From: a bacterium
Lineage (GTDB): Bacteria > Patescibacteriota > Microgenomatia > Levybacterales > UBA12049
Reading direction: 5' to 3'
NCBI GenBank assembly: GCA_021813145.1
Contig: JAKALS010000001.1
Coordinates: 3,515 to 67,514 of the forward strand
Length of the DNA stretch: 64,000 bases
Shown here: positions 1 through 64,000 of the stretch, one piece after another
How the letters are laid out: each line of letters opens with the position of its first letter
Numbering within the stretch: position 1 is the stretch's first letter
The notes under the pieces: generated by a model
The model's database searches: none
Seen by the model: the letters and a program-made list of their open reading frames with translations, nothing else
Told to the model about the DNA's origin: nothing
Translations under genes and position numbers: made by a program

Positions 1-348
1 GCGGTAATAATTTTGCTTTTTCCCCTCACCAGGAAAATTGTTTTAGTAAAAGATGAAAGCCAAAGTTTATCTTTTAAATCAAAAGAGGGATTACTTTTTT
101 TATTCGGACAGTCATCGGGAGGAGCTTCCGAGCTTCTTATAACTTTTTCGGTATCGCTTGCCACTCCTGCCCTTGTCAATTCCCTGCAGGGCAGCCAATA
201 TTTATTTCTTTTTATCGCGGGTTTATTCTTGGGAAAAAGATTCCCCGAGATTTTTAAAGAAGAGCATACTCCGCTAAAAACCAGCCTTAAGGTGGCCGGA
301 ATTGCCTGCATAACAGTCGGTTTATACGCCTTAGCCTTCTACAGGTAA
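1..348 (+). CDS. partial CDS (5-prime end outside the window): C-terminal part of a polytopic membrane protein, family not recognised
   Basis: ORF is open to the window edge in frame 1. Hydrophobic stretches LLFLFGQ, YLFLFIAGLFLG and VAGIACITVGLYALAF. Confidence 0.3.
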   Translation, partial: AVIILLFPLTRKIVLVKDESQSLSFKSKEGLLFLFGQSSGGASELLITFSVSLATPALVNSLQGSQYLFLFIAGLFLGKRFPEIFKEEHTPLKTSLKVAGIACITVGLYALAFYR

Positions 349-383
349 AATTTCCCCATTTTATGGTATACTTAAGCTCACAA

Positions 384-455
384 GGCGCGGTGGCGAAGTG
401 GTAACGCACCTGTCTGCAGAACAGGCATTCGTCGGTTCGAATCCGATCCGCGCCT
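384..455 (+). tRNA. tRNA-Cys (anticodon GCA)
   Basis: Hand-folded cloverleaf. Acceptor GGCGCGG pairs with CCGCGCC. Anticodon stem CCTGT/ACAGG with loop CTGCAGA gives GCA. T-loop TTCGAAT. U73 discriminator, as expected for tRNA-Cys. Length 72 nt. Confidence 0.8.
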
Positions 456-499
456 CATACCTCAGTTTTGATGAATTTTATCTCCTAAATTTTTTGAGT

Positions 500-865
500 A
501 TGGAAGAAGAATTAAAAACCGAAAAAGAAGAACGAAGGCGTGAGAACGCAGAATCCGTTTCAAGGCTTGAGGAGGAAATAAAAGCCGGAGAGTGGAAGAA
601 CCTGAAAAGGTTCGAGGCTTACAGGCAAAGAAGCAGGCAGGGAAGAATAATTGCCACCCATAAGGCACTTTCCAACAGAATTAAACAGCTCGAGTATCTT
701 TTTTATCAAATGGTAGCAAATAATCCCAAAAAGTCCCTAAAGCTTTTGACGGAGATTAAAAGGTTAAGATTTCTTTTGGATTATTTGCTTAATGCTTTAA
801 TTTGGGAAGAGCGGGGAGAGATAGAGGAGCACGACGTGCCCGAAGAACTCGAAGGAAGTTTTTAG
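500..865 (+). CDS. hypothetical charged, coiled-coil-like small protein
   Basis: ORF 398-865 trimmed to the first ATG downstream of tRNA-Cys (MEEELKTEKEERRRE...). Glu/Lys/Arg-rich. Stop codon abuts the tRNA-Ile. Confidence 0.35.
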   Translation: MEEELKTEKEERRRENAESVSRLEEEIKAGEWKNLKRFEAYRQRSRQGRIIATHKALSNRIKQLEYLFYQMVANNPKKSLKLLTEIKRLRFLLDYLLNALIWEERGEIEEHDVPEELEGSF

Positions 866-937
866 TGGGTCGTGATAGAATCGAACTATCTGCCTCTTCT
901 TTATCAGAGAAGCGTTCTACCAGTGAACTAACGACCC
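866..937 (-). tRNA. tRNA-Ile (anticodon GAU)
   Basis: Reverse complement folds as GGGTCGT..ACGACCC acceptor stem. D-stem GTTC/GAAC. Anticodon stem CTTCT/AGAAG with loop CTGATAA gives GAT. T-stem GATAG/CTATC with loop TTCGATT. Confidence 0.8.
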
Positions 938-979
938 GGAATGAACCTATTTTACCAAAGAATTACAGGCTAAACAACT

Positions 980-1432
980 ATGACACCTGAAAGAAAAGCG
1001 CAATCGGACACACTGAGACAAGAAGATATTCTAAAATATTCTGCAGTTTATATAGAAAGATTGGTATCGAAAATAGAGCGTAGAACTCCACATTCGGCAA
1101 GCATCTTGAGAGGTCAAATTCAGTCGGGTTTTGGAGATTTTACTCTCGCAGAGTCAAATTTTATTATTGAAAGAACACAGACTAACGAAAAATCTTTCGT
1201 TTTGGTCTCTTTAACAAGGTTCCCTTTAGATACTGCTGACGGTGTAATAAGCGAAGGGATAAGGTTTAAAATCGCGAATCCAAAACTCACGGCTGATGAG
1301 GGTTTTATAGAGTATCATATTGCAAAAAAGGATAACCAAACTTTGGTTTCTGTAAATAAAAAGGAGACCTTAAAGTTAATAAGAAGTTTTATTGCCAATA
1401 TTCAGCAACATGAACCCCCTTTATCCGGATAA
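980..1432 (+). CDS. hypothetical protein
   Basis: 150-aa ORF in good coding context with no recognisable motif. Confidence 0.4.
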   Translation: MTPERKAQSDTLRQEDILKYSAVYIERLVSKIERRTPHSASILRGQIQSGFGDFTLAESNFIIERTQTNEKSFVLVSLTRFPLDTADGVISEGIRFKIANPKLTADEGFIEYHIAKKDNQTLVSVNKKETLKLIRSFIANIQQHEPPLSG

Positions 1433-1456
1433 AAATTCCTGCTATAATTTCTCCTT

Positions 1457-2206
1457 GTGGAACAAAGGGATATGAACGCAGAACTGATTGCGCAACAGGA
1501 AAAAGTAAATAAATATGTAGAGGTAAATAAAGTCGAAGCAAACAGCTTTGAAGGCGCTTGCGGAGACGGAAGGCCCGCGGCAGAAGGTACCGTAAGCGGA
1601 AGAGTGAGAAAATTCGGATCCGACATCGGTGACTTAATGGCAATCAAGGCGGCCTTAAATATAAAAGGAAAAGAAATTACCGCACATGACCTCGTTTTAA
1701 AATACTCAAAAGCAATAAAAGAAATAAGGGGAGAAGATTCGGTAATAGACTGGCATACCGACGAACACAGTTTATATGAAGGCGGAATAGGCTGCGGACA
1801 TGCGGCAAAGGCCGTAGCCGGTATTCAGGAAAATTTAAGACCCGAAGAGGTAAAAGCAATCTGGGATGAGGTAACGTCGGGAAATAACGAAAGAAGTGTT
1901 CTTAAGGGAGGACACGCCGAAGAGGCTGTTCTTTTAGTTCACGGGGATAAATTTTCGGTTAACTCGACAGACGGAACTAATATGTTTTTTGTCGTAGATG
2001 TGGACAGAGCCTTGGGATTTTTGGATAAGGTTGTGCCTCTTTTGGGAATAGAGGGGTTAAGCCCAGACGAGGTTAGAGCACAGTGGAATTTACAGATGCA
2101 AAAAACAGCCGGGGCTTTGGCAGCAGGGAAAAATATGTTTGATATTGACTTTGAAGAAAACGGAGACTTTAAAACCTCTTTTGCGGGAGCTGTTCCACAA
2201 AAATAG
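1457..2206 (+). CDS. hypothetical protein with conserved-looking Cys/His clusters (CGDGR, WHTDEH, GIGCGH)
   Basis: 249-aa ORF. Possible metal-binding motifs. Family not recognised. Confidence 0.45.
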   Translation: MEQRDMNAELIAQQEKVNKYVEVNKVEANSFEGACGDGRPAAEGTVSGRVRKFGSDIGDLMAIKAALNIKGKEITAHDLVLKYSKAIKEIRGEDSVIDWHTDEHSLYEGGIGCGHAAKAVAGIQENLRPEEVKAIWDEVTSGNNERSVLKGGHAEEAVLLVHGDKFSVNSTDGTNMFFVVDVDRALGFLDKVVPLLGIEGLSPDEVRAQWNLQMQKTAGALAAGKNMFDIDFEENGDFKTSFAGAVPQK

Positions 2207-2208
2207 TT

Positions 2209-2862
2209 TTATTTTGCAGACATAGTTCCGGAAGTGTTAAACGGAGCGGGTGTTTGATTCTGATTTACAAAGAATAGGCTTCCTGTACTCGTTTTTAATA
2301 CCGACTGGGCAACTCCCTGCGCCGTAACTGCTGTTTTTGGAAGGAAATCCAAAAGCGTACTTCCTGTTGCAGTTGGCGCTTCCGTAAATGTGATTGTTGC
2401 TATAGTTCCGTTCCCCGATACGCCTTTTTGTCCGAGAGGGACTCCCAAAGCCAGGGAAATTCTCCCGTTTTGCTGATCCACATTTTTAAGAAGCACAACG
2501 GGATTTTGTATAAAACTTCCGGGAGCAATCTGTACATTTAGAAGGACCTTAGGGTCAAATGATAACTCAAGCTGGGTAGCGGTAATCTTATCTGTTCCGC
2601 TTGAAATATTAACTTGTGTGGTATATGTGTTAAGACCTGTTTGTTTGGGGGCAGCTAATGTCAATTCGGTATGTGCATAGGGAGGAAAAAGAACTTTATT
2701 TGGAGTTGTCGTAGGCGAAGGGGGAACTATTTTTTGTGTATAAACGGCAAGTCCCAAAAGAACAAGAGTGACTGCGACGAGAAACGTTAAAAATACAACA
2801 GTTTGCTTTGGTAACCCTTTTTTTGCTGTTTGTGGAGTTGTCTGGACAGGTTTATTTTCCAT
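2209..2862 (-). CDS. membrane-anchored protein with a putative cohesin-like beta-sandwich domain
   Basis: N-terminal signal anchor (VVFLTFLVAVTLVLLGLAVY). C-terminal region LELSFDPKVLLNVQIAPGSF...GTIATITFTEAP resembles cohesin domain signatures. Sits directly upstream of two dockerin-bearing proteins. Confidence 0.4.
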   Translation of the reverse strand: MENKPVQTTPQTAKKGLPKQTVVFLTFLVAVTLVLLGLAVYTQKIVPPSPTTTPNKVLFPPYAHTELTLAAPKQTGLNTYTTQVNISSGTDKITATQLELSFDPKVLLNVQIAPGSFIQNPVVLLKNVDQQNGRISLALGVPLGQKGVSGNGTIATITFTEAPTATGSTLLDFLPKTAVTAQGVAQSVLKTSTGSLFFVNQNQTPAPFNTSGTMSAK

Positions 2863-2920
2863 AAACTAATTAAATGATAAATAATCGCTATTCAATAGTC
2901 AATAGTAATAGTCTTAATAA

Positions 2921-5089
2921 CTAATCTCCGCTTTGTACGGAATACTCCCGTACAAAAAGATTATAGTCAAATTTATTTACAACCCCATTGTCATCAAGGT
3001 CAGAATTGATAATATAGCTCGGGTTACTGTTGCAGAGTTGGTGGTTATCTACATTGGCAACATCCGGGTCGTTAATGCAGCTTAAGAGAATATTATAGTC
3101 GGTTATATTTAAAACATTATCTCCGTTTACGTCTCCCGCAACAAGGTTAACCTGGGGCATCTGTGCGGTCTGTCCGGCAGCAATATTTTGTATTCCCGGA
3201 ATAAGCCTTCTTAAATGTCCGTCGGATTTTACTTTAATAGTATAATTTCCCGTTACAAAATTTCCTCCAAGGTCAACCGTTCCGGTAAATATACCTGTTC
3301 CCGCGTTGTAATTTATTGAGCCTAATTTATCTACCACCTGATTGTTATTACTGTCAAACACCCAAACCTCGACATTTCTGTTAGGATGAACAGGATTCTG
3401 ATTTGAAGAGCTCGGATTAGGATTTTCGTTGTCTCCTACAGATCCTATTGCATCCATTCCTACTTTAAGAGCCAGAAGTGTATCTCCCGGAGCAGGGGAA
3501 GCGGTAGGCGCCGGGCTTGAAGTAGGCGTAGGCGTTGGAACTTGGCAGGATCCGTTATAGCAGGCGACCCCGTTTGCGCAGGATGCATTGCATGACTGGT
3601 TATAAACATTTACCGGATTGCACTGGGAGCTGTTTACGTTATATGTGTTATAAACGCATGTCTCGGTTCCGCTTGCCGCTCCGCAGGCATTTACCTGGCT
3701 TGGCTGGCAAACCGCCTGGCTGCAATCCGCGATTCCGACTCCTTGAGAACTTCCATTACAATCCGGAGTGGGAGTCGGGCTGGGAGTGGGCGACGGACAG
3801 GTAGCCGCTGTAAATGTTCCCTGAGCGCTTTGTGCATTTGTTCCTAAAGTATAGACATACCATTGGAATTGGTGTCCTTGATTAAATCCGCACGAATATC
3901 CGGTTCCCGATTGGAGAGGGTCTGTGCATTGTGTAAAGTTATAGGTTGCTCCATTTGAGGGATTTTTAACGGTAGTGTCTCCTGCCTGTCTTGGAGAATA
4001 AAAACTGTTTGCCGTTCCGCTCCCATACTGGTAGGGCCCCCACCACTGATTTGCGGTTACATCATAGTATTTAATATAAACTCCGCTTCCGTCGGTAGGC
4101 CTTGTCCAAGTAAAGTATGTAGAGGACACATTGGCATCGTTTCCGGCTGTGTTTGCGGGATATCCTACTCCGCAATAAGTTTGCTGATTAAGGTTTGTTG
4201 CAACGGAATTGCTGGGAGAAGCAGTAGGGCTAGGAGACGGAGTTTGCCCAATAGGTGTGGATGTAGGAGCAGGAGTGCTTGCACAGGATGCTGTTGTAAA
4301 AGGCTGACCGTTTACCTGAACTCTTGCCCCGGATGTATTTACATATGTCATATACCAGGTCACTGTTTGTCCTTCTCTAAATCCGCAACTGTAGCCTGTT
4401 GTTAACCCCGAACATTGATTGAAATTAAATCCGTTATTTGTTGTCCCGGCTTTAAAAGGTGTTGTAATACTTGTTGACGAACCGGAAGTATAAGGACCAT
4501 AGGTATTATAGTCTGTAGTTATCTGATATTTGATTAAATATTGGGGATTAGAGGACGCGTCCGAAGGTTTCGTCCAGCTGAAAGTAGAAAATACAACACA
4601 TTGTCCGCCGCTTGTGCTACTCGAGCAGTTTCCGTTTGTGCAGTACTGCGCATAGCTTGTTCCGGTAGGGATCCCTTGAGGAGTAGTCGGATTGGGAGTC
4701 GGACTTGAAGGATTTATTACGGGTGTAGATACTGGTGTAGACACAGGCGTAGCGGTGGGGGCAGGTGTAGGTGTTTTATCTATATAGCACGAAACATCTC
4801 CCGCAGATCCTCCTACCGTTGCGGCACAATGGTAGTCAACAGGGCATTGATATTGATTATAAGCGGTTCCAGAACTGTTGCACTGTTGATAACCTCTCGG
4901 CAAACTGCCACCGCAAGTTTGGAAACCGGGCGTGCATGTAGAGGCATGTTGTTGGGTATTTTGCTGTTGTTGGGCTACCAAGACTGTTAGGGGGACAGCT
5001 GCTGCGATAATAAGAATGGCTAAAGCTGTAACCGTTCTTGTATGGCCAGGGGTCTTAAAAAACTCAACAAACCTTTTTAAAGGATTCAT
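2921..5089 (-). CDS. large secreted Cys-rich, Thr/Pro-linker protein with a C-terminal dockerin-like (type I) domain
   Basis: N-terminal signal anchor. Many Cys and PTPTPT linkers. C-terminus has DVNGDNVLNITDYNILL and DLDDNGVVNKFDYNLFV, i.e. duplicated DxNxDGxxxxxD calcium-binding loops. Confidence 0.6.
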   Translation of the reverse strand: MNPLKRFVEFFKTPGHTRTVTALAILIIAAAVPLTVLVAQQQQNTQQHASTCTPGFQTCGGSLPRGYQQCNSSGTAYNQYQCPVDYHCAATVGGSAGDVSCYIDKTPTPAPTATPVSTPVSTPVINPSSPTPNPTTPQGIPTGTSYAQYCTNGNCSSSTSGGQCVVFSTFSWTKPSDASSNPQYLIKYQITTDYNTYGPYTSGSSTSITTPFKAGTTNNGFNFNQCSGLTTGYSCGFREGQTVTWYMTYVNTSGARVQVNGQPFTTASCASTPAPTSTPIGQTPSPSPTASPSNSVATNLNQQTYCGVGYPANTAGNDANVSSTYFTWTRPTDGSGVYIKYYDVTANQWWGPYQYGSGTANSFYSPRQAGDTTVKNPSNGATYNFTQCTDPLQSGTGYSCGFNQGHQFQWYVYTLGTNAQSAQGTFTAATCPSPTPSPTPTPDCNGSSQGVGIADCSQAVCQPSQVNACGAASGTETCVYNTYNVNSSQCNPVNVYNQSCNASCANGVACYNGSCQVPTPTPTSSPAPTASPAPGDTLLALKVGMDAIGSVGDNENPNPSSSNQNPVHPNRNVEVWVFDSNNNQVVDKLGSINYNAGTGIFTGTVDLGGNFVTGNYTIKVKSDGHLRRLIPGIQNIAAGQTAQMPQVNLVAGDVNGDNVLNITDYNILLSCINDPDVANVDNHQLCNSNPSYIINSDLDDNGVVNKFDYNLFVREYSVQSGD

Positions 5090-5132
5090 TACTTTTAGAA
5101 TAGTTTAAGAGGCAGCTATTTGTCAATATAAA

Positions 5133-7181
5133 CTAATTGCCGTTTTGGACAGAGTATTCTCTTAGGAAGAGGTTATAGTCATATCTGTCTACGACTCCGT
5201 TGTCATCCAAATCGGATTGAATTATATAATTCGGGTTGCTGTTGCAAAGCTGGTGATTATCTACATTGGCAATTGTCGGGTCGCTTATGCAGCTTAATAA
5301 TATATTGTAGTCGTTTATATTTATGGCATTATTATTGTCGATATCTCCTGCAACAAGGTTAACCCTTGGCATATTGTTTGTTTGTCCCCCCGTTATATTT
5401 TGTATTCCGGGTATAAGCCTTCTTAAGTGTCCGTCGGATTTTACTTTAACAGTATAAATATCTGTCGGGATTAATCCGACATCAACGCTTCCCGTAAATA
5501 TTCCAGTTCCAGCATTATAATTTATGGAACCCATTTTATCGGCTATAAGATTATTATTTTTGTCGTACATCCAGACCTCTACATTTCTTTGGGGATGTTT
5601 CGGATTTTGATTGGAAGAACTCGGGTTGGGATTTTGATGATCACCTGTTGAGCCGATTGCATCTATGCCTATATTAAGGGCAAGCAATGTGTCCGCAGGA
5701 GCAGGGGTTGCCGTTGTGGTAGGCGCAGGTGAAGAACTGCCCGTAGGATTTGGGGTTGCGGTATTGGTTGGCTTAGGTGAAGCCGTTGCCTGTGCTATGC
5801 AGGTATTGCTTGAACAGATTGTTCCCAAAGCACATGAAGGTTGACACGTAACAATGGCGTGGATCGGGTTGCAGTTTGTGCTTCCGTTATAAGTAGTATA
5901 TGTACAAGTCTTGGAACCGCTTGTAGGTCCGCAAGCATCCAACGGAGTTGCAGCGCATGTGGTGCAGTTAGTAAGAGTTGTATTACAGACCGGCAAAGGT
6001 GTAGCGGTCGGCACGGGCGTAGGAGAGACTACTCCGCAACTGCTTTGGCATTGCACCAATGAAAGATTACCTGAATTTGTTCTAACACAAGCTCCGCTGA
6101 CACAGGCATAACCTGCGGAGGTCGGAAGTGGAGTTCCACCAGAACATGTCCCCAGACAATCGCTTAATGAAAGATTACCTGAATTTGTTCTAACACAAGC
6201 TCCGCTGACACAGGCGTAGCCGGCAGAGGTAGGGATAGGTGTGGGCGCAGGTGTTGCTATATCCTTGCAGCAAACGGTTCCGGCACCGCAGGTGTATCCC
6301 GAAACAGGTTGTAAACCGTTTCCTGAAAAACAGATACTGCTCGAAATGCACGAATACGGGCAATTGGAGGTTGGCGTAGGCGCCGGAGTAACTAAATCTT
6401 TGCAGCAAACGGTTCCGGCACCGCAGGTGTATCCCGAAACAGGGGAAAGACCGTTTGCAGAACTGCAAATTGTTGTGGAAATGCAGGAATACGGGCAATT
6501 GGGGGTAGGATTGACTGTCGGTTTGGGTGTAGGGGTAGCAGTCGGTTTAGGTGTTGCTCCGCAGGACCCTCCGCAATAACTTAAGGGAACCGAAATATGT
6601 GGACCGTTCGTGCAGGTTGCTGGTGTTCCTCTGCATCCGTATGAATATTCTTCGCAGTTTGTTGTACTTGTGCAAACATAGGTTGCGTTTCCCCCGCAGG
6701 ATGCATTTGTCGTTCCTGTTCCGGAAGTGCAGGTAGAGGTCGTATTGCAAACTCCAAACGAAGCTCCGCATGATGTCCCCGAGGGACAGGTCCATCTTTG
6801 AGATGTCAGACAGCCCGTTGCATTAGCAGTACAACTTGTATGATACAGTCCGCCGTACAAACTTGTAGAACTGGTTTTGGAGCATCCAGTGCATCCGTTA
6901 GCGCTGCATTGGCTACTAAGTTGTGAAAGGCAATAAGAGGACGCTTGCGAGGAAGTATCTGAAGTTCCGGATGCAGAAAAAGTCATGCTTATGGAGTGGG
7001 ATTGAACGGAACAATCGATCGAAGTTCCCGAAGCGTGCTGTTGCGTATTTTGCCTTTGCTGGGCGACTAAAACTGTAAGGGGAACTGCTGCTGCGATGAT
7101 AAGAATTACAAGTGCGGAAACGGTTCTTGTATGGCTTGGAATAGAAATAAATTCACGGAACCTTTTTAACGGGTTTTCCAT
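5133..7181 (-). CDS. paralogous secreted Cys-rich protein with a C-terminal dockerin-like domain and internal tandem modules
   Basis: N-terminal about 50 aa and C-terminal about 180 aa are nearly identical to 2921-5089 (GDIDNNNAININDYNILL and DLDDNGVVDRYDYNLF loops). Middle contains 2 x 36-aa and 2 x ~47-aa Cys-rich repeats. Confidence 0.6.
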   Translation of the reverse strand: MENPLKRFREFISIPSHTRTVSALVILIIAAAVPLTVLVAQQRQNTQQHASGTSIDCSVQSHSISMTFSASGTSDTSSQASSYCLSQLSSQCSANGCTGCSKTSSTSLYGGLYHTSCTANATGCLTSQRWTCPSGTSCGASFGVCNTTSTCTSGTGTTNASCGGNATYVCTSTTNCEEYSYGCRGTPATCTNGPHISVPLSYCGGSCGATPKPTATPTPKPTVNPTPNCPYSCISTTICSSANGLSPVSGYTCGAGTVCCKDLVTPAPTPTSNCPYSCISSSICFSGNGLQPVSGYTCGAGTVCCKDIATPAPTPIPTSAGYACVSGACVRTNSGNLSLSDCLGTCSGGTPLPTSAGYACVSGACVRTNSGNLSLVQCQSSCGVVSPTPVPTATPLPVCNTTLTNCTTCAATPLDACGPTSGSKTCTYTTYNGSTNCNPIHAIVTCQPSCALGTICSSNTCIAQATASPKPTNTATPNPTGSSSPAPTTTATPAPADTLLALNIGIDAIGSTGDHQNPNPSSSNQNPKHPQRNVEVWMYDKNNNLIADKMGSINYNAGTGIFTGSVDVGLIPTDIYTVKVKSDGHLRRLIPGIQNITGGQTNNMPRVNLVAGDIDNNNAININDYNILLSCISDPTIANVDNHQLCNSNPNYIIQSDLDDNGVVDRYDYNLFLREYSVQNGN
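6050..6240. repeat. in-frame tandem coding repeat, 2 x 108 nt (36-aa Cys-rich module AGYACVSGACVRTNSGNLSL...)
   Basis: aatgaaagattacctgaatttgttctaacacaagctccgctgacacaggc occurs at about 6058 and again at about 6166. Period is 108 nt. Confidence 0.7.
6240..6530. repeat. in-frame tandem coding repeat, 2 x ~144 nt (NCPYSCIS...GYTCGAGTVCCKD module)
   Basis: ttgcagcaaacggttccggcaccgcaggtgtatcccgaaacagg occurs at about 6265 and again at about 6409. Confidence 0.65.
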
Positions 7182-7225
7182 TTATTCTTAGAATAGTAAA
7201 AGCGAAATACTATGTCAAGGAGAGA

Positions 7226-8131
7226 ATGAATTGCGAACATGGGGTGTATACTAAAATTATGGATAGTGGAGACATAATAAAACCGGCCCTACAGGAATTA
7301 AAGAATGCTCCAAGAGTAGAAATGGTCGCACAGAGTATTCCGAATGAAGAACATCCAACCAGAAATGAGGATTCATTTTTTTATTCTCAAAGCGAAGGTG
7401 TCTTTGCCGTTTTTGACGGAGTAAGCCATCCTGCACGCGGAGATGTTGCATCCAGACAGGCAAAAGATAGTGTCTCCTCGGAGCTTTTTAAATCACAACT
7501 TAGAGGTTTGTCTTTTGAGGAATTCACTTCCAGGGTTTATTCTTCTTTGATTAAAGCAAATGAATCGGTTTTTGCTAGGGCTCAAAGAGAAGGGGAGATG
7601 GGAACAACCGCATCGGTTGGAGCTATCTGGGAAGGTCCGGGAGGAGAAAAGAAATTACTCGTGGGGAATGTGGGAGACAGCAGAGTATACATATTCAGAA
7701 CAGGAAAGCTTACACAAGTCACATTGGACGACGGAATTGTGCGAGGGGCGGGAAAAACCGAGGAGGAAGACCGTCTGCTCCAGGCAAAATTTAATAATGT
7801 TACCGATTTGGGAAGAGACTTGCCGGACCAGTTCGAACAGCGTTTATTCCTAAGAAGAAATATTTTGACGCAGATGATAGGCGGAGAGAAAAAGGTAATA
7901 CCAAGGCTCTACCGGGTCGATTTAAAGGCAGGGGATTTGCTTTTAGCCTGCTCGGATGGTATTTCCGATAATCTCGCGGATTTTGAGATTGAAGAGATAT
8001 TAAAAACAAGCAGAAATCTGGACGAAGGAATGCATCAGCTTTTATTTGTAGCCCAGGGAAGAAGCAGAAATGAGGGAAGAGAGTTAAGGGCAAAGCCCGA
8101 TGACATGACCGGAATACTTGTTAAGGTATAA
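7226..8131 (+). CDS. PP2C-family Ser/Thr protein phosphatase
   Basis: FAVFDGVSH and GDSRVY motifs, and an LACSDGISD region, typical of PPM/PP2C metal-binding sites. True start may be an internal Met. Confidence 0.7.
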   Translation: MNCEHGVYTKIMDSGDIIKPALQELKNAPRVEMVAQSIPNEEHPTRNEDSFFYSQSEGVFAVFDGVSHPARGDVASRQAKDSVSSELFKSQLRGLSFEEFTSRVYSSLIKANESVFARAQREGEMGTTASVGAIWEGPGGEKKLLVGNVGDSRVYIFRTGKLTQVTLDDGIVRGAGKTEEEDRLLQAKFNNVTDLGRDLPDQFEQRLFLRRNILTQMIGGEKKVIPRLYRVDLKAGDLLLACSDGISDNLADFEIEEILKTSRNLDEGMHQLLFVAQGRSRNEGRELRAKPDDMTGILVKV

Positions 8132-8153
8132 ATCTTAATGTATACTCATTTTC

Positions 8154-8714
8154 ATGCTTTTGTCGGATAGAGATTTAAAAAAAGCGCTCGATTCGGGAAG
8201 AATTAAAATAAACCCCGAGCCCGATTTTCCTACACAGCTTGGTTCCTGTTCGATAGATTTGCGTCTTGGTAATACATTCCGCATTTTTGATTACAGCCGT
8301 CATGCTTTTATAGATCCGTTTAAACCTGACGAATTTACAAAAGAGATAAGAATTAAAGAGGGCGAAGCTTTCATAATCCAACCCGGAGATTTCGTTTTGG
8401 GAACAACAATAGAAAACGTAGAAATCCCGGATGACCTGGTGGGAGGGCTTGAAGGAAGGTCGAGCATGGGAAGATTGGGAATAATTGTCCACTCAACAGC
8501 CGCTACTATAGACGCGGGATGGAGAGGGCATATTACTTTGGAACTCGCAAACATGGGTAAACTTCCCGTAGCGCTTTATCCGGGAATGAGAATTTGCTCG
8601 ATTTCATTTGAAGAACTCACAAGCCCGGCAGAAGTCCCTTATTATAAAAAGAAAAATGCGAAATACGTAAACCAGAAAGGGCCGGGGGAAAGTAAAATTT
8701 CAGCCGAAAAGTAA
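8154..8714 (+). CDS. dcd: dCTP deaminase
   Basis: Near-collinear with the Dcd family: SIDLRLGN, GRSSMGRLGIIVH, DAGWRGHITLEL, KLPVALYPGMRI. Confidence 0.85.
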   Translation: MLLSDRDLKKALDSGRIKINPEPDFPTQLGSCSIDLRLGNTFRIFDYSRHAFIDPFKPDEFTKEIRIKEGEAFIIQPGDFVLGTTIENVEIPDDLVGGLEGRSSMGRLGIIVHSTAATIDAGWRGHITLELANMGKLPVALYPGMRICSISFEELTSPAEVPYYKKKNAKYVNQKGPGESKISAEK

Positions 8715-9554
8715 ATGTCAAATCTTGAAAGAGAAATACCCGGATACCATAGCGGCAACCGCTTAATAAGAAGAGCTTCGGAAGAGGCAGCCCGTTTCTC
8801 CTCAAGAAGACAGTTTTCCCGGGGAAGTCTTGACAATCTCGATAAAGCTGTTACTCTTTGGCAAAACGGAAAAGAGGCCTGGATTGCCTCAAACCACGAA
8901 AGCGATGCAGACGGGCCTTTGGTTGCGGTTTCCTTAAGGGACGGGGGTCACCCTGAGTTTTTGGATAAGATGTTTCTCTTAATGGGCGATAAGATTTTGA
9001 GGAAAAAGTTCAGGGGATGGGTTGCTTCAAGTTACCGCCAGGTGGTAGTTCCTCAACAGGGATCGGGAAACGGAAACACAAGAGAACTTCTAAAAACTGC
9101 AAACAATGCAATTCCGGCACTTTTAAAAGAGGGGATGGTGGCATTCAGTTTTCCCGAAGGAACAAGAAGCAGAGACGGACTTTTGCACAATGCAACTTCT
9201 GTTCTTGGGCATTACATAGGCGACGAAGCTTTTGTTTTACCAATGGCTCTTGAGGGGGCAAGGGAACTGTGGCCGGTTGAAGGTTTCCCGAATTTTGGAA
9301 GCGAGGTTACTTTTCATTTTGGAAAACCTATACTAATGACAGAAATTATTGGAGAAATAGAAGGATATGAAAAAAACTCAGGAAAAAGAGTCACAAAAAA
9401 TAAAAGGAATGAAATAATAGTGGATGTAATTATGAGAAGGGGAATTGCCCCTTTGCTTCCGGAAAGAAAAAGGGGAGAATACTCCGATTTTTCGGTGTCT
9501 GTTTCGGATTTGTTAAGAAACGGCAATCATAAACAAAAAATGCTTATTGCATAA
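8715..9554 (+). CDS. PlsC-family lysophospholipid acyltransferase-like protein
   Basis: NHESDAD (H-x4-D motif I) and FPEGTRS (motif III). Confidence 0.5.
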   Translation: MSNLEREIPGYHSGNRLIRRASEEAARFSSRRQFSRGSLDNLDKAVTLWQNGKEAWIASNHESDADGPLVAVSLRDGGHPEFLDKMFLLMGDKILRKKFRGWVASSYRQVVVPQQGSGNGNTRELLKTANNAIPALLKEGMVAFSFPEGTRSRDGLLHNATSVLGHYIGDEAFVLPMALEGARELWPVEGFPNFGSEVTFHFGKPILMTEIIGEIEGYEKNSGKRVTKNKRNEIIVDVIMRRGIAPLLPERKRGEYSDFSVSVSDLLRNGNHKQKMLIA

Positions 9555-9590
9555 ATTAATTAGTGTTGAATATAATGGGCAAAGTTATAA

Positions 9591-10280
9591 ATGAAGTATA
9601 AGGTTTCATTCAGCATAGACTTTCGAAGAAATCCCTATAGGGGAAAGTTTATTGCCCTCGAAGGAATAGACGGAAGCGGAAAAACAATACAAACCGCACG
9701 GATAGTAGAAGCTTTAAAAGAAAAAGGTTATGATGCTATCGGAATGAAAGAACCGACGGACCTTGTAATAGGAAAGTTTATAAAACAGGAAGTCCTTTCC
9801 GGAAAAATTAGCATACCTCCCGTTGCCATACAATATCTTTTCTCCGCCGACAGATCTATGCATCAGGTAGAAATAGAAAAACTTCTAAAGAAAGGAAAAA
9901 TTATAGTAAGCGACAGATACTTCTGGTCCGCGGTTTGTTACGGTATAGCGGATTTGGACCAGGTTGCGGATTATTACATAACCGTATTGTCGCTTCTTTC
10001 TCCGTATAACAGATTTTTAAAACCCGACATTACGTATTTCCTGGATATCCCTATTAAAACCGCTTTAAAAAGAATCGGTAAAAGTTCAAAGCATAACGAA
10101 ATATACGATAACGAGAAAAAACTTGTAAAAATAAAAAGAGCTTACGACTTTATCAAGAAAAAATTTGAAAAAGAGTTTGTTGCAGTTGATGCGGATAAAA
10201 CAATAGAAGAGGTCACCGATGAGCTACTAAAAAGGATAGAAAAAAGCGCCAAACGGGTTCATAAAGTTAAAAGTTCATAA
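9591..10280 (+). CDS. tmk: thymidylate (dTMP) kinase
   Basis: FIALEGIDGSGKTIQ P-loop and a DRY-like region typical of Tmk. Confidence 0.8.
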   Translation: MKYKVSFSIDFRRNPYRGKFIALEGIDGSGKTIQTARIVEALKEKGYDAIGMKEPTDLVIGKFIKQEVLSGKISIPPVAIQYLFSADRSMHQVEIEKLLKKGKIIVSDRYFWSAVCYGIADLDQVADYYITVLSLLSPYNRFLKPDITYFLDIPIKTALKRIGKSSKHNEIYDNEKKLVKIKRAYDFIKKKFEKEFVAVDADKTIEEVTDELLKRIEKSAKRVHKVKSS

Positions 10281-10283
10281 AAT

Positions 10284-10718
10284 ATGAGAGTTAAGATTAA
10301 AAGGATTGATAAAAGTATTCCTCTGCCGCAATACCATACAAAGGGCTCTGTCGGTTTTGATTTAACGGCAAGGGAAGAGGTTGAAGTTCCTCCTTTTACT
10401 ACGGCACAAATCCCCCTTAATATAATTGTCAAGGTTCCAAAGGGTTACGGTTTGTTTCTTTTTTCAAGGAGTTCTACTCCGGCCAGAAAAGGCCTTATGG
10501 TCGCAAACGGAGTAGGTGTCATAGATCAGGACTACAGCGGGGAAGACGATGAGCTTAAACTTGCTGCGCTGAATTTTACAAAGAAAAAGGTCGTTGTAGA
10601 AAAAGGGGAAAGGATATGTCAGGGGATATTTTTAAAACTTGATACGCCGCAATTTTTGGAAGTTAATAAAATGTCGGCAAAATCCAGGGGCGGTTTCGGT
10701 TCAACAGGACATAAGTAA
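10284..10718 (+). CDS. dut: dUTP diphosphatase (dUTPase)
   Basis: SRSS, GVIDQDYSGE and RGGFGSTG motifs, collinear with trimeric dUTPases. Confidence 0.85.
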   Translation: MRVKIKRIDKSIPLPQYHTKGSVGFDLTAREEVEVPPFTTAQIPLNIIVKVPKGYGLFLFSRSSTPARKGLMVANGVGVIDQDYSGEDDELKLAALNFTKKKVVVEKGERICQGIFLKLDTPQFLEVNKMSAKSRGGFGSTGHK

Positions 10719-10736
10719 GTTAAAAGTTTATAAAGT

Positions 10737-11660
10737 ATGAAGACACTTGGAGCGGAAGAACAATATCTGGAACTTCTTAAAGATATACTTAAAAACGGAA
10801 AGTATAAAGACGACAGGACAAAAACAGGTACCAAATCACTTTTCGGAAGACAGCTTAGATACGATTTATCGAAAGGTTTCCCTCTTTTAACGACTAAAAA
10901 AGTTTTCCTTAAGGGGATAATTTATGAGCTTTTGTGGTTTTTAAAAGGGGAGTCCAATATAAAATACTTGGTGGACAACGGTGTTCATATATGGGACGAA
11001 TGGCCGTACAAATATTATGTAAATAAACAAAAGTCAAAAAACAATAAACGTATTCTCACTCAGGAGGAATACGTAGAAAAAGTAAAAAAAGATAAAAATT
11101 TTGCAAAGAAATGGGCAGATTTGGGGCCGGTTTACGGAGTCCAATGGAGACACTGGAAAAAACAGGGAAGAGGAGAAGTAGATCAGATAAAGCAGGTAAT
11201 AGAGGATATTAAAAAAACTCCGTATTCAAGAAGGCTTATCGTAACCGCCTGGAACCCCGGGGAAATAGACGACATAGTAAAAAGGGAAGGGCTTCCTCCC
11301 TGCCATACGCTTTTTCAGTTTTATGTAAATAACGGTAAACTATCGGTTCAGCTTTACCAAAGAAGCGCAGATTCATTCCTTGGAGTCCCTTTTAACATTG
11401 CCTCCTATGCTCTTTTAACAATGATGATGGCCCAGGTTACAGGTTTAAAACCCGGTGAATTTGTCCACACCTTCGGCGATGTACATATTTATTCCAACCA
11501 CATAAAACAGGTAAAAGAACAGTTAAAAAGAAAACCCAAGAAGCTTCCTGTAATGAAGATAAATCCGGCTGTTAAAGACATTTCAAAATTTAAATTTGAC
11601 GACTTTACTCTTGAAGGTTACAATCCTTACCCTCCGATAAAAGCTCCGGTGGCAGTTTAG
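10737..11660 (+). CDS. thyA: thymidylate synthase
   Basis: [12 protein letters not shown] active-site Cys region, plus [10 protein letters not shown] and HTFGDVHIY. Confidence 0.9.
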
Positions 11661-11766
11661 TATTTTTTCTCACTGATTTTTATATTCCCGGTTTGTTTAA
11701 ATATATCAAGACACTAATAGAATTGAAAAATATTAATTTAAGTAATAGAATTTAAGAGTTTTAAGT

Positions 11767-12246
11767 ATGAAGGTTTCGATAATTGCCGCAATGGACGAAA
11801 ACAGGGGAATAGGAAAACTGAATAAGCTTCCCTGGCATATATCCGCAGATTTGCAGAGATTTAAGGAACTTACGACGGGGCACACAGTAATCATGGGAAG
11901 AAAAACTTTCGAATCCATAGGAAACCCCTTGCCCGACAGGAAAAATATTATTCTTACACATGATTTATCCTACAACTCTCTGGGCTGCCAAATCTCAACT
12001 TCTTTAAAGGAAGCAATAGGGATGGCGCAGGCAGCAGGGGAGACGGAAGCTTTTGTAATTGGAGGCGGAGAAGTATTTTCCCAGGCAATTATATTCGCAG
12101 ATCAGCTTTATCTCACTATCGTTAAAGGCGATTTTCATGCCGACACTTTTTTCCCCGACTATTCGGAGTTTAAGAATAAAATAGTAGATCAGGATTTAAC
12201 AGAAGGTGATTATCACTTTAAATTTTTAACCCTTGTAAGAGGTTGA
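11767..12246 (+). CDS. folA: dihydrofolate reductase
   Basis: IAAMDENRGIGKLNKLPWH, TVIMGRKTFESIG, VIGGGEVF. Confidence 0.85.
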   Translation: MKVSIIAAMDENRGIGKLNKLPWHISADLQRFKELTTGHTVIMGRKTFESIGNPLPDRKNIILTHDLSYNSLGCQISTSLKEAIGMAQAAGETEAFVIGGGEVFSQAIIFADQLYLTIVKGDFHADTFFPDYSEFKNKIVDQDLTEGDYHFKFLTLVRG

Positions 12247-12285
12247 ATTGACTTTAAAGCCTATATTAACTAGAATACTTCTCCT

Positions 12286-12972
12286 ATGCCCGAAAAAGAA
12301 CAAAATTTAAGGCTTGTTGCCGCTTCCCAAATACGTGAAATGAGAAGACTGGAAAGAGAGGAAGGTTGGGTGTTAAGCGAGCAATGGAACCGCGATGTTG
12401 TTGATTACCTCGACAGCCTTAACGGCATTTACGGATTGCTTAATTATTTAAAGGAGTTGGGTAACAGTTCCATTTTGGATATAGGAGCCGGAGGCAAGAG
12501 AGCGATTACAGAATTGGCAAAAGGAAAACTCGGAAGGGATTTTAATTTTTACGCCACGATTTTGACGGGAGATACCGGATCAGAAATTTCCAATTTAGCC
12601 TTCCGTAAAACTTCCGCTGAAGCCTTAAGGGGAATTGAAGATTCTTCGATAGGTCTTGTTTTAGCCTCAAGCTCAATAGCCTACAGTAAAGCAATGCCTC
12701 TGGTAGTTGAAAGTGTAGACAGAGTTCTAATCCCAGGAGGAGTAATAAAATCGGTTTTTAAGGAAAGCGGACAAAGTCATTCAAGGGACTTAAGACAAAC
12801 TTCCGGGGAAGCAGAAAAGCTTTTTAGCTTAAAGGGATACGATATATTTTCATCTAACGGTATTATGCTCGCGGTAAAATCGGGTTTTGCAAAAGCCAGA
12901 AGCGCTTCCTCTCTTTATAAAAGCAACAGTACTTTTATGGATATAGTTGCTCTTTATAATCAAGCTGACTGA
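12286..12972 (+). CDS. putative class I SAM-dependent methyltransferase-like protein
   Basis: ILDIGAGGKRA motif I-like glycine-rich segment. Weak otherwise. Confidence 0.35.
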   Translation: MPEKEQNLRLVAASQIREMRRLEREEGWVLSEQWNRDVVDYLDSLNGIYGLLNYLKELGNSSILDIGAGGKRAITELAKGKLGRDFNFYATILTGDTGSEISNLAFRKTSAEALRGIEDSSIGLVLASSSIAYSKAMPLVVESVDRVLIPGGVIKSVFKESGQSHSRDLRQTSGEAEKLFSLKGYDIFSSNGIMLAVKSGFAKARSASSLYKSNSTFMDIVALYNQAD

Positions 12973-13952
12973 CTTTTTGCGAATCCGTTCCTGCCGAATT
13001 CTACTTGCGGAAGGTGTTGGAAGACAGGATTTTCTTCGGCGGCAAGTTTTAAATCTTCTGTTATTTCTCCTTCCAGAAGCAGTGCATGAGCATCCGAACA
13101 AACGGCATGGCTGAAAATTGAGTCCGCGGTTACGGAATCAATGGTAATTTTTGATAATCTGTTGCAGTTATCATATTCACATGGAGAACCCCTTTTTATT
13201 TTTGCAAAAGCAATATCTCCGGCCTTTCCTTCGCCGAAATCGGCTCTTTGGAATTTTTGCAATAGGTTTCTTTCGGATAGAGTTTTTATAAATAAATCTG
13301 CTACTTTGTCTTTCGGAACAAAAGTCGTGTCTATGATTATGTCGTAAACAGGCATACCGTTTACCGCTTTTACAGAAGGATCAAAGGGATGCTGTCCGTT
13401 TAAAAGCCCAGGGTAAAGACTTTGCATTCTTGCCACGAACTCCCTATCTCTTCTTTGCGTCTCTTCAATAGACTCCTCAAGCGTAAGTGACGGGTTATCT
13501 ACTCTGTCTCTTTGCCAGACCCTCCTGTCTCTTACGTATTTATCCGCCGTTACCAATATTCTTATGATTTTTGGAGCATTATCTTGAATTCTTGCTGCGA
13601 TATCAGCCCCTATTACAGGCCCTAACCTGCTTTCAAGAATCAAGGGAAAGGAATTAGCAGATTCCTTCATTAATCTTTCTTGTTCAACATCTACATCAAA
13701 GTCTTTTTCGGGAGGAATGTTAAATAAGTCGCTCATTTCTTCCCGCATTCTTTGGCCTACTTTAACGAATTGTGTTCCGATTATGACTTCGTTTACGGCG
13801 TCTGCGGCAGATGTTTTTCCGGTTCCGGCAAAACCCGAAAAGACCACAACATCAAAATTAGGGAGATACAGCGTTCTTTCGGGCTGTAAAACTTCCTTTT
13901 TTTCCCGCGGTCTTAAAATTCCTTCTATATAGCGCATCATAAGGCACAGCAT
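12960..13952 (-). CDS. P-loop nucleotide (cytidylate-like) kinase with a C-terminal Cys-containing extension
   Basis: VVVFSGFAGTGKTS Walker A and LVTADKYVRDRRVWQRD (Cmk-like R-x-RR lid). ORF extends to 14039, but the start is more likely the internal Met codon at 13950-13952. C-terminal 130 aa (CEYDNC, HAVCSDAH) is unassigned. Confidence 0.45.
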   Translation of the reverse strand: MLCLMMRYIEGILRPREKKEVLQPERTLYLPNFDVVVFSGFAGTGKTSAADAVNEVIIGTQFVKVGQRMREEMSDLFNIPPEKDFDVDVEQERLMKESANSFPLILESRLGPVIGADIAARIQDNAPKIIRILVTADKYVRDRRVWQRDRVDNPSLTLEESIEETQRRDREFVARMQSLYPGLLNGQHPFDPSVKAVNGMPVYDIIIDTTFVPKDKVADLFIKTLSERNLLQKFQRADFGEGKAGDIAFAKIKRGSPCEYDNCNRLSKITIDSVTADSIFSHAVCSDAHALLLEGEITEDLKLAAEENPVFQHLPQVEFGRNGFAKSQSA

Positions 13953-13990
13953 TATAGGCTTTTTTAAGGCAAAACGCAAGGAACAGGGGA

Positions 13991-14893
13991 CTAATCGAGG
14001 CCCATAGCGTAATCTGTTACTTTTTGCAGCCAGGGCCACTGTTTTATTGTTTGGTCCACATTAGGATTGAAAGGCCGTAAGACCGTAGAATGTATTCCTA
14101 TATTCGAGTGGCTAATAAGATAAGAAAGGCTTTCTCTGAATCTCGGGTCCGTAGCGTCGACGGCGTCTATCGCTTTTATAGCCCCCATTCTTGAAAGCAC
14201 GCTTGTATCGAAGCCTCCTGCCACATCGGTTGGGCAAATAGCCGGATGGGCCCCGTTATATAGATATCCGGGGCTTGAAAAGAAGTCTTTAAATTCACTT
14301 ACATATCTGATAAATCCCTGCGGGGTTGAGAAATCCCTTACTGCTTGGGGATTTAGCTCTATTACACAGTTATGGTGTTTAGTGTAAAAATCTCCTGTTT
14401 TTAAGTTACGTACTCCCGAGGAGGCATTAACAAGATAATAAGGATTAAAATCTTTACCCCATTTCTCTGACATTTCTTTTGAAGCCTCGTACATTCTGGC
14501 AAAGTTTTCCCTTACCTCTTCAAGGCTTTGGGGTTTTCCTCTTCCTTGGTTTGCGGTTATTCCTCTTTCTAAAGTGAGGGGAAATGCTTCTACGTCCGCG
14601 GCGACTATAATTCCCGATTTTTCAGGGAATTCCGATAAAATTGCGCGTGCCCTTTGTGATACCGTTTCTATTTTAGCCTGCATTATCCTGTCCACGTAAT
14701 GCGTTTTTTCTTCCGGACCTGCCGGAATACTTATAACATTTGAGAATGGGAAACAGTATTTTAAAAAATGTTCGCGCCTGTGGCTTGTTCCTGCGTAGAA
14801 TATAAAATCCGGGGCACGTGTTTCGGAGGAAGGAGAATACTCCGTATGTCTTGTATCCGTTTGGGAAGGGGAGAGTCTTTCCCTAAGTGACAT
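13991..14893 (-). CDS. Maf-like nucleotide pyrophosphatase domain with a C-terminal extension
   Basis: FIFYAGTSHRREHFL resembles Maf LILAS-SPRRxELL. IIVAADVEA...RGKPQSLEE resembles Maf GADTVV...GKP. Confidence 0.4.
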   Translation of the reverse strand: MSLRERLSPSQTDTRHTEYSPSSETRAPDFIFYAGTSHRREHFLKYCFPFSNVISIPAGPEEKTHYVDRIMQAKIETVSQRARAILSEFPEKSGIIVAADVEAFPLTLERGITANQGRGKPQSLEEVRENFARMYEASKEMSEKWGKDFNPYYLVNASSGVRNLKTGDFYTKHHNCVIELNPQAVRDFSTPQGFIRYVSEFKDFFSSPGYLYNGAHPAICPTDVAGGFDTSVLSRMGAIKAIDAVDATDPRFRESLSYLISHSNIGIHSTVLRPFNPNVDQTIKQWPWLQKVTDYAMGLD

Positions 14894-14984
14894 ATATCAC
14901 AATTTAAATGTTTAGAAAAATTTTGTCAACAGTTAATTTTTGCCCTCTTGTCAAAAAAAACTTAATAGGTTTAGAATAGAGAAA

Positions 14985-16298
14985 ATGTTAAAGAATAAGG
15001 ACCCCCAAGTTTATAGTTTAATTAAAGAAGAAGAAAAAAGGCAAAGAGAAGTCCTCGAAATGATTCCTTCGGAAAACTATGCATCGGCGGAGGTTCTTGA
15101 GGCTTTGGGGACCGTTTTAAACAACAAATATTCGGAAGGGTATCCTAAAAAAAGGTATTATCAAGGAAATGCAGTAGTCGATGAAGTAGAGCTGTTAGCG
15201 CAAGAAAGAGCAAAAAAGTTGTTCGGAGTGCCTTATGTTAATGTACAGGCTCTTTCGGGTTCAGCCATGAATTTGGCGGTCTATGTTGCCCTTTTGGAGC
15301 CTTTGAAAGGGAAAATAATGGGCCTTTCCTTAGCCTCCGGCGGTCACCTTACTCATGGACAGCCCCAGTCGGCTTCGGGAAAATTTTTTGAATCCGTATT
15401 ATTCACAATAAACAAAGACGGACAGTTTGATTATGGGAAAATAGAAAAACTGGCTGTAAAAGAAAAACCTGATATCATTGTCTGCGGTTTTACTGCATAT
15501 CCGCAAGTTATAGATTTTAAAAAGTTTTCCGAAATTGCAGATAAGGTGGGTGCATATTTAATGGCGGATATTTCTCATATTGCAGGACTTGTAGTCTCCG
15601 GTGTACATCCAAGTCCTGTTCCTTTTGCACATATTATTACCACTACTACACATAAAACTCTAAGGGGGCCAAGGGGGGCTTTGATTATGGTAACCCAAAA
15701 GGGCCTTAAAAAAGACCCGGACCTGGGCAAAAAAATAGATACGGCAATTATTCCGGGGCTCCAGGGAGGGCCCCACGACAATCAGACAGCCGCCATTGCA
15801 GTTGCATTAAAAGAAGCGGCAACACCGGCATTTAAAGCCTATGGTTTTCAAATCGTAAAAAACTCAAGGGCTCTTGCAAAAGAACTTAAAAAATTTGACT
15901 TCGATTTAGTTTCGGGAGGAAGCGAAAATCACCTAATACTTATAGATTTAAGGAATAAAAACGTTAACGGAGCTATTGCCGCTTTGGCTTTAGAAGTGGC
16001 GGGAATTGTAACAAATAAAAACGGAGTTCCTAATGATTCCATGCCTCCTTTTTATCCCTCGGGGCTAAGAATCGGAACGGCAGCAATAACTACAAGGGGT
16101 TTTAGGGAAAAAGATATGGCAAAAATAGCCGGATGGATGAATGAAGCTGTGGAGGAAGCGAAAAAATACGAATTACCTAAAGATAAGGAAGAAAGAAAAG
16201 CCTACTGGAAAGATTTTAGAAAAAATATCTATAAAAACAAAAAGCTTCTTTCTATTGCTCGGGAAGTGAAGGCTTTGACCAAAAGATTTCCAATATAA
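14985..16298 (+). CDS. glyA: serine hydroxymethyltransferase
   Basis: MLKNKDPQVYSLI...EMIPSENYAS...THKTLRGPRG, collinear with SHMT. Start placed at the ATG at 14985 rather than the ORF-track start at 14940. Confidence 0.85.
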   Translation: MLKNKDPQVYSLIKEEEKRQREVLEMIPSENYASAEVLEALGTVLNNKYSEGYPKKRYYQGNAVVDEVELLAQERAKKLFGVPYVNVQALSGSAMNLAVYVALLEPLKGKIMGLSLASGGHLTHGQPQSASGKFFESVLFTINKDGQFDYGKIEKLAVKEKPDIIVCGFTAYPQVIDFKKFSEIADKVGAYLMADISHIAGLVVSGVHPSPVPFAHIITTTTHKTLRGPRGALIMVTQKGLKKDPDLGKKIDTAIIPGLQGGPHDNQTAAIAVALKEAATPAFKAYGFQIVKNSRALAKELKKFDFDLVSGGSENHLILIDLRNKNVNGAIAALALEVAGIVTNKNGVPNDSMPPFYPSGLRIGTAAITTRGFREKDMAKIAGWMNEAVEEAKKYELPKDKEERKAYWKDFRKNIYKNKKLLSIAREVKALTKRFPI

Positions 16299-16903
16299 TG
16301 GAAATTCCATCAAACTTATTACCGGAATCCATAGTAATAGACAGGGAGACAGAAGAGTTCAGGCAAAAACTTGAATCCTTTATTTCGGGTCATTCCTTTG
16401 AAGAAACTGTCTTTATTGCCGATGTTATTGCTTCTTCAAGAATAAATGCTCCCTTAAGAGTGAAGCTGCAAAGAACAACAGTTGACGGTAAAAAATTAAT
16501 GGAGAAAATGGACGGTATCGTCAGACCCTATCTTGCAGAAGAAATCCCCGTGGTAGATGAAGAAACAATTGAGCGGGGAGAAAAAATTGGAATTGCAAAG
16601 ACCGACAATATTTTTGATTATCTTTATTCGGATGCGGGAGACGAACATCCTACGGCATCGGGTGTATCTCCGGATTTAAAAGTTTATACGGAGATAATAA
16701 ACTTCAGAAATCCCCGTCCCGGTGAAAGATGGTTTTTGGCTAAAGAAGCTTATTCCGGTTTTAAGATAGATCCTGTTAAATTAAAACCAGTTGAAGTGCC
16801 CTTGGCATATAGATGGATTGCAAGGAGAGTTCCTTCCGGGAAATCAACGGGAAGAAGAAGGATAAAGCCGAGGAGCATGATTAACAGGAATAATAAAGAA
16901 TAA
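16298..16903 (+). CDS. hypothetical protein
   Basis: 201-aa ORF. Translationally coupled to glyA (ATGA overlap). Confidence 0.4.
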   Translation: MEIPSNLLPESIVIDRETEEFRQKLESFISGHSFEETVFIADVIASSRINAPLRVKLQRTTVDGKKLMEKMDGIVRPYLAEEIPVVDEETIERGEKIGIAKTDNIFDYLYSDAGDEHPTASGVSPDLKVYTEIINFRNPRPGERWFLAKEAYSGFKIDPVKLKPVEVPLAYRWIARRVPSGKSTGRRRIKPRSMINRNNKE

Positions 16904-16904
16904 T

Positions 16905-17270
16905 ATGGCAACAGAAAGCATAGCTGATAAGATATACGGGTTTGTGGAGCCTGAGGCTAAGGCGAGAAGGGATCTGGACAAAGAAATAGACAATTTTTTG
17001 ACTATGTGGGGAATTAAGCCTAACCGCAGCGGCATGGTTCATTTTAACAGAGTTGAGGCAGAGAGAAGACACATAAATGGTAGTCTTATAAGGACCTTAA
17101 AAATTACCGATCAAGGCGGATTTCATACCTATACATCTTCGGGTTTGGTTGTAAAACATACCTTTAAGGGCTTCGACGGGGAAGCGGAAAAACAGGAAGT
17201 TTTAAATGCCAGCGGAATAAAAGAGGCACAGGATTATCTGGCATCGGTAAACGAGAGGAGATTTAAATAA
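16905..17270 (+). CDS. hypothetical protein
   Basis: 121-aa ORF abutting the neighbouring ORFs. Confidence 0.35.
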   Translation: MATESIADKIYGFVEPEAKARRDLDKEIDNFLTMWGIKPNRSGMVHFNRVEAERRHINGSLIRTLKITDQGGFHTYTSSGLVVKHTFKGFDGEAEKQEVLNASGIKEAQDYLASVNERRFK

Positions 17271-17573
17271 ATGTCTGCAGAGCGCTCTGCTGCTAAATGG
17301 AGGGATTCCCAGGCAATAAGAACATTTCTTCGAAGAAGAAGATTAAAAGATCAAGAAGAAAGAGCAAGGCAAGAAATAGAATCATTCAGGCGAGAACGGA
17401 TTCCGGACAATGTTATTTTTCTTGCTGGGGTAAGGCGTAAGTATAAAGGGACAATGGCGACGGAGGAGGATATAAAAAGGCGTATGCGGGAGCAAAATGA
17501 AACTTGTGTAATCGTAGAGCACTTGGGACAGATGACTCCTCAGCGGAATAGGTATAAATTTAATCACCTGTAG
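17271..17573 (+). CDS. hypothetical basic protein
   Basis: 100-aa Arg/Lys-rich ORF. Confidence 0.3.
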   Translation: MSAERSAAKWRDSQAIRTFLRRRRLKDQEERARQEIESFRRERIPDNVIFLAGVRRKYKGTMATEEDIKRRMREQNETCVIVEHLGQMTPQRNRYKFNHL

Positions 17574-17594
17574 GAAATAGTCAGCCTTTATTGA

Positions 17595-18347
17595 TTATCT
17601 TCCGCCGAATCTCCTCTGTCTTTGCGAATACTCTTTTAAGGCGAGAATTATGTCGCTTTTGCCAAGTTCCGGAAGATTCTTTTCTACAGAAACAAATTCG
17701 GCAAGTGAGCCTAAGGGTCCGAATCCGGAAGTTCTTTTTTCGCCGCTAGTTCTTAGAATCATATCAAACATGGGTAACCCGTTATTTATTTTTGTTAAAA
17801 GCTCGTAAGTTGTAGAAAACCCGTCTTTGTTTCTGGCAAGAGCAAATTCTTCCAACTGGAATCTTTCCCCGTAATCAAGGAAAAGTACAAGAGTTTTATC
17901 TCTAAGCCTTGAAGTTTCTTTTTGTGCTTTTTCTATAGTCTTGTAAAGTTTGGGATAGTTCTTTTTTATTTTGTCTTTTTTGCCAATAACCATGAACCTG
18001 ACTCCATTTTTTTTAAGTCTCTCCAGATTTTGATCTATCGTAGCTTTTACAACCGTCATTATATTATCTATTTCTTCCTGGGGCCTTTTCCAGTTATCTT
18101 CCGAAAATCCCCATACGCCTACAACTTTTATATTGAGATTCATGAAAGCTTCAAGAATTTTTCCCATTGTAAGCCCGCCCATTTTATGGCCTTCTTCGAT
18201 TGTTAATCCGCTTTGTTTTGCCCATCTTCCGTTCCCGTCGGGAATTATTAATAAAGAGTTTGGGAGGTTAAGTTTATTAAGGCCCTGAATGCCTAAGCGG
18301 GTAGTATGGTGAGCAATTCTTTCTTTGAGTCGTTTATGAGTATTCAT
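17595..18347 (-). CDS. uppS: undecaprenyl-diphosphate synthase (cis-isoprenyl transferase)
   Basis: IIPDGNGRWA, FSEDNWKRP, RTSGEKRTSGF motifs. Confidence 0.85.
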   Translation of the reverse strand: MNTHKRLKERIAHHTTRLGIQGLNKLNLPNSLLIIPDGNGRWAKQSGLTIEEGHKMGGLTMGKILEAFMNLNIKVVGVWGFSEDNWKRPQEEIDNIMTVVKATIDQNLERLKKNGVRFMVIGKKDKIKKNYPKLYKTIEKAQKETSRLRDKTLVLFLDYGERFQLEEFALARNKDGFSTTYELLTKINNGLPMFDMILRTSGEKRTSGFGPLGSLAEFVSVEKNLPELGKSDIILALKEYSQRQRRFGGR

Positions 18348-18436
18348 GATATCACCACGGATTTTGATTTTACCACAAAATTAAAAGCAGAATCAATTAT
18401 TTGACATTTTGAACGGGGCTTATGATAATTATTTAA

Positions 18437-19075
18437 GTGGATAAGATTTTAGGTTCTTTTGAAGAGAAGTCTCCGGGGCAAAAAATATTAATAACTTTAG
18501 GCATCAGCCTTTTGCTCATAGTATTCCTGGCGGCTTCATATATTTTTACGACGCCAAAGCAAAACAATACGGAGCAACCCTCTACTTCAGAGGCACAAAT
18601 TCCTCAGACATCATCTTTTCCGGTAAATAATCCTGCTTCTCAGAAAAATAAAACTTATACAAGCCCCTATTTTTCGGTAAGTTATCCATCCTCGTATAGC
18701 TATCAAGAGGGCCAGGTCGAGGGAGACTCGCAGTCTTTTTCTCTTTTACTTAAACCTGCTGTTACAAATCAGGAAAAACCTGTTATAGAATTTCAGATTT
18801 ATGGCCCGGGATTGGCTTCTCAAAGCGCAATAGAAAGTGTTTTTACAGCGCTAAATTACAAAAAGAGTAACGCAACGGTTTCGGGAATTACGGCCGTAAT
18901 GTATAAGGGGTCCGTTCCAAGCGGAAATCTTACCCTAAGCGAAGAGGCAGTTGTTTTTACTTATTTGAACAGGGTATATAAAGTCCAGTTAACTTATACG
19001 GGTAAAGAGGATACGGGTCTTGAGAATATTTTTTCTTCTGTTGTTTCCGCCATCAAGTTGCCGTCAGGTTTTTAA
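18437..19075 (+). CDS. hypothetical signal-anchored extracytoplasmic protein
   Basis: N-terminal transmembrane segment LITLGISLLLIVFLAASYIF followed by a Ser/Thr-rich region. Confidence 0.4.
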   Translation: MDKILGSFEEKSPGQKILITLGISLLLIVFLAASYIFTTPKQNNTEQPSTSEAQIPQTSSFPVNNPASQKNKTYTSPYFSVSYPSSYSYQEGQVEGDSQSFSLLLKPAVTNQEKPVIEFQIYGPGLASQSAIESVFTALNYKKSNATVSGITAVMYKGSVPSGNLTLSEEAVVFTYLNRVYKVQLTYTGKEDTGLENIFSSVVSAIKLPSGF

Positions 19076-20121
19076 TTGCCTATTGTTCCGCCCCATTCGA
19101 CACTCGTAAACCCTATCCTTTCGGGGGGATTTGAGGGAAGATTTAAAGGTTTTGGAGAATATTCATAGCTTAAGGGTTTAAAGTAAAGAAGAAATTCTAT
19201 TTTTGTCTGCGGCAAGGGATTTATGTCTACTCTGTCTATTTTTTGTTTTTCCGAATTGGGGATTACGGAAATAAAAATATAAGGAGAGTTTAGCGCGTCA
19301 AGTTTTGGAAGCCAATAATTCACAAGTTCTTTCTGCTCGGGAGTTATTAAGCCCAGTTTATAAGTCAGAGAATAAAGCGAATTTTTAAGGTCTTTTGTTT
19401 TAACGACTATCCCGTTTTCCGGCTCTTGTACGGAGTTAACGGAAGATTCATAGTAAAGCTCGTTGTAGGTTTTCCCGTTATACTCAAAATGCCCGTCGGG
19501 GTGGGCAAGGATGTTTTTCCATCCGTTAATGGGGTAATTCGGAATACTCTCAACAATAGACCCTTTTGTAGAAACACTGACGTTTACCATAGTATCTTTT
19601 TTCGGATAAAGATAGATAACGGGTTTTCCTATGCAGTAAACGCCCGTGCCTGTTCCCGCCAGGGAAGGAGTGCTACACCATTGATTATAAAGCCAAGTGG
19701 GTTGGCAATTAAATTCTGTTTTACTAACCTGATTGTAGGAACTTACGCACTGCTTGTTAGAGCAAGTTACCAGATTTGCGGCGCATCGGCATGTAACGTC
19801 TGTTACGGGAACTCCCGTGTTTGCAACAATCTGTCCATTATCGTGATTACAGGTGCTTGAAGGGCTTGGGCTTGGAGTTGGGGAAGCTGCTCCCAAACCT
19901 TCTATTTGTAGGCTTTGCTGGGAATTCGGAGAAGAGCCTGTACCCGGACCCGAAGCTCCTCCCGGAGCAGGCGTTGGTGTGTTTTGTTCAATTGTATAAG
20001 ACTGGTTGGGATTTTGAAGATTGGAACTATGAAAAGTAAATGAGCCTCCTACAAGTAAAAAGCTTGCGAGTATTACAATAGCAAGAACTATAAATTCTAT
20101 TCCTCCTCTTTCTCTACTCAT
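19072..20121 (-). CDS. secreted Cys-rich protein with a pilin-like hydrophobic N-terminus
   Basis: MSRERGGIEFIVLAIVILASFLLVGG resembles a prepilin-type leader (charged residues, Gly, Glu-containing hydrophobic helix). Many Cys in the remainder. Confidence 0.35.
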   Translation of the reverse strand: MSRERGGIEFIVLAIVILASFLLVGGSFTFHSSNLQNPNQSYTIEQNTPTPAPGGASGPGTGSSPNSQQSLQIEGLGAASPTPSPSPSSTCNHDNGQIVANTGVPVTDVTCRCAANLVTCSNKQCVSSYNQVSKTEFNCQPTWLYNQWCSTPSLAGTGTGVYCIGKPVIYLYPKKDTMVNVSVSTKGSIVESIPNYPINGWKNILAHPDGHFEYNGKTYNELYYESSVNSVQEPENGIVVKTKDLKNSLYSLTYKLGLITPEQKELVNYWLPKLDALNSPYIFISVIPNSEKQKIDRVDINPLPQTKIEFLLYFKPLSYEYSPKPLNLPSNPPERIGFTSVEWGGTIGN

Positions 20122-20246
20122 ACATTTATATTACAGCATTTTTCATTTCCCATCTACCATTTCAATTGGTTAATAAATTGTAAAATTTTAAATGAATAAT
20201 AAATGGAGAATGAGCAATAATTCAATGGAAAATAGCTTTACGAGAG

Positions 20247-21089
20247 CTATTGGCACAGTTTTTGGGATATTTGGGAGAGAATCCCGCTTATTTGATTTGA
20301 GTCCGGGGCTTTGTAAAAATCGTCCGGAGAAGAAGCTACATTACTCATTAAATTTTCAAGTCTTTGTTCAAGATTGGTATCGCTTTTATCTACATAGGCA
20401 ATTGTAAAAATTCTTATTCCTTCCTGCTTTATCTGACTTGCCACGTCTGTAGGGTCTTGTTCGGGGGCGAAACACTGGCAGTTAGCTCTACAATAAGCAG
20501 GAATACATTCGTGGTCGGATTGGACGGTTTCGGGAACTCCGTCCGATATAAAAATAAGGGCAAATTTGTAGTTCGGAAATTTGCTTATTCCAGCATCCAT
20601 TTTTTGCTTGGTAAAAACAAAAGCGTCTTTTGTATACGTGGCTCCATTTGCGCTCATAGAGTTGATGTAATTGGAATACTGTGTCCTTACATCTTTATAA
20701 TAGGAAAAGGGAATTACCTCGGAAGGTTTGTCGCTGAATTTTTGTACCGCAATCGCTGTCGTATCGGTAAAACCCTGCGAAAATTGTATCATTCCTTGTT
20801 TTAGCTCGGTTAGTTTATTTCCAAAACTCATCGAGCCTGAGTTATCTACGAGAAAATCAACGGCCAATGTTTGCCCGCATTGTTTCTGTGTAAACTGAAT
20901 GGGTTTCAGCTGAAGAGACCGGGGGCTTGACGAAGAAGAAGGGGAGACGGGAACGTTTTCAACGTCTGTATTTTGGGGGTAAGAATTAAACTGAGGGGGG
21001 AATATGCCGTTTGTTAAAAGAATTGAGGAGCCGATTACCAAAAGCAGGAGCAAAATAACGATTTTGAGCCCCGGAGAAATCTTTTTCAT
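20247..21089 (-). CDS. secreted von Willebrand factor A (VWA) domain protein
   Basis: Signal peptide MKKISPGLKIVILLLLLVIG. DFLVDNSGSMS MIDAS motif. Start placed at an internal Met (ORF extends to 21122). Confidence 0.55.
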   Translation of the reverse strand: MKKISPGLKIVILLLLLVIGSSILLTNGIFPPQFNSYPQNTDVENVPVSPSSSSSPRSLQLKPIQFTQKQCGQTLAVDFLVDNSGSMSFGNKLTELKQGMIQFSQGFTDTTAIAVQKFSDKPSEVIPFSYYKDVRTQYSNYINSMSANGATYTKDAFVFTKQKMDAGISKFPNYKFALIFISDGVPETVQSDHECIPAYCRANCQCFAPEQDPTDVASQIKQEGIRIFTIAYVDKSDTNLEQRLENLMSNVASSPDDFYKAPDSNQISGILSQISQKLCQ

Positions 21090-21202
21090 CACAAAAACAT
21101 CATAACACAATTTAGAATTCAAAATTCAGAGCGGAAAGCAGGATATATTTGATCTTGAATTTTAGAAAGTCAAGAATTTCTTACTTCAAAAAAATCTATC
21201 CC

Positions 21203-22987
21203 TTAAGGGGCGACTTCTTGCCAGGTGTAGTTTGTTTTCCTGACAAAATTGGGAAGATTAAGTATAAAGTCAGGCCTTGATTGGACCGTAAATACAGGGC
21301 AGTAAGCATCGTTTCCGCAAAGGTCCCTGTTGTTCTGGACAGTTCCGCCGTTTAATCCCGCATTTACAATAATAGCTCCTGCTACATTGAGTCTGTTGTC
21401 GGGGCCTGTTGCGCAGTCGTTTGTTCCATTTATAACGAAGTTCTGGTCTGCGCTGAAAATTCCCTCAAGGTCGGTTGCCGTTGACAGATAATTACTCTCT
21501 CCAACGCTTTTATCTACATATATGCTTCCTTTTACTGAAAATATTACGGTAGAACCGACAGGAACGTGTATTTGAGTGTCTATTGTAAGGTCACCGTTAA
21601 CAAGAATAATGTAGTTTTGGTTTGCCGGGAAAGTATAGGAAGCGGGGCTTCCCGTACCGGTTAATGTAAGGCTTCCGTTTGCAATATATATTCCGTGGGG
21701 AAGACTTGATGAAAGCTGGCAATTTGTAAGTCCTCCAAGATTGCAATAAGAAGAATTGGATGTAATATCAACGGGAGTAATATTTGCCTGCTGGGCAATA
21801 GACTGCATGTAAGCATAAGAAGATTTTATAACTCCTCCGATTGCACCCGGTGCAAAACTCTCCGGGTATGATGCTCCTCCCGAAACCCAGTTGTTTACCG
21901 ATGCGCTTCCCTGGCCGAAATTTGCCGAGCCGTTTCCCGTATATACGACTCCGGGGGAGCCTGCGGAATTTACAGACGTATAAGCTCCGCCGCTGCAGGA
22001 AGTGTTGGCCGTATCCGGGATAGGATTATTAAAGCTGGACCCGCTTCCGCCTGTTCCCGAAGAACTGAAGCCTCCGTCGGTTCTTACATCTCCGCCGCCG
22101 CCGGTTTGAATCCATGGAATGCTGTCGGACATACCGAAGTTAAGGTTTTGGACATTATCCGAAGAGCATGTCGCATCAGGCGAACCGGTGGCCGCGCATC
22201 CCGGGCCTACAGTTACCGAGAAAGAAGGTGGCGCACCCGTAGGGATAGTCATGATCCAGTTTGTTCCGGGAAGACCCGAGGTGTAAGAAACGGTATATGT
22301 TCCGGCCGAAAGTCCTGTCACTTGGAATTTGCCCTGGGAAGGATAAGAAACGCTTCCTGCGGTAGAGGTGATCGTAACAGTACCCGTATAAAGGGATTCT
22401 CCGTTATCCAGTTTTTGATCTTTGTTTGCGTCAACAAATACATTTCCCTGAATGGAATACGGGCCGGGGGTAGGAGCGGGAGTTGAGCCCGTCGGGACAG
22501 GGGTGGGAGTTGTAGGGCAAAGCGAGCAGTCCGTAAGACAGCTTCCCGAAGCACAATATGGAACACATATCCCGCCTGCGCACTGAGAACAGGTTACCTG
22601 CGGAGCTGTACAAACAAGAGGTGTGGGTGTAGGGCTTGAAGTTGGGGTTGGGGTGGGAGTTGAAGTCGGGACCGGAGTTGGACAAGAGCTACAGCTATTG
22701 GAATAAGTACCACAATATTGATAGCAGGTTGATCCAGAGCATCCGTATTGGAGGGAAGAGTTAGATGGGCAAGTAGGAATAGGCGTCGGGCAGCCTGCAG
22801 TGCAACTTGTATTAAGGGTGTAATAAGGGCCGATATTGCAATATGTTCCAATGTAATAATAAGCAGTGTTACACGTGCTACTGCAGTATTGACTGCATGC
22901 ATTAGCCTGTTGGGGAGTGGATAAAAAGAAAAAAGCTCCTAAGAAAAGGAACACTACCAAAGATAAGAGGCTTATCTTTATTCTCAT
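21203..22987 (-). CDS. large secreted Cys-rich surface protein (Thr/Pro linkers)
   Basis: Signal peptide, then CxxC-rich modules, PTPTPT linkers and a Gly/Ser/Thr-rich beta-like C-terminal half. Confidence 0.5.
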   Translation of the reverse strand: MRIKISLLSLVVFLFLGAFFFLSTPQQANACSQYCSSTCNTAYYYIGTYCNIGPYYTLNTSCTAGCPTPIPTCPSNSSLQYGCSGSTCYQYCGTYSNSCSSCPTPVPTSTPTPTPTSSPTPTPLVCTAPQVTCSQCAGGICVPYCASGSCLTDCSLCPTTPTPVPTGSTPAPTPGPYSIQGNVFVDANKDQKLDNGESLYTGTVTITSTAGSVSYPSQGKFQVTGLSAGTYTVSYTSGLPGTNWIMTIPTGAPPSFSVTVGPGCAATGSPDATCSSDNVQNLNFGMSDSIPWIQTGGGGDVRTDGGFSSSGTGGSGSSFNNPIPDTANTSCSGGAYTSVNSAGSPGVVYTGNGSANFGQGSASVNNWVSGGASYPESFAPGAIGGVIKSSYAYMQSIAQQANITPVDITSNSSYCNLGGLTNCQLSSSLPHGIYIANGSLTLTGTGSPASYTFPANQNYIILVNGDLTIDTQIHVPVGSTVIFSVKGSIYVDKSVGESNYLSTATDLEGIFSADQNFVINGTNDCATGPDNRLNVAGAIIVNAGLNGGTVQNNRDLCGNDAYCPVFTVQSRPDFILNLPNFVRKTNYTWQEVAP

Positions 22988-23028
22988 TAATTCAATTATT
23001 GCATTTTATTTTTTTAAAAGTCAATCCT

Positions 23029-23916
23029 CTATTGGGGAGTGTAATAATTTAGAGAATATACGTCTAGCTCTGAATTTTTAGGAACAAGTCCTGTGATTGG
23101 AAGATTCCCAGTTTTTGTGTAAAAAGATTTATTATAGTTGAAAGATTCGATATCTCCATTGGGGAATAATACAGTGAGAGTTTTCCCGTCAGAGGAAAGC
23201 TTAATCGAGAAAAAGGCTCTTTGGGAGATTGAATTATTTGAGGGTGTATAAAATGGTACAAAATCGGTAATTTTAGAAGCGAATAAAAATTGTATACCCC
23301 AAGCGTTAAAACTTGGATAGTAGCTTATATAGAATCTGTTCTCACTTGGATCACCTCCAAACATTAAGCCTAAATCATTCTTCCCATTTGAATCCGCTTT
23401 AAGGGCAAAATTCACCTGAACCCCTTTATTTCCGGGAACGATTTGATCACTGTTGGGAACAAATACGTAAGAGACTTCTTTGTCGGTGTTAATAAATTTT
23501 TGAGGATTAGCACATTTAATAAGTTGGTTTAATATTATGTTTTTATCGTTTGAATTAGAATTACAAGCGGCTAAATTCTGAAAATTATTACTAAAATAGA
23601 TTAAGTCATCCTGAGAAGAAGTATTTATTGCCGCGTTTTGCACGTTTTGCTGTTGAGGGAGAAAAGAAAGAGCGGGAATTACCGAAGAAAGTGGGATAAG
23701 ATTAAAATAATTAAAGGTAGTAAGTATCAGGATGCTGAATAGGGCTATGAGAGTTAATTCAAAAATGGAGGTCCTTATAAAATCAAAAATTCTGTAGGCA
23801 GTGGATTTAGGCGCTTCTTCTTGCTGTGGAGCCGCTTCGGTATTTTGGTTTGGAGTACTTACGGGATTGGGTATCCCAAGAGGATTTTGAATACTGGCAG
23901 GCGGTATTACTTCCAT
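23029..23916 (-). CDS. hypothetical membrane-anchored protein
   Basis: Transmembrane segment LTLIALFSILILTTFNYFNL followed by an Asn/Ser-rich extracytoplasmic domain. Confidence 0.4.
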   Translation of the reverse strand: MEVIPPASIQNPLGIPNPVSTPNQNTEAAPQQEEAPKSTAYRIFDFIRTSIFELTLIALFSILILTTFNYFNLIPLSSVIPALSFLPQQQNVQNAAINTSSQDDLIYFSNNFQNLAACNSNSNDKNIILNQLIKCANPQKFINTDKEVSYVFVPNSDQIVPGNKGVQVNFALKADSNGKNDLGLMFGGDPSENRFYISYYPSFNAWGIQFLFASKITDFVPFYTPSNNSISQRAFFSIKLSSDGKTLTVLFPNGDIESFNYNKSFYTKTGNLPITGLVPKNSELDVYSLNYYTPQ

Positions 23917-24121
23917 GACTTTATGGTAAAGAATGGACTGATTAAAGTCAACAGCTTTGATGGTAGACGATGGAGAATGTAAGCTAGAGCTTGAAGTTGG
24001 ATAAGTTGAAGCGATTAAAACCTTTCGTGGTTTAAAGGTCTGATTCAGCCCTCATCTTCTATCCTCAAGATCCAGCTTCCAGCATCTACTGTTCGCCAGC
24101 AGATAATGTATACTGTTTTTA

Positions 24122-25942
24122 ATGGAGAAGTACTTAAAGTTTGTTTTCTTCTTTTTTCTTGTTGCAGCGTTTTTGTTTGAAGGTTTGGGTATAAAAAATG
24201 GCAGGGTGCTCTCTTACGGCTTAATACTCCTGCTGCCAGTTTTTCTTTTTATTCCGGAGATTTTTTCCAAAAGCCATGAAAAAATTCTCTTTCCGTTAAA
24301 ATTTTCTATCCTCTATTTCTTATTCATACTTTTTAGCTTATTTTCAAGTATCTTTTCCGTGAACCTCCAGAATTCTTTCGAGCAGCTGTTTTTATATATA
24401 GCTTTGTTTTTGGTTTTTATTTTTGTATATAACTACAAACATTTGATAAGTGAAACTTTATTAAAAATAATTTTTGTTTTGGCCCTTATTTTTTCTTTAT
24501 TTTCTATTTTTATAAGTTTTTTTGCATTAAAAAACTCCTTTTTGACTATACCTTTGGATGTAACAACAAACTATTATCAGTTTGTATATTCCGCATGGGC
24601 GCATAATCATTTAAGCGATTTTCTTCTTCTGCCTTTAATAATTTTAATATTCAGATTTTTGTCTCAAAAATTTAAACCGGAGAATTTATTATTTTTTCTC
24701 TTTTTTATTCCCTATTTTATTTTTGCCTACTCAAGGTCGGCCTATCTTGATTTGGCTTTAGTAATTTCGCTAATTCTCGTTTATTATCTTTTTAAGAAAG
24801 GTCAGGGGTGGGGAAAACATATTTTACTGATTTTGGGAAGCTCATTAGCGGTATTAGGTTTAATTGTTTTAGTCTTTTCCGCTTCCGCAGGCGGGCAGCA
24901 GAATGTTTTCGGCTCACTGAATTTTGCACTCAGGGAAAAGTTTGATTTGGGGCAAAAACAGTTTTTTGCAGGCAGAAATGTATACCTTTCCCAGGGACTT
25001 TTTTCTTTTGTAAATAACCCGATTTTAGGATTAGGACCCGGTAATTTTGAATATGCATCCCAAAAATATTCCAATTCTCCGACCGAAATAACAAGCACGG
25101 GCCATAATATTTTTTTGGATATTCTTGTAGAAAACGGATTTTTGGCGGAAATTTTCTTTATATTATTATTTTTTCAAATTTTCTCATCGATAAAAAGAGC
25201 GGTATTCAATAATCTTAACAAAAACGAGTCCAGTCAGAGTTGGCAAAAATCGATAATCAGTAATCAACAATCTTTAATCTATCCGTTGTTGTTTATAGCT
25301 ATGCTGTTAAATTTTCAGACCGATTTTACTTATCAAATTTATTCTTTTTTTCTTTTATTCTTTGCAATATTGGGCTTAGTTTACGAAGAGAAAAGCAAAT
25401 TAAATCCCGGAATTTTGCCGCTGATAATTTCTATAGTACTTTTGTTTTTTATTTCTTTAAAAATTATTAGTTCCGTAGAGGTTTCTAAACAAGATTACAC
25501 GCTTGCATTTTATGCATATCCCCTTAACAGGGAAGTCTATCAGCCGTTAATAAGCAGAGAATTATATATGGGAAACAAGGAAAAAGCCTTCTATTATCTA
25601 AGTTTTTACACAAAAGTTTTTAAAGGAGACTACGATTCGCTAATTTGGGTTGGAGATATATACGACAATTACGAAGGCCCGAAGTATGCATTGCCATATT
25701 ATGAGAAAGCTTTTTTGGTCAATAAGTTCATAGATCCTCTTTACGTTAAAAAAATATACGATATTAAAAGTAAGTTTGAAGGAAGAGAAAATGCAAAGGA
25801 ACTTATTACTCCTTACTTTAAAAATCTCTCTAATGTTAATGATCCGACAGGGCAATATCAACAGACCTATTATCAGTACAGGCTAAGCGCATTAAAAGTT
25901 TGCAGGGAAATATACAACGGGAACTGTCCCTATAGCCTGTAG
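24122..25942 (+). CDS. O-antigen ligase / polymerase (Wzy_C)-like polytopic membrane protein with a C-terminal soluble extension
   Basis: At least 10 predicted transmembrane segments. GHNIFLDILVENGFLAE matches the H-N-x-x-L...E-x-G signature of the O-antigen ligase family. C-terminal about 200 aa are TPR-like. Confidence 0.55.
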   Translation: MEKYLKFVFFFFLVAAFLFEGLGIKNGRVLSYGLILLLPVFLFIPEIFSKSHEKILFPLKFSILYFLFILFSLFSSIFSVNLQNSFEQLFLYIALFLVFIFVYNYKHLISETLLKIIFVLALIFSLFSIFISFFALKNSFLTIPLDVTTNYYQFVYSAWAHNHLSDFLLLPLIILIFRFLSQKFKPENLLFFLFFIPYFIFAYSRSAYLDLALVISLILVYYLFKKGQGWGKHILLILGSSLAVLGLIVLVFSASAGGQQNVFGSLNFALREKFDLGQKQFFAGRNVYLSQGLFSFVNNPILGLGPGNFEYASQKYSNSPTEITSTGHNIFLDILVENGFLAEIFFILLFFQIFSSIKRAVFNNLNKNESSQSWQKSIISNQQSLIYPLLFIAMLLNFQTDFTYQIYSFFLLFFAILGLVYEEKSKLNPGILPLIISIVLLFFISLKIISSVEVSKQDYTLAFYAYPLNREVYQPLISRELYMGNKEKAFYYLSFYTKVFKGDYDSLIWVGDIYDNYEGPKYALPYYEKAFLVNKFIDPLYVKKIYDIKSKFEGRENAKELITPYFKNLSNVNDPTGQYQQTYYQYRLSALKVCREIYNGNCPYSL

Positions 25943-26154
25943 ATTTTTTGAAGTGGGAAGTGAGATGTTCTTGAACTTGAACTAGGTACATGATCCGCAG
26001 CAGTTAGAGCAGGACCAGTTGCAATTGGCAATCCCGCAGCAGGAGGTAGCGCAAGCAATTAATCTTCCCTGGTTTAATTTATTAGGGGTGTAGAAAAGAT
26101 TAATCTTAAATCTCTTTTTTTGAATATCAGGTTTTTGATATTTGTTGTATTTTT

Positions 26155-26670
26155 TCATTGCTGCAAAATAAAAATATTTATGTCCAATGGTGCTTCATTT
26201 GGATCTATGGCGAGGTTCTCATTAAATTGGACCATTATTTTATCTCCGGGTTTTAAATCGCTTACTCCCACCTTTGAAGTTGTTCCATTTTTATCTTGAA
26301 GGTATACTGAGGTAGTTAATAAGTTTTTCCCCGTAATTGGGATGTTTGTCATATCTGCTTTATCGCCCTCCAGCACTATTAGTACTCCTTTATTGTCTTT
26401 TGACGGAATTATATTTTTTACTATTCCGTTAACATTTTGGGTAAAATATACATTTGCATTTTTATAAGACGGCCAGCTTTCAAGCATTTTTAGGGCAATA
26501 GGGTTAATTGCTAGGTTTGCTATGGGTATAGGGGTAGAGGTTGATGTCCCGATCGGGACCTGAGCTATTTTTTTAGGTTCTTCAAAAACAAAAAGAAATA
26601 CAACTTCCGAAAAAGCCGTAATAAGAAGAGCAATTATTATGGCAAGGAACACCTTGTTGAGCCTGGACAC
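26155..26670 (-). CDS. membrane-anchored protein, paralog B of the pair that flanks the RiPP operon
   Basis: MSRLNKVFLAIIIALLITAFSEVVFLFVF is nearly identical in pattern to the N-terminus of 30523-31044. Pro/Thr linker. Confidence 0.5.
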   Translation of the reverse strand: MSRLNKVFLAIIIALLITAFSEVVFLFVFEEPKKIAQVPIGTSTSTPIPIANLAINPIALKMLESWPSYKNANVYFTQNVNGIVKNIIPSKDNKGVLIVLEGDKADMTNIPITGKNLLTTSVYLQDKNGTTSKVGVSDLKPGDKIMVQFNENLAIDPNEAPLDINIFILQQ

Positions 26671-26722
26671 TTTAAATCACCTGATTATAGTAGAACACTT
26701 TGCTTAAGCGATGTCAATAGCA

Positions 26723-27487
26723 CTATTTCAAGGGGTTGCCAAAGGAAAAAGTGCTAATTACTGTTTCCTCAGTCCCGTCTACATCAAGTAATTTGTTTAG
26801 TGTGTCTTCTTTAAAACCCGCTACCTCGCAACACCCAAGATTTAGGGGAATGGAATTTAGGTAAAAATTTTGGCCGAGATGGCCTGTATCGATAAAAACA
26901 TGTCTATAACCGCGTTCTCCGTATTTAACCGTAGTTCTTGCGAAAACTCCGGTAACAATAATTATAAAAGCCGACCCTTTAACCCATTCTTGGTCAAAAT
27001 ATTTTCTGAAGTTTATCGTTTTATACGCGTAAATATGCTCAAGACTGTGAGTTCTTGGGTAATAATGATAAATTCCGTTAGGAAGTTCGGTATTAAAAGA
27101 TAAAAGGTAAATTTCAAGAGGGTATCTTCCTCCTCCCGAAGGATAAAATCTAAGAGGATACAAATTTTCATCAAGATTTTTTATTCCTGCGCTATGGTAC
27201 AGGAGAGAGGAAATTCTTTTAAGGTCAACCTTTTCTTTAGTGAATTCCCTTATGGACTCTCTTTTTAGAAGCGCTTTGGATAAGGCAACTTTAGGAAGTT
27301 CAATTTTGGGAAGCTTAATCTGTTCAAAACGGAAATAGCTTTTAAAATAAACTTTTTTCCACGTTTCGGGAGGTTTTTTTAAATCTTTTCTGAAGCGGAC
27401 ATTTTTTGATGCTTCGTAAAATTTTTGAAAAGGTGAGTTGTTGATGTTTAATAACTCCTCAATCTCGTTGTTATTTTTTATTTTCAT
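26723..27487 (-). CDS. SagB-type (McbC-like) FMN-dependent dehydrogenase of azoline-to-azole RiPP pathways
   Basis: RFYPSGGGRYPLEIY resembles the SagB hallmark PSAGGLYP. GYRHVFIDTGHLGQNFYL and CEVAGF are nitroreductase-fold segments. Confidence 0.65.
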   Translation of the reverse strand: MKIKNNNEIEELLNINNSPFQKFYEASKNVRFRKDLKKPPETWKKVYFKSYFRFEQIKLPKIELPKVALSKALLKRESIREFTKEKVDLKRISSLLYHSAGIKNLDENLYPLRFYPSGGGRYPLEIYLLSFNTELPNGIYHYYPRTHSLEHIYAYKTINFRKYFDQEWVKGSAFIIIVTGVFARTTVKYGERGYRHVFIDTGHLGQNFYLNSIPLNLGCCEVAGFKEDTLNKLLDVDGTEETVISTFSFGNPLK

Positions 27488-28767
27488 ATAAAAGGATGCG
27501 GAACTTGATTAAAATTCCCGGTTTCCACGTTAAAGAAATCCGCCACTTCTTTTATTCTTCCCGTCTTTAATTCTTTCTCTTTCTCATTCAAATAGAGAGG
27601 TTGAAGACGGGGAATAATGATTTTGAATACTTTATAGTCAATATCGGTAAAGTTATCTAAAGTTATGTCGGAATAATATGCATCCAGATTATTTTTCTTT
27701 AAAATTTTTTTCACTGTTTCCAGTTCTTTTACAGGGTTGTCTATGGGGGGTAGGGTTTTATATATCTTCGATTTTTCCGATTTTGTGAGAAAATCTAATT
27801 TGTCTTCCATTTGGGGCGTCATCCATAAAAGTGCCCTTTCAGCAATAGTTGGAACATGTTTTCTTATTTTTACATTTTTCTTTTTGTCAAATAGCTGCAA
27901 TTTCGCAAAGTATCTATTCATGAATGCCTCTTCCATGGCTCCCAGAATCGCAGTTTTTGTATCTAGGCTCGCTTTCATTCCCAGTGAAAGTTGGGGAAGA
28001 TTACCCGTTTCATCTAACAAAACGGTTAAGAATACAGGCACTTGAAGATTATTGGTAATATTAAAGATCAGGGGTTTTAGTCTGTATCTCTTGTAATAAT
28101 CGCCTAGGGATTTTATAGCGCTATCCTTAATGGAACTTATTTTTATCTTGGGGACCCTTATTTTATTAAGATATACCGTCATGAATGCATCTCTTTCTAT
28201 GACCTCATAAATTCCATTAAGAATAACTCTTGTGCTATCAAATCCTCCAGCTGCACCCGTACTTATACTTGAAGTCAGAGAAACTTCATTATCTTTTGGA
28301 AAGTTTAGATATAAAAGCTGGGCAGGAAGAAGTACCTGTTTATTGTCAAATAAATCGTGTCCCTTTATCCATCCGAACTTTGTTTCTTTTATTTTGTCCG
28401 TGTTTATATAAATTTGAGGATTTAAAGCATTAATTCTTTTCTTTTTCAGTTCATTATAGGTAGTATATGTAATCGATTTATAGCTATAGCAGCATTGGTT
28501 AAATCTTTCTGCAGCCTCGCTAAGACACTTCAATAGGGCGGTTTCTTTTGATGCATAAGATAATCCGTTTGCCCCGATTTTATATGCGTTGAGCTTATAT
28601 TCAGATTTCGGAAAAAAGGGATTACTTGAGTTATTAAGCATAACCGAATAGTAATTTAGCTTAGGTTCGTCATAAAAGTGGTTAGAGTTATTTGCTACTT
28701 TCTTAATAATTTTTTTTCCGTTAAGTTCTTTATAGAGTATTTTGATTAATTCCAAGTTATTTTCCAT
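27484..28767 (-). CDS. YcaO-domain cyclodehydratase (azoline-forming type)
   Basis: CLSEAAERFN and GIYEVIERDAF match the YcaO ATP/Mg-binding E-x-x-E-R motifs. SISTGAAGGFD. C-terminal ...VPHPFI is a proline-rich tail like the PxPxP of TOMM YcaOs. Confidence 0.7.
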   Translation of the reverse strand: MENNLELIKILYKELNGKKIIKKVANNSNHFYDEPKLNYYSVMLNNSSNPFFPKSEYKLNAYKIGANGLSYASKETALLKCLSEAAERFNQCCYSYKSITYTTYNELKKKRINALNPQIYINTDKIKETKFGWIKGHDLFDNKQVLLPAQLLYLNFPKDNEVSLTSSISTGAAGGFDSTRVILNGIYEVIERDAFMTVYLNKIRVPKIKISSIKDSAIKSLGDYYKRYRLKPLIFNITNNLQVPVFLTVLLDETGNLPQLSLGMKASLDTKTAILGAMEEAFMNRYFAKLQLFDKKKNVKIRKHVPTIAERALLWMTPQMEDKLDFLTKSEKSKIYKTLPPIDNPVKELETVKKILKKNNLDAYYSDITLDNFTDIDYKVFKIIIPRLQPLYLNEKEKELKTGRIKEVADFFNVETGNFNQVPHPFI

Positions 28768-29483
28768 TATTTTATGTAGTAAAAATTATCAAAATTTTTA
28801 ACAAATTCCATTAAATATTTTATTTGGCTGTTGTAGTTTTTAGAGTCTCCGCTGATTTTTTTCGCAAGGTTTTCGAGGATTTGTTCTTTATCTTCAATTT
28901 TACCTTCGGAAATATTTTTACTTTTTAAGGGGATATAGATATTTCCGATTGGGAATTTCCCGTGGTTTTTTTCAATAAAGGGATTTTCGATAAAAGGTGA
29001 TTGGTAAAAATAATATCTACCGTTTTCCTTTTTTATAATCGATATGTCATCGGTTAAAAATTTATTATGTATATTTTCTATGTCCTTAAAGAAGATTTCT
29101 GCTTTACCGTTTTTTTCTATTGCTATTGATTTTAGGAATAGCGTTTCATGTTTGAGAGATAATTTAAAGAGTATAAAATTAATTACCGTTTGGAATTGAA
29201 GAGGGTTTATGGAGTAGTAGGCGTTCATGCTATTTACTCCGGTTTCTTCAAAAAAACCCAAATAATATTTTTTACCTTTTCCATTGTAAAGTAAGTCCAT
29301 TCTCTTTTTTTCTATAAAATTTATCGTGTAGTCCGGTTTGTTGTTTGGATTTTTTATGATAAATCCTTTAAAAAAATCAATAATTTCATTTTTAATAGTA
29401 TCTCTTACAAAAGGCTTTTCGCTTTTGTTAAAAACTGTTTTAATATTAAATCCGCCGATTTTAAGAGTTAGTGAATTATTCAT
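28767..29483 (-). CDS. HPr-kinase-like family protein lacking a Walker A motif (paralog of 29489-30286)
   Basis: Collinear with 29489-30286 and 48517-49332 (shared NFILF/NFVLL region and C-terminal QIKYLMEF..FDNFY). No GxxGxGKST P-loop. Confidence 0.5.
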   Translation of the reverse strand: MNNSLTLKIGGFNIKTVFNKSEKPFVRDTIKNEIIDFFKGFIIKNPNNKPDYTINFIEKKRMDLLYNGKGKKYYLGFFEETGVNSMNAYYSINPLQFQTVINFILFKLSLKHETLFLKSIAIEKNGKAEIFFKDIENIHNKFLTDDISIIKKENGRYYFYQSPFIENPFIEKNHGKFPIGNIYIPLKSKNISEGKIEDKEQILENLAKKISGDSKNYNSQIKYLMEFVKNFDNFYYIK

Positions 29484-29488
29484 ATTCC

Positions 29489-30286
29489 CTAAAGAGTATT
29501 TTCCAATAATTTTATAAGGCCCTTGCTGCTTTTTGAGAAATAGAGAAAATAAAAGTTATCGAATTCGCTTATAAACTCCATAAGATATTTTATTTGAGTA
29601 GAGTAGTGCTCGTCTCTTGTAAAGATTTGTTTTGATATTAATTTTAGAACATACTCCTTGTTTGTGATTTTTTTGATTTCAAAATGCTTAGATTTTTTTA
29701 AAAAATACACTGAATTTACGGTTGTCCCACTGGAGGTCTTGGTGATCAGGTTTTTTTCCAGGATAGGCGATTGATACAAGTTATATTTGCTTGCCTCTTT
29801 TCTAATTAATGTTATGTCATCGGATAATTTGAAATACCTGTTTTTTAAAAGGTTTGCTGTTGTTGACTTTCCCGCTCCGCTTTTGCCAAGAAAAATATAT
29901 GCCTTGTTATTAATCTTTACTGCGGAAGAATGCAAAAACAAAATTTTATTTTTTTCACTTAATCTTAAAAGTACAAAATTTACCAGCGATTGAAATTGAA
30001 AAATATTTATAAGGTAATGGGTTTTGATTCTATTTTTTTTTATTATTTCGAAAAAAGCCAGATAATATTTCGATTTATTTTTTTCGCTTAATAACTCAAG
30101 TTTTTCTTCTTCCGTTATTTCGATAATAAAGTCGGGGCTTTTAGGTTTATTCTCTATAAAGTTAGCAAAGAAATCTTCAATATTATTTTTTAAAATTTTT
30201 TTTGCAACATTTAATTCAGTCTTTTTAAATATAATCTTTATGGAAAATCCGCCCACTAAAATATTTATAATTTCGGTATTTTTCAT
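29489..30286 (-). CDS. HPr kinase/phosphorylase C-terminal-domain-like putative peptide kinase
   Basis: FLGKSGAGKSTTANLLKNRYFKLSDD matches the HprK P-loop region [25 protein letters not shown]. Confidence 0.55.
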   Translation of the reverse strand: MKNTEIINILVGGFSIKIIFKKTELNVAKKILKNNIEDFFANFIENKPKSPDFIIEITEEEKLELLSEKNKSKYYLAFFEIIKKNRIKTHYLINIFQFQSLVNFVLLRLSEKNKILFLHSSAVKINNKAYIFLGKSGAGKSTTANLLKNRYFKLSDDITLIRKEASKYNLYQSPILEKNLITKTSSGTTVNSVYFLKKSKHFEIKKITNKEYVLKLISKQIFTRDEHYSTQIKYLMEFISEFDNFYFLYFSKSSKGLIKLLENTL

Positions 30287-30335
30287 TTTGGATATTGTAC
30301 CAAATTTATTTTTAATTAAAAGAAGGGGAGAAGGC

Positions 30336-30512
30336 TTATGTTGCTTTTATAGAGCTGCTTCCGCAACCGCAAGAACTCGCTGCATATACTTTTCCTACTG
30401 CTAGTCCATTAGCAGAATCTAGAAAACGTTTATTAAAAAAGAACATAGAAAAACCTTTTACGGTTCTCCTTCTTATCTTAGGCTTAATATAACGATTTTC
30501 AACGGTCTTCAT
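30336..30512 (-). CDS. candidate RiPP precursor peptide, 58 aa (not in the supplied ORF track)
   Basis: Minus-strand ATG at 30512 translates to MKTVENRYIKPKIRRRTVKGFSMFFFNKRFLDSANGLAVGKVYAASSCGCGSSSIKAT, with stop at 30336-30338. The Cys/Ser/Gly-rich C-terminal core is typical of azoline-type substrates. Sits immediately upstream of the HprK-like/YcaO/SagB genes on the same strand. An alternative start is the second Met (36-aa product). Confidence 0.5.
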   Translation of the reverse strand: MKTVENRYIKPKIRRRTVKGFSMFFFNKRFLDSANGLAVGKVYAASSCGCGSSSIKAT

Positions 30513-30522
30513 AATAGCTATT

Positions 30523-31044
30523 TTACTTTAAAAATCTTTGTATTTCTACGCTATCCGGCATTTTGCCATCGGATGTGTGCATATCGTAAGTAGCAGTTAT
30601 TATAATACTATTTCCGGATGAAAGATCACTAAGTTTTATGGGTGTTTGAACTCCGTTTGTCAGATCATAAACTTTTACGCTTTGAGAAAGCGGGGGCATA
30701 ATGTCATATTGAGTAACTTCTTTTCCTTTTACTCCCTCTAGATGAATTGTGAGTACATTATTGTTTGCCTGGGTAGGAAGATCTACCGAAGAGACTATGC
30801 CTGTTACATTTTGAGTAAAGGTGTAAGTTGAGTTGGTCCAATAGTGGGCAGTTTTTAGGTAATCTATCATGTAATTCGTTACGGCAGGGTTTTGAATAGG
30901 GGTAGGTGTAGGAGCTGTTAAGGCCTGAGGGGGAGTGGGAACAGTCTGGGTGGGTTTATAAACAAACAGAAATACCACCTCTGCAAGAGCAGTAAAAAGA
31001 AGAGCTATAATCACAGCTAAAAATATTTTATTCAGCTTTGACAT
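30523..31044 (-). CDS. membrane-anchored protein, paralog A of the pair that flanks the RiPP operon
   Basis: MSKLNKIFLAVIIALLFTALAEVVFLFVY. Pro/Thr linker. 10 nt upstream of the precursor ORF. Confidence 0.5.
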   Translation of the reverse strand: MSKLNKIFLAVIIALLFTALAEVVFLFVYKPTQTVPTPPQALTAPTPTPIQNPAVTNYMIDYLKTAHYWTNSTYTFTQNVTGIVSSVDLPTQANNNVLTIHLEGVKGKEVTQYDIMPPLSQSVKVYDLTNGVQTPIKLSDLSSGNSIIITATYDMHTSDGKMPDSVEIQRFLK

Positions 31045-31597
31045 CAGTTTTAGAGGGCGAGCAACTCTATTATCACTTGGTAAATCCAGTGTATATAAAC
31101 TTATTATTAAAAGTCAATACCCAAGCATTCATATTTTATTTAAAAATACTTTATGCTAATATCAATTTAATTTATGTTCGAAAGCGTCAAGCAAATATTG
31201 ATCTTAAGTACAAAGTCAAAGAAAATCTGGTTGATTCCCGTTTTTTTACTTTTAATAATCATCGCACTTTTGGTAATAAGCGCTACAATTTCTCCTGTCC
31301 CCGTATTCCTTTACCCGATTATATGAAGATTTTAAGGAGAATTTCTAAAAAAATTAACGATTATTTTATTCTTATTGTTCTTTTCATTTTTTATTATCCA
31401 GTAATCGGAATTGCTTTTTTCTTCTTCAAATTGTTGTCTTTAAATAAAAAATCATCAGCTTCTTATTGGGTTAAGCCCAAAAATCAGGATTTCGATAAGA
31501 AATATTTCGAGTCACCATATTGAAGCGAGAGTCCATGTTTAAATATAAGTTTGTATTAAGCGAGCTGAAAGACATGGTTTTCGCGGAGGAGGACTAA

Positions 31598-33334
31598 ATG
31601 TATATTTTAGGAATTTCGGCTTATTATCACGATAGCGCAGCCGTTTTAATAAAAGACGGCAAAATAGTTTGCGGTGCAGAGGAGGAAAGGTTTACAAGAA
31701 AAAAACACGATAACGGTTTCCCTTTTAAAGCAATAGAATTTTGCCTTAAAGAAGCTGGTATCTCAATAAAACAGGTCAATTACGTAAGTTACTACGAAAA
31801 ACCTCTACTTAAGTTTGAAAGGTTAATGGAAACATTCGTAGAGACTTATCCGTGTTCTTTAAAAGTTTTTCTAAAAGGAATGCCCGAACATTTGGATTAT
31901 AAAATAAAAATTCAAAAAACAATAAAAGATAAATTAAAATATAAGGGCAAAGTTTATTTTGTACCGCATCATCTCTCTCATGCCGCAGCGTCTTATTATG
32001 CATCCCCTTTTAAGGACTCCGCAGTCTTAACAATAGACGGAGTAGGTGAGTATCAGACAACGGCTTTATGGAAGGGAGAGGGTAATAAGATAAATCTTCT
32101 AAAATCAATAGATTTTCCGGATTCCTTGGGGCTTTTATATTCAACATTCACAGCTTTTTTGGGTTTTAAAATAAATGACGATGAGTATAAAGTAATGGGA
32201 CTGGCCGCTTACGGAAAACCTAAATATACAAAACAAATATATAAGTTGATAGATGTTAAAGACGACGGAAGTTTTAGAATGGATCAAAGTTACTTTGCGT
32301 ATAGGGAGAGTTTTAAAATGTGGAGTAAAAAATTCGTAAAATTGTTTGGAAAACCAAGGCAACCCGAAGGGGTAATGACACAGAAACACAAGGATATTGC
32401 CGCAAGCCTTCAAAAAGTTACGGAAGAAATTTATTTCAAAATTCTCAACCACTTATACAAACAAATAAATATCAATAATCAGCAATCAGCAATCAGTAAT
32501 CTATGTTTGAGCGGTGGAGTTGCCTTAAATGCATTGGCAAACGGGAAGATATATGAAAATACGCCTTTCAAAAATATATATGTTTTCGGTGCCGCAGGGG
32601 ATAGCGGAGGGGCTTTAGGTTCTGCTTTGTTGACTTATTATTTTATCCTAGGAAAGAATAGAAGAAATAAGATTAAGGATTTATATTTTGGTTCTTCATA
32701 TTCAAATTCCGAAATAGAAAAGGAGCTTGAAGCATACGGCCTAAGCTATAGAAAGTTCAGCTCAGAAGAAAAATTGATTGCGGAAGCCGCAAAGCTTCTT
32801 TCGGAAGGTAAAATAATCGGTTGGTTTCAGGGCAAAATGGAATTTGGCCCAAGGGCATTGGGTTCCCGTTCAATCCTTTCTTCTCCGAATCCAAGAGCAA
32901 TGAAAGAAAAGGTAAACAGGATAAAGGTAAGGGAGCAGTTCAGACCCTTTGCCGGCTCAATTCTACAGGAAAAGGTAGATGAATACTTCAAGGTACCGGA
33001 AAAAACCCATTGGTCTCCTTTTATGATATTCTGCTTTATAGTAAAAAAGGACAAAAGAAAAGAGCTTGCCGCAATTGTTCACGAGGATAATACCTGCAGA
33101 GTTCAAACTGTTAACAGGAAAGATAACGGAAGATACTACAAACTTATAAACAAATACTACAATCTGACCGGAACTCCTTGCATCTTAAATACCAGCTTCA
33201 ATTTAAAAGGGGAGCCCGTTGTAGAAAATCCAAAGCAAGCCATAGAAGACTTTCTGAAAACAAAAATGGATCATCTTGTTGTTGGAGATTATTTGGTTTC
33301 TAAAAATTTTAGAAGAAATTTTTATTCAAGATGA
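31598..33334 (+). CDS. NodU/CmcH-family carbamoyltransferase
   Basis: MYILGISAYYHDSAAVLIKDGKIV...AEEERFTRKKHD N-terminal Kae1/YgjD-like fold. Collinear with O-carbamoyltransferases. Confidence 0.75.
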   Translation: MYILGISAYYHDSAAVLIKDGKIVCGAEEERFTRKKHDNGFPFKAIEFCLKEAGISIKQVNYVSYYEKPLLKFERLMETFVETYPCSLKVFLKGMPEHLDYKIKIQKTIKDKLKYKGKVYFVPHHLSHAAASYYASPFKDSAVLTIDGVGEYQTTALWKGEGNKINLLKSIDFPDSLGLLYSTFTAFLGFKINDDEYKVMGLAAYGKPKYTKQIYKLIDVKDDGSFRMDQSYFAYRESFKMWSKKFVKLFGKPRQPEGVMTQKHKDIAASLQKVTEEIYFKILNHLYKQININNQQSAISNLCLSGGVALNALANGKIYENTPFKNIYVFGAAGDSGGALGSALLTYYFILGKNRRNKIKDLYFGSSYSNSEIEKELEAYGLSYRKFSSEEKLIAEAAKLLSEGKIIGWFQGKMEFGPRALGSRSILSSPNPRAMKEKVNRIKVREQFRPFAGSILQEKVDEYFKVPEKTHWSPFMIFCFIVKKDKRKELAAIVHEDNTCRVQTVNRKDNGRYYKLINKYYNLTGTPCILNTSFNLKGEPVVENPKQAIEDFLKTKMDHLVVGDYLVSKNFRRNFYSR

Positions 33335-34890
33335 AAGTTCATTTTATTAACCTTAGGGCTATATTTTTTAAGTATAAATTAGACATCGTTTTAATTTTGT
33401 CTATTGCGGCCTTTTTCAGGCTTTATAAAATAAGAAACTACATGGAATTTCAGGGGGACGAGGGAAGGGATGCTTTAGTTGCTTATAATATATTACACGG
33501 TCATCTGACCCTCCTTGGTCCATCTGTTTCAGTTGGAGGTTTTTTTCTGGGGCCTGTTTATTACTATTTTATGGCCCCATTTTTATGGATTTTCAACTAT
33601 GATCCGGTAGGCCCAGCGGTAATGGTCGCTTTGTTTGGAATAGCTACAGTATTACTTATTTATAAAGTCGGAGGCGAATTTTTTGGCAGGAAAGCAGGAA
33701 TTATAGCATCATCACTATACGCAATTTCGCCGTTAATGATAATTTACTCGAGTTCATCCTGGAATCCTTGGCTTCTTCCTTTCTTTTCGTTGTTAGCTCT
33801 TTATACTCTTTATAAGGGCCAAATAAAAAATAAATTATTATTTTATTTGGCGACTGGTTTGTTCTTGGGAATTGCCGTACAGCTTCATTACACAGCTCTT
33901 TTTTTGCTTCCAATAGTTTTTGTATATGTCTTAATGGGAGATTTGTTTATGTCAAGAACATACAAAAAAATTATAAAGCCATTAATAATTAAATATTTAA
34001 TTTTGTTATTGGGGTATTTCATTGCGTGGTTGCCGTTTTTATTTTATGAAATAAATAATGGTTTTCCCAATTTAAGAGCAATTTTTAATTTTGTTTTAAA
34101 TACGGGAAGTAGTGGTACGAATTTTGGTATGTTTACAATATTTTATGATGTTTTTGTGAATATTTATGGCAGGTATGTTTTTGGGGCCTTTCCTCCTATA
34201 GAGTACCTAAATTTTAACGGTCAACCGTTTATACTATTAACATATCTCTTTATTTTAATCTCAATTTTTCCAAGCTTTATCCTATTAATCAATAAATGCG
34301 TCAGAGTCTGGAAAGAAAAAAACTCAGATTTTTTGAAATATAATCTCCTGTTGACTTGGTTAGTGTTGGGAGTAGGTTTTTTTAGCTTTTATAGAGGTCC
34401 TTTTATGGATCAGGTTTACGTTTTGCTTTTTCCCCTCCCATTTTTATTGGTAGCATTATTAATAAGTTTCCTTTACGAATATAAATCAAGATTTTTTCCC
34501 CAAAAAATTATAAAAGCAGTTAGTATTTTAATATTTTTAATCATAGCGATACTGAATCTAGAGAACGTCTACATAAAATATCAGCATACAGATAACGTTG
34601 GTCAAACAGAATCTGCATCGCAATTTATATTAGCAAAAGCTGGAGGACAACCTTTTGATTTTGCGTTAATAACCAACCCGCCTAATTATGATATGGCTTA
34701 CTTATATTTTTTTACTATCTTGGGAAATGCTCCGGTAAATTCAGATACAAACCAGCTTTTTGTAGTCTGTGAAAGGAAATGCAGCCCATTAAAAAATAAT
34801 TCACCCGATATAGTAAATTTTGGTAGGGCTAAAGTATTGGGGGTTTGGAAAGTTTCAGGGGTAAAAGTTTATAGATTAGTTCATTTCTGA
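33331..34890 (+). CDS. GT-C fold membrane glycosyltransferase (ArnT/PMT, GT39/GT83-like)
   Basis: About 12 transmembrane segments. N-terminal EFQGDEGRD loop resembles the conserved DE-containing periplasmic loop of the ArnT/PMT family. Confidence 0.5.
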   Translation: MKVHFINLRAIFFKYKLDIVLILSIAAFFRLYKIRNYMEFQGDEGRDALVAYNILHGHLTLLGPSVSVGGFFLGPVYYYFMAPFLWIFNYDPVGPAVMVALFGIATVLLIYKVGGEFFGRKAGIIASSLYAISPLMIIYSSSSWNPWLLPFFSLLALYTLYKGQIKNKLLFYLATGLFLGIAVQLHYTALFLLPIVFVYVLMGDLFMSRTYKKIIKPLIIKYLILLLGYFIAWLPFLFYEINNGFPNLRAIFNFVLNTGSSGTNFGMFTIFYDVFVNIYGRYVFGAFPPIEYLNFNGQPFILLTYLFILISIFPSFILLINKCVRVWKEKNSDFLKYNLLLTWLVLGVGFFSFYRGPFMDQVYVLLFPLPFLLVALLISFLYEYKSRFFPQKIIKAVSILIFLIIAILNLENVYIKYQHTDNVGQTESASQFILAKAGGQPFDFALITNPPNYDMAYLYFFTILGNAPVNSDTNQLFVVCERKCSPLKNNSPDIVNFGRAKVLGVWKVSGVKVYRLVHF

Positions 34891-35882
34891 CAGGGAATAA
34901 TATTGTTTTGGGTTAGATAATTATATAAGTCGTTTACAATTAATGTGTAGCCCTGGGAAGAAGGATGAGAATCTCCTAAATAATATTTTTGATTCTGGTA
35001 AATATTAGCCAAATTTCCATAAAAGTAAGTATGTTGCCTGTCCTTTACAAACCCGTTTATAATATTTAAGGAATTTACATCTTGTGAAGGGAAATTAAAT
35101 AATATTAATGGTCCTTTGTAATAATCATTGACGCTTTCTAAATATTTTTTTTGTAGTCTAAGAATATTTCTTTCTCCCCCAAGCGTCTGCAATATTTGCT
35201 GTTGTGCCTCCTCCCAACCTTTGTAAAAAATACCTTGTTTTTCAAGTTTAGCTTCTTCGCCGGAAGCTTGAAGTTGTGCGTCAAAGGAAGCGGTTTTGGG
35301 AATTTGCAATTCGTCTAATCTTGTCCAATCGGTGTTGATTATAAACCATAATATTAAATCAGGATTATATTTTTGCCCCCTAAGTTTATATCTTTCTACG
35401 GAATAAGCAATATCATAACCGTAGACACCAAGATTAATAACCTCAAATTTCTTGATATTTGTACATTTAAGTGAACTATTTAATTTTTTTTCAAGTTGAG
35501 AGGGGTAATTATCTTCCGTATTTACATTTTGCCCAAACGTAAAAGAATCTCCCAGCGTGACTATTCTATACACACCTGCTGACTTTGTGGCAGTATAGTT
35601 AGGGATTTGGTTTAATCCGTCTGCATTTATTTTGTATCTTATTTGGGTTCCGGCCGGGTAGCCTAATTCTACTACTAATTTAGGGTCTATAGTTTGAATA
35701 CTATTGGGTCTTGGTTCATAATAGTATTTGAATGTTGATGAATAAGGAAAGTCTATAGTTTTTGGTGATATCTCATTTATAGAAACTAAGACTGATTGGT
35801 TTTTATATAAAATATTAAATAATAGAGCAAGAACAATTATTAATTGTAACAAGATAAGAAGTATAAAAATCTTAGTTCTCAC
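34881..35882 (-). CDS. SGNH/GDSL-family hydrolase, membrane-anchored
   Basis: N-terminal transmembrane segment. IVTLGDSFTFG GDSL block. Later GxND/DxxH-like segments. Confidence 0.5.
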   Translation of the reverse strand: MRTKIFILLILLQLIIVLALLFNILYKNQSVLVSINEISPKTIDFPYSSTFKYYYEPRPNSIQTIDPKLVVELGYPAGTQIRYKINADGLNQIPNYTATKSAGVYRIVTLGDSFTFGQNVNTEDNYPSQLEKKLNSSLKCTNIKKFEVINLGVYGYDIAYSVERYKLRGQKYNPDLILWFIINTDWTRLDELQIPKTASFDAQLQASGEEAKLEKQGIFYKGWEEAQQQILQTLGGERNILRLQKKYLESVNDYYKGPLILFNFPSQDVNSLNIINGFVKDRQHTYFYGNLANIYQNQKYYLGDSHPSSQGYTLIVNDLYNYLTQNNIIPCQK

Positions 35883-35999
35883 ACCAGCTAGTTTAAATTA
35901 TAAATAAAAAAAATCAAAGAATAAATATGCAGAAAGCAGTCTTGTTGAAAGAATTTCAGATATTTATTTATTCATAGATTTATAGTAAATATATTAATA

Positions 36000-37607
36000 G
36001 TGTATAAATTTTACATAAAAACAAAGAACAGTATTAATTGGAAATATTTCTACATGATAATTTCTTTAATATCTTTAATCGTTTTTACAGCTTTTTTATA
36101 TGTTTTACACACTCAAATATTCTATGTGGCGGATGATTTCTGCTTTGCAACGTACAAACCGTTAAATATTTTAGGGGTACTTACTAATTCTCTAAACCTT
36201 TATTTTACCTGGAGCGGACGTTTTATCTATAATTTTCTAGCTTTTTATTTTTCGGGAGGGGAAGCCTTTTTATGGGAAATTCTTAATCCTATAGTTATAC
36301 TTTGGTTGTCGTTAATGATATGGATTATATCAAAGGTAAGTGAACCACGCGCAATAAGTAAAATTTCAGCCTTGCTTTTTATTTTGTTTATTTTTTTAAC
36401 TTTAAATCAAAATATCGCTAGAGAAGTACTTTACTGGATGAACGGCACGTTTTATTATTTATGGCCTATAACAATATCTTTGACATTTTTATCTTTTTGG
36501 ATTAAGTCATTTAATAAAACCAAATTTATAAATTACTCAAAATTTATATGTTTAATTACTGCAGCATTTGTTGGTAATTCTCATGAACAAACGGGGACAA
36601 TATTTGTATTTTTAACATTTGGTATATCCCTATACAAAATGAGACAGGGGTTTAGGTTAGATAGAATTCAGTTTATAACATTGTTAATATTGTTAGCCGG
36701 TTTCGTTTTACTTATCTTGGCGCCTGGAAATTTTGTCAGGCTTGGTGATAGTTTACGCAGTAATGGACTTTATTTTTCCGGGGGAATAATTTCAAATCTA
36801 AATATAAGACTTATCGGAATATTGTCAGTTATTTTTTACTCATCGACTGGCAGTATGTTTTTGAGTTTATTCTCAATTTTGTTTTTACTTGCGGTAATTA
36901 ATTTGATTTTCTCGAAGATATTAAGCAATATGATCCATAAATACATATTAGTTTTATTGTTAAGCATATCTTGCCTTGTTTCTTTTTTAATAAATCCTGA
37001 TATAACTTGGAAAATTCTTATGCCAGTTAGGACAATTTTTGGTACTTTTTTTGCCAATTACAATGTTTTCGATGTTCAAGCTGTTCCTACACAAATTTTT
37101 TGGACAATATCTTTATTCTCGTTGATGGATTTTGGGTATATATTAAGTAGGTATGATAAATCACCAATATTTTTTTATACTATAGTTTCCACAATTTTAT
37201 CTCAATTAATAATGATTGTCTTCCCCTATAGCGCTTATAGGTCTTTTTTTATTACAGTTGTTTTTATAGTCATAGCAATATCCTATCTAATTCAAAGGCT
37301 TGATGTAAGATTTATTAATCTGATTATTTTTTCAAGCTGTATGATGCTTTTTATTGGAGGTTTATTATATTATCGGCAATTAATTGAAGGTTATCGTAAT
37401 AACAATTTGATAATGACGAATAATGAAAAGATTATAAAAGAGTATAAGAATAATAATTCAGCTTCACCGCTTGTTCTAAAACGATTAGCAAATGATATGT
37501 ACGGTTTTAATATGCCTTATATTAATGGATATGATTACGAACTTATATGTATTAGAGATTATTATGGCTTAAAGAAAAATGTAAAGTTTTCTTGGATACG
37601 TAAGTGA
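36000..37607 (+). CDS. polytopic membrane protein, probable GT-C-like glycosyltransferase
   Basis: More than 12 hydrophobic segments. Located inside the glycan island. No definitive motif. Confidence 0.4.
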   Translation: MYKFYIKTKNSINWKYFYMIISLISLIVFTAFLYVLHTQIFYVADDFCFATYKPLNILGVLTNSLNLYFTWSGRFIYNFLAFYFSGGEAFLWEILNPIVILWLSLMIWIISKVSEPRAISKISALLFILFIFLTLNQNIAREVLYWMNGTFYYLWPITISLTFLSFWIKSFNKTKFINYSKFICLITAAFVGNSHEQTGTIFVFLTFGISLYKMRQGFRLDRIQFITLLILLAGFVLLILAPGNFVRLGDSLRSNGLYFSGGIISNLNIRLIGILSVIFYSSTGSMFLSLFSILFLLAVINLIFSKILSNMIHKYILVLLLSISCLVSFLINPDITWKILMPVRTIFGTFFANYNVFDVQAVPTQIFWTISLFSLMDFGYILSRYDKSPIFFYTIVSTILSQLIMIVFPYSAYRSFFITVVFIVIAISYLIQRLDVRFINLIIFSSCMMLFIGGLLYYRQLIEGYRNNNLIMTNNEKIIKEYKNNNSASPLVLKRLANDMYGFNMPYINGYDYELICIRDYYGLKKNVKFSWIRK

Positions 37608-37656
37608 ATTCCAAGGGTTAAAATTTTTAGTTGGTTCATTACCCGGGTATATAGAG

Positions 37657-39906
37657 TCAAGCTCCGGAATTTGAAGTTAGAAGTTTTTTATATATATCTA
37701 CCAATGCAAAGTAAGCAGGTTTTGGTTGAAATTCTGAATCGAAAATCATAGCATCTGCGGGGTGGCTTGAGCTACCTGGCTGATTATTTTCATACCATTC
37801 ATACTCATCCGTAAAACCACCAATCCCAAAGCTTCCCCCAACGCTTAAGACAGCAGTGGCAATATCCGAATATACCTTTGCTTGGGCTTGGTCAACATTA
37901 GTAACCGTTACAGCTTTTGGTGTAGTAGAATCCCAGGGGTTAACGTCTGATGTTACAACTGTTGTTTCCCCGGAGATTATTTGATAGCCCAAAGCTTTAA
38001 TTTGATTTAGAATATTTAACATATATTGTTCGTTTGGCGGATTATATACCCACATATTATTTTCAAGGCTTGCAATATCTACTGGTATTCCGGCTTGTTT
38101 AAAGTGTTTTAGGAATGACATGTATAATTGTTCTCGTTGAGCCTGATCTTCCTCAAGTATGCCGTCGTCGGTAAATCTCAGCTTTGCTTTCGGATTTGCC
38201 TGATGTGCCCATTCGAATACTTTATCTACAATTCCGTTTCCTAACCTGTTAAACCAAAATTTTTGCTGGTCTGTTCCCCATAACAAAATCGCGGGTACTT
38301 CAGCAGCTCCTTCCCAGTCGTAAATAACATCTTTATATTGCAAAACCTTAGTTTGAACCATAAACCGTAATAGTTCTGTAAGCTGAGAATTTGTAAAATT
38401 ACCATTTATAATAGTTTGAGGAATATCACTATTTCCCAATAGATGTTGAGCGGCTACCGTCATGTGATGTTGTTGGGCAAAGGCAATTACATTATTGGCG
38501 TCTTGCCAATTATAACCAAAATCGCCCGGAACAATTCCATTATTTAGATCCTCCGAAATTTTCGACCAGTTGGATAGAACTTTCTCCCAGTCGGCATTCG
38601 AAAAGTTTTTAAAAACATTAATTGAATCTAATTCTGCAGCAATTACCACTTGGTTTGCCACTGTTTCTATAGTGGAATCATAAGTAGCATCACCAAATTC
38701 TGGTCCGTAAGTAAAAACAGATAAAGTCTTGCCTTCGGCATCCGCATATTCTCTGAGCGTGTAATCTGCGAGACTTTCTTTGTCCGTTGCCCATATCCAG
38801 GAGCTTTGTCCATAGTCATACCTTGCTCTTGCTACAACCTTTCCCGAAGAATCCTCTGCAGCAATTCTGCCATCTTTGAGTTGTACTATTTTATCGTTTG
38901 AGAATTGAGAGGGAAGTTCTGCTATGACAGGATTTGCTTCGGGAACAGGTTTTCCCTGGACTTTAGTTCTTAGGGGGTCGGTGTTAAGGAAGAACGATCC
39001 TTCTGTTTGTCCTATTAGAGTCATAAAATTACTGTCCACCCTTCCGGGAGTAAGAGTGCTTCCGTCTTTGAATAATATTTCCTGAGCTTTATCATCGTAG
39101 CTTCCTCCTACCCTTGCCAGTATATCCTGAAGGGAAGTTCCTTCGGTTTGGCCCTGAGAGAGAAGGGGAATAGATGCAAGGTACATTTTCGGACTTTTAT
39201 CTTTTGTTCTTGTAGTATCATCGAAAGCGACAACCGCCTCGTTTCCAAATAACCCCAGAAGTGTCATATTAGCGCCTTTTTGTATTGTCATATTTTGAGG
39301 CTTTGCGTCTTTTATCACCAGAGAGCTCTGATCTCCCGGTAGGCTATTTAGATTGAATCTCGCGAGCTTCAAGTCGAGACCGGGAAACATCTCGGAAAGA
39401 TCAACGGTTCCCGTTTGTTTAGACATTTCAACTGCAGATAAAGTAAATATTAATTCCGTCACTGGGTCTCCTGAAAGACTAAAAGCATTGGATAATTGCT
39501 CATTCCACATTGATGAACTTGCCGATAATATATCCTTTATAGCTGTTTTTTGTCCGCCTATATTAAACGTTGCAGAATCACTTACGTTTTCAAAAGGTTT
39601 TGTAAAAAGATCTGTGGTTATATCAACCGCAACAGGTCTTGCTGTTTCCGGGGCAAAAGAACTGCTAATTTCACCAGAAGTCTTGTCAGGGTTTAACGAA
39701 TGTAGGGCAGGTGTTTCTGTAGGAGTGGCGCCGCCGCAGGCCGCAAGAAAAAGATCTGCAGCGAGTAATGTTCCTCCTGCTTTTAATGCCCCCTGAAGAA
39801 CTCGTCTTCTTGAAACAGGTTTTTTAAGAAAATCCTCCGAAAAATTTTCAGTGCCGGAGTTAATCTTTTGATCGACTCTATTGATTTGCTCGGAAATACT
39901 TCCCAT
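37657..39906 (-). CDS. Tat-signal lipoprotein with a C-terminal glycoside-hydrolase-like (TIM-barrel, GH10-like) region
   Basis: SRRRVLQGALKAGGTLLAADLFLAACGG gives a twin-arginine motif plus an LAAC lipobox. C-terminal half has YDWEGAAE and IISGETTVV segments reminiscent of the GH catalytic-Glu motifs (weak). Confidence 0.45.
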   Translation of the reverse strand: MGSISEQINRVDQKINSGTENFSEDFLKKPVSRRRVLQGALKAGGTLLAADLFLAACGGATPTETPALHSLNPDKTSGEISSSFAPETARPVAVDITTDLFTKPFENVSDSATFNIGGQKTAIKDILSASSSMWNEQLSNAFSLSGDPVTELIFTLSAVEMSKQTGTVDLSEMFPGLDLKLARFNLNSLPGDQSSLVIKDAKPQNMTIQKGANMTLLGLFGNEAVVAFDDTTRTKDKSPKMYLASIPLLSQGQTEGTSLQDILARVGGSYDDKAQEILFKDGSTLTPGRVDSNFMTLIGQTEGSFFLNTDPLRTKVQGKPVPEANPVIAELPSQFSNDKIVQLKDGRIAAEDSSGKVVARARYDYGQSSWIWATDKESLADYTLREYADAEGKTLSVFTYGPEFGDATYDSTIETVANQVVIAAELDSINVFKNFSNADWEKVLSNWSKISEDLNNGIVPGDFGYNWQDANNVIAFAQQHHMTVAAQHLLGNSDIPQTIINGNFTNSQLTELLRFMVQTKVLQYKDVIYDWEGAAEVPAILLWGTDQQKFWFNRLGNGIVDKVFEWAHQANPKAKLRFTDDGILEEDQAQREQLYMSFLKHFKQAGIPVDIASLENNMWVYNPPNEQYMLNILNQIKALGYQIISGETTVVTSDVNPWDSTTPKAVTVTNVDQAQAKVYSDIATAVLSVGGSFGIGGFTDEYEWYENNQPGSSSHPADAMIFDSEFQPKPAYFALVDIYKKLLTSNSGA

Positions 39907-39948
39907 AAAAGAGCAGTAGCCGAATTATCGCATAGAGGTTGTTTTAAG

Positions 39949-41067
39949 TCAAATCAGTCTATTTATCAATTTAGAATATTCATTTAACATATTTTCTTTT
40001 GAGAAACTTTTGCTTCTTTCCAAAGACTTTTTGCTATAAAACTTTTGGTTTTTAGTCTTTAAAATTGTATTCATGGCATTTTTCATTTCCTCTTTGTTCC
40101 CGATAGGCACAAGAAGACCAAATTCGTTTTTTCCTATTATTTCTGATGGTCCATAGGCCGCATCAGTGGAGATAATAGGAAGACCGTAAGACATTGCTTC
40201 CAGGAGTACGTAGGGTAAACCTTCTCTTCTACTTGAAAGAATAAATAAAGAAGAGCTTTTAAAAATTGTGCTCAAATTTTGCTTCCATCCTAAAAATTTT
40301 ATTTTTTGATTACCTTTTGAATATTCCTGAAGCTCCTTTTTTTGAGGGCCGTCTCCGGCTACTAAAAGTTTATATTGAGGTAGTTTTTCGGATAAAATTT
40401 TGAATGCGTCTATTAGGGTAAAAAAATCTTTTTGTTCTACAAACCTTCCTGCCGAAAAAATTATTTTACCCTTTGTATTTTTTATTCTTCCTTTTGTATC
40501 GATACCTATATAAATAGTGTTAATCTTTTTTCTAATATTAAAATCTCTTTTTATCTCTACGGCAAGCTCTTTCGATACGGAAACAAGTGCATCTGCTCTG
40601 TTATAGGTAAATCTTACCAACAAGCTTAGAATTAAGTTAACCGGAAAAACAGATTTGTTTTTTATAGTTTCCATCAAGTTAATATGAAATGAGAAAATAA
40701 TTTTGAATTTATTTAATAATAAAACTTTCTCAAAATAAGAAAGAATATTGCAGTGAAGATCTATGCTTAAAATAACGTCGGGTTCTATTTTAGACAGTTT
40801 ACTTCTAAGGATTAAAATTTCATAAAAAAAATTGAATATATTTCTAAATGATAAAAAATATTTCTGGGGATAAAATTTTTGTGGGTTAATAAATATTATA
40901 TCTTTATTTATTATTTTGCGAAAACTTGGCTTTTCAAGAACAACTATTTGTATTTGCGTATTTTTTCCAACTATTTTTTTAAGATCCAGAAGATCAAGTA
41001 CGAAACTTCCTGTTCCTCCATCTATGCTTTTCACCAACAATACAATTTTTATATTGCCTCTGCTCAT
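39949..41067 (-). CDS. GT4-family (GT-B) glycosyltransferase
   Basis: C-terminal EGLPYVLLEAMSYGLPIISTD (E-x7-E motif region). Confidence 0.7.
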   Translation of the reverse strand: MSRGNIKIVLLVKSIDGGTGSFVLDLLDLKKIVGKNTQIQIVVLEKPSFRKIINKDIIFINPQKFYPQKYFLSFRNIFNFFYEILILRSKLSKIEPDVILSIDLHCNILSYFEKVLLLNKFKIIFSFHINLMETIKNKSVFPVNLILSLLVRFTYNRADALVSVSKELAVEIKRDFNIRKKINTIYIGIDTKGRIKNTKGKIIFSAGRFVEQKDFFTLIDAFKILSEKLPQYKLLVAGDGPQKKELQEYSKGNQKIKFLGWKQNLSTIFKSSSLFILSSRREGLPYVLLEAMSYGLPIISTDAAYGPSEIIGKNEFGLLVPIGNKEEMKNAMNTILKTKNQKFYSKKSLERSKSFSKENMLNEYSKLINRLI

Positions 41068-41134
41068 TAATCGGATTATACAATATATTTTTTGCTTTTA
41101 AGGAAAGTAGGGATATGCTAAACTAGCAAAATAG

Positions 41135-42391
41135 ATGAGAAAGAACAGAAAAAGCAGGAAAATAGCATTTGTCACTCATATGTATTATCCTTCTAATCTT
41201 ACGGGTTCATGTATCACTGTAGATAATTTGGCAAAATCTTTTCTAGATAAAGGGTATGATGTTTCGGTTATAGCTTCAACAGCACTGGAGAAAAGATACT
41301 ATTATATCCCTTTCTATTTTAGGAACTCCTCTAGAAGATTTGAGATAATTAACGGTATAAAAGTATACAGATTAGGTTGTAATCAGCTAATTTCATTTTT
41401 TGCTTATTTTGTTAGGCAATTTAAAGTAATTTTGCCGAAAAATTTTTTTAATAAGGTTGATTTTGTAAGTAGGGGGCCATATTTGGTAGGTTTATATGAT
41501 TTATTAAACAAAGAAAGATTTGATGTTATTTTCACATCTCCTTTGCCGTACTATTTGACTAAACAAGTAGCGGATACTTTAGAGAGATTGGATAAAAGAC
41601 CTCTGTTTATATTAAAACCGGAATATCATTTTATGCTTCAAGACTACAATAACCCTGAGTTTAAAAGGGTATTCGAAGCAGCGGACATTATTAATGTATG
41701 GACAAAATCAGAACTATTCGCGATAGAAAAACGGTATTCGATTAGAAGAGATAGAATTAAAATAATACAAAATGCTTTGGCTGGAAGCAGGATAAGAAAT
41801 AGGATTGATAGAGAGGAAAGAAACAGTTTTATTAGGAAATATAAACTCAAGAATAGAAAAATAATTCTATACGCGGGCGTTAAATCCAAATTTAAAGGGG
41901 CACTATTTTTGATGAAAACGGTAAACAAGTTATATAAGAAAGATAAATCTTATTTACTGATTGCTCTTGGACAGGATACTTTTGTATGGAATTTAAACAA
42001 AAGAAACATTAATAAGAATTGTCTATTGGATCTAGGTTATGTGAACAGTGAAGTGAAAGATAGAATATTTGACATTGCTGATATTTATTGTATGCCTTCA
42101 ATAAGCGAAGCGCTTGGAATATCTTATTTGGAAGCTTGGTATAGAAAAAAGCCGGTTATATCTGCAAAATCTCCCGTTGCAGAAGAAGTTATAGGATCCT
42201 CTAACGGGGGATTATTGGTAGAGTTCGGAAATCAAATTGCCTTGGAAAATGCTATAGAAACATTGTTTGGTAACAAAAGAATGGCAACAGAACTCGGTAA
42301 AAATGGATATAGATCATTGATGAACACGTATATTTTTGAGAAGGGTATTAGTAAATACTTAAAACTTTTCAATTTAAAATCAGGAAACTAG
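41135..42391 (+). CDS. GT4-family (GT-B) glycosyltransferase
   Basis: SEALGISYLEAWYRKKPVISAK with a GT-B C-terminal domain pattern. Confidence 0.6.
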   Translation: MRKNRKSRKIAFVTHMYYPSNLTGSCITVDNLAKSFLDKGYDVSVIASTALEKRYYYIPFYFRNSSRRFEIINGIKVYRLGCNQLISFFAYFVRQFKVILPKNFFNKVDFVSRGPYLVGLYDLLNKERFDVIFTSPLPYYLTKQVADTLERLDKRPLFILKPEYHFMLQDYNNPEFKRVFEAADIINVWTKSELFAIEKRYSIRRDRIKIIQNALAGSRIRNRIDREERNSFIRKYKLKNRKIILYAGVKSKFKGALFLMKTVNKLYKKDKSYLLIALGQDTFVWNLNKRNINKNCLLDLGYVNSEVKDRIFDIADIYCMPSISEALGISYLEAWYRKKPVISAKSPVAEEVIGSSNGGLLVEFGNQIALENAIETLFGNKRMATELGKNGYRSLMNTYIFEKGISKYLKLFNLKSGN

Positions 42392-43642
42392 ATGAAAAAA
42401 TTTTTAGAGGGTTTGTTTTATTTAAGTATATTATTGGTTATTTTGCCGTCATTTAAGGCAATATCTCTATTCCCAAGTTCACATGCTTTAGCAGGCTTAA
42501 TGTGGGCCGCTCTCTTTATATTTGTTTTGTATAAGAGTTTTAAAGAAAAATTAGACTTGATTTCGCATAATAGTTTATTTAAATATTTTTTCATATTTTT
42601 CGTATTTCAGTCACTATCGGTAATAAACGTAGTAAATTTTGGATCATTTTTATCTACATTTGAAAAAATATTTTTTTCCGGCATATTAGTTTTTATATCA
42701 AGCTATTTTATAAAAGATTTGAAAAGCATAAATAAGATTATATTTGTATTGTTTTTAGCATCAGCAATAAATCTACTATTGCAGGTTCTTATGTTTTTCA
42801 ATTATCAGCTTTTTCTTTATTTTGGGGGAATTTTCTTAAATAAAAGTTACCTTGATTTGATATCGGTTAATATACAAAGAGGAAGAGTTTATCTCGAAAG
42901 CTATGATGAAATGTTGATCCCTTTAATTTTGTATTTTTGGATGCAGAATAAAAATAGAAAGTTTTTGATTTGGTTTGCCTTTCTTATTCCAATTATTTCC
43001 TTTATTTCTCTATTCAGAACAAAAATTATAATGCTGGCTTTCGCACTACTTGGCTCCATGATTCTCTTTTTAAGAGAAATTAAAAGGTATTATTTAATAC
43101 CCATTGGTATAAGCGTAATAATTTTTTCTCTGTATTGGTTTTTATCTAGCCTTCAGTTTTATACGGTTTTTGACAGGCTTACCTTACAATACAGTTCGGA
43201 TCAAGGAACTATTGCAAGCAGAATAGAAAGATGGGGATTTGCTTTAGATATGGGCATTTCGTCCCCGGCTTTTGGCGTAGGACTCGGAAATTATTATGAT
43301 TATCTTCCGTCTAATAAACAGCAAAGCATAAGCACATACCAACTTGCGAATCAGGAATATGATATTGCGGCGCAGGATCCGCATAATGTTTTTTTCAGTA
43401 CTTTTGCGGAAACGGGTACCCTTGGTTTGGGAACTTTTACCTTATTGCTTCTTTATTTTATAAAAGTAGATTTTGAAGTGCTGAAAAATAAAAAGAATGG
43501 GTTGGGGAAGGCTTTCGTAATTTCATTTTGGACTTTGTTTTTATATTCTCTTGCCAATCCCTCCTCGTCAATTACCTATCAGAGTTTATTTTGGTTAACA
43601 AGAGTTGCTATTTATAAGCTGAATATAATCGAAGCTTCTTAA
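42392..43642 (+). CDS. O-antigen ligase / Wzy-like polymerase family membrane protein
   Basis: About 10 transmembrane segments. DPHNVFFSTFAETGTLGLG matches the H-N-x-x-x-x-x-x-x-E-x-G-x-x-G signature. Confidence 0.55.
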   Translation: MKKFLEGLFYLSILLVILPSFKAISLFPSSHALAGLMWAALFIFVLYKSFKEKLDLISHNSLFKYFFIFFVFQSLSVINVVNFGSFLSTFEKIFFSGILVFISSYFIKDLKSINKIIFVLFLASAINLLLQVLMFFNYQLFLYFGGIFLNKSYLDLISVNIQRGRVYLESYDEMLIPLILYFWMQNKNRKFLIWFAFLIPIISFISLFRTKIIMLAFALLGSMILFLREIKRYYLIPIGISVIIFSLYWFLSSLQFYTVFDRLTLQYSSDQGTIASRIERWGFALDMGISSPAFGVGLGNYYDYLPSNKQQSISTYQLANQEYDIAAQDPHNVFFSTFAETGTLGLGTFTLLLLYFIKVDFEVLKNKKNGLGKAFVISFWTLFLYSLANPSSSITYQSLFWLTRVAIYKLNIIEAS

Positions 43643-43643
43643 A

Positions 43644-44483
43644 TCATTTAATAGCGCTAATTACGAAATCGTTAAGATTTAGTCCATTATTCGTAGACAA
43701 GTTTAATTTATCGCCTAATTGTACAAGTTGATCACCGCCAAAGATAAGTTGGTTATTTTTTTCAAGTAATTTCATTTTTGCAATTATTACTATATCTTGA
43801 GTTGTGTCGGTTGACCCTTCGGATACCTGGCTTGTAAAATTGTTAACTACGGCGAATACATTTTGTTCCAGTTTTTTATCGGTTACTTGAAATACCGATT
43901 GGTTTCCGTTGTAATAACTGTCTCCGATTTTAATACTGTCGTAAAGATAGGGAGCGCTTTTTCTATATGCAGCGGGATCAACCAAGTAAATTGTTTTTTC
44001 GACATATTTGTCTTGGGGAGGCGTTACGCCTAAATACAGGATTGTTCCAATAACATGGGAAGTTGGAAAACTTAGTGTAATAGGAGAGCCTACCGCAATA
44101 GGCGATCTTTGGAAGGAATAGCTTCCTGTAGTTTTATCGTAACCTGCCTGAAGTTTTAAGTTTAAAAAAATATCAAACTGATTATCGGCAAGAGAAGACG
44201 GGTAATATGTTACATTCAGTATTTCTGCTTCGGGTTGGCCTAAAATACCCGTTTGTATTTCTCCGTTATGCAACGAATCTACAATCCAAATATCGGGTCT
44301 TGAGTAATAGGATTCTGGATAATTTATCTCTACTTTTGCATAGATGTAATTTGTTTTGGACAAGAAATTTTTATATAACCCGACCAGTAAAGTTAAAACA
44401 ATTATTACAATAAAAGCCAAAAGTAAATAGTTTTTTTTTACAAAAACTATAATTTCCTTCGTTTGTTTATTTCTTAATCTCAT
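43644..44483 (-). CDS. hypothetical signal-anchored protein
   Basis: N-terminal transmembrane segment LLLAFIVIIVLTLLVGLY followed by a beta-rich domain. Confidence 0.4.
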   Translation of the reverse strand: MRLRNKQTKEIIVFVKKNYLLLAFIVIIVLTLLVGLYKNFLSKTNYIYAKVEINYPESYYSRPDIWIVDSLHNGEIQTGILGQPEAEILNVTYYPSSLADNQFDIFLNLKLQAGYDKTTGSYSFQRSPIAVGSPITLSFPTSHVIGTILYLGVTPPQDKYVEKTIYLVDPAAYRKSAPYLYDSIKIGDSYYNGNQSVFQVTDKKLEQNVFAVVNNFTSQVSEGSTDTTQDIVIIAKMKLLEKNNQLIFGGDQLVQLGDKLNLSTNNGLNLNDFVISAIK

Positions 44484-44529
44484 TTATTTTTTTAGGGTTA
44501 TTTAACGTAGAATTATATTATAATAAGAA

Positions 44530-46101
44530 ATGAATAAAAGCAATAGAATGCAACATCATCAGAAAAAAATCCTAACTAAGTTAATCCGCATCAACAGAAT
44601 TAGCATTCTTTTCTTGTTTATAACTGTACTAGGTTTCATTTTAAGGTTGTATTTTATATTCTCAAATGACATTTTTACAGATGAGGTTTTTTATACCCAA
44701 ATTGCGAGGCAAACTAGTTTTATTAATTTGCTTACACACAATTTTTGGATTAAGGATCATGGAATACTATATCCATTATTTTTAAAGCTGGCTCAGTGTT
44801 TAACTACAAATATCGTTTTATTAAGGACTACTAATTTATTAATATTTTTAATAATCTCGTTTGCTTTATTTAATTTTTTTCAAAAAATTAGTAAAAGCGT
44901 AAATTCTCTCATACCTATATTTCTATTTTCATTTTTGCCATATTTTATTTACATAAACAGTTCCGTTACCATCTATAATTTCGTAATGCTTTTTTCGATA
45001 TTAGCATTTATTTATGTTTCAAACCTTATATTGTTTTCTACAACTAGAGAAGAAAAATTACGTAACCCGATATTATTTCTTATCTTTTCTACATTAGCAT
45101 TTTATTCGGATTATTCGGTTGTATATTTTTATTTGCCATTAATTACATTATTATTTCTCGTTTTGAATTGGCGGAATAAAGAAGCGGAAAACTTGACGTT
45201 GTTGGGTTTTTTAAACCTAATTTTAATTTCCCCAGGGATTTTCCAGTTAATGGGTACCTTTAATAAATTCTATGCTCTAAACGGAATTTCGAGTATAGCA
45301 AATTTAAATATAATTTCATTTTTTGATAAGTTTGCAAATGTCATACTTTTTAAGTCTCAATTTTATATTTCGGAGATATTACTACTGATGCTCGTACTTT
45401 CACTGCTTTTTTTAGTTCTTAGATCAAAAAAAATAACTATACAATATTTAGCCTATTTTGGTTTAACTGGTTTCGTAATAGATTTTATATTTTTATATAT
45501 ATTTAATTCTATTTATTTCCAGATTTTTCTTGAAAGGACTTTTTGGTTTTTTAATTTCTTATTAATTTTGGGTATTTATAGTATTTCGGGTTTTTTATCA
45601 AACTTTAAAAAGTTAGCATTTATCATCTTAATGATGGTAATTGTATTTATAAAGGTTTATATAATTACATACCAACCTCCCATAATTATGAATCCGTATA
45701 TTGACTACAAGGACTTCGTTACTAAATTAGTTTCGGAAATGAATGGTAAAAATTCAACTATTATTTTAGTTGATAGAAAAGGAACAGATTTCGGAGTTCC
45801 CCTAACTAATTATTATTTTCAGGGTTTAAGCTTGTCTCAAAAAGAAAGAACAATAAATATAAATTTATACTCGAAACTTAGCTTATTATATAATGTAAAA
45901 AGTTCTACCGAAGCAGAATTCGTTTTGCCCGAAGCTGGAAACGTAATTTTTATCATTTTTGAGTTTGACGATAATAGATACTACGCATTTAGGAACGCGA
46001 TAACTAATTTTATAGGAAACAATGGATTGCGTTTGAATACGGTTTATTTTAGATTAGAATGTAAGCAAAGCAACTATTGCTATTTTAATCGAGAATTGTA
46101 A
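44530..46101 (+). CDS. polytopic membrane protein, probable GT-C-like glycosyltransferase
   Basis: Multiple transmembrane segments. N-terminal DEVFYTQIAR loop. Glycan-island context. Confidence 0.4.
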   Translation: MNKSNRMQHHQKKILTKLIRINRISILFLFITVLGFILRLYFIFSNDIFTDEVFYTQIARQTSFINLLTHNFWIKDHGILYPLFLKLAQCLTTNIVLLRTTNLLIFLIISFALFNFFQKISKSVNSLIPIFLFSFLPYFIYINSSVTIYNFVMLFSILAFIYVSNLILFSTTREEKLRNPILFLIFSTLAFYSDYSVVYFYLPLITLLFLVLNWRNKEAENLTLLGFLNLILISPGIFQLMGTFNKFYALNGISSIANLNIISFFDKFANVILFKSQFYISEILLLMLVLSLLFLVLRSKKITIQYLAYFGLTGFVIDFIFLYIFNSIYFQIFLERTFWFFNFLLILGIYSISGFLSNFKKLAFIILMMVIVFIKVYIITYQPPIIMNPYIDYKDFVTKLVSEMNGKNSTIILVDRKGTDFGVPLTNYYFQGLSLSQKERTININLYSKLSLLYNVKSSTEAEFVLPEAGNVIFIIFEFDDNRYYAFRNAITNFIGNNGLRLNTVYFRLECKQSNYCYFNREL

Positions 46102-46111
46102 AGATGCTAGG

Positions 46112-46843
46112 ATGAATTTGCGACTTTCTATTATACTTCCTACATTCAATGAGAAAAATAACGTTTGTTTACTTATCGCGGGAATAAAAAATGTGTTGTC
46201 AAACTTCGAATATGAAGTAATCATGGTAGACGATAATAGTCCGGATGGAACGTATAAAAAAATAGCTGAAGAATTTGAAAAAGATGGATATGTCAGGGCT
46301 ATATTAAGGAAAAATGAGAGAGGGTTGGGGACGGCGATACTTCACGGAATAAATAATTCAAGATATCCAATTATTGTCGGAATGGACGCAGATTTTAACC
46401 ACCCGCCCGAACTTATCCCTCAGTTATTAAAAGAAATCGAAAATAATGATTTGATAGTTGCCTCCAGATTTGTAAAGGGCGGGGGAATGGAGGAAAAAAG
46501 AAGGTATTATCCTACATTAATCTTTAATAATTTTTTAAAACACATCTTAGGTTTTCCTACGATGGATAATATGAGCGGATTTTATGCCGTAAAACGTGAA
46601 AAACTCTTGCAACTTCCACTTGAAAAGATATATAAAGGTTATGGTGAATATCACCTCCGTTTGGTGTATTCGGCAAAGAAAAAAGGTTTTCGGATAAAAG
46701 AGGTTCCGGTAGTTTATAAAAAAAGAAAATACGGAAAGTCAAAATCCAATCTGCCTAAAATGTTTTTCCTGTATTTATCCGAAGCTTTAAAGTTGAAGTT
46801 ATTTTATGCGAAATTCTTACAGGATTCCGGTTTCAAAGCCTAA
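46112..46843 (+). CDS. GT2-family polyprenyl-phosphate glycosyltransferase (DPM1/ArnC-like)
   Basis: LSIILPTFNEKNN, VIMVDDNSPDGT and GMDADFNHPP (DxD-like) motifs. Confidence 0.75.
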   Translation: MNLRLSIILPTFNEKNNVCLLIAGIKNVLSNFEYEVIMVDDNSPDGTYKKIAEEFEKDGYVRAILRKNERGLGTAILHGINNSRYPIIVGMDADFNHPPELIPQLLKEIENNDLIVASRFVKGGGMEEKRRYYPTLIFNNFLKHILGFPTMDNMSGFYAVKREKLLQLPLEKIYKGYGEYHLRLVYSAKKKGFRIKEVPVVYKKRKYGKSKSNLPKMFFLYLSEALKLKLFYAKFLQDSGFKA

Positions 46844-47918
46844 TTTAACAAAAGAAGATTTTAAAGAGATTAAAAAGACATTTGATTCTTCATGGATTTC
46901 CTCCAAAAGCCCCGTTGTTGAGGAGTTTGAAAAAGCGTTTGCCAAAAAGGTAAGCAAAACAAAATACGCGGTCTCCGTAAACAGCGGTACATCGGCTTTA
47001 TTTCTGGCTTTAAAAAGTTTGGGAGTAGGCGAGGGAGACGAGGTAATAATTCCTTCCCTTACAATGATTGCCTCCATTAATGCCGTAACCTTAACGGGGG
47101 CAACACCGGTTCTTGTAGACTGCAGGTCTTTTGAGGATTTTATCTTTGATTTGGAAGAAGTGGAAAAAAAGATAACAGAAAAAACAAAAGTAATAATGCC
47201 CGTACACCTTTATGGATACTCCTGCGAAATGGATAAGCTTGTAAAACTTGCCAAAGAAAAAAAGATTTATATCGTAGAAGACGCGGCAGAAAGCATGGGC
47301 GCAACTTATAAAGCGAAATTTTTGGGAAGTTTTGGAGACGCTTCCTGCTTTTCTTTATACTCCAATAAAATCATTACGACGGGAAACGGGGGAATGGTTG
47401 CCACTAATAACAAAAAGCTTTTTGACCTTTTAAGAAAGATAAGGTTTTTTGATTTTAACGAAGATTCCCATTTTACCCACCATGTCATCGGCTATAACAT
47501 GGTTCTTTCCGGCCTTTCGGCCGCCCTGGGCCTTTCCCAGACCAAAAGGTTTGATAAGATGCTTGCAAAAAGAAGGGAAATCTTCAAAACCTATAAAAAA
47601 TATCTTATAAAAGGGGACAAATATTTTATTCCCGAGCCTTTAAAAAACCAGAACCCCAATTTCTGGTTTCCCGCAGTAATTTTTAAAAGCAAAAAGACAA
47701 AAGAAAAAGTAAGACTGGGGCTTTTAAAAAGGGGGATAGAAACAAGAGTTTTTTTCCGTCCGCTTAATACCCAGCCCGTATATAAAGATTTGTTTAAAGG
47801 TCAAAAATACGAAAAAGCGGAGTTTTTATATTCGAACGGTTTACTTTTGCCTTCTTTTTACGAGCTTAAGGAAAGTCAGATAAAAGAGATAACTTCTTTA
47901 ATAAATTCTTTTGTTTAG
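46806..47918 (+). CDS. DegT/DnrJ/EryC1/StrS-family PLP-dependent sugar aminotransferase
   Basis: SWISSKSPVVEEFEKAFA...AVSVNSGTSALFLAL pattern. A Lys-containing SxxSNK-like block (SLYSNKIITTG). Confidence 0.75.
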   Translation: MRNSYRIPVSKPNLTKEDFKEIKKTFDSSWISSKSPVVEEFEKAFAKKVSKTKYAVSVNSGTSALFLALKSLGVGEGDEVIIPSLTMIASINAVTLTGATPVLVDCRSFEDFIFDLEEVEKKITEKTKVIMPVHLYGYSCEMDKLVKLAKEKKIYIVEDAAESMGATYKAKFLGSFGDASCFSLYSNKIITTGNGGMVATNNKKLFDLLRKIRFFDFNEDSHFTHHVIGYNMVLSGLSAALGLSQTKRFDKMLAKRREIFKTYKKYLIKGDKYFIPEPLKNQNPNFWFPAVIFKSKKTKEKVRLGLLKRGIETRVFFRPLNTQPVYKDLFKGQKYEKAEFLYSNGLLLPSFYELKESQIKEITSLINSFV

Positions 47919-48513
47919 TATGTTTCAAAGACCTGTTGCTCTTATTCTGCTTATATTATCCCTGCCGTTTCTTACTGTATTTTTTATCCTGATAAAAATT
48001 TCCTCAAAAGGCCCGTTTATCTTCAAGCAAAAAAGAACGGGTAAGGGCAAAAAAGTTTTTACCATGTATAAAATAAGGACAATGGTGGACAAGGCTGAAG
48101 GCCTTAAGAAGAAATACAAAAAACTAAACGAAGTTGACGGGCCCGTTTTTAAGATAAAGGACGATCCCAGGTTTACAAAAGTAGGGAAAATCCTTTCCTA
48201 TACGGGCTTGGACGAACTCCCGCAATTTTTTAATGTTTTAAAAGGCGATATGGCATTCGTTGGGCCGAGGCCTTTGCCTGTCGATGAGGCAAAAAAGGTA
48301 CCAAAAAAATACGGGGAAAGATTTAGCGTATTGCCCGGTATAACTTCGCCCTGGGTTGTAGGGGGCCAGCACAGGCTTAAATTCAGGGAGTGGATGGAGC
48401 TGGATGTAGAATATTCGAAAAGAAGATCTAGGGCTTATGACTTACGAATATCATTATTGACGTTTTTGCTGATACTAAAACTGATCGGAAGAAAGTTTTT
48501 GGGAAAGGCATAG
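47911..48513 (+). CDS. bacterial sugar transferase (polyprenyl-phosphate hexose-1-phosphate transferase, WbaP/PglC-like)
   Basis: Single N-terminal transmembrane segment. GPVFKIKDDPRFTKVGKILSYTGLDELPQFFNVLKGDMAFVGPRP is the family hallmark. Confidence 0.8.
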   Translation: MFSMFQRPVALILLILSLPFLTVFFILIKISSKGPFIFKQKRTGKGKKVFTMYKIRTMVDKAEGLKKKYKKLNEVDGPVFKIKDDPRFTKVGKILSYTGLDELPQFFNVLKGDMAFVGPRPLPVDEAKKVPKKYGERFSVLPGITSPWVVGGQHRLKFREWMELDVEYSKRRSRAYDLRISLLTFLLILKLIGRKFLGKA

Positions 48514-48516
48514 CTT

Positions 48517-49332
48517 ATGGAAAAAATATATCTTAATATCTGCGGTTTTAATATTCTTTTAAAAGTTCATTACACCGATCAGCCCTATCATCTTGATAAT
48601 TTTGTCGGAATGGTTAAAAAAAACTATTCGGGTTTTATTAAAAGGGGAAAGGGAAAGGTTGATTTTACGGTTCATGTGGATTACACGGGCTCCGTCCTTT
48701 TAAAAATAGATAAAAAAAAGAACTCCGAAGTGGAGTATTTTGATATGAGGTCCTCCTATCTGGATATCCCCAAAAGGACACTTTTTTTTAATAATCCTCC
48801 CGGGGGATTAGATTTCGAATTTGGGCTTTCCATAATCTTAAATAAATATCTTATTCCCAACAGTAACGGTATGGCTCTTCACGGTTCGGCGGTTTCGTAT
48901 AAAAATAAAGCATTTATTTTTGAAGGAAGAAACGGGGCCGGGAAATCAACAACAGCCCAGATGCTCAACGGTCTTTGCAATATTTCTGCGGACGATTCGA
49001 TAGTTATAAGAAAGATAAAAGGAAGATTTTACCTGTTCCAGACAATAATCCACGATAAAAACTATAATTTTAAAAAGGGATGGCAGTCCTATACGGTAGA
49101 CAGGATCTTTTTCATAAAGAAGGCAAAAGAATACAAAATTCAAAAGATAGAAAACAAAAATATGATCTTAAACAAGATCTTAAAACAGATTTTTACATAT
49201 CCCGATATGATTAAAAGACAGTTTCCTTTACTGGTGGAGTTTGCAAACACAAAAGATTTTTATTATCTTTATGTAAAGAAAGACGAGAAAGAATTCAAAA
49301 AGTTTTTTAAAAAAGAAATTTTAAAGATATGA
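48517..49332 (+). CDS. HPr-kinase-like putative peptide kinase (third paralog)
   Basis: ALHGSAVSYKNKAFIFEGRNGAGKSTTAQMLNGLCNISADD is collinear with the P-loop region of 29489-30286. Confidence 0.55.
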   Translation: MEKIYLNICGFNILLKVHYTDQPYHLDNFVGMVKKNYSGFIKRGKGKVDFTVHVDYTGSVLLKIDKKKNSEVEYFDMRSSYLDIPKRTLFFNNPPGGLDFEFGLSIILNKYLIPNSNGMALHGSAVSYKNKAFIFEGRNGAGKSTTAQMLNGLCNISADDSIVIRKIKGRFYLFQTIIHDKNYNFKKGWQSYTVDRIFFIKKAKEYKIQKIENKNMILNKILKQIFTYPDMIKRQFPLLVEFANTKDFYYLYVKKDEKEFKKFFKKEILKI

Positions 49333-49589
49333 AATACAAAGTAAATAAAGGTTTTATAATTCAAAAAGTAGGGGATAGTTCGACGATTTTTGACGGGGAA
49401 AAATCGGAACTTTATACTTTTAATAAAACTGCTACCTTGATTTTTGAAAAAATAAAGTCAGGCTGGGAAAGCGCAAAAATAATTGAATATCTTTCAAAAT
49501 TTTATTCGATTAAAAAAGAAGAGGCGGAAAAAGATTTTAACGAATTTGTATCCGAACTTATAAAATCAAAGATTCTTTCTAAAAAATAA
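49329..49589 (+). CDS. PqqD-family RiPP recognition element (RRE) protein
   Basis: 86 aa. FNKTATLIFEKIKSGWESAKIIEYLSKFYSIKKEEAEKDFNEFVSELIKSKIL follows the PqqD pattern LNETAAxIxELxDG..t..eIi..L...y.v..e....Dv..fl..L...gli. ATGA-coupled to the upstream kinase-like gene. Confidence 0.65.
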   Translation: MKYKVNKGFIIQKVGDSSTIFDGEKSELYTFNKTATLIFEKIKSGWESAKIIEYLSKFYSIKKEEAEKDFNEFVSELIKSKILSKK

Positions 49590-50801
49590 TTTCTCCCGGA
49601 TTTTCTTTTCAACAACCCAATATACGGAATAGACGACTTCTTTATTTGTAAATACAAAAGCCTTTCTGTAAAAAGGGAGAGGGGAGAGGAAAAAAATTGT
49701 CTTGAACCTTTTTACGCCTCCCGTTACTCTTTCGTCCTGGTTAAGTATGTCTATTCCCCTAATCATTTTATTCATATATCCGTTTTTTTCCGGCTTAATT
49801 TTGTTTAAAACGGAAGAGGGAACGGGAGTCTTGTAATACTTTTTAAGAAGAAAAAGAGCGGGGTAAATAAAATTTTCAAGTTTATATTCTTTTATGATCC
49901 TTAGAGCGTTTTCTCCGATTTTATCTTTTTTAATTACGGTGTTTATAAATTCATAACGGTAAGTTCCTTCAAAATTATGGTGAAAAAGGTGAAGGCAAAG
50001 GTAAACGGCAAGATTATCTTTTGAAAGAACGGGAAAATTCTCTCCGTTTACCGTTATTTGTCTTTTGCTATTTAAAAAGTCCGAAGTAAGAGAGTCTACG
50101 AGTTTTTGCGGATAAAGGCTATTCAACTCGCCAAGCTGTGTCATTAAAAAAACAATTTCGAAATGTACGTCAAAAACCACGGCAAATCCGTTTACGTATT
50201 TTATAAAAGTTATTTCCGATTCCTTGTTTTTTAACTGCTTATGCTTTTTGGAAAGGCTGTCTTCGGTTTGCTCATATCCGAATTCTTTTAAAATCCTTTT
50301 AACTTTATTAAAATCGTTTCTTTTAACAAGTATGTCGCAGTCGGCGTAAATTCTCCTGGGGTGGGTCTTTTCGAAATATAAATGAAGGGGAAGGCCCTTT
50401 AGAAAAACAACGTCTATGCCTTTTTTCTCCAGGATTTTTTTAATTTTTATTATTTCCAAAAAATAGAGGCTGGACTGCATAAGATAGAGACTTTCGGGGC
50501 TGAATATTTCTTTACCCCTTTTAACATTTTCCACAATCCCGAGTATGTTTTTTGCCGAAACTCTTTTATCGGAAGTATGGTTGTTATCGCCTTTGGTTAT
50601 AACATAGTCTTTGCCTTTATAAATTACTCTGTGGGTAAAATAAGTATTGCCGTTTTTTACCGTTATTATGTCGTTGGTTTTAATTCTTTTAAAGGGGATT
50701 TTTTTAAGGTATAAAATATCCCCGTCCAAAAGAAGGGGATACATGCTGTTGCCGAAAGTCTTAAGCCCTCTTTTTAAGAAATCTCTATTATTTATATCCA
50801 T
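49566..50801 (-). CDS. fusion protein: N-terminal S24/S26 (signal-peptidase-I / LexA-like) serine peptidase domain plus C-terminal uncharacterised nucleotidyltransferase (NTP_transf_5-like) domain
   Basis: GNSMYPLLLDGDIL (Ser box), FTHRVIYKGKDYVITKGDNNHTSDKR (Lys/GDN boxes). VVFLKGLPLHLYF...RRIYADCDILV in the C-terminal domain. Confidence 0.5.
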   Translation of the reverse strand: MDINNRDFLKRGLKTFGNSMYPLLLDGDILYLKKIPFKRIKTNDIITVKNGNTYFTHRVIYKGKDYVITKGDNNHTSDKRVSAKNILGIVENVKRGKEIFSPESLYLMQSSLYFLEIIKIKKILEKKGIDVVFLKGLPLHLYFEKTHPRRIYADCDILVKRNDFNKVKRILKEFGYEQTEDSLSKKHKQLKNKESEITFIKYVNGFAVVFDVHFEIVFLMTQLGELNSLYPQKLVDSLTSDFLNSKRQITVNGENFPVLSKDNLAVYLCLHLFHHNFEGTYRYEFINTVIKKDKIGENALRIIKEYKLENFIYPALFLLKKYYKTPVPSSVLNKIKPEKNGYMNKMIRGIDILNQDERVTGGVKRFKTIFFLSPLPFYRKAFVFTNKEVVYSVYWVVEKKIREKLFFRKNL

Positions 50802-50852
50802 TCTTTTGAATATTCTAGCATAAGGATAAACGAAGTAGTAAAATAAGCCGTA

Positions 50853-52673
50853 ATGGCAGGCCTTATTAAAAATGAAAGGATAGGTAAAATCCTTGGGACG
50901 GCAAAAACCTCAAAACGCCTTCTTTTGTTTTTGTGGAAAATTGACAAGCCACTTTTTTTGACAAGTTTTATCGTTGCCGTTGTTCCCGCGTTTATTCCTT
51001 TTGCGAATGCGTACATTTACAAATTGATAATCGATTTTATAGTTTCTTCTTTCGGGAAGCCTAACGTAAGTCTTTCTTTCCTTTTTATTTTAATGGGTTT
51101 TCGTCTCGGCACCTTTGTTTTGCAGGAAGTATTTTTTTCTTTGCAAAGTTATGTAGATCTTTTGGTATGGACAAAACTTCCGGTTGAGCTTTACAGAGTT
51201 GTACTTTTAAAACTTTCGGAACTGAATTTACAGTATTTTGAGGACAGCAACTTTAAAGACATGCTCCAACGCGTAAAAGAAAGCTATACATGGAGGCCTC
51301 TTAATATGATCTCTGCCCTTTTTTATACCATGCAAAGCCTTACAGGCCTTATTCTTGCAGTTTTAATAATTGCCACCCTAAATATTTTCCTCGGACTTTT
51401 TATTCTTTTGATAGCCGTTCCCGTATTCTTTAACCAGACAAAGTATGCAAAAACAATATGGGGTCTATGGGAAGAGCATTCTCCGTACAGAAAAAAATTC
51501 TGGTATATATCCGACCTTATCCAAAACGGACAGAGCGCAAAAGAGATGAAGATTTTCCAGACAGCAAAAAATTTTATAGGCGAACTGGACAAAATACAAA
51601 AAAAGTTTGTGAGCCAAAATTCCAAAGTCGGGAAAAGAAGATTTTTAACGACAATGATTTTTGACATAGGCGGAATAGTTGTTTATTTTGCCATAGAACT
51701 TTTTATAGTCCTTTTAACTGTAGCCGGAAAGATTACCCTCGGAAGCCTTACTTACTTTACTTTTGTAGTGGCAAACTTCCAGCAGGCTGTTAACGGACTA
51801 TTCAGGAATATGTCCCAGGTCTATACACAAACTCTTTTTGTCGAGGATATATTTAGGGTCCTTGACGCAAAGCCCACTATTACAACTTCTAAAAGAGCCG
51901 TAAAGCAGGATATACATAAAGCTCCTTTAATAGAATTTAAAAATGTCAATTTTTCCTATCCCGGATCCAAAAAAGCCGTGCTAAAGAATTTTTCCCTTAA
52001 GATTAATCCCGGAGAAAAAGTGGCATTTGTAGGCGAAAACGGCGCCGGTAAGACAACAATAGTAAAACTTTTGGCACGTTTTTATGATACAGATTCGGGG
52101 GAAATACTTATAAACGGCATCAATATAAAAGATATAGACCTTGTTTCCTGGTACAGGACTTTGGGGGTTATTTTTCAGGATTTTATAAAGTACGAATATA
52201 CCCTGCGGGAAAATATTTATTTCGGAAAGACTTTTGAAAAGGAAGACATAAAAGAAATCAGAAAGGCGGCGGGAAAGTCCGGTGCCGATAAGGTGGCAAA
52301 CAGTCTTGAAAAAGGATACGAACAGATTCTGGGAAAAACATTCGAAGGCGGCGCGGACCTATCGGTGGGAGAGTGGCAAAAAGTGGCACTTGCAAGGGCT
52401 TTTTTCCGTAACGCCCCCGTCCTTATTCTGGACGAGCCTACTTCTGCCATTGATCCGAAGTCCGAAAACGAGATATTCGAAAAAGTGGAGGATTTGGGTA
52501 AAAACAAGACAGTCCTTATTATTTCCCACAGGTTTTCAACAGTTAGAAACGCGGATACGATTTATGTAATAGAAAAAGGAAGAATAAAAGAGGCGGGAAA
52601 CCACGAAAAGTTAATGAAACAAAAAGGGATTTACGAAAAGCTTTTTACGATACAGGCCAAAAGGTACAGATAA
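50853..52673 (+). CDS. ABC transporter, fused permease/ATPase (type I exporter, MsbA-like) with an atypical signature motif
   Basis: Six N-terminal transmembrane segments. Walker A GENGAGKTT. Signature LSVGEWQK instead of LSGGQ. Walker B ILDEPTSAID. Confidence 0.8.
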   Translation: MAGLIKNERIGKILGTAKTSKRLLLFLWKIDKPLFLTSFIVAVVPAFIPFANAYIYKLIIDFIVSSFGKPNVSLSFLFILMGFRLGTFVLQEVFFSLQSYVDLLVWTKLPVELYRVVLLKLSELNLQYFEDSNFKDMLQRVKESYTWRPLNMISALFYTMQSLTGLILAVLIIATLNIFLGLFILLIAVPVFFNQTKYAKTIWGLWEEHSPYRKKFWYISDLIQNGQSAKEMKIFQTAKNFIGELDKIQKKFVSQNSKVGKRRFLTTMIFDIGGIVVYFAIELFIVLLTVAGKITLGSLTYFTFVVANFQQAVNGLFRNMSQVYTQTLFVEDIFRVLDAKPTITTSKRAVKQDIHKAPLIEFKNVNFSYPGSKKAVLKNFSLKINPGEKVAFVGENGAGKTTIVKLLARFYDTDSGEILINGINIKDIDLVSWYRTLGVIFQDFIKYEYTLRENIYFGKTFEKEDIKEIRKAAGKSGADKVANSLEKGYEQILGKTFEGGADLSVGEWQKVALARAFFRNAPVLILDEPTSAIDPKSENEIFEKVEDLGKNKTVLIISHRFSTVRNADTIYVIEKGRIKEAGNHEKLMKQKGIYEKLFTIQAKRYR

Positions 52674-52674
52674 T

Positions 52675-53409
52675 TTATTTTCTTCTTCTTGAGGTTTTTT
52701 TACTGTTGCTCCACAAAAGCGCCAAAAGCAGCATTGCTACAATTATTAAGAAAATCAGCGCAAAGACCTTTTGTGTATATAAAGAAGGTCCCGATGATGT
52801 TGTTTTTGCGGGAACATAGGTTCCCGGAGTGGGAGGAGTAAGCGAAGAATCATTTTTGGCAATAATTTTATTTATTCCGACCATAAAAGCACTGTCCTGA
52901 ATCGGGATTTGAGTGTTTAAAAGAATATGTCCCGTAAAGCTTTTTGAATTCGCAACGTCGATATTTCCCACGGAACCCATGGGATAGAAGTATGTGTTTG
53001 TCCCAACATAGTTGTTGTAAACCTGGGCAGAAATTTGATTAGAAGGTGTAACTACTTTCCCCTTTGAATTTATAAAGACCAGGTAGTACGAGGCAATAGG
53101 AGACTGGTCTTTTGGGAGAATTGTCTTAAGTTTGTCCCAGTTTCCTTCGAACACATATACGTTTACATTATCGTTAAAGCTTTGAGGCGGAACGGTAATT
53201 GTTGTAAACGGAAAAAGATTTATTGTTTTAGGCGAAGTTTCCCCGTACTGTATAAAGCTTGTGGCAACGGGTTTTGTCATGTCAAAAAGAGGATTATTCG
53301 GAATGGTTGCGGGAGGAGTCTGTGCAAAGGAAGTTTTTCCCAAAAGCAGGAAGGCAAGTATGAGAGGTAAAACTACAAGCAATTTTATTTTTTTCATGCT
53401 CTTATTCAA
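52675..53409 (-). CDS. hypothetical secreted protein with a C-terminal transmembrane anchor and basic tail
   Basis: Signal peptide KIKLLVVLPLILAFLLLG. C-terminal VFALIFLIIVAMLLLALLW followed by SNSKKTSRRRK. Confidence 0.45.
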   Translation of the reverse strand: MNKSMKKIKLLVVLPLILAFLLLGKTSFAQTPPATIPNNPLFDMTKPVATSFIQYGETSPKTINLFPFTTITVPPQSFNDNVNVYVFEGNWDKLKTILPKDQSPIASYYLVFINSKGKVVTPSNQISAQVYNNYVGTNTYFYPMGSVGNIDVANSKSFTGHILLNTQIPIQDSAFMVGINKIIAKNDSSLTPPTPGTYVPAKTTSSGPSLYTQKVFALIFLIIVAMLLLALLWSNSKKTSRRRK

Positions 53410-53441
53410 TTAAACCCTGTAGAAAACTTTTTGTCAAGGTG

Positions 53442-53470
53442 TTGCGTTTGGAAAGAAGTTTTTGTATAAT
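53442..53470 (+). promoter_or_regulatory. sigma-70-like promoter for rpsB-tsf (TTGCGT-17-TATAAT), followed by a structured leader of about 120 nt
   Basis: TTGCGT at 53442-53447, 17-nt spacer, TATAAT at 53465-53470. Downstream inverted repeats catccgt...acggatg and gctcc...ggagc. Confidence 0.4.
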
Positions 53471-53594
53471 TCCATTATCACTCACATCCGTTGCGTGTCC
53501 CTGTGAGCATAGAACTCATTATTACGGATGGAGGAAAAACCCTCCTTCGCTCCAGCACTTCGGAGCTACGGAAGGGTAAAGGGAACAAATTCAT

Positions 53595-54473
53595 ATGAGA
53601 GAAATAACGCTTGAAGAGTTATTGGAAGCAGGATGCCATTTCGGGCATCAGGTAACAAGGTCAAACCCTAAGGCAAGGGATTTTGTTTTTGAAGCAAGAG
53701 ACAATATTCAGATAATAGACTTGGCAAAAACAAAAGAAGGCCTTGATAACGCAGCCGCATATATTAAAGAGCTAGGTAAAAAAGGAAAAACCTTACTGGT
53801 GGTTGCCACTAAAAGGCAGGCGCAGGGGATAGTTAACGAAGAAATAGCCAGAGCAAAAGAATTACTCAAAGACGGAAAATCAGGCCAGGGAGACGGCCTA
53901 TATTATGTTACAAATAGATGGATTGGGGGGATACTTACAAACCTTCCCGAAGTTTCAAAGAACTTTAAGAAATTAAAAGACCTTAAGGCAAATTTGGCGT
54001 CTCCCGAGGAAAAGGCAAAGTATACAAAAAGAGAAGTCGGCCTTTGGGAAAAGGAAATACAAAGACTCGAAGCTCTCTACGGGGGAATATCTGAACTTAA
54101 AGAAAAACCCGACGCAATGTTTGTTATAGATTCCCATCTGGAAGAGCTTGCTATTAAAGAGGCAGCTAATATGGGGGTAACGACGGTTGCAATCGTTGAC
54201 ACAAATGCAGACCCTTATATTATTGATTATCCCATTCCTGCAAACGACGATGCGGTCGGTTCTATAAAACTTATTGCCTCTTATATAATGGATGCCTGGG
54301 TTGAGGGAAGAAAAGACTTTGAGTCTTCCCTGGCTAAAGCTTCACAGGAAAAAGAAAAAGAAGAAGTAAAGCCAAAGAAAGCGGAATCTAAAGAAAAGAA
54401 AGAAGAAAAAAAAGAGGCTAAAGAAAAAACAAAAAGTACACCTAAAAAGGAAACGAAAACTTCAAAAAAATAA
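53595..54473 (+). CDS. rpsB: 30S ribosomal protein S2 with a Lys/Glu-rich C-terminal extension
   Basis: LEAGCHFGHQVTRSNPK, VDTNADPY. The tail is KEKEEVKPKK-rich. Confidence 0.9.
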   Translation: MREITLEELLEAGCHFGHQVTRSNPKARDFVFEARDNIQIIDLAKTKEGLDNAAAYIKELGKKGKTLLVVATKRQAQGIVNEEIARAKELLKDGKSGQGDGLYYVTNRWIGGILTNLPEVSKNFKKLKDLKANLASPEEKAKYTKREVGLWEKEIQRLEALYGGISELKEKPDAMFVIDSHLEELAIKEAANMGVTTVAIVDTNADPYIIDYPIPANDDAVGSIKLIASYIMDAWVEGRKDFESSLAKASQEKEKEEVKPKKAESKEKKEEKKEAKEKTKSTPKKETKTSKK

Positions 54474-54495
54474 TTTTGAATTATAAATTAAGCTT

Positions 54496-54948
54496 ATGGC
54501 AGATATAAAACTCATTAAACAATTAAGGGAAGAAACACAGGCTTCCATTTCGGACATAAAAATGGCGCTTGAGGAGTCGAAAGGGGACTCAAAAAATGCA
54601 ATAGAGTGGCTTAAAAAAAGAGGCCTCGAAAAAGCCGAGAAAAAAACAGGAAGGGAAACAGGGGAAGGGCTGGTGGAAGCATACATCCACCAAAATGGAA
54701 AAGTGGGAGTGTTGGTTGAGCTTTTGTGCGAAACGGATTTCGTTGCAAGAACGGAAGAATTTAAAAAATTAGCCCACGAGGTAGCAATGCAGGTAGCTGC
54801 CATGGATCCTAAAAACGTGGACGCTTTGCTTAAGCAGGAATATATAAGAGACAATTCTCAGACAATAGAACAGCTTGTGAAAGGCGTAATAGGAAAACTC
54901 GGAGAGAACATTAAGATCAACAGCTTTTCAAGAATAGAAATCAAATAA
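54496..54948 (+). CDS. tsf: elongation factor Ts (short form)
   Basis: IKQLREETQASISDIKMALEE UBA-like N-terminus. LVELLCETDFVART. Confidence 0.85.
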   Translation: MADIKLIKQLREETQASISDIKMALEESKGDSKNAIEWLKKRGLEKAEKKTGRETGEGLVEAYIHQNGKVGVLVELLCETDFVARTEEFKKLAHEVAMQVAAMDPKNVDALLKQEYIRDNSQTIEQLVKGVIGKLGENIKINSFSRIEIK

Positions 54949-55050
54949 AATCTCATTTTTTATTCCTCTTAACAAATTTCAAATTCCTGAATGTAAATAA
55001 AAATTTAGCAGAATTGTAATTATTTAAATTAATTGCTATTATTTCTGTGT

Positions 55051-55614
55051 ATGAATCCGAATACGGTAGACAACGCAAGGGGACAGATGCAAAAAATAAT
55101 AGAGGTCTTAAAAACAGACCTTTCTACAGTCAGAACAGGCAGGGCAACTCCCTCCCTAGTAGAGAATATAGTTATTAACGCATATCAGGGAACTGCAAGA
55201 ATGCGTGTTGTAGAGCTTGCGCATGTTGCCGTCTCGGATCCCCAGACGCTTTTGATTACTCCTTTTGACCCTTCAATAACAGGGGAGATTAATAAGGGAA
55301 TACAGGAAGCAAATATCGGTTTTACTCCCGTTATAGACGGAGAGAAAATAAGAATTTCCATTCCTCTGCTTTCCGAGGAAAGAAGGCAGGAGCTTGTTCA
55401 TCTTGTAAATCAAAAGCTCGAGGGCGGAAAAATTCAGGTAAGACAGACAAGGCACGAAGCAATGACGGAAGTTAAAAAAATGCTCGATAACAAAGAGATT
55501 TCCGAAGACGACCAGCAAAGACTTGAAAAAGAAATTCAAAAATTAACAGACGACACAATAGCAGAAATTGACACTTTAGGAAAGAAAAAAGAAGAAGAGC
55601 TAATGGCCGTATAG
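55051..55614 (+). CDS. frr: ribosome recycling factor
   Basis: RTGRATPSLVENIVINAYQG. ORF-track start at 55033 is TTG, and the ATG at 55051 is preferred. Confidence 0.85.
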   Translation: MNPNTVDNARGQMQKIIEVLKTDLSTVRTGRATPSLVENIVINAYQGTARMRVVELAHVAVSDPQTLLITPFDPSITGEINKGIQEANIGFTPVIDGEKIRISIPLLSEERRQELVHLVNQKLEGGKIQVRQTRHEAMTEVKKMLDNKEISEDDQQRLEKEIQKLTDDTIAEIDTLGKKKEEELMAV

Positions 55615-55701
55615 TTTATTTGGTGCGATTACGGCTAATCCTTTCCTCATGAATTCGGAAATCTTTAATCTTCAATGATATTCTGGTATACTCACTAGGT
55701 T

Positions 55702-56820
55702 ATGTTAGTCACGGTAATAATTTTCATAGTCATCCTCTCGGTTCTTGTTTTAATACACGAAGCAGGACATTTCTTTGTCGCAAAATTTTTCGGAATAAAA
55801 GTGGAAGAATTCGGTTTCGGTCTGCCGCCACGAGCTTTCGGGATAAAAAGGGGAGAGACAATATATTCAATTAACTGGCTTCCTATAGGAGGATTTGTAA
55901 AACTTTACGGTGAAGACGAAGCAGGAACAGGAGCAGTGAGTATAAAAGAGCAAAAAGTGAGCAAAAAAGACAGAGAAAGAGCCTTTTTTGCTAAACCCGT
56001 ATGGCAAAGAGCTTTGGTTGTTTTAGCCGGAGTAGTAATGAATTTTGTTCTTGCAGTTGCAATAATCTCCATTTTATTTTCCGCGGTGGGAATACAAACA
56101 GGAGGAAACAAGGTTATTGTTACCCAGGTAATCCCTAATTCTCCCGCGCAAAAAGCAGGCCTTAAAGTCGGAGATACGATTGAAGCAATTAATAATACGG
56201 CAGTCTCAAGCCCAGGCCAACTGGTTACAATAACAAGAGGACACCTCGGCCAAAAACTTACTTTAAGGGTATTAACTACAAAGGATAAACAGGAGATATT
56301 GGAAGTAACGCCAAGAAAAAATTATCCTCCCGACCAGGGACCTATGGGTGTTGCTATTTCCCAAAATATTATTATTAAAAAATATCCATGGTATGAAGCT
56401 CCATTCGTAGGCACAAGCCAAGCCCTTAGTGAGTCCTGGCTGATACTCTCGGGACTTGGGATGGTTGTGGTACAGCTTTTTACAAAAGCGTCGGTTCCTT
56501 CGGGAGTTGCGGGGCCTGTCGGAATTGCCGAACTAACAGGGACTTTTGTCCAGCTGGGTCTCCCGGCTCTGCTTTCTTTCGTTTCACTTTTATCTCTTAA
56601 CCTTGCTATTCTTAATATTTTGCCGATTCCAGCCCTTGACGGAGGAAGACTATTCTTTATCCTTGTTGAGGGAATAACAAGAAGAAAAGTAGACCAGAGA
56701 GTTGAGTCTTATGCTCATGCAATCGGCATGGCTGTTCTTCTTCTCATAATAGCGCTAATAACCCTCCACGACATTATAAGGCTTATAAGCGGACAGCCTA
56801 TTCTTCAGATTCCAAAGTAA
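55702..56820 (+). CDS. rseP: RIP site-2 metalloprotease (RseP/YaeL family) with a PDZ domain
   Basis: HEAGHFFVAKF (HExxH), PDZ segment GLKVGDTIEAINN, NILPIPALDGGRL. Confidence 0.85.
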   Translation: MLVTVIIFIVILSVLVLIHEAGHFFVAKFFGIKVEEFGFGLPPRAFGIKRGETIYSINWLPIGGFVKLYGEDEAGTGAVSIKEQKVSKKDRERAFFAKPVWQRALVVLAGVVMNFVLAVAIISILFSAVGIQTGGNKVIVTQVIPNSPAQKAGLKVGDTIEAINNTAVSSPGQLVTITRGHLGQKLTLRVLTTKDKQEILEVTPRKNYPPDQGPMGVAISQNIIIKKYPWYEAPFVGTSQALSESWLILSGLGMVVVQLFTKASVPSGVAGPVGIAELTGTFVQLGLPALLSFVSLLSLNLAILNILPIPALDGGRLFFILVEGITRRKVDQRVESYAHAIGMAVLLLIIALITLHDIIRLISGQPILQIPK

Positions 56821-56983
56821 AAGGGGTAGCATTCAATCTTTTGATCCTTCTTCCATTAGCTGGAAGACAAGATGCTCCGGTTCATAAAATTCAAATTCTC
56901 CCTCGGCAGTGCGCCTGAAGACCTGATACAGGGGGCATAATTCTCTTGTTGGGAGGCAAATACAACAGACAATCCTTTAAAAA

Positions 56984-58306
56984 TCAAACCGAGAGGATTT
57001 TACCAAGAGCAACAAGGTAAGAGGCTTCTTTAAGATCGGTTTTTTGTTTTTTGGATTCGTTCCAAACGTTTTCAAACGCGTTTTGCATCATTTTTTCGAG
57101 CCTTTTCAGGACGTCTTCCTTTTTGTATTTTTTATCTTCCATATTCTGTTCCCATTCAATATAACTTCCCGCAACTCCTCCGGAATTTGCCAGTATATCG
57201 GGAACAATTATTACGCCTTTTTCCGTTAAATAGTGGTAAGCGGTCGGGGAAACAGGTCCGTTTGCCATTTCTATTATTATTTTTGCTTTTATATTTTGCA
57301 TGTTGTTTTCATTAATTACGTCCTCCAGGGCAGCCGGAATAAGTATATCTACCGGAAGTTCCAGAAGCTCTTCGTTTGTTATCATCTGCCCGCCTCTTGT
57401 ATCACAAACTCCGCCTGCGCAGTAGCAGCCGGCAAGGCTCCCTTTTTCCTGTTTGCAGTCGTATACAAGGGGAATATCAAGGGGAATGAATTTTTCTCCG
57501 TTTTTCTTTATAATTCCTCCCTTTGAGTCGGAAACGGCAACTAGGTTAAATCCCGATTTTGAAGCAAGGTCTGCAAAATAGAAACCCACATTTCCGAATC
57601 CCATCACCGCAACGTTTTGCGTTTTCGGTTCGAGATTAAGCTTCTTTGCAAGTTCTTTAAGAACCGTTACTCCTCCAAAACCCGTTGCTTCGGTTCTTCC
57701 TTCGAGACCGTTTTTTGATTTTCCCGTAAAGGTTGCAAATAGCTTGTTGAGCGGAGTTTTCCCCCCGTTCATTCCGGATATTTTTATAAATTCATCGGTC
57801 ATCCAGTCGATGATTTTGGGGTTTGTGTTTACGTCCGGGGCCGGTACATCCTTGTCGTATCCGATTACCTCGGAAATTTTTCTTACATATTCTCTTGATA
57901 ATTCTTCGAGCTGTTTTTCGCTTAATACCTTAGGATCTACGGCAATTCCGCCTTTTCCTCCGCCGAAAGGTATCCCCACAACGGCTGTTTTCAGACTCAT
58001 CCATAAGGAAAGTGCCATAACTTCGTCTTTATTAACTCTTGGATGAAATCTTAATCCGCCTTTATATGGCCCGAGATTTTTATTGTGTTGGCTTCTGTAT
58101 CCCTTAAAAGTTACTACTTGCGTGCCGAGGTTAACAGGTACTTTAACTTCCACAACTCTGTCGGGTTCCAAAAATTCTTCGAGTTTATCCTGTGCTATGT
58201 TGTATTTTTTCCCTACAGAAAGAAGTTCTTCCCTTGATTTATTGTAGACATCGGAATTGTTCACAAAGGACAGTATACAACAGGAAATTTGAAATTTCAA
58301 AAGCAA
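56984..58306 (-). CDS. Glu/Leu/Phe/Val-family (glutamate) dehydrogenase
   Basis: GIPFGGGKGGIAVDPK catalytic Lys region. GFGNVG Rossmann motif. Start uncertain, possibly a non-ATG start. Confidence 0.8.
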   Translation of the reverse strand: MLLKFQISCCILSFVNNSDVYNKSREELLSVGKKYNIAQDKLEEFLEPDRVVEVKVPVNLGTQVVTFKGYRSQHNKNLGPYKGGLRFHPRVNKDEVMALSLWMSLKTAVVGIPFGGGKGGIAVDPKVLSEKQLEELSREYVRKISEVIGYDKDVPAPDVNTNPKIIDWMTDEFIKISGMNGGKTPLNKLFATFTGKSKNGLEGRTEATGFGGVTVLKELAKKLNLEPKTQNVAVMGFGNVGFYFADLASKSGFNLVAVSDSKGGIIKKNGEKFIPLDIPLVYDCKQEKGSLAGCYCAGGVCDTRGGQMITNEELLELPVDILIPAALEDVINENNMQNIKAKIIIEMANGPVSPTAYHYLTEKGVIIVPDILANSGGVAGSYIEWEQNMEDKKYKKEDVLKRLEKMMQNAFENVWNESKKQKTDLKEASYLVALGKILSV

Positions 58307-58372
58307 AAAGTAAAGTTAATGTATATAAGGAAAGTACTTTATATTTGTTGATACGGGACATATAATCTTTTC

Positions 58373-59827
58373 ATGAAAAATAAAAAGAGAGCATTTGTTA
58401 TGGTAATTTTCGGAGCAACGGGAGACCTGGCCCACCATAAACTGATCCCGGCACTGTTTTCTCTTTTTAACCGGGAAAAGCTTCCGGACAATTTTTCCGT
58501 CATAGGTTTTTCAAGAAGGGAAATGACCAACAGACAGTTCCGCGGGCATTTTGAGAATTTAAAAGACAGAAAAGGATGGTCGAAATTCTCAAAAATGCTT
58601 ATATATCAGAAAGGCGATTTCCAGGATAAAGATGCATATCTGGAGCTGATAGAAAAATTGGAAGAATTGGACAAAAAATACAAAGGGCAGGTAACAAGGC
58701 TTTTTTATCTGGCAACTCCTCCTCAAAACTACGATACAATCCTTGATTTTATGGAAGATACAAAACTTTCAAGGGGAATAGGCCAGGACAGCATAAACCA
58801 GACAAAAATAATAATAGAAAAACCTTTCGGAAAAGATCTGGAAACAGCCAAATCTCTTGACAAAAAGCTTTATAAAACTTTCAAAGAAGAACAGATCTTC
58901 AGGGTAGATCACTATCTTGGTAAAGAAACGATACAGAATATGCTTGCATTCAGATTTGCTAACGGAATATTTGAACCTGTCTGGAATAACCGTTTTATTG
59001 ACCATGTTCAGATAACATTTGCCGAACAAAAGGGTATAGAAGGAAGGGGAAGATTTTTCGACGGAGTGGGAATTCTAAGGGATGTTGCCCAGAACCATTT
59101 AATGCAAATCTTAGCTTCTGTTGCAATGGAACAGCCGAAAAGTTTTGAAAGAGAAGCAATAAGAGACGCCAGGGCAAAAGTTATAGAGGCGATAAGGCCG
59201 ATAGAGCCAAAAGACACGGGAAAATTTACCGTAAGGGGACAGTACGAGGGCTATCTTTCGGAAAAAGATATAGACAGAAACTCGAATACGGGAACCTATA
59301 CGGCGGTAAAGCTTTTTGTGGATACAGAAAGATTCCAGGGTGTCCCTTTTTATTTAAGGGCAGGAAAAAATATGCCTAAAAACACAGTTTATGTTTCTGT
59401 CGTGTTTATACAAACATGTCACATTCTTTTTAAAGAATACGGATGCCCTGAGATAGGGAATGTCCTGACTATTAAAATTCAGCCCGATGAGGGAATTACG
59501 CTTAGGGTAATAGCCAAAAAACCACAGGAAAAGCTGGACCTGGCAACGGTAAATATGAAATTTACTTATAAAGATGAATTCGGAGTTGAAATAAAAGACG
59601 CATATGAAAAGATACTTCTTGATATATTTGCGGGAGATCAGATGCTTTTCAACAGAAGCGACGAGCTTCAAAGCTCCTGGAAATTCATAACAAAAATTCT
59701 TAAAGGTTGGGAGGTGCAGATAAAGTCCAGTAAATGGAAAATGCCAAAGTATAAAAAGGGGACATGGGGACCTAAAGAGGCGCTTGACTTATTGGAGAAG
59801 GATGGTAGAAAATGGATAGAAGCATAA
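58373..59827 (+). CDS. zwf: glucose-6-phosphate 1-dehydrogenase
   Basis: IFGATGDLAHHKLIPAL, DHYLGKE, RFANGIFEPVWN. Confidence 0.9.
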   Translation: MKNKKRAFVMVIFGATGDLAHHKLIPALFSLFNREKLPDNFSVIGFSRREMTNRQFRGHFENLKDRKGWSKFSKMLIYQKGDFQDKDAYLELIEKLEELDKKYKGQVTRLFYLATPPQNYDTILDFMEDTKLSRGIGQDSINQTKIIIEKPFGKDLETAKSLDKKLYKTFKEEQIFRVDHYLGKETIQNMLAFRFANGIFEPVWNNRFIDHVQITFAEQKGIEGRGRFFDGVGILRDVAQNHLMQILASVAMEQPKSFEREAIRDARAKVIEAIRPIEPKDTGKFTVRGQYEGYLSEKDIDRNSNTGTYTAVKLFVDTERFQGVPFYLRAGKNMPKNTVYVSVVFIQTCHILFKEYGCPEIGNVLTIKIQPDEGITLRVIAKKPQEKLDLATVNMKFTYKDEFGVEIKDAYEKILLDIFAGDQMLFNRSDELQSSWKFITKILKGWEVQIKSSKWKMPKYKKGTWGPKEALDLLEKDGRKWIEA

Positions 59828-59852
59828 ACAAAGTTCATAAAGTTTATAAAGT

Positions 59853-60179
59853 ATGGATACGATTACATTCGAAGAATTCAAAAAGGTAGAGATAAGGATA
59901 GGTAAAGTGTTATCTGCGGAAAAAGTGGAAAACGCAGATAAGCTCCTAAAGTTACAGGTTGATTTCGGAGAATTTCAGAGACAGATTATATCGGGAATTG
60001 CGCAAAGTTTTACCCCGGAAGAATTAGTCGGTAAAAAACTTCCTTTTATAGTTAATCTGGAATACAGAAAATTCAAAGGGGAAGAGTCACAGGGAATGTT
60101 AATGGCAATTGATGTTCCGGACAAAACTGTCCTTCTTGTTCCGGAAGAACACGTCCCCGAAGGAACGGAAGTCGTTTAG
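59853..60179 (+). CDS. tRNA-binding (OB-fold, CsaA/Trbp111/EMAP-like) domain protein
   Basis: FEEFKKVEIRIGKVLSAEKVENADKLLKLQVDFGE...SQGML pattern. Confidence 0.7.
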   Translation: MDTITFEEFKKVEIRIGKVLSAEKVENADKLLKLQVDFGEFQRQIISGIAQSFTPEELVGKKLPFIVNLEYRKFKGEESQGMLMAIDVPDKTVLLVPEEHVPEGTEVV

Positions 60180-60181
60180 CC

Positions 60182-60209
60182 TTCAAAATTTAAAAAAATA
60201 TGCTACAAT
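60182..60209 (+). promoter_or_regulatory. candidate promoter TTCAAA-16-TACAAT, ending 6 nt before the proS ATG (possible leaderless transcript)
   Basis: TTCAAA at 60182-60187, TACAAT at 60204-60209, ATG at 60216. Confidence 0.25.
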
Positions 60210-60215
60210 CTTTTT

Positions 60216-61430
60216 ATGCGATATTCTAAGCTTTTTGGAAAAACCCTGAGGGAGTTTCCGAAAGACGAAGTTTCCCTAAATGCAAAACTGCTTCTTAGGG
60301 CGGGTTTTATTGATAAACTCATGGCCGGCTCATACACTCTTTTGCCTTTGGGCTTTAGGGTAGAACAGAAAATCGAAGATATAATAAGAGAGGAAATAAA
60401 TTCCACCGGCGCAAACGAACTCTTAATGCCTCTTTTACACCCCAAAGAAATATGGAATAAAACGGGAAGATGGGAAAGCGCCAAAGAAATAATGTATCAG
60501 CTCGAAAAAGACGAAAAAGAATTCGGTCTTTCTTTTACACATGAGGAGATAGTAACGGATCTGATAATAAAACATAATCCTTCGCCTAAGGAATTTCCCA
60601 TTAAGGTTTACCACTTTTCTACAAAATTCAGACACGAAGCAAGGCCGAAATCCGGAATATTGAGGGGAAGGGAATTTTTAATGAAAGACTTATACAGCGC
60701 TCATCTATCGGAAGAGGACATGTATAAATATTATTGGGAAGTAGCAGATTCGTATATTAAGATTTTTAAAAGAATGGGGCTAGATGTAAAAATAGTAGAG
60801 GCATCAGGAGGAGTTTTTACGAAAAACTACACACATGAGTTTCAGGTTCTGTGCGAACAGGGAGAAGATACAATCTTTTATTGCGATTCATGCGATTTTG
60901 CCCAGAATAAAGAAATATTTAGCGGTAAATCGGGTGAGGAATGCCCAAAATGCAAAAAGGGAAAAATAATAGAGGCAAAGTCTATAGAAGTCGGAAACAT
61001 ATTTCCTCTCGGAACGATGTATGCCCAAAAAATGGGTTATAAAGAAAAACTTTGGCTTGCCAGCTACGGAATAGGTCCTACAAGAGTCATGGGAACAATT
61101 GCAGAAATCTACAACGACGATAAGGGTTTGATTTGGCCTTCTTCGGTTGCTCCTTATCAGGTTCATCTTATTTCAATAGATAATGAAGAGAAAACAATAA
61201 GCAGGGAAGCAGATAAGATTTATGAAAGGTTAGTGGCCGAGAGGATAGAAGTTTTATACGACGACAGGGACTCAAGTCCCGGAGAAAAGTTTAAAGATGC
61301 CGACTTAATCGGTATTCCCGTAAGGCTTGTTGTGAGTGCAAAAACAGGAAACAAAATAGAGTGGAAATTAAGAAGCAAAGACAAAACAGAGCTTTTGGAT
61401 TTTGAAGAGATAGTAAAGAGATTAAAATAA
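60216..61430 (+). CDS. proS: proline--tRNA ligase, compact form without the INS editing domain and with a Cys4 insertion
   Basis: N-terminus KLLLRAGFIDKLMAGSYTLLPLGFRVEQKIEDIIREEIN is collinear with bacterial ProRS. CDSCDF...CPKCKKG. C-terminal anticodon-binding domain. Confidence 0.75.
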   Translation: MRYSKLFGKTLREFPKDEVSLNAKLLLRAGFIDKLMAGSYTLLPLGFRVEQKIEDIIREEINSTGANELLMPLLHPKEIWNKTGRWESAKEIMYQLEKDEKEFGLSFTHEEIVTDLIIKHNPSPKEFPIKVYHFSTKFRHEARPKSGILRGREFLMKDLYSAHLSEEDMYKYYWEVADSYIKIFKRMGLDVKIVEASGGVFTKNYTHEFQVLCEQGEDTIFYCDSCDFAQNKEIFSGKSGEECPKCKKGKIIEAKSIEVGNIFPLGTMYAQKMGYKEKLWLASYGIGPTRVMGTIAEIYNDDKGLIWPSSVAPYQVHLISIDNEEKTISREADKIYERLVAERIEVLYDDRDSSPGEKFKDADLIGIPVRLVVSAKTGNKIEWKLRSKDKTELLDFEEIVKRLK

Positions 61431-61766
61431 TCCGAAGAATTTAGCCCAGACTACCGCATACCCCGCAAAAAAAAGTATCCCGACAATAAGAAAAATAATA
61501 GGAAGAAGTCCCGATTTTTTCTTTGCTTTTGCCGGAGTAGCTGTGGGGGAAGACATCATTACCGGAACGGGCTCTAACGGCGGAAGCCTCTGAGGCATGG
61601 GAACGGTTCCCATAGAAGGCATTGCATTATGTCCCTGGGACGGAGGCGGAGGCGGCACGCTTGGCTTGGGAGGTATAACATTCCCCGGATTTATATTGCT
61701 TCCCATAACCCTTTCGTATGCTTCTTTTAGTTTCGGATCCAGATCTTGAGGTGTTTTGGGATTCAT
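61422..61766 (-). CDS. hypothetical Pro-rich protein with a C-terminal transmembrane anchor
   Basis: PPKPSVPPPPPSQ...LLPIIFLIVGILFFAGYAVVWAKFFGLF. Confidence 0.35.
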   Translation of the reverse strand: MNPKTPQDLDPKLKEAYERVMGSNINPGNVIPPKPSVPPPPPSQGHNAMPSMGTVPMPQRLPPLEPVPVMMSSPTATPAKAKKKSGLLPIIFLIVGILFFAGYAVVWAKFFGLF

Positions 61767-61831
61767 AGGCAGTTACTATTATAGTGCGTGATTGAATAAT
61801 TTTTGTCAAGTCCCTTTGCCGTCCTCTGCAT

Positions 61832-62221
61832 TTATTTTGACGGTTCTGTATTCGTCGGTGGTAGGGTTTCGGGAGTACCTGTTACAGCTGTTCCTATTTC
61901 TCCTGTCGGTGCCGGAGATTCCGAAGGTGGAGGCGTGCCGTGGACGGCGGGAGGAACTATAAGCGTCGGGGTAGGTTCTGGAATTGAAGCCGGCGAGGGA
62001 AATGTTATTTCAACTCCCTGTGTTTTGACCGGATTTTGTGTCGACTGGTGCATTTCCGATTGTCTGACAACTCCAACAGGCTGAGCCGTGTTTTCCGGTT
62101 TTGGCTGATTTATGTTGGCAGCAGGAAGGATGTTTCCTCCGATTTCAATTCCTGCTGTAACTGCGGTAGCCATGACAACATCTCTTGCTGTATTGTGTTC
62201 CGCCATAGTTAAATTGTACAT
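61832..62221 (-). CDS. hypothetical Pro/Thr-rich protein
   Basis: 129-aa ORF of low complexity, adjacent to the Pro-rich ORF above. Confidence 0.25.
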   Translation of the reverse strand: MYNLTMAEHNTARDVVMATAVTAGIEIGGNILPAANINQPKPENTAQPVGVVRQSEMHQSTQNPVKTQGVEITFPSPASIPEPTPTLIVPPAVHGTPPPSESPAPTGEIGTAVTGTPETLPPTNTEPSK

Positions 62222-62299
62222 AAAAGCCCATAATTGTCAAATAAGGCTTTCTTTTCCCGTTTAAAAAAGGTATACTACAAAATCTACTTAAAAGAATTT

Positions 62300-63226
62300 A
62301 TGAGAATAATTGTTGCACATACGTCACCCGACATGGACGCTATAACGTCCGTCTGGCTGATTAAAAAATTTTTGCCCGGTTGGGAAGACTCACACGTAAG
62401 GTTTGTTCCTGCCGGAGAGGCGATAGGAAGAACCCCCGAGCAGGGCCTTAAGCTTACAGACCCGGTAGAAAAATCGGGAAAAGACCTAATAATTCATGTC
62501 GATACCGGCTTGGGCCCCTTGGATCACCATCAGACTTCCGACGAAAAGGTTTGCGCTGCGAGTCTTACTTTTGATTATGTAATGAAAGTCCTTAGGGAAA
62601 ACGTTCCGGAAATGGGCGAAGATAAATATGAGGCGCTTAAAAGAATAGTGGACGTTGTGGTACAAGTGGACCATTTTAAAGAAGTTTTCTGGGGAGAACC
62701 TACGGCGGATTATCACGAATTCTCTATTATAGGGATACTTGAAGGGCTAAAACTTGAAAAACCCGATCAGGATAAATTTTATCTTGATTATGTAACTCAG
62801 GCCTTGGATGCTTTATTGCACCAGTTTGAAAACAGAATATGGGCGGAAAAAGAAATAAAAGAAAACGGAATAAAATTTGAAAGCCGTTTCGGTAAATCAA
62901 TAGCGTTTGAGACGATAAACGATTCGGTTATAAAACTTGCACAAAAAATGGGTTACTGTTTGGTTGTCAGGAAAGACCCGAGAAAAGGGTATGTAAGAAT
63001 TAAAGTCAGGCCACAAAAAACAGAGATTTCTAAGTTGAAGATTAAAAGTCAGGGATTGGGAGATTTAACGCTGGCTTACGAAAAGTTGAGAAAAATAGAC
63101 CCTGATGCTACGTGGTTTTTGCATGTTTCGAAAAAAATGCTATTGAACGGAACGGTAAAAAACCCGAAAATGAAGCCGACAAAACTGTCCTTGAGTGATA
63201 TAATGGAAGTACTAAAAAGTATCTAA
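62300..63226 (+). CDS. DHH-family phosphoesterase (NrnA-like)
   Basis: MRIIVAHTSPDMDAITSVWLIKKF DHH motif I-II region. HVDTGLGPLDHHQ. Start set at the ATG at 62300 (ORF-track start 62234 is TTG). Confidence 0.65.
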   Translation: MRIIVAHTSPDMDAITSVWLIKKFLPGWEDSHVRFVPAGEAIGRTPEQGLKLTDPVEKSGKDLIIHVDTGLGPLDHHQTSDEKVCAASLTFDYVMKVLRENVPEMGEDKYEALKRIVDVVVQVDHFKEVFWGEPTADYHEFSIIGILEGLKLEKPDQDKFYLDYVTQALDALLHQFENRIWAEKEIKENGIKFESRFGKSIAFETINDSVIKLAQKMGYCLVVRKDPRKGYVRIKVRPQKTEISKLKIKSQGLGDLTLAYEKLRKIDPDATWFLHVSKKMLLNGTVKNPKMKPTKLSLSDIMEVLKSI

Positions 63227-63260
63227 TGACCTAATTATTCTAATTTTTTAATTAGAAATT

Positions 63261-63581
63261 ATGGATTGTGTTTTTTGCAAAATAAGAGACAGGGAAATTC
63301 CTAAAGAATTTACTTATGAAGACGAAGATGTAATGGTTTTCCCCGATATACATCCGGTAAAGCCGGTTCATCTTTTGGTAATCCCAAAAAAACACATAGA
63401 TGATTTTTCGGACTTTAATTCTTCGGAATTAATGAGTAAAGTTAAAGAAATTATTGATAAAATGATTAGGGAAAACAGTCTTGATAAAAAGGGCTACAGA
63501 ATAGCCGTTAACGGCGGAGGAGCACAGGTTATAAACCATGTGCATTTTCACGTTACAGGCCCTGTAGCTAAAGGCCAATAA
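63261..63581 (+). CDS. HIT (histidine triad) family hydrolase
   Basis: CVFCKI, HLLVIPKKH, INHVHFHV (HxHxHx motif). Confidence 0.85.
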   Translation: MDCVFCKIRDREIPKEFTYEDEDVMVFPDIHPVKPVHLLVIPKKHIDDFSDFNSSELMSKVKEIIDKMIRENSLDKKGYRIAVNGGGAQVINHVHFHVTGPVAKGQ

Positions 63582-63655
63582 CAGGTTGCCGATTAATAAG
63601 GATTAAAAAAATTGTTCATTGGTAATTAGTAATTAATAAAGGAGGTGTTTTATTT

Positions 63656-63841
63656 ATGGTAGTTGTTAAAAAAATGCCCGGAGACAGCGATGATGCATTA
63701 ATCAGAAAATTTTCAAGAAAAGTAATGTCCGAAGGAATACTTCAGGAGGCAAAAAGGAGAGAATTTTATCTTAAACCTTCACTTGCCAGAAAGCAGAAAG
63801 CCGAGGACGCAAGAAAGGCAAAAAAACTTTGGACGGCATAA
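63656..63841 (+). CDS. rpsU: 30S ribosomal protein S21
   Basis: 61-aa basic protein ...[32 protein letters not shown] Shine-Dalgarno 8 nt upstream. Confidence 0.8.
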
Positions 63842-63845
63842 TTTA

Positions 63846-64000
63846 TGAATAAGATTAATGTTTTAATCTTTGTCGAAAGCAGGTATAAGGTTAATAGAAA
63901 AAGGATAAAAGAGACAGTGGAAAAGACCGTTAACAAAAACGGCCTTGATTCACCGGTTGAGATTTCAGTTGCCATTGTCGGCGACAGAAAAATGAGGAGC
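63846..64000 (+). CDS. ybeY: partial CDS (3-prime end outside the window): probable rRNA maturation endoribonuclease YbeY N-terminus
   Basis: MNKINVLIFVESRYKVNRKRIKE...VEISVAIVGDRKMRS resembles the YbeY N-terminal pattern. Runs off the window end. Confidence 0.4.

Follow-up and report, generated by a model that had tools for sequence, protein, structure and literature searches.

Organization of the A/B/C locus

Three intact genes, designated A, B and C, are encoded as open reading frames (ORFs) on the minus strand at 2209-7181 of the window, the whole 64 kb stretch of DNA that was analysed. Gene C (5133..7181) encodes a 682-aa protein composed of a leader, a cargo region with 50 Cys, an X-like module and a dockerin. 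Gene B (2921..5089) encodes 722 aa in the order leader, small Cys module, two R repeats, Cys module, X-like Ig module and dockerin, with Pro/Thr linkers between the modules. Gene A (2209..2862) encodes a 217-aa protein with a short Lys-rich N-terminus, a hydrophobic helix, a Pro/Thr linker, a single cohesin and a short low-complexity tail. The proteins B and C, which the first-pass annotation had described as Cys-rich paralogs, are indeed 39% identical over their full length and contain 28 and 50 Cys residues, respectively; A contains none.

An identical copy of the B protein (P0058) was present on 5 contigs, and the public gene call for C in the same genome is wrongly truncated to 145 aa, versus 682 aa for the ORF. 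Searches with the family HMMs found no further cohesin or dockerin in the other 57 kb of the window. The relatives of these proteins belong to Patescibacteria, mostly Candidatus Levyibacteriota, in agreement with the CPR-like origin first proposed for this DNA.

Protein A: cohesin domain and N-terminal helix

A cohesin had been proposed for the C-terminal part of 2209-2862 from a region quoted as LELSFDPKVLLNVQIAPGSF, which is present in A. Consistent with this proposal, A matched Pfam PF00963 over residues 81-186 with 41.4 bits (gathering score 24.1, E=2.1e-10), and the AF2 model adopted a cohesin fold. Pfam, AF2 and Foldseek placed the beta-sandwich at 2263..2679 (minus strand, residues about 62-200). 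The model had a mean pLDDT of 82, with values >90 across most of the cohesin domain; its strands span residues 65-199 with no internal helix, and AF2 together with Foldseek described a nine-stranded flattened beta-sandwich (jelly-roll). The best 50 Foldseek matches in the PDB were all cohesins (E down to 1.2e-8), with TMt of 0.75-0.79 to type I cohesins versus 0.55-0.60 to type II. An extra alpha-helix, beta-flaps and a length of about 165-175 aa mark type II cohesins; at about 140 aa and with no helix in the sandwich, the A cohesin thus falls outside that type. The 8-3-6-5 sheet is the canonical dockerin-binding face of cohesins, and of the two sheets in the A-family cohesins, the presumptive 8-3-6-5 one showed the higher conservation (p=0.01). 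This sheet is the presumptive dockerin-binding face of A. Homologs of A number 57 and are about 211-217 aa long; 56 of them carry a precomputed PF00963 match, and some are named 'cohesin domain-containing protein [Patescibacteria group bacterium]'.

The protein has one strongly hydrophobic N-terminal segment (Kyte-Doolittle maximum 2.92), with four Lys residues on its N-terminal side. Hydropathy and AF2 predicted a transmembrane helix of the signal-anchor, N-in/C-out kind at residues 19-41 (2740..2808, minus strand). In the AF2 model this block had a pLDDT of about 90, and T21, L28 and L35 of the helix are invariant across the family. A is probably membrane-anchored through this helix. The segment could instead be a cleaved signal peptide, with a possible site at G-L-A|V, which would make A soluble. 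No SLH repeats or sortase LPXTG signal were found in A by Pfam search or in its sequence, and A is therefore not a member of the SdbA/OlpA/ScaE-type anchoring scaffoldin families. With a single cohesin, no CBM and no other domain, it is not a multi-cohesin, CBM-bearing scaffoldin either. In function, A plausibly works like an anchoring scaffoldin.

C-terminal X-Doc dyads of B and C

Duplicated calcium-loop segments, pointed out when the sequence was first read, close both large proteins (DVNGDNVLNITD/DLDDNGVVNKFD in B and DIDNNNAININD/DLDDNGVVDRYD in C). In B, an X-module-like Ig beta-sandwich recognized by AF2 and by profile (3146..3484, minus strand, residues 536-648) is followed by the dockerin (2924..3145, minus strand, residues 649-722). 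The dockerin consists of the first loop and a helix (continuing as DVNGDNVLNITD-YNILLSC...), a Cys-Cys linker, the second loop and a helix (DLDDNGVVNKFD-YNLFVREY), and the conserved tail REYSVQSGD. In C, the X-like module and the dockerin (residues 491-608 and 609-682) lie at 5136..5711 on the minus strand, and the dockerin shares 76% identity with its B counterpart. Both loops follow the canonical pattern D-x-[DN]-x-[DN]-[GN]-x-[ILV]-[ND]-x-x-D, position 6 of loop 1 in the B dockerin being N, not G. The B module thus has the duplicated 12-residue EF-hand-like loop plus helix of a module of about 60-75 aa. Across the dockerin family, the Cys pair never varies, nor does the D at position 1 or position 12 of either loop. 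Our own HMMs matched the X module (XMOD) at 7e-57 in B and 1e-51 in C, and the dockerin (DOC) at 1e-35 and 2e-35, respectively.

AF2 modelling of a 195-aa B construct gave strands at 10-126 (pLDDT above 90) and helices at 135-144, 163-169 and 179-189, that is, a three-helix dockerin with a short middle helix. The two-domain X-Doc unit was predicted with a pLDDT of 92.9 and a pTM of 0.87, and AF2, profile and Foldseek results all placed the Ig-like X module directly N-terminal of the dockerin.

Generic EF-hand-like loops had been named as the competing identity of the repeats. The helix after each loop and the three-helix module argue for a dockerin, and the dockerin-only family profile matched about 20 solved dockerins (E=2.5e-6 to 5e-4) ahead of EF-hand proteins, which appeared only at E≥0.01. 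The Pfam check suggested at the same time succeeded in part. PF00963 was significant on A, whereas PF00404 scored 15.1 bits on B (17.5 on the isolated C-terminus) and 9.7 on C, both below the gathering score of 22.9, with alignments covering profile positions 1-51 of 57. Within the family, PF00404 matched 16/29 members at E≤1 (best 7.6e-9) and 39/68 at E≤1e-4 (best 2.7e-10).

The original label of type I dockerin holds only in part. The dockerin alone, queried as a family profile, did slightly better against type I dockerins, and the cohesin of A is also nearer type I, but the X-Doc dyad was closest to a type II system. The combined X-Doc profile matched the Clostridium thermocellum CipA X-Doc (2b59_B) at E=2.8e-8, with the last X strands and the dockerin aligned, and the sole significant Foldseek match of the X-Doc model was the CipA Coh9-X-DocII chain (E=4.8e-6), although at an rmsd of 6.8 Å. 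With the X-only profile, the best PDB matches were Acetivibrio cellulolyticus X modules, at a weak E=0.036-0.046 and over about 30 residues. The type assignment is mixed. The C-terminal dyad of B and C is an X-like module with a dockerin, whose calcium dependence is putative.

Leaders of B and C

The export leader of B (4946..5089, minus strand, residues 1-48) comprises a positively charged n-region, a 20-aa h-region with Pro and the stretch QQQQNTQQHAS. Our leader HMM (LEAD) matched B at 7e-30 and C at 1e-31, and the leader was present on 69 of the 132 Met-initiated representatives of the X-Doc family. Positive charge precedes the hydrophobic segment in each of A, B and C. The mature regions are rich in Cys and in Pro/Thr, a composition typical of extracytoplasmic proteins, and so support the export topology. 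The B/C leader would be cleaved on export, or it might serve as an uncleaved anchor.

Were A secreted or B and C self-anchored, the pairing could be real and yet provide no simple membrane tether, the contacts cross-linking envelope proteins into a lattice or fibre, as in an S-layer-like or polymerising assembly, or bridging neighbouring cells instead. This is compatible with the hydrophobic N-terminal segments of A and of B/C, which are of similar length (about 20-23 residues), and with a weak Foldseek match (E=3e-3) between the X-Doc model and SlaB, an S-layer protein of Sulfolobus. Furthermore, 7 of 141 X-Doc representatives, and L025:4435-6024, combine leader, cohesin and X-Doc in a single chain, and such proteins could polymerise head-to-tail or serve as adaptors. 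However, the helix of A is uninterrupted for 23 residues, has family-invariant positions and no clear A-x-A site, and is in these respects anchor-like, whereas the h-region of B/C contains Pro and leads into a conserved polar stretch ending ...HA|S or ...LVA|QQ that resembles a cleaved leader. A, B and C are, moreover, each cohesin-only or dockerin-only, which leaves no route to self-polymerisation. We regard such an untethered arrangement as unlikely.

Cys-rich cargo of B and C

The R1 and R2 repeats of B (3797..4654, minus strand, residues 146-431) are two Cys-containing repeats of about 125 aa, separated by a Pro/Thr linker and 40% identical to each other (E=8e-22). Repeats of this type were seen only in close X-Doc relatives, and those of B had no significant PDB or Pfam match, profile query included. 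A 12-Cys module (3542..3760, minus strand, residues 444-516) is common to C (residues 398-463) and many relatives, and in all of these it lies just upstream of X-Doc. The Cys-rich cargo of C (5793..7031, minus strand, residues 51-463) comprises an N-terminal 158-aa region, two copies each of NCPYSC...CCKD and SAGYACVSGAC..., and the shared Cys module; its internal repeats are two 36-aa and two 30-aa mini-modules.

Pfam and PDB searches, profiles included, found no recognisable binding domain in the cargo of B or C, and the relatives of both proteins have no Pfam annotation in public data. No glycoside hydrolase, CBM or CAZyme domain was detected in B or C by Pfam and PDB searches, as expected from the earlier remark that the cargo is not an obvious glycoside hydrolase. 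Across the family, cargo domains (SdrD_B, VWA, CBM_4_9, F5/8-type-C, PA14, ricin, beta-helix and PG_binding) are mostly of adhesin/lectin type, with few enzymes.

Cohesin and dockerin are the defining modules of the cellulosome, and the locus could be read as a minimal cellulosome that organises enzymes for the degradation of plant or microbial polysaccharides. A GH10 protein encoded 30 kb away in the window and the few X-Doc family members with esterase, pectate-lyase-like or CBM domains would suit such a complex. The GH10 protein, however, carries neither dockerin nor leader according to the family HMMs, neither B nor C matched a glycoside hydrolase or a CBM, A consists of a single cohesin without a CBM, and the family cargo is mainly of the adhesin/lectin kind. 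An enzyme-organising role is extremely improbable.

Conserved linkage of cohesin and X-Doc genes

At 23 of 27 species-level reference-genome loci, the cohesin gene has an X-Doc or dockerin gene as its immediate same-strand neighbour. The loci are mostly from Candidatus Levyibacteriota, and alternating Doc-Coh-Doc-Coh arrays are frequent among them. The adjacency is kept where the cohesins share anywhere from about 32 to 78% identity, it has survived repeated tandem Doc-Coh duplication, and the dockerins upstream of cohesins within one locus are 76-95% identical despite different cargo. This linkage across species is the strongest indirect evidence for cohesin-dockerin pairing, and by extension A would bind both B and C, putatively in a calcium-dependent manner. 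In a mirror-tree comparison, cohesin distances correlated with those of the X module (r=0.94) and of the dockerin (r=0.91). Because the X module tracks the cohesin at least as well as the dockerin does, this co-divergence could be plain co-inheritance.

Alternatively, the dockerin-like module might not bind A at all and be an end-piece, stabilised by calcium, with a structural or ligand-binding role; adjacency would then reflect shared regulation or envelope-gene ancestry. Explanations of this kind have been proposed for many orphan non-cellulosomal dockerins. The sub-threshold PF00404 scores of B and C and the co-inheritance reading of the mirror-tree result fit this explanation. So does the disparity between the at least 1,069 protein clusters defined by the X-Doc module (E≤1e-30) and the 57 cohesin homologs, the latter from a less sensitive search, and so does the absence of a dockerin neighbour at four related cohesin loci, which belong to a distant subclade or, in one case, lie at a contig edge. 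Against it, same-strand adjacency maintained through divergence and tandem duplication would be difficult to account for if the genes were not functionally linked, and conservation in the cohesin is centred on the canonical binding sheet. To our knowledge, cohesin modules have no established function besides dockerin binding. We therefore consider an end-piece that does not engage A to be very unlikely.

Model for surface display by A, B and C

These results argue that the locus is probably a non-cellulosomal cohesin-dockerin module for surface display or adhesion. In the proposed mechanism, A would be a type II membrane protein whose N-terminal helix stays in the cytoplasmic membrane, so that A is retained there, and its Pro/Thr linker of roughly 20 residues would keep the single compact cohesin just outside the membrane. 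B and C would be exported by Sec as disulfide-rich modules on Pro/Thr linkers with a rigid X-Doc dyad at the C-terminus, and the X-Doc of an exported B or C would plug into the A cohesin. The docked protein, held by its C-terminus, would then point its N-terminal Cys-rich modules outward for binding or adhesion, and through this cargo the cell may attach to, for example, a host cell or polymer. Because their dockerins are nearly the same and there is only one cohesin, B and C would probably compete for, or alternate on, one A anchor. The short linker of A counts against display in that the cohesin would sit under any cell-wall layer.

Comparison with known cohesin-dockerin systems

The closest system in logic, by analogy, appears to be CttA-ScaE of Ruminococcus flavefaciens. 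There, cttA, which encodes an adhesin with CBMs and an X-Doc, lies directly upstream of scaE, and ScaE is a single-cohesin cell-surface anchor that binds CttA (PMC4081043; PMC4266597). As in that pair, a non-enzymatic cargo protein, probably of a binding type, ends in X-Doc, its presumptive partner is a small single-cohesin protein that would sit at the cell surface, and the cargo gene is immediately upstream. Unlike ScaE, which has a C-terminal sortase signal, A has an N-terminal membrane helix as its presumed anchor; B and C carry Cys-rich modules in place of the two CBMs of CttA; and the host is a CPR bacterium rather than a Firmicute. In PDB searches, the X-Doc family profiles did not match the X-Doc of R. 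flavefaciens.

In both sequence and fold, the best match of the B/C X-Doc is CipA X-DocII of C. (Acetivibrio) thermocellum (2b59_B, 3kcp, 4fl4_I). CipA binds the type II cohesins of SdbA, OlpB and Orf2p through its X-Doc, and B and C would likewise be secreted proteins attached to the surface by a C-terminal X-Doc. The systems differ in that the A cohesin lacks type II hallmarks, A has a membrane helix and not SLH repeats, and the docked protein is no multi-cohesin scaffoldin. OlpA and OlpC of C. thermocellum offer a precedent for one type I cohesin per anchor to which individual dockerin proteins bind directly, as B and C would bind to A, and the A model superposes on the OlpA cohesin (3ul4_A) with a TMt of 0.76. 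Unlike A, both are held by SLH repeats, and the enzyme dockerins that they bind have no X module; we know of no conserved gene adjacency between OlpA or OlpC and their ligands. The Archaeoglobus fulgidus cohesin 2xdh and the Clostridium perfringens cohesin-like 2jh2, both among the fold matches of A, also occur outside cellulosomes and with non-cellulolytic cargo. They are isolated modules or toxin-complex components. In the present lineage, by contrast, two genes form a conserved cassette, the anchor is presumably a membrane helix, and the X-Doc family is large and lineage-specific. What sets the A/B/C system apart from these known systems is the presumed anchoring by a membrane helix, the combination of type I and X-Doc features, and the conserved Cys pair of the dockerin.

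In rumen and clostridial systems, X-Doc/cohesin anchoring is known to be mechanically extremely stable. The present locus would extend the same principle to a presumed membrane-helix anchor and a disulfide-containing dockerin, a combination that could serve as an orthogonal protein-assembly pair.

X-Doc proteins and promoter-like elements across the family

How CPR/Patescibacteria attach to hosts or substrates is largely obscure, and most of their surface proteins are without annotation; a cohesin anchor adjacent to dockerin-tagged cargo offers a concrete hypothesis. With its 1,069 or more clusters, the X-Doc profile also provides a means to catalogue the proteins that these organisms would display on their surface. 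It is possible, though rather doubtful, that A/B/C is one cassette of a large undescribed calcium-dependent 'plug-and-display' attachment network of Microgenomates-group CPR episymbionts on host cells. If so, the network would comprise membrane-helix cohesin anchors, at least 1,000 interchangeable X-Doc cargo clusters with adhesins, lectins and Cys-rich modules, and cohesin+X-Doc adaptor or polymerising proteins, with each cargo gene under a conserved strong promoter and mRNAs nearly leaderless.

Promoter-like elements precede all three genes on the minus strand: TTGACT-17-TATCAT, 11 nt before the ATG of A (2874..2902); TTGACA-18-TATTCT, 7 nt before that of B (5097..5126); and TTGACA-17-TATTCT, 8 nt before that of C (7190..7218). 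No Shine-Dalgarno sequence was found before A or B. The promoter motif was present upstream of 13/21 X-Doc genes versus 15/350 background ORFs.

Three minus-strand genes encode a cohesin protein and two dockerin-ended paralogs

Three intact ORFs are carried on the minus strand: A (2209–2862) encodes a cohesin protein of 217 aa, and B (2921–5089) and C (5133–7181) encode Cys-rich, dockerin-ended proteins of 722 and 682 aa, respectively. B and C are paralogs with 39% identity across their full length. They contain 28 and 50 cysteines, respectively, and A contains none; Thr, Ser and Pro together make up about 30% of each of the three proteins. The motifs quoted by the first-pass annotation, which had proposed a cohesin-dockerin module for this region, were found in the A, B and C sequences. 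Plus-strand ORFs within 2209–7181 were short overlapping artefacts. A search of NCBIfam gave no match for A, B or C, and the B/C family has no Pfam annotation in public data. When custom HMMs for the cohesin, the X module (an Ig-like domain preceding the dockerin), the dockerin and the leader (the conserved N-terminal export segment of B and C) were run over all ORFs of the window, only A, B and C were matched.

A 248,936-bp metagenomic contig contains the window DNA at 100% identity. The public gene call on the identical contig keeps only the last 145 aa of gene C (5133–7181, minus strand; L032:7909-9957), and small antisense ORFs are placed over its Cys-rich part. The reading frame of C is open for all 682 codons, and family profiles match both ends.

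Protein A is a cohesin with a putative membrane anchor

The Pfam Cohesin profile PF00963 matched residues 81–186 of A with 41.4 bits (gathering score 24.1; E=2.1e-10), and the best PDB sequence matches were the cellulosomal cohesins 4uyp and 4ums. An AlphaFold2 model generated from 33 family sequences (mean pLDDT 82) consisted of a helix (residues 19–41), a disordered linker (approximately 42–62) and an all-beta sandwich (65–199) without an internal helix. The best 50 Foldseek matches of this model in the PDB were all cohesins, which, together with a PF00963 score above the gathering score, upholds the earlier cohesin call for 2209–2862. The fold was nearer to type I cohesins (TMt 0.75–0.79; 4uyq, 1g1k and OlpA 3ul4) than to type II cohesins (0.55–0.60). 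Non-cellulosomal cohesins and dockerins occur in all domains of life, and two examples, 2xdh and 2jh2, were among the fold matches.

The hydrophobic helix of A comprises 23 residues and is preceded by four lysines, and some of its positions are invariant in the family. Because of the preceding lysines and the invariant positions, the simplest reading of this helix is an N-in/C-out membrane signal-anchor, although the segment could instead be cleaved rather than retained. In the cohesin domain, conservation was higher in the presumptive dockerin-binding sheet (strands 8-3-6-5, assigned by analogy; mean entropy 0.85) than in the sheet facing it (1.29; p=0.01).

B and C end in an X module-dockerin dyad

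Scored individually against PF00404 (Dockerin_1), B and C reached 15.1 and 9.7 bits, both under the gathering score of 22.9, with each alignment spanning profile positions 1–51 of 57. The dockerin call of the first-pass annotation was settled at the level of the family. An alignment of 29 C-termini (A1) contained two canonical 12-residue loops with Asp invariant at positions 1 and 12, and a conserved helix start, D-Y-N-[IL]-[LF], after each loop. The dockerin-only profile (A5) retrieved approximately 20 solved dockerins from the PDB at E=2.5e-6 to 5e-4, with EF-hand proteins appearing only at E=0.01 and above. PF00404 itself matched 16 of 29 members at E<=1 (best 7.6e-9) and 39 of 68 members at E<=1e-4 (best 2.7e-10). 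An invariant Cys pair (...LSC...LCN...) was present throughout the family (alignments A1 and A5) in the linker joining the two dockerin segments (B 2924–3145 and C 5136–5357, minus strand). These cysteines are probably joined in a disulfide that staples helix 1 to the linker, which is not usual in dockerins.

The C-terminal 195 residues of B gave a very confident AlphaFold2 model (pLDDT 92.9, pTM 0.87), a beta-sandwich followed by helices at 135–144, 163–169 and 179–189. The best PDB match of the corresponding 195-residue profile of the X module plus dockerin (X-Doc) was the X-module and type II dockerin of Clostridium thermocellum CipA (2b59_B, E=2.8e-8; also 3kcp and 5g5d), followed by X-Doc of A. 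cellulolyticus (4wi0, 4u3s) and another X-Doc of C. thermocellum (5k39). These alignments ran from the last X-module strands through the entire dockerin. Foldseek of the B model gave a single significant match, the CipA Coh9-X-DocII chain 4fl4_I (E=4.8e-6, rmsd 6.8 Å), and a profile of the X domain only showed a marginal likeness to X modules (E about 0.04). The dockerin-only profile was slightly nearer to type I dockerins than to the CipA dockerin. As the cohesin also lacks type II hallmarks, the "type I" label given by the first-pass annotation can be defended at the sequence level; in architecture, however, the B and C ends correspond to the X-Doc dyads that serve for anchoring in type II/III systems. 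The A cohesin and B/C dockerin pair thus matches no canonical type.

The cohesin-dockerin linkage is conserved

Homologs of A are approximately 211–217 aa long and, where named, are listed as [quoted passage not shown]; NCBI already gives them the cohesin-domain label. A scan of one genome per species, with the cohesin, X-module, dockerin and leader HMMs run on all ORFs, recovered 27 loci, mostly from Candidatus Levyibacteriota (Microgenomates group, Patescibacteria), in agreement with the CPR-like organism suggested earlier. A same-strand dockerin-ended gene, in most cases X-Doc, lay directly beside the cohesin gene in 23 of the 27 loci, and alternating Doc-Coh-Doc-Coh(-Doc) arrays were found at several. 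The 4 loci without an adjoining dockerin gene were accounted for by a contig edge and by a distant subclade with a different neighbourhood. Within a locus, dockerins upstream of cohesins were 76–95% identical despite differing cargo; the third, downstream protein of some arrays (D3, as in L014 and L026) carried a different dockerin type (~36% identical). In a mirror-tree/partial-Mantel test of 26 adjacent pairs, cohesin distances correlated with those of both the dockerin (r=0.91) and the X module (r=0.94), and thus all three domains co-diverge.

Several of the 27 loci carry evidently wrong MAG labels. Among reference MAGs with the Patescibacteria-type cassette, many bear the label "uncultured Gammaproteobacteria", and individual ones are listed as "Methylomirabilota" or "Acidoferrales" (L006, L007, L011, L014, L015 and others). 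These non-Patescibacteria labels probably reflect taxonomic mislabelling or mis-binning in public records.

Cargo of B, C and the wider X-Doc family

B is arranged as the leader (residues 1–48), a small Cys module, the repeats R1 and R2 (125 aa each, 40% identity, E=8e-22), a 12-Cys module in common with C, and X-Doc. The cargo of C is made up of a Cys-rich region of 158 aa, mini-modules of 36 aa and 30 aa (two of each) and the Cys module in common with B. Pro/Thr linkers separate all modules of both proteins. The cargo modules occur only in close relatives, with number and order shuffled, and gave no significant match among Pfam families or solved structures. R1-R2 had no match among PDB sequences or in a word-indexed homology search, which also missed the parent protein, probably due to compositional filtering. 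A 12-sequence R-domain profile yielded only non-significant matches (adenovirus fibre knob 0.038, fn3 0.026, CBM77 0.03), so that "Fn3-like" is an impression only.

The cargo region of gene C (5793–7031, minus strand) contains internal DNA duplications, of 132-bp units (82% identity) and of 68-bp units (93% identity), encoding the paired mini-modules NCPYSC...CCKD and SAGYACVSGAC.... These recent duplications indicate that module shuffling is ongoing in this cargo.

An exhaustive search with the X-Doc profile recovered 4,055 cluster representatives at E<=1e-3, of which 1,069 reached E<=1e-30. Of the best 141, 138 had X-Doc no more than 5 residues from the C-terminus. Where recognisable, the cargo of the 68 largest X-Doc proteins was mostly adhesin- or lectin-like: SdrD_B (15), VWA (10–11) and CBM_4_9 (10), along with F5/8-type-C, PA14, beta-helix, NPCBM, ricin, laminin-G-like and PG-binding domains. 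Few of the 68 were enzymes. Leader, cohesin and X-Doc were combined in a single chain in 7 of the best 141 representatives. Chains ordered leader, cohesin, (cargo), X module and dockerin are L025:4435-6024, P0134, P0197, P0128, P0178, P0094, P0130 and P0207. Such proteins might act as adaptor scaffoldins or polymerise head to tail, in which case higher-order cohesin-dockerin assemblies would exist in their lineages.

Conserved leader and promoter-like elements

The leaders of B (4946–5089) and C (7032–7181, both minus strand) are unusually conserved and follow the pattern RFxEFI..PSHxRT, then the h-region ILIIAAAVPLTVLVA, then QQQQ..QQHA. Roughly half of the X-Doc family representatives share this leader with B and C. 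It recurs in loci L001–L031, is also found on small neighbouring proteins without a dockerin, and may be a signal for export or sorting that is specific to the lineage. B and C lack a G|FTLIE-type leader and LPXTG, and the type IV pilin and sortase-substrate readings, respectively, were rejected.

A -35/-10-like element precedes each gene on the minus strand (A, 2874–2902; B, 5097–5126; C, 7190–7218) and ends 7–11 nt from the ATG; no Shine-Dalgarno sequence was found before A, B or C. The B/C element reads TTGACA-N17/18-(AC)TATTCT. It recurs before X-Doc genes of other species as TTGACA-N17-ACTATTCT, ending 1–8 nt from the start codon and without a Shine-Dalgarno sequence, with orthologous positions in L001, L003, L005, L006, L008 and L022. 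It was present at the conserved position in 13 of 21 X-Doc genes vs 15 of 350 background ORFs. Sigma-70-like sites showed no overall enrichment in the region (16 found vs 10.3 ± 3.2 expected), and the three upstream sites are credible only because of their position and cross-species conservation. Given an individual element before each ATG, the lack of Shine-Dalgarno sequences and the recurrence across species, A, B and C are probably each transcribed on their own as nearly leaderless units, not together as a polycistronic operon. The pattern suggests that X-Doc genes with this element are individually transcribed as leaderless or near-leaderless mRNAs.

A predicted surface display or adhesion module

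The best-supported interpretation of the observed domain identities, architecture, topology signals, gene linkage and family cargo is that A, B and C form a cell-surface display or adhesion module. A would be held in the membrane and present one cohesin; B and C would be exported and their leaders cleaved. The calcium-loaded C-terminal X-Doc of B or C is predicted to plug into the A cohesin, and the Cys-rich modules of the docked protein would then project outward on Pro/Thr stalks. In function, the nearest precedent is CttA-ScaE of R. flavefaciens, in which the adhesin gene cttA (two CBMs plus X-Doc) lies directly upstream of scaE, whose product, anchored to the cell wall and carrying one cohesin, binds CttA (PMC4081043). 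The CttA-ScaE complex is mechanically ultrastable (PMC4266597).

A strict cellulosome was rejected. Neither B nor C carries CAZyme cargo, in line with the first-pass annotation, which saw no obvious glycoside hydrolase in them. The window contains no multi-cohesin scaffoldin. The custom HMMs detected neither a dockerin nor the family leader in the 749-aa GH10 protein (37657–39906, minus strand), whose GH10 xylanase-family domain (PF00331, 2e-28) is C-terminal and whose N-terminal part of 450 aa is unannotated.

The searchable literature yielded no account of a cohesin-dockerin cassette from CPR bacteria; the sole related item was a paper that mentions in passing an essential dockerin-domain protein of a Saccharibacterium (PMC10633639). 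The cassette is real and conserved, and it is biologically suggestive for episymbiont attachment; its predicted binding mechanism would be unsurprising to a cellulosome specialist.

Genomic surroundings

The cassette adjoins a dNTP-metabolism block (7226–12246, plus strand) encoding a PP2C phosphatase, dCTP deaminase, acyltransferase, thymidylate kinase, dUTPase, thymidylate synthase and DHFR, and orthologous cassettes in other genomes (L001 and L003 flanks) adjoin the same block. A low-GC island at approximately 24000–52000 (GC 0.28–0.36 vs 0.40–0.47 elsewhere in the window) is rich in surface-glycan genes, including Wzy_C O-antigen-ligase-like, DUF6056, PMT_2 mannosyltransferase-like, two GT4 glycosyltransferase and carbamoyltransferase genes. 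In a low-GC segment at 26155–30286 (minus strand), a nitroreductase-family gene (PF00881, 6e-21) adjoins a YcaO cyclodehydratase gene (PF02624, 3.9e-46), the two genes lying at 26723–27487 and 27484–28767. Beside them are ORFs of 171, 238 and 265 aa without annotation. Together, the two genes appear to make up an azoline/TOMM-type RiPP cluster core, here in the genome of a CPR bacterium.

Follow-up and report, generated by a model that had tools for sequence, protein, structure and literature searches.

The window analysed here is a 64,000-nucleotide stretch of DNA from an uncultured CPR (Patescibacteria) bacterium. On its minus strand lies an operon-like run of genes which, in operon order, encodes a 173-residue membrane protein (membrane protein 1; 30523–31044), a 58-residue precursor peptide (precursor 1; 30336–30512), a 265-residue P-loop protein of the ScmC family with an HprK/PEPCK fold (29489–30286), a 238-residue paralogue from which the P-loop is deleted (28767–29483), a standalone YcaO of 427 residues (27484–28767), a SagB-type FMN dehydrogenase of 254 residues (26723–27487) and a second membrane protein of 171 residues (membrane protein 2; 26155–26670). 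Neighbouring genes are separated by gaps of 10, 49, 5 and 52 nt or overlap by 1 nt and 4 nt, the latter being the overlap of the SagB and YcaO genes. A preliminary description had listed all seven open reading frames with exactly these coordinates, but had overlooked a second Cys-rich precursor gene (precursor 2, 58 residues; 25982–26158, minus strand) and a distal locus at 47911–52673. Precursor 2 matches the precursor HMM (3e-17), and its gene overlaps the stop codon of membrane protein 2 in the sequence ATGA. The operon is adjoined by a plus-strand gene for a Wzy_C (O-antigen-ligase-like) membrane protein (24122–25942; Pfam Wzy_C, 49.9 bits), which is possibly associated with the peptide system.

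Azoline-forming YcaO enzymes are usually paired with an E1-like or Ocin-ThiF partner. The 427-residue protein matches Pfam YcaO (3.9e-46, 158 bits), and by a wide margin its best-scoring YcaO model is the SagD-type TOMM model of NCBIfam (TIGR03604; 2e-58), though its 198.1 bits fall 21 bits under the cutoff of 219.25. Across 52 homologues the catalytic Glu/Arg residues and a PHPF motif at the C-terminus vary little or not at all. The acidic ATP/Mg-binding residues, a LAP/TOMM feature, are also conserved; a loss of ATP-binding residues, which the preliminary description had considered, is not seen. The protein is predicted to be an ATP-dependent cyclodehydratase. The 254-residue protein carries the RFYPSGGGRYP hallmark remarked on earlier, scores 146.1 bits against the SagB family peptide dehydrogenase model TIGR03605 (cutoff 78.4), matches Pfam Nitroreductase (6e-21) and is predicted to oxidize azolines to azoles. 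SagB adjoins YcaO in 68 of 80 related loci.

Both precursors have a leader and a Cys/Ser/Thr-rich core and lie next to the enzymes, as is characteristic of LAP/TOMM clusters. The leader of precursor 1 ends ...YIKPKIRRRTVKGFSMFFFNKRFLDSANGLAVGKVYA and its core is ASSCGCGSSSIKAT; precursor 2 combines the leader MKKYNKYQKPDIQKKRFKINLFYTPNKLNQGRLIA with the core CATSCCGIANCNWSCSNCCGSCT. They belong to a family of 21 distinct members with a shared leader, K-P-x-I-K-x-K-K-V-K...F-F...R-F-x-D-S...[VLI]-x-A, and with cores rich in Cys, Ser, Thr and Gly; the cores of L068 and L070 contain no Cys. Both window cores end in Thr, and those of relatives end in Q, S, A, I, G, P, C and other residues, so that no conserved core-terminal Ser of the kind found in lasso precursors occurs across the family. 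The two membrane proteins are paralogues (36% identity). Membrane protein 1 has an N-terminal transmembrane helix, a Pro/Thr-rich linker and a β-rich domain of about 115 residues, and gave no match in Pfam or NCBIfam profile searches. A member of this family stands ahead of the precursor in L003, L006, L012, L057, L060 and L063–L067. One membrane protein is paired with each precursor, and their role is possibly immunity; for membrane protein 1, immunity or anchoring is our guess.

The 265-residue protein has a PEPCK/HprK-type fold with an intact Walker A motif (GKSGAGKS, residues 134–141) followed by Asp-Asp (156–157). It scores 17.9 bits against Pfam Hpr_kinase_C (threshold 33.3), 26.8 against TIGR04249 ScmC (cutoff 125) and 27.8 against a second NCBIfam model from the ScmC/HprK-related kinase set (cutoff 200), and is likewise below the curated cutoff of HprK_rel_A. 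A match to PF27840 (ScmC) is recorded for it, for a 271-residue paralogue in the second locus and for all of their homologues. The 238-residue protein has no recorded PF27840 match and none to Hpr_kinase_C, but is 39% identical to the 265-residue protein and is a true paralogue; it carries a deletion of exactly eight residues, the Walker A loop GxSGAGKS, and retains the DD motif. No HprK N-terminal domain was matched. The earlier view of the two operon proteins as HprK-like, one of them without a P-loop, is upheld, and neither has a ThiF match or an RRE-like domain. BLASTP aligns the 265-residue protein with the kinase of the lasso cluster L030 (3e-11) over the LH-SA...GxSGAGKST...SDD core, but identity to a lasso kinase is only about 38% across a core of 80 residues. 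We predict from its sequence that the 265-residue protein is a peptide Ser/Thr kinase. Virtually every single-copy ScmC gene in the family retains an intact Walker A loop. The stop codon of the 238-residue gene overlaps the YcaO start, and the protein is likely to be a pseudokinase or scaffold. As a general YcaO partner it is ruled out, since the P-loop-deleted form is confined to the lineage of the window and L003, its nearest relative.

The second locus (47911–52673) comprises a third HprK-like paralogue, a PqqD-family RRE, a peptidase–nucleotidyltransferase fusion and an ABC exporter. It begins with a plus-strand gene for a Bac_transf polyprenyl-phosphate glycosyl-1-phosphate transferase (47911–48513; TIGR03025, 2e-60), possibly associated with the peptide system, which lies 4 nt upstream of the third ScmC-family P-loop protein (271 residues, GRNGAGKS; 48517–49332, plus strand). 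The next plus-strand gene (49329–49589) encodes an 86-residue protein that scores 34.8 bits against Pfam PqqD (threshold 23.4), has sub-cutoff lasso PqqD chaperones as its top NCBIfam matches and is a candidate RiPP recognition element. It lies 18 kb from the YcaO operon, beside a different ScmC paralogue, and is 43–48% identical to PqqD proteins whose genes lie within YcaO clusters in L001, L002 and L006. The preliminary description, which held that no RRE or leader-binding partner was present, was thus mistaken; given these orthologues, leader recognition need not fall to the HprK-like proteins. On the minus strand (49566–50801) follows a 411-residue fusion of an N-terminal signal-peptidase-I-like (SipW/archaeal-type) domain to an NTP_transf_5 nucleotidyltransferase, with the motifs GNSMYP, FTHRV and KGDNN (TIGR02228, 53 bits, cutoff 51.85; Pfam Peptidase_S24, 25.1, threshold 23.3; NTP_transf_5, 94 bits). 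Orthologues were found in related clusters, and the protein is a candidate leader peptidase and phosphate-decorating enzyme. The locus closes with a 606-residue ABC permease/ATPase on the plus strand (50853–52673), a probable exporter with MsbA/HlyB/bacteriocin-ABC-like NCBIfam matches.

The same seven families recur, variously ordered and oriented, across 26 non-redundant loci, and all seven occur together in L057, L060, L061, L064 and L065. The co-occurrence that the preliminary description had proposed to look for is therefore present; the clustering is not due to chance, and this real and conserved gene cluster family is widespread in CPR bacteria. No description of it was found in the literature searched. 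In a neighbour-joining tree of YcaO proteins the 26 loci that combine ScmC with YcaO form one clade. No called gene in the window has a Pfam ThiF match, and with a cluster-linked ThiF as seed jackhmmer retrieved 10 ThiF proteins from distant YcaO clades but none from the window or the 26 ScmC loci; the absence of an E1/ThiF partner noted earlier thus extends to the relatives. In the more distant YcaO–SagB clades ThiF lies directly upstream of YcaO, and the ThiF of a distant clade has a winged-helix N-terminus. The PqqD gene immediately precedes YcaO in L006 and L057; in the window, L012, L045, L061, L065 and L069 it immediately follows ScmC.

The original designation as an azole-type RiPP operon is supported by the sequence analysis. 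A YcaO, an overlapping SagB-type dehydrogenase, a leader joined to a Cys/Ser/Thr/Gly-rich core and an ABC exporter are shared with LAP/TOMM systems such as microcin B17 (McbBCD) and streptolysin S (SagBCD) (PMC7136475). Unlike these, the window and its 26 relatives have neither an E1-like C protein nor an Ocin-ThiF F protein. The candidate RRE is a discrete PqqD protein, further additions are HprK-like P-loop proteins, NTP_transf_5 and a signal-peptidase-like domain, and the window YcaO narrowly misses the SagD-family cutoff. The second locus resembles the clusters of phosphorylated and phosphoglycosylated lasso peptides (paeninodin PadeK, ThcoK; pseudomycoidin PsmK/PsmN), which contain an HPr-kinase homologue, PqqD (B1), NTP_transf_5 and an ABC exporter; the order kinase–PqqD–(protease)–NTP_transf_5–ABC at 48517–52673 is that of the paeninodin-type cluster L030, with the ABC protein in the same position. 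In some lasso clusters the nucleotidyltransferase forms a fusion with the leader protease, as that of the window does with a peptidase domain, and sulfotransferase genes near the relatives' clusters are a further likeness. In lasso systems the HPr-kinase homologue phosphorylates a precursor Ser and the nucleotidyltransferase then adds a hexose to the phosphate (PMC8498205). In contrast to lasso clusters, the window has no lasso cyclase (Asn synthase-like) or B2 transglutaminase protease among its called genes, and its class is defined by YcaO and SagB. The SynChlorMet ScmC (TIGR04249; PF27840) and HprK-related kinases A and B (TIGR04352, TIGR04355) are of the same superfamily and also pair with a PqqD homologue; L027 has a radical SAM/SPASM gene beside its ScmC. 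In the window, however, the partner is YcaO, the NCBIfam scores fall well short of the cutoffs, and none of the called genes encodes a radical SAM/SPASM enzyme, of which the SynChlorMet context has two. The context likewise differs from that of HPr kinase/phosphorylase (HprK/P) and PEP carboxykinase in being peptide maturation, not carbon catabolite control.

On balance we favour a biosynthetic system, split between two loci, that would make one or two small peptides containing azoles, with proposed kinase, decoration and export steps. The analysis establishes what the genes are, their folds, their conserved motifs and their conserved association; the chemistry of each step and the identity of the leader-binding protein are inferred. 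The 58-residue precursors would present the conserved basic/aromatic leader ending in [VLI]-x-Ala, which would be bound by the discrete PqqD-family protein as recognition element. Core Cys residues, and perhaps Ser/Thr, would be cyclodehydrated to azolines by the standalone YcaO with ATP, and the SagB-type flavoprotein would convert these to thiazoles or oxazoles. The P-loop-intact 265- and 271-residue proteins may then phosphorylate peptide Ser/Thr with ATP, which is plausible by homology to the lasso-peptide kinases; the 238-residue paralogue would be a lineage-specific noncatalytic subunit. The NTP_transf_5 domain may modify the phosphate with an additional group, its signal-peptidase-like fusion partner would cut after the leader Ala, and the ABC protein would export the product. 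The lack of a conserved terminal Ser in the cores, unlike those of lasso precursors, the sub-cutoff scores of the 265-residue protein and YcaO, the distant PqqD gene, the two Cys-less cores and the thioamide-type structural matches of YcaO (see below) are points against this mechanism.

A broader proposal, which we hold only tentatively and consider doubtful, is that an entire clade of YcaO cyclodehydratases from CPR bacteria has exchanged an E1/ThiF-type partner for a bipartite one consisting of a free PqqD and an HprK/PEPCK-fold P-loop protein, with an azole peptide that is also phosphorylated as the product. If so, another type of YcaO partner system would join E1-like/Ocin-ThiF and TfuA. 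The genetic association with Bac_transf, Wzy_C and NTP_transf_5 hints that the phosphate of this product may be further glycosylated or linked to a lipid carrier.

It is rather unlikely that, as in the strong form of the preliminary proposal, the ScmC proteins, alone or with PqqD, are not tailoring kinases but an obligate YcaO partner replacing E1-like/Ocin-ThiF activation and substrate presentation. Partner type does follow YcaO phylogeny, the window clade having ScmC and never ThiF and the distant clade ThiF; ScmC is immediately upstream of YcaO, overlapping or adjacent, in the window, L003, L044, L051 and L115 and divergently adjacent to it in L048, L049 and L061; and the translational coupling of the P-loop-deleted copy to YcaO recalls the catalytically inactive E1-like C protein. 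However, that copy is found in one lineage only, and ScmC adjoins PqqD or NTP_transf_5 as often as YcaO. A winged-helix/PqqD-like (RRE) domain is absent from the 265- and 238-residue proteins and from YcaO, and the family-wide conservation of Walker A and DD favours catalysis over scaffolding. Moreover, many phyla have the ScmC-like/PqqD/NTP_transf_5 module without a YcaO, and so do lasso clusters, whose homologue is a proven kinase. A necessary replacement partner is also argued against by the existence of standalone azoline-forming YcaOs: that of bottromycin forms thiazoline without E1 or ThiF (PMC7136475). The bottromycin system itself differs, with a follower peptide and neither an RRE protein nor a SagB-type dehydrogenase, whereas PqqD and SagB are conserved with YcaO in the window family.

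Bac_transf homologues occur in 9 of the 26 ScmC+YcaO loci and Wzy_C homologues in 6, compared with none in 59 YcaO loci without ScmC, and these genes are often translationally coupled to ScmC. The same coupling, and the position of the window's ScmC/PqqD/NTP_transf_5 trio, which is separated from the operon by 18 kb and surrounded by glycosyltransferase, aminotransferase and Bac_transf genes, would fit a separate cell-envelope glycoconjugate system of this trio, Bac_transf and Wzy_C that merely lies near YcaO–SagB and does not act on the peptide. We regard this as improbable: in most relatives the trio is interleaved, in many arrangements, with YcaO, SagB, the precursor and the membrane protein, two ScmC paralogues lie within the window's own operon, proteins of the PqqD family bind peptides, the trio is already known to tailor RiPPs and the association tracks YcaO phylogeny.

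Finally, that YcaO installs a thioamide, amidine or other backbone activation in place of azolines, with the nitroreductase-fold protein in a different role, is very improbable, for although its best PDB matches by sequence and structure are the thioamide-forming archaeal MJ1094 and M. kandleri YcaO, the SagD-family score is just below its cutoff and an E1/ThiF partner is lacking, the SagD-type model far outscores the McrA-thioamidation model (2e-58 versus 7e-23), no TfuA or sulfur-donor gene occurs among the called genes of the window, the PHPF motif is conserved, the SagB match is well above its cutoff with a gene that overlaps that of YcaO, and the cores are Cys-rich.

The operon at 25982–31044 on the minus strand encodes a YcaO, a SagB-type dehydrogenase, two HprK-like proteins, two membrane proteins and two precursors. 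The seven minus-strand ORFs listed in the preliminary description were recovered at exactly the same positions, and the gaps of 5–52 nt between genes, together with three overlapping junctions, are compatible with a single operon. A second 58-aa ORF (25982–26158), which had been overlooked, lies directly after the second membrane-protein gene with an ATGA overlap. Its leader is related to that of precursor 1 and its core is very Cys-rich (CATSCCGIANCNWSCSNCCGSCT); the operon thus consists of two membrane-protein/precursor pairs flanking four enzyme genes. A promoter and terminator scan of 25600–31500 gave counts that were not above those in shuffled sequence. The 427-aa protein was identified as a YcaO (Pfam, 3.9e-46), with the SagD-type thiazole/oxazole maturase as the top NCBIfam model (2e-58; 198 bits versus a cutoff of 219) and thioamide-forming enzymes as its closest solved structures. 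The 254-aa protein was assigned to the SagB family of peptide dehydrogenases (NCBIfam; 146 bits versus a cutoff of 78). The 265-aa HprK-like protein scored weakly against the local library (Hpr_kinase_C, 0.0023; HprK_rel_A, 1.3e-6; ScmC, 3e-6) and passed no curated NCBIfam or local Pfam threshold; the newer Pfam family PF27840 (ScmC) is carried by this protein and by all 30 of its database homologues. The 238-aa protein is a genuine paralogue of it (39% identity) with an 8-residue deletion that corresponds exactly to GxSGAGKS, and the downstream Asp-Asp is retained.

The YcaO clusters of relatives contain PqqD and NTP_transf_5 genes that are 43–50% identical to counterparts in the window, and these were used to locate a distal locus (47911–52673), also overlooked previously, about 18 kb from the operon. 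It comprises a Bac_transf glycosyl-1-phosphate transferase (47911–48513), a third ScmC paralogue (271 aa) with an intact P-loop, an 86-aa PqqD-family protein (Pfam, 34.8 bits versus a threshold of 23.4), a convergent 411-aa fusion and an ABC exporter. The fusion joins a SipW/archaeal-type signal-peptidase-I-like domain (TIGR02228, 53 bits versus 51.85; motifs GNSMYP, FTHRV and KGDNN) to an NTP_transf_5 nucleotidyltransferase (94 bits).

Conservation was assessed in related loci (designated by L numbers). The same families surround homologues of the 265-aa protein in L001 (Candidatus Levybacteria), L002, L003, L006/L007, L044, L045 and L046. A genome scan with a generic P-loop pattern returned mostly distant HprK-like genes of other phyla, with one close locus, L012, among the matches listed. 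Scanning metagenomes with a YcaO alignment yielded 80 loci, which were screened with HMMs built from the proteins of the system. YcaO and ScmC occur together in 26 non-redundant loci, most of which also have SagB, the membrane protein, a precursor, PqqD and NTP_transf_5; in L057, L060, L061, L064 and L065 all seven families are represented. Gene order and orientation are highly variable, and the retention of the set despite this rearrangement is strong evidence that the genes function together. In a neighbour-joining tree (no bootstrap), the ScmC-associated YcaOs form one clade that includes that of the window, and the few members of this clade without ScmC are all on contigs of 2–6 kb. The named YcaO homologues are from Daviesbacteria, Levybacteria, Parcubacteria and the 'Patescibacteria group', which makes a CPR genome the most likely source of the window. 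The cluster family is common in metagenomes, from which 120 YcaO cluster representatives were returned (the closest, about 100, at an identity of at least 33%), as well as 662 representatives of the large ScmC subfamily at E ≤ 1e-30; the best 150 of these 662 are all single-domain proteins of 257–291 aa.

The absence of an E1/ThiF partner, noted in the preliminary description, was borne out: no window gene had a ThiF/E1 Pfam hit, and an iterative search of all six-frame ORFs, seeded with a ThiF that has a winged-helix N-terminus and whose gene immediately precedes that of a distantly related YcaO (L092), detected no such gene in either the window or the ScmC loci. The same search placed ThiF beside YcaO in ten loci of a distant clade; partner type follows YcaO phylogeny. 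The accompanying claim that the system has no leader-binding element did not hold, as a discrete PqqD belongs to it. PqqD is directly upstream of YcaO in L006 and L057 and directly downstream of ScmC in the window, L012, L045, L061, L065 and L069; PqqD similarity was absent from the ScmC and YcaO profiles (hhalign probabilities of 0.2% and 0.7%, respectively). The original proposal was that the HprK-like proteins may replace the usual YcaO partner. ScmC is strongly co-phylogenetic with this YcaO clade and is frequently adjacent to YcaO, both of which speak for such a replacement; bottromycin biosynthesis already provides examples of YcaOs that form thiazolines independently of a partner (PMC7136475), and we consider the replacement rather unlikely. 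The 238-aa P-loop-deleted paralogue was rejected as a general partner because its occurrence is confined to the window lineage and L003.

We favour a reading in which the HprK-like proteins would be tailoring kinases and PqqD the common leader-binding element, on the grounds of gene order and kinase homology in lasso-peptide clusters and of motif conservation. Family-wide conservation of the Walker A and Asp-Asp motifs argues for a catalytic role. Among the distant matches was a paeninodin-type lasso cluster of Cohnella faecalis (L030), with the order APS kinase, sulfotransferase, HPr-kinase homologue, PqqD (B1), transglutaminase (B2), NTP_transf_5, ABC and Asn-synthase-like cyclase; the order at the distal locus is kinase-like protein, PqqD, (peptidase-fused) NTP_transf_5 and ABC. 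The 265-aa protein matches the L030 kinase at 3e-11 across the LH-SA...GxSGAGKST...SDD core. Neither the distant HprK-like proteins nor the lasso kinase itself scored above any NCBIfam cutoff, so that a precise NCBIfam family name cannot be assigned. Arylsulfotransferase and sulfatase-family genes are also present in relatives of the window cluster. In lasso clusters, the HPr-kinase homologue phosphorylates the C-terminal Ser of the precursor, and the nucleotidyltransferase, sometimes fused to the leader protease, attaches hexoses to the Ser phosphate (PMC8498205). The precursor cores of the present family have no conserved terminal Ser, and the phosphorylation site therefore cannot be carried over from the lasso precedent. 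A conserved [VLI]-x-Ala closes the leaders, in keeping with the specificity of type I signal-peptidase-like enzymes, and the peptidase domain fused to NTP_transf_5 is thus a candidate leader peptidase. The lasso-type kinase/PqqD/nucleotidyltransferase module appears to be portable to YcaO chemistry.

We infer all functions in the cluster from sequence, fold and gene context. The components and the product class, a linear azole peptide, are all of known kinds. Their combination (standalone YcaO and SagB, free PqqD, HprK/PEPCK-fold P-loop proteins and a peptidase–nucleotidyltransferase fusion, kept across a CPR clade) is not described in the literature searched, in which no paper joined YcaO with HPr kinase, or YcaO with PqqD, a kinase and a nucleotidyltransferase; nothing was found on SynChlorMet and nothing relevant on ScmC. 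Kinases are not mentioned in the RRE-mining papers, and CPR surveys list YcaO clusters without analysing them (PMC12153355). The natural-product chemistry of CPR/Patescibacteria is almost uncharted, and with a defined precursor family the cluster lends itself directly to tests by heterologous expression. How an azole synthetase operates without an E1/ThiF partner can be asked here in a natural system; if a kinase-like protein were required for cyclodehydration, the partner rules used in genome mining for YcaO clusters would change.

Homologues of the Bac_transf protein (47911–48513) were present in nine of the 26 ScmC and YcaO loci, and those of an O-antigen-ligase-like Wzy_C protein (24122–25942) in six, compared with none of the 59 YcaO loci without ScmC in either case. 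These homologues (L001, L006, L045, L046, L059, L063–L065, L068 and L115) are often translationally coupled to ScmC, a linkage that points tentatively to glycosylation of the peptide, or of its phosphate, via a lipid carrier. The region between the two window loci (31598–46101) is dense in envelope-glycan genes, encoding a NodU-like carbamoyltransferase, PMT_2-type glycosyltransferases, GT4 and GT2 enzymes, a second Wzy_C, a GH10 and a DegT aminotransferase. Just past the Wzy_C gene by the operon are two minus-strand genes without Pfam matches, for a 594-aa secreted protein whose N-terminal half is rich in Cys and in Pro/Thr (21203–22987) and a 295-aa membrane-anchored protein (23029–23916); the same pair follows the cluster in L003–L005.

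Some precursor homologues carry self-processing domains after the Cys-rich core. Two have Peptidase_S74, the intramolecular chaperone of endosialidase (∼1e-15), in this position (L051, 12069–12590, minus strand; L080, 5120–5599, minus strand), and another has two Hint/intein-like modules there (L061, 5849–6901, plus strand); to our knowledge, autoproteolytic C-terminal followers are unusual in RiPP precursors. The cores of two others (L068, 3002–3253, plus strand; L070, 5061–5261, plus strand) are of low complexity, rich in Ser, Thr, Gly and Asn and free of Cys, so that modification there must be mainly of Ser/Thr, by oxazoline formation, phosphorylation or glycosylation. In a separate clade of standalone YcaO–SagB pairs (L072–L074, L076 and L081), the flanking genes encode an APH-type phosphotransferase and a histidine phosphatase (His_Phos_1) instead of ScmC or ThiF, another kinase-linked YcaO architecture. 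A further YcaO–SagB clade has neither ThiF nor ScmC (L099, L100, L103, L106, L111, L118–L122, L124 and L125). In six scanned loci the neighbours were TPR proteins (L106, L121 and L124), a radical SAM/SPASM protein (L111), a β-propeller (L100) and an M16 peptidase (L075, of the APH-associated clade).

Follow-up and report, generated by a model that had tools for sequence, protein, structure and literature searches.

An HPr-kinase-like protein and its P-loop-less tandem duplicate in a candidate azole-peptide gene cluster of a Microgenomatia bacterium

HPr kinases/phosphorylases (HprK/P) are hexameric enzymes that phosphorylate Ser46 of HPr. As tailoring enzymes of RiPPs, HprK-like kinases are, to my knowledge, known from lasso-peptide clusters only, and I know of no pseudokinase paralog described in those systems. 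By its family definition, ScmC is paired with the PqqD-like ScmD in a RiPP cassette. The canonical partners of YcaO enzymes have degenerate ATP-enzyme folds. Among the lasso systems, the HprK homologs PadeK (paeninodin) and PsmK (pseudomycoidin) phosphorylate the precursors, and a PsmK D158A/D159A double mutant was the mutant control of the kinase complementation test; hexoses are added to the phosphorylated peptide only with PsmN, of a nucleotidyltransferase family, the phosphate being the site of the sugars according to a review, and in lasso clusters the nucleotidyltransferase is at times fused to the leader protease (PMC6993621, PMC8498205). According to the description by Sharrar et al. 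(2020, PMC7298704), Microgenomates and Parcubacteria have YcaO beside a nitroreductase and a Ser/Cys-rich precursor, in 110 clusters from 93 genomes. The cluster listing in that description names YcaO, nitroreductase and peptidase, with no mention there of a ScmC-like protein, PqqD, NTP_transf_5 or a tandem pair such as the one presented here. A literature search yielded no paper joining HPr kinase with YcaO, and its matches to "ScmC" were unrelated acronyms only.

The azole-peptide cluster and its relatives

The window analyzed here is a stretch of 64,000 nucleotides. It carries three genes of interest, called A, B and C below. A (29489..30286, minus strand) encodes a ScmC-family protein of the HprK P-loop superfamily with 265 residues, predicted to be active. 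B (28767..29483, minus strand, 238 aa) is a tandem duplicate of A and a predicted pseudokinase, separated from A by a 5-nt gap. C (48517..49332, plus strand, 271 aa) is a ScmC-family paralog with an intact site. The stop codon of B overlaps by 1 nt (TAATG) with the start codon of a SagD-type YcaO cyclodehydratase gene (27484..28767, minus strand, 427 aa; PF02624, 158 bits; TIGR03604, 198 bits), which in turn overlaps by 4 nt with the gene of a SagB-type FMN dehydrogenase, the enzyme class turning azolines into azoles (26723..27487, minus strand, 254 aa; TIGR03605, 146 bits against a cut-off of 78; PF00881). The ORF list also has two precursor peptides of 58 residues each on the minus strand, one at 30336..30512 with the core ...VYAASSCGCGSSSIKAT (precursor 1) and one at 25982..26158 with the core ...IACATSCCGIANCNWSCSNCCGSCT (precursor 2). 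Immediately upstream of precursor 1 lies a 173-aa protein with an N-terminal membrane anchor (30523..31044, minus strand), to which no Pfam or NCBIfam family was matched; its membrane-anchored paralog of 171 aa (26155..26670, minus strand) lies upstream of precursor 2. Small anchored proteins like the former also adjoin precursors in the related loci L003, L005 and L007.

The RiPP setting assumed in the first-pass annotation is borne out by this operon of YcaO, SagB and Cys/Ser-rich precursors, the three components that mark a TOMM or linear azole peptide cluster. Among ORFs of at least 120 aa between 19 and 53 kb, no E1-like (C) or Ocin-ThiF-like (F) partner of YcaO was found with Pfam and NCBIfam, though a gene for one may lie in another part of the genome. 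Neither a lasso cyclase (Asn-synthetase-like) nor a B2 protease was found in the scanned ORFs of the same region, which has a B1-like PqqD only. No radical-SAM gene was found in the cluster, no carbon-catabolite-regulation genes were seen in the context of A and B, and Rfam and tRNA scans gave nothing relevant to the cluster.

The stop codon of C overlaps with the start codon of a gene for a PqqD-family RiPP recognition element (RRE; 49329..49589, plus strand, 86 aa; PF05402, 34.8 bits against a cut-off of 23.4), whose best NCBIfam matches are lasso-type PqqD models, under their cut-offs. Then comes a convergent gene for a protein in which NTP_transf_5 is fused to a signal-peptidase-I-like (S24/S26) domain (49566..50801, minus strand, 411 aa; PF14907, 94 bits; PF00717, 25 bits; TIGR02228, 53 bits against a cut-off of 51.85), and nearby is an ABC exporter with fused permease and ATPase (50853..52673, plus strand, 606 aa; PF00005, 113 bits). 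In a neighbor-joining (NJ) tree, C groups only with P0024, whose locus (L030) has the order Bac_transf-ScmC-PqqD-NTP_transf_5, as around C. C is an anciently diverged but intact ScmC-family paralog. It belongs to a kinase/PqqD/nucleotidyltransferase/ABC module that related genomes have in the cluster of the YcaO genes. A 255-aa protein in the slot of C in L005, between Bac_transf and PqqD, was considered as a hidden family member and rejected (hhalign probability 0.5%).

Across the related loci (L001, L003-L007 and L028-L034), ScmC, PqqD, NTP_transf_5, YcaO, SagB and a precursor rich in Cys and Ser co-occur repeatedly. Orthologs of the S24/S26-NTP_transf_5 fusion were found in L003-L007, L030, L031, L033 and L034, and a homolog of the ABC exporter adjoins ScmC-YcaO in L028. 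The precursors, including both of the window, form a family with a conserved leader in nine loci. All nine cores have an internal Ser or Thr, and their C-terminal residues are Ser (three), Thr (two), Ala (two), Gln (one) and Gly (one). The L033 core is devoid of Cys. In summary, the conserved set comprises a leader-bearing precursor, YcaO, SagB, one ScmC-like protein, PqqD, the signal-peptidase/NTP_transf_5 fusion and the ABC exporter, and the system is typical of low-GC uncultivated CPR/Microgenomates-like bacteria.

Homology, fold and nucleotide site of A, B and C

The ORF list agrees with the first-pass annotation as to the three ORFs, the GKSGAGKST motif in A and the third P-loop member at 48517-49332. 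That annotation had also taken A and B for true paralogs. In pairwise BLASTP with composition adjustment, A and B are 39% identical across 239 aa (E 2e-54), A and C are 44% identical in the C-terminal 133 aa (E 1e-27), and B matches C with an E value of 7e-8; the NFVLL/NFILF and QIKYLMEF..FDNFY blocks are aligned collinearly between A and B, as had been noticed. A, B and C are all rich in Lys, Ile, Asn and Phe, and the likeness of A and B might have been low-complexity matching of Lys, Asn and Ile instead of homology. Smith-Waterman scores were compared with those of 300 composition-preserving shuffles. The A-B pair scored 454, whereas no shuffle exceeded 81, and the z values were 48.7 for A-B, 29.2 for A-C and 12.5 for B-C, so that the Lys/Ile/Asn-rich composition is no explanation of the A-B match. 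Since one family profile also matches both A and B, and their models agree in fold and secondary-structure order, the probability of a spurious match is negligible, and the paralogy is upheld.

The AF2 models of A (pLDDT 92.2) and B (pLDDT 91.9) are both predicted to take the PEPCK/HPr-kinase-like P-loop fold. In Foldseek, the model of A matched PEPCK (E 2e-7) and HprK/P (E 1.5e-5 to 3e-4), and that of B matched PEPCK (E 1e-6) and 1KNX (E 6e-4). The secondary-structure elements of B follow the order of A, except that helix 140-147 and the final helix are missing. Within the HPr-kinase/PEPCK-like P-loop superfamily, A, B and C fall into the ScmC branch. Precomputed PF27840 (ScmC) matches are present for A and 29 of 30 A homologs; the precomputed look-up gave no match for B, yet B scores 250 bits against the family profile built in this study.

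A lies under the HprK cut-offs (PF07475, 17.9 against 33.3 bits; TIGR00679, 20.4 against 240 bits), as does C (PF07475, 13.2 against 33.3 bits), and B has no HprK match. For the ScmC equivalog TIGR04249 (cut-off 125), A scores 26.8 and C 22.2 bits; for the HprK-related kinase A model TIGR04352 (cut-off 200), the scores are 27.8 and 15.2 bits, while a true member in L024 has 246 bits.

The sequences of solved HprK/P proteins were aligned with A by way of the lasso-type kinase of L018. As the first-pass annotation had proposed, the motif of A aligns with the P-loop and the following DD of HprK/P: a His, 15 residues, GxSGxGKS, about 16 residues and DD, spaced as in 1KO7 and 1JB1. The set is complete in A, namely His119 (29930-29932), the Walker A motif GKSGAGKST from G134 to T142 (29861-29887) and D156-D157 (29816-29821). 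It is also complete in C, with H122, GRNGAGKST from G137 to T145 (48925-48951) and D159-D160 (48991-48996). Is this site common to the family? The ScmC-like family comprises 673 clusters (50% identity, E <= 1e-30), and of 175 family sequences, 172 have His119, 173 have Lys140 and 172 have D157. B and its ortholog P0032 are the sole ones without the His and GK[ST]. The survey inspected the best 150 representatives and members without a P-loop score lower; thus, more pseudokinase copies may exist. A contig scan with the P-loop pattern G[KEQ]SGAGKST gave, among the matches listed, mostly distant HprK-like genes and a close relative only in L007.

Loss of the P-loop in B and the origin of the pair

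Alignment with A bears out that B is without a P-loop. The 26-residue segment of A from F132 to D157 (FLGKSGAGKSTTANLLKNRYFKLSDD) corresponds to 16 residues in B (FFKDIENIHNKFLTDD), a 10-residue deletion that takes out the Walker A loop and the following helix and keeps the DD (D145-D146, 29046-29051). A 9-residue linker (residues 133-141, 29061-29087) stands where A has the loop and helix. At the position of the family-conserved His119, B has a Lys (Lys118, 29130-29132), and its C-terminal helix is missing. B retains the DD, the YQSPxxE block, a K and a Y. Seven positions that are among the most conserved outside the nucleotide site are kept.

In the NJ tree, A and B with their respective orthologs form the clade ((A,P0002),(B,P0032)), to which P0003 is the outgroup; the P0003 locus has ScmC->YcaO->SagB without B. 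The tree and the locus show a lineage-specific tandem duplication in the immediate ancestor of the two known genomes. B is accordingly a very recent duplicate limited to one lineage, and not general to the system. P0032 is the sole other ortholog of B known. It was considered whether B arose to serve precursor 2, but this was rejected, since L001 has B without the second pair of precursor and transmembrane protein.

A duplicate that has lost the catalytic His and the entire P-loop, and that is found in two genomes only, may be a functionless leftover in decay. The linker seems unconstrained (KDIENIHNK in B, NETPNKKNN in P0032), and dN of B (0.214) exceeds that of A (0.127), B being about 1.7 times faster. 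However, both genomes have an intact B ORF of exactly 238 aa, even though synonymous divergence is saturated (dS about 1.6). The dN/dS ratios from the two genomes, which are approximate as dS is saturated at about 1.5-1.6, were 0.13 for B and 0.08 for each of A, YcaO and SagB, placing B within the range of its neighbors. The seven conserved positions, the confidently predicted fold and the translational coupling with YcaO were also kept. Decay is thus quite improbable. Because of the dN/dS ratio of about 0.13, the ortholog of equal length and the stop/start overlap with YcaO, B appears to be a living gene under purifying selection. The first-pass description of an active and a degenerate member is a fair one, to which it may be added that A and C keep the nucleotide-site residues, and that B has lost them and yet seems to be selected.

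Possible roles in azole-peptide maturation

A shares with HprK/P (1KO7, 1KKL, 1KNX) the fold and the His/Walker A/DD spacing; of that motif, B keeps the DD only. A differs from HprK/P in that its N-terminal domain and overall model are nearer to ATP-PEPCK (query-normalized TM about 0.5 versus about 0.3), and in that it sits in a RiPP operon without a sign of carbon-catabolite regulation. A and its relatives carry PF27840 like ScmC of the SynChlorMet system, but here without a radical-SAM/SPASM maturase. The triad of the HPr-rel-A system (TIGR04352, the PqqD_rel_X family TIGR04353 and a nucleotidyltransferase), ordered PqqD->HprK_rel_A->NTP_transf_5 in L024, resembles C/PqqD/NTP_transf_5 of the window. 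The HPr-rel-A system belongs to proteobacteria, and neither YcaO nor SagB is seen in it. A and B have YcaO as their neighbor in place of PqqD and a nucleotidyltransferase. The clusters of PadeK and PsmK have the following in common with the present one: the His...GxSGxGKS...DD core, a PqqD-type RRE, a nucleotidyltransferase of the PsmN kind (PF14907 here), an ABC exporter and accompanying sulfotransferase genes. The nucleotidyltransferase is fused to a leader protease in some lasso clusters and to a signal-peptidase-like domain here. The present system has no lasso cyclase or B2 protease, and azole formation by YcaO/SagB is its core chemistry. Its kinase-like proteins are about 265 aa long, in contrast to about 320 aa in the lasso kinases, and the similarity is remote outside the P-loop region. 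Lasso-kinase substrates have a conserved C-terminal Ser. Here the terminal residue differs among the precursors and is Gln in the ortholog of precursor 1, which weakens a C-terminal Ser/Thr as the candidate target of phosphorylation.

From these likenesses, I propose, at a probability of roughly 0.55, that A is a peptide kinase acting with the pseudokinase partner B in azole-peptide maturation, the NTP_transf_5 enzyme decorating the phosphate. By analogy, A, and C guided by PqqD, would be ATP-dependent peptide Ser/Thr kinases tailoring the precursor as PadeK and PsmK do; both the kinase activity and the phospho-acceptor of ScmC-family proteins are inferred in this way. The NTP_transf_5 enzyme would then decorate the phosphate, as PsmN does. 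B would have no canonical ATP binding and would most likely be a non-catalytic subunit that helps to bind the substrate or a partner and takes no part in the chemistry. A hetero-oligomer of B and A is proposed because HprK/P enzymes are oligomers. The leader-binding role that the first-pass annotation had suggested for B is less necessary, because a dedicated PqqD/RRE (49329-49589) belongs to the system.

Could the ScmC-like proteins instead be the missing partner of YcaO? They would then replace the E1-like or Ocin-ThiF-like protein, presenting the peptide to YcaO and activating it, without phosphorylating side chains, and B would be an ATP-independent version of this docking role. No canonical partner was found in the region scanned above, and ScmC->YcaO->SagB with overlapping codons, seen in L028, L029 and the window, resembles the classic C-D-B operons. 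Of about 11 distinct loci, 8 have YcaO together with the ScmC-like gene, B without its P-loop is under apparent selection immediately upstream of YcaO, and the canonical partners are themselves degenerate. On the other hand, the near-invariant Walker A, His and DD of the family argue for catalysis. On contigs such as those of L033, with its Cys-free core, and L031, a family member accompanies PqqD and NTP_transf_5 although no YcaO is seen, the ScmC gene and YcaO are on opposite strands in several loci, and a leader-binding domain is already available in PqqD, whose gene immediately precedes YcaO in L005. Such a partner role is thus unlikely. Somewhat more doubtful still is its extension, in which ScmC-like proteins would be a third, unrecognized class of YcaO partners in CPR, B would exemplify ATP-independent docking, and A, B and YcaO would form a heteromeric cyclodehydratase-kinase complex.

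In the preferred reading, that of a kinase with a pseudokinase partner, the kinase/PqqD/nucleotidyltransferase module of the lasso clusters is, in uncultivated bacteria with small genomes, consistently joined to azole formation by YcaO and SagB. The combination therefore predicts phosphorylated, perhaps glycosylated, linear azole peptides. I have not seen phosphorylated linear azole peptides described as a product type. The A/B pair may be regarded as a natural experiment, in which a fresh pseudokinase appears to be kept by selection between a predicted active copy and YcaO. B could reveal what the ScmC-like family does besides phosphotransfer, and the pair bears on substrate recognition by YcaO enzymes that have no canonical partner.

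Paralogy and fold of the HprK-like proteins

ORF calling revealed a tightly packed operon on the minus strand of the window, at 25.98-31.04 kb. It comprises genes for a membrane-anchored protein of 173 aa (30523-31044), a 58-aa precursor peptide ending in ...VYAASSCGCGSSSIKAT (30336-30512), the ScmC-like P-loop protein A of 265 aa (29489-30286), its neighbor B of 238 aa (28767-29483), a YcaO protein (27484-28767), a SagB-type dehydrogenase (26723-27487), a second membrane-anchored protein (26155-26670), and a second, Cys-rich 58-aa peptide (25982-26158). The end of A and the start of B are 5 nt apart, and the TAA of B shares one base with the ATG of YcaO.

The first-pass annotation had described A and B as an HprK-like pair in which B has lost the Walker A P-loop, with C (48517-49332, plus strand) as a third paralog. 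The positions given there proved correct, and the paralogy was confirmed by BLASTP with compositional adjustment: A is 39% identical to B end to end (E 2e-54) and 44% identical to C over the catalytic half (E 1e-27), and B matches C with an E value of 7e-8. Against 300 composition-preserving shuffles, the z-scores were 48.7 (A-B), 29.2 (A-C), and 12.5 (B-C). Thus, spurious low-complexity (Lys/Asn/Ile-rich) matching, the weakness that the annotation itself had named, is ruled out as the source of the similarity.

In local Pfam and NCBIfam scans, A scored below the curated cut-offs (HprK_rel_A 27.8 bits, ScmC 26.8, HprK 20.4, and Hpr_kinase_C 17.9) and by these belongs to none of the HprK/P, HprK_rel_A, and ScmC equivalog families; B matched nothing in the same scans. 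Precomputed annotation of a large protein collection assigns A and nearly all of its homologs to the recent Pfam family PF27840 'ScmC'. Protein A was modelled with AlphaFold2 (24-sequence alignment; pLDDT 92.2, pTM 0.87), and Foldseek was used to search the PDB with the model. The top matches were ATP-dependent PEP carboxykinases (E about 2e-7, query-normalised TM about 0.5), followed by the HprK/P structures 1KNX, 1KO7, 1KKL, 2QMH, and 3TQF (E 1.5e-5 to 3e-4). The HprK/P catalytic domain is a member of the PEPCK-like P-loop fold, and this is the predicted fold of A. The motif segment FLHSSAVKINNKAYIFLGKSGAGKSTTANLLKNRYFKLSDD of A, with GKSGAGKST at residues 134-142, is collinear with 1KO7; the His lies 15 residues before the first Walker A Gly in both proteins, and the Lys-to-DD spacing is 16 or 17. 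Thus, the term 'HprK-like' is correct at the superfamily level.

Origin and maintenance of the degenerate copy B

In the family alignment, His119, G134, G139, K140, T142, D156, D157, Q172, and K198 are nearly invariant. Among 175 sequences (the top 150 representatives together with earlier matches), His119 is present in 172, K140 in 173, and D157 in 172, and both the His and GK[ST] are missing only from B and from P0032, its one known ortholog. The loss of the P-loop from one member of the pair is therefore borne out. The 26 residues F132-D157 of A correspond to 16 residues in both B and P0032, and this identical shortening dates one 10-residue deletion to their common ancestor. The linker in its place has drifted without constraint since then, to KDIENIHNK in B and to NETPNKKNN in P0032. 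B still has D145-D146, YQSPFIE, the conserved Lys, and the C-terminal FDNFY block. Its AlphaFold2 model is as confident as that of A (pLDDT 91.9), keeps the order of elements except for two helices, that of Walker A and the last one, and still finds PEPCK and HprK.

A neighbor-joining tree built without the P-loop columns gave ((A,P0002),(B,P0032)) and placed P0003 as the closest outgroup to this clade. On the P0003 contig, the codons of ScmC→YcaO→SagB overlap, and B is absent. This topology and locus indicate that B arose recently by tandem duplication and was inserted between A and YcaO. The deepest split sets C apart from A and B, and C pairs only with P0024. A sister contig (L001) has the identical order of membrane protein, precursor, A', B', YcaO, and SagB. 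The dN/dS values between the window and this contig were 0.08 for each of A, YcaO, and SagB and 0.13 for both B and the precursor, and are approximate because dS is saturated (about 1.3-1.8). Nonsynonymous evolution of B is about 1.7 times faster than that of A, but B is clearly under constraint.

The C module, related loci, and precursors

The stop codon of C overlaps with the start codon of a PqqD-family gene (86 aa, PF05402 34.8 bits). Convergent to the latter is a gene for a 411-aa signal-peptidase-I-like/NTP_transf_5 fusion (49566-50801, minus strand; TIGR02228 53 bits against a cut-off of 51.85, PF14907 94 bits), and a fused ABC exporter gene comes next. The genes of both sub-clusters occur together in contigs of relatives. 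L003 (a Candidatus Levybacteria MAG), L005/L006, and L007 have ScmC, PqqD, S24-NTP_transf_5, YcaO, a precursor, and small anchored proteins; L003 and L005/L006 have SagB as well, and the L007 contig stops before any SagB. L004, L031, and L033 have the ScmC/PqqD/NTP_transf_5 part, L028, L032, and L034 have ScmC, YcaO, and SagB, and L030, which encodes P0024, has Bac_transf-ScmC-PqqD-NTP_transf_5 as at C. YcaO/nitroreductase LAP clusters have already been reported in CPR genomes, and the available part of that report does not mention ScmC-like, PqqD, or NTP_transf_5 proteins (PMC7298704).

A precursor profile search found nine loci: the window, with two members, and eight related or sister loci with a single member each. 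These peptides have a conserved leader (M..KxYxKPxIxxKKIKxNxF...FxDS) followed by a variable core with much Cys, Ser, and Gly. At the presumed leader-core junction, the precursors, both window peptides included, have an AxA/AxS-like motif in common (VYAAS|S, LMASS|C, VYASS|H, LMAAG|C, IACA|T). The signal-peptidase-I-like domain at the N-terminus of the NTP_transf_5 protein may act as leader peptidase. Small proteins of 166-202 aa, each with a membrane anchor at the N-terminus, a Pro/Thr-rich linker, and a beta-rich domain at the C-terminus, are in every case encoded next to a precursor gene (window 30523-31044 and 26155-26670, both on the minus strand; L003 6674-7174, 10413-11021, and 11128-11721; L005 7073-7594; L007 4987-6044). 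They matched no Pfam or NCBIfam family, and might serve in immunity, as receptors, or in processing.

The RiPP genes form both ends of a low-GC glycan/envelope island (24000-53000; GC about 30-35% vs about 41% in the flanks) encoding a carbamoyltransferase, two PMT_2, GDSL, DUF6056, GH10, two GT4, two Wzy_C, GT2, a DegT aminotransferase, and Bac_transf. Wzy_C-domain proteins include O-oligosaccharyltransferases. In L003, L005, L007, L030, L031, and L032, homologs of Bac_transf, Wzy_C, and an unannotated 279-aa protein (43644-44483) directly adjoin the RiPP genes, which suggests that the peptide system is functionally tied to lipid-linked glycan assembly. Genes of the PF00884 sulfatase/phosphodiesterase superfamily and arylsulfotransferase genes recur in related clusters (L003 5221-6585 and 12268-13557; L004 6135-7361; L032 5726-7174; L034 190-1671) and are absent from the window cluster. 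The sole Rfam/ARAGORN matches in the window were tRNA-Cys(GCA) (384-456, plus strand) and tRNA-Ile(GAT) (865-937, minus strand).

Possible roles of A, B, and C

The closest characterised relatives in function are HprK homologs encoded in lasso-peptide clusters of Firmicutes. Among them are PadeK and PsmK, which phosphorylate the C-terminal Ser of the precursor, and a PsmK D158A/D159A double mutant was the mutant control in a complementation test for phosphorylated products (PMC6993621, PMC8498205). Once phosphorylated, the peptide can receive one or two hexoses, an addition that needs the uncharacterised nucleotidyltransferase PsmN; according to a review, the hexoses are attached to the phosphate. 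Some lasso clusters have a nucleotidyltransferase fused to the leader protease, and sulfotransferase genes co-occur in kinase-containing clusters (PMC6993621, PMC8498205). Likewise, the CPR system has an HprK-like protein, PqqD, a peptidase-domain-fused NTP_transf_5, and an ABC exporter, and L003 and L004 also carry arylsulfotransferase genes. In the sphingomonad HPr-rel-A system, the order is likewise PqqD→kinase→NTP_transf_5. In an Allosphingosinicella MAG (L024 9435-11559), overlapping genes encode an 89-aa PqqD-like protein, a true HprK_rel_A kinase (246 bits), and NTP_transf_5 (166 bits), corresponding to the C/PqqD/NTP_transf_5 triad of the window.

On the basis of this common module, A and C may be read as leader-guided peptide Ser/Thr kinases that would tailor the azole peptide, with B as a putative pseudokinase subunit. 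B keeps the protein face uninvolved in nucleotide binding, which would suit a role in which it either forms a hetero-oligomer with A or binds the peptide or YcaO. I give this joint reading a probability of roughly 0.55. The main rival, that the ScmC-like proteins are the missing YcaO partner, draws on the tight ScmC→YcaO coupling and on the lack of a canonical partner (no E1-like or Ocin-ThiF-like protein was detected by Pfam/NCBIfam among ORFs of at least 120 aa at 19-53 kb). It is unlikely, however, given that the catalytic site is conserved near-universally in the family and that members occur on contigs without visible YcaO. Among these is L033, a 7.7-kb contig with ScmC, PqqD, and NTP_transf_5 and without YcaO and SagB, whose precursor (3121-3339, minus strand) has the conserved leader and a Cys-free core, ...VYASSHGGDYDDGRVDYSQQDNNNNSNNNVNGDVSIS. 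The kinase/PqqD/nucleotidyltransferase module may be independent of azole formation.

The A/B finding is real, and its first-pass reading as an active/degenerate pair is reasonable and partly supported. It does not overturn current understanding and will interest specialists for the mass of the product and the role of B. The locus is an HprK-like RiPP tailoring module joined to YcaO/SagB chemistry, within which a lineage-specific pseudokinase duplicate is selectively maintained.
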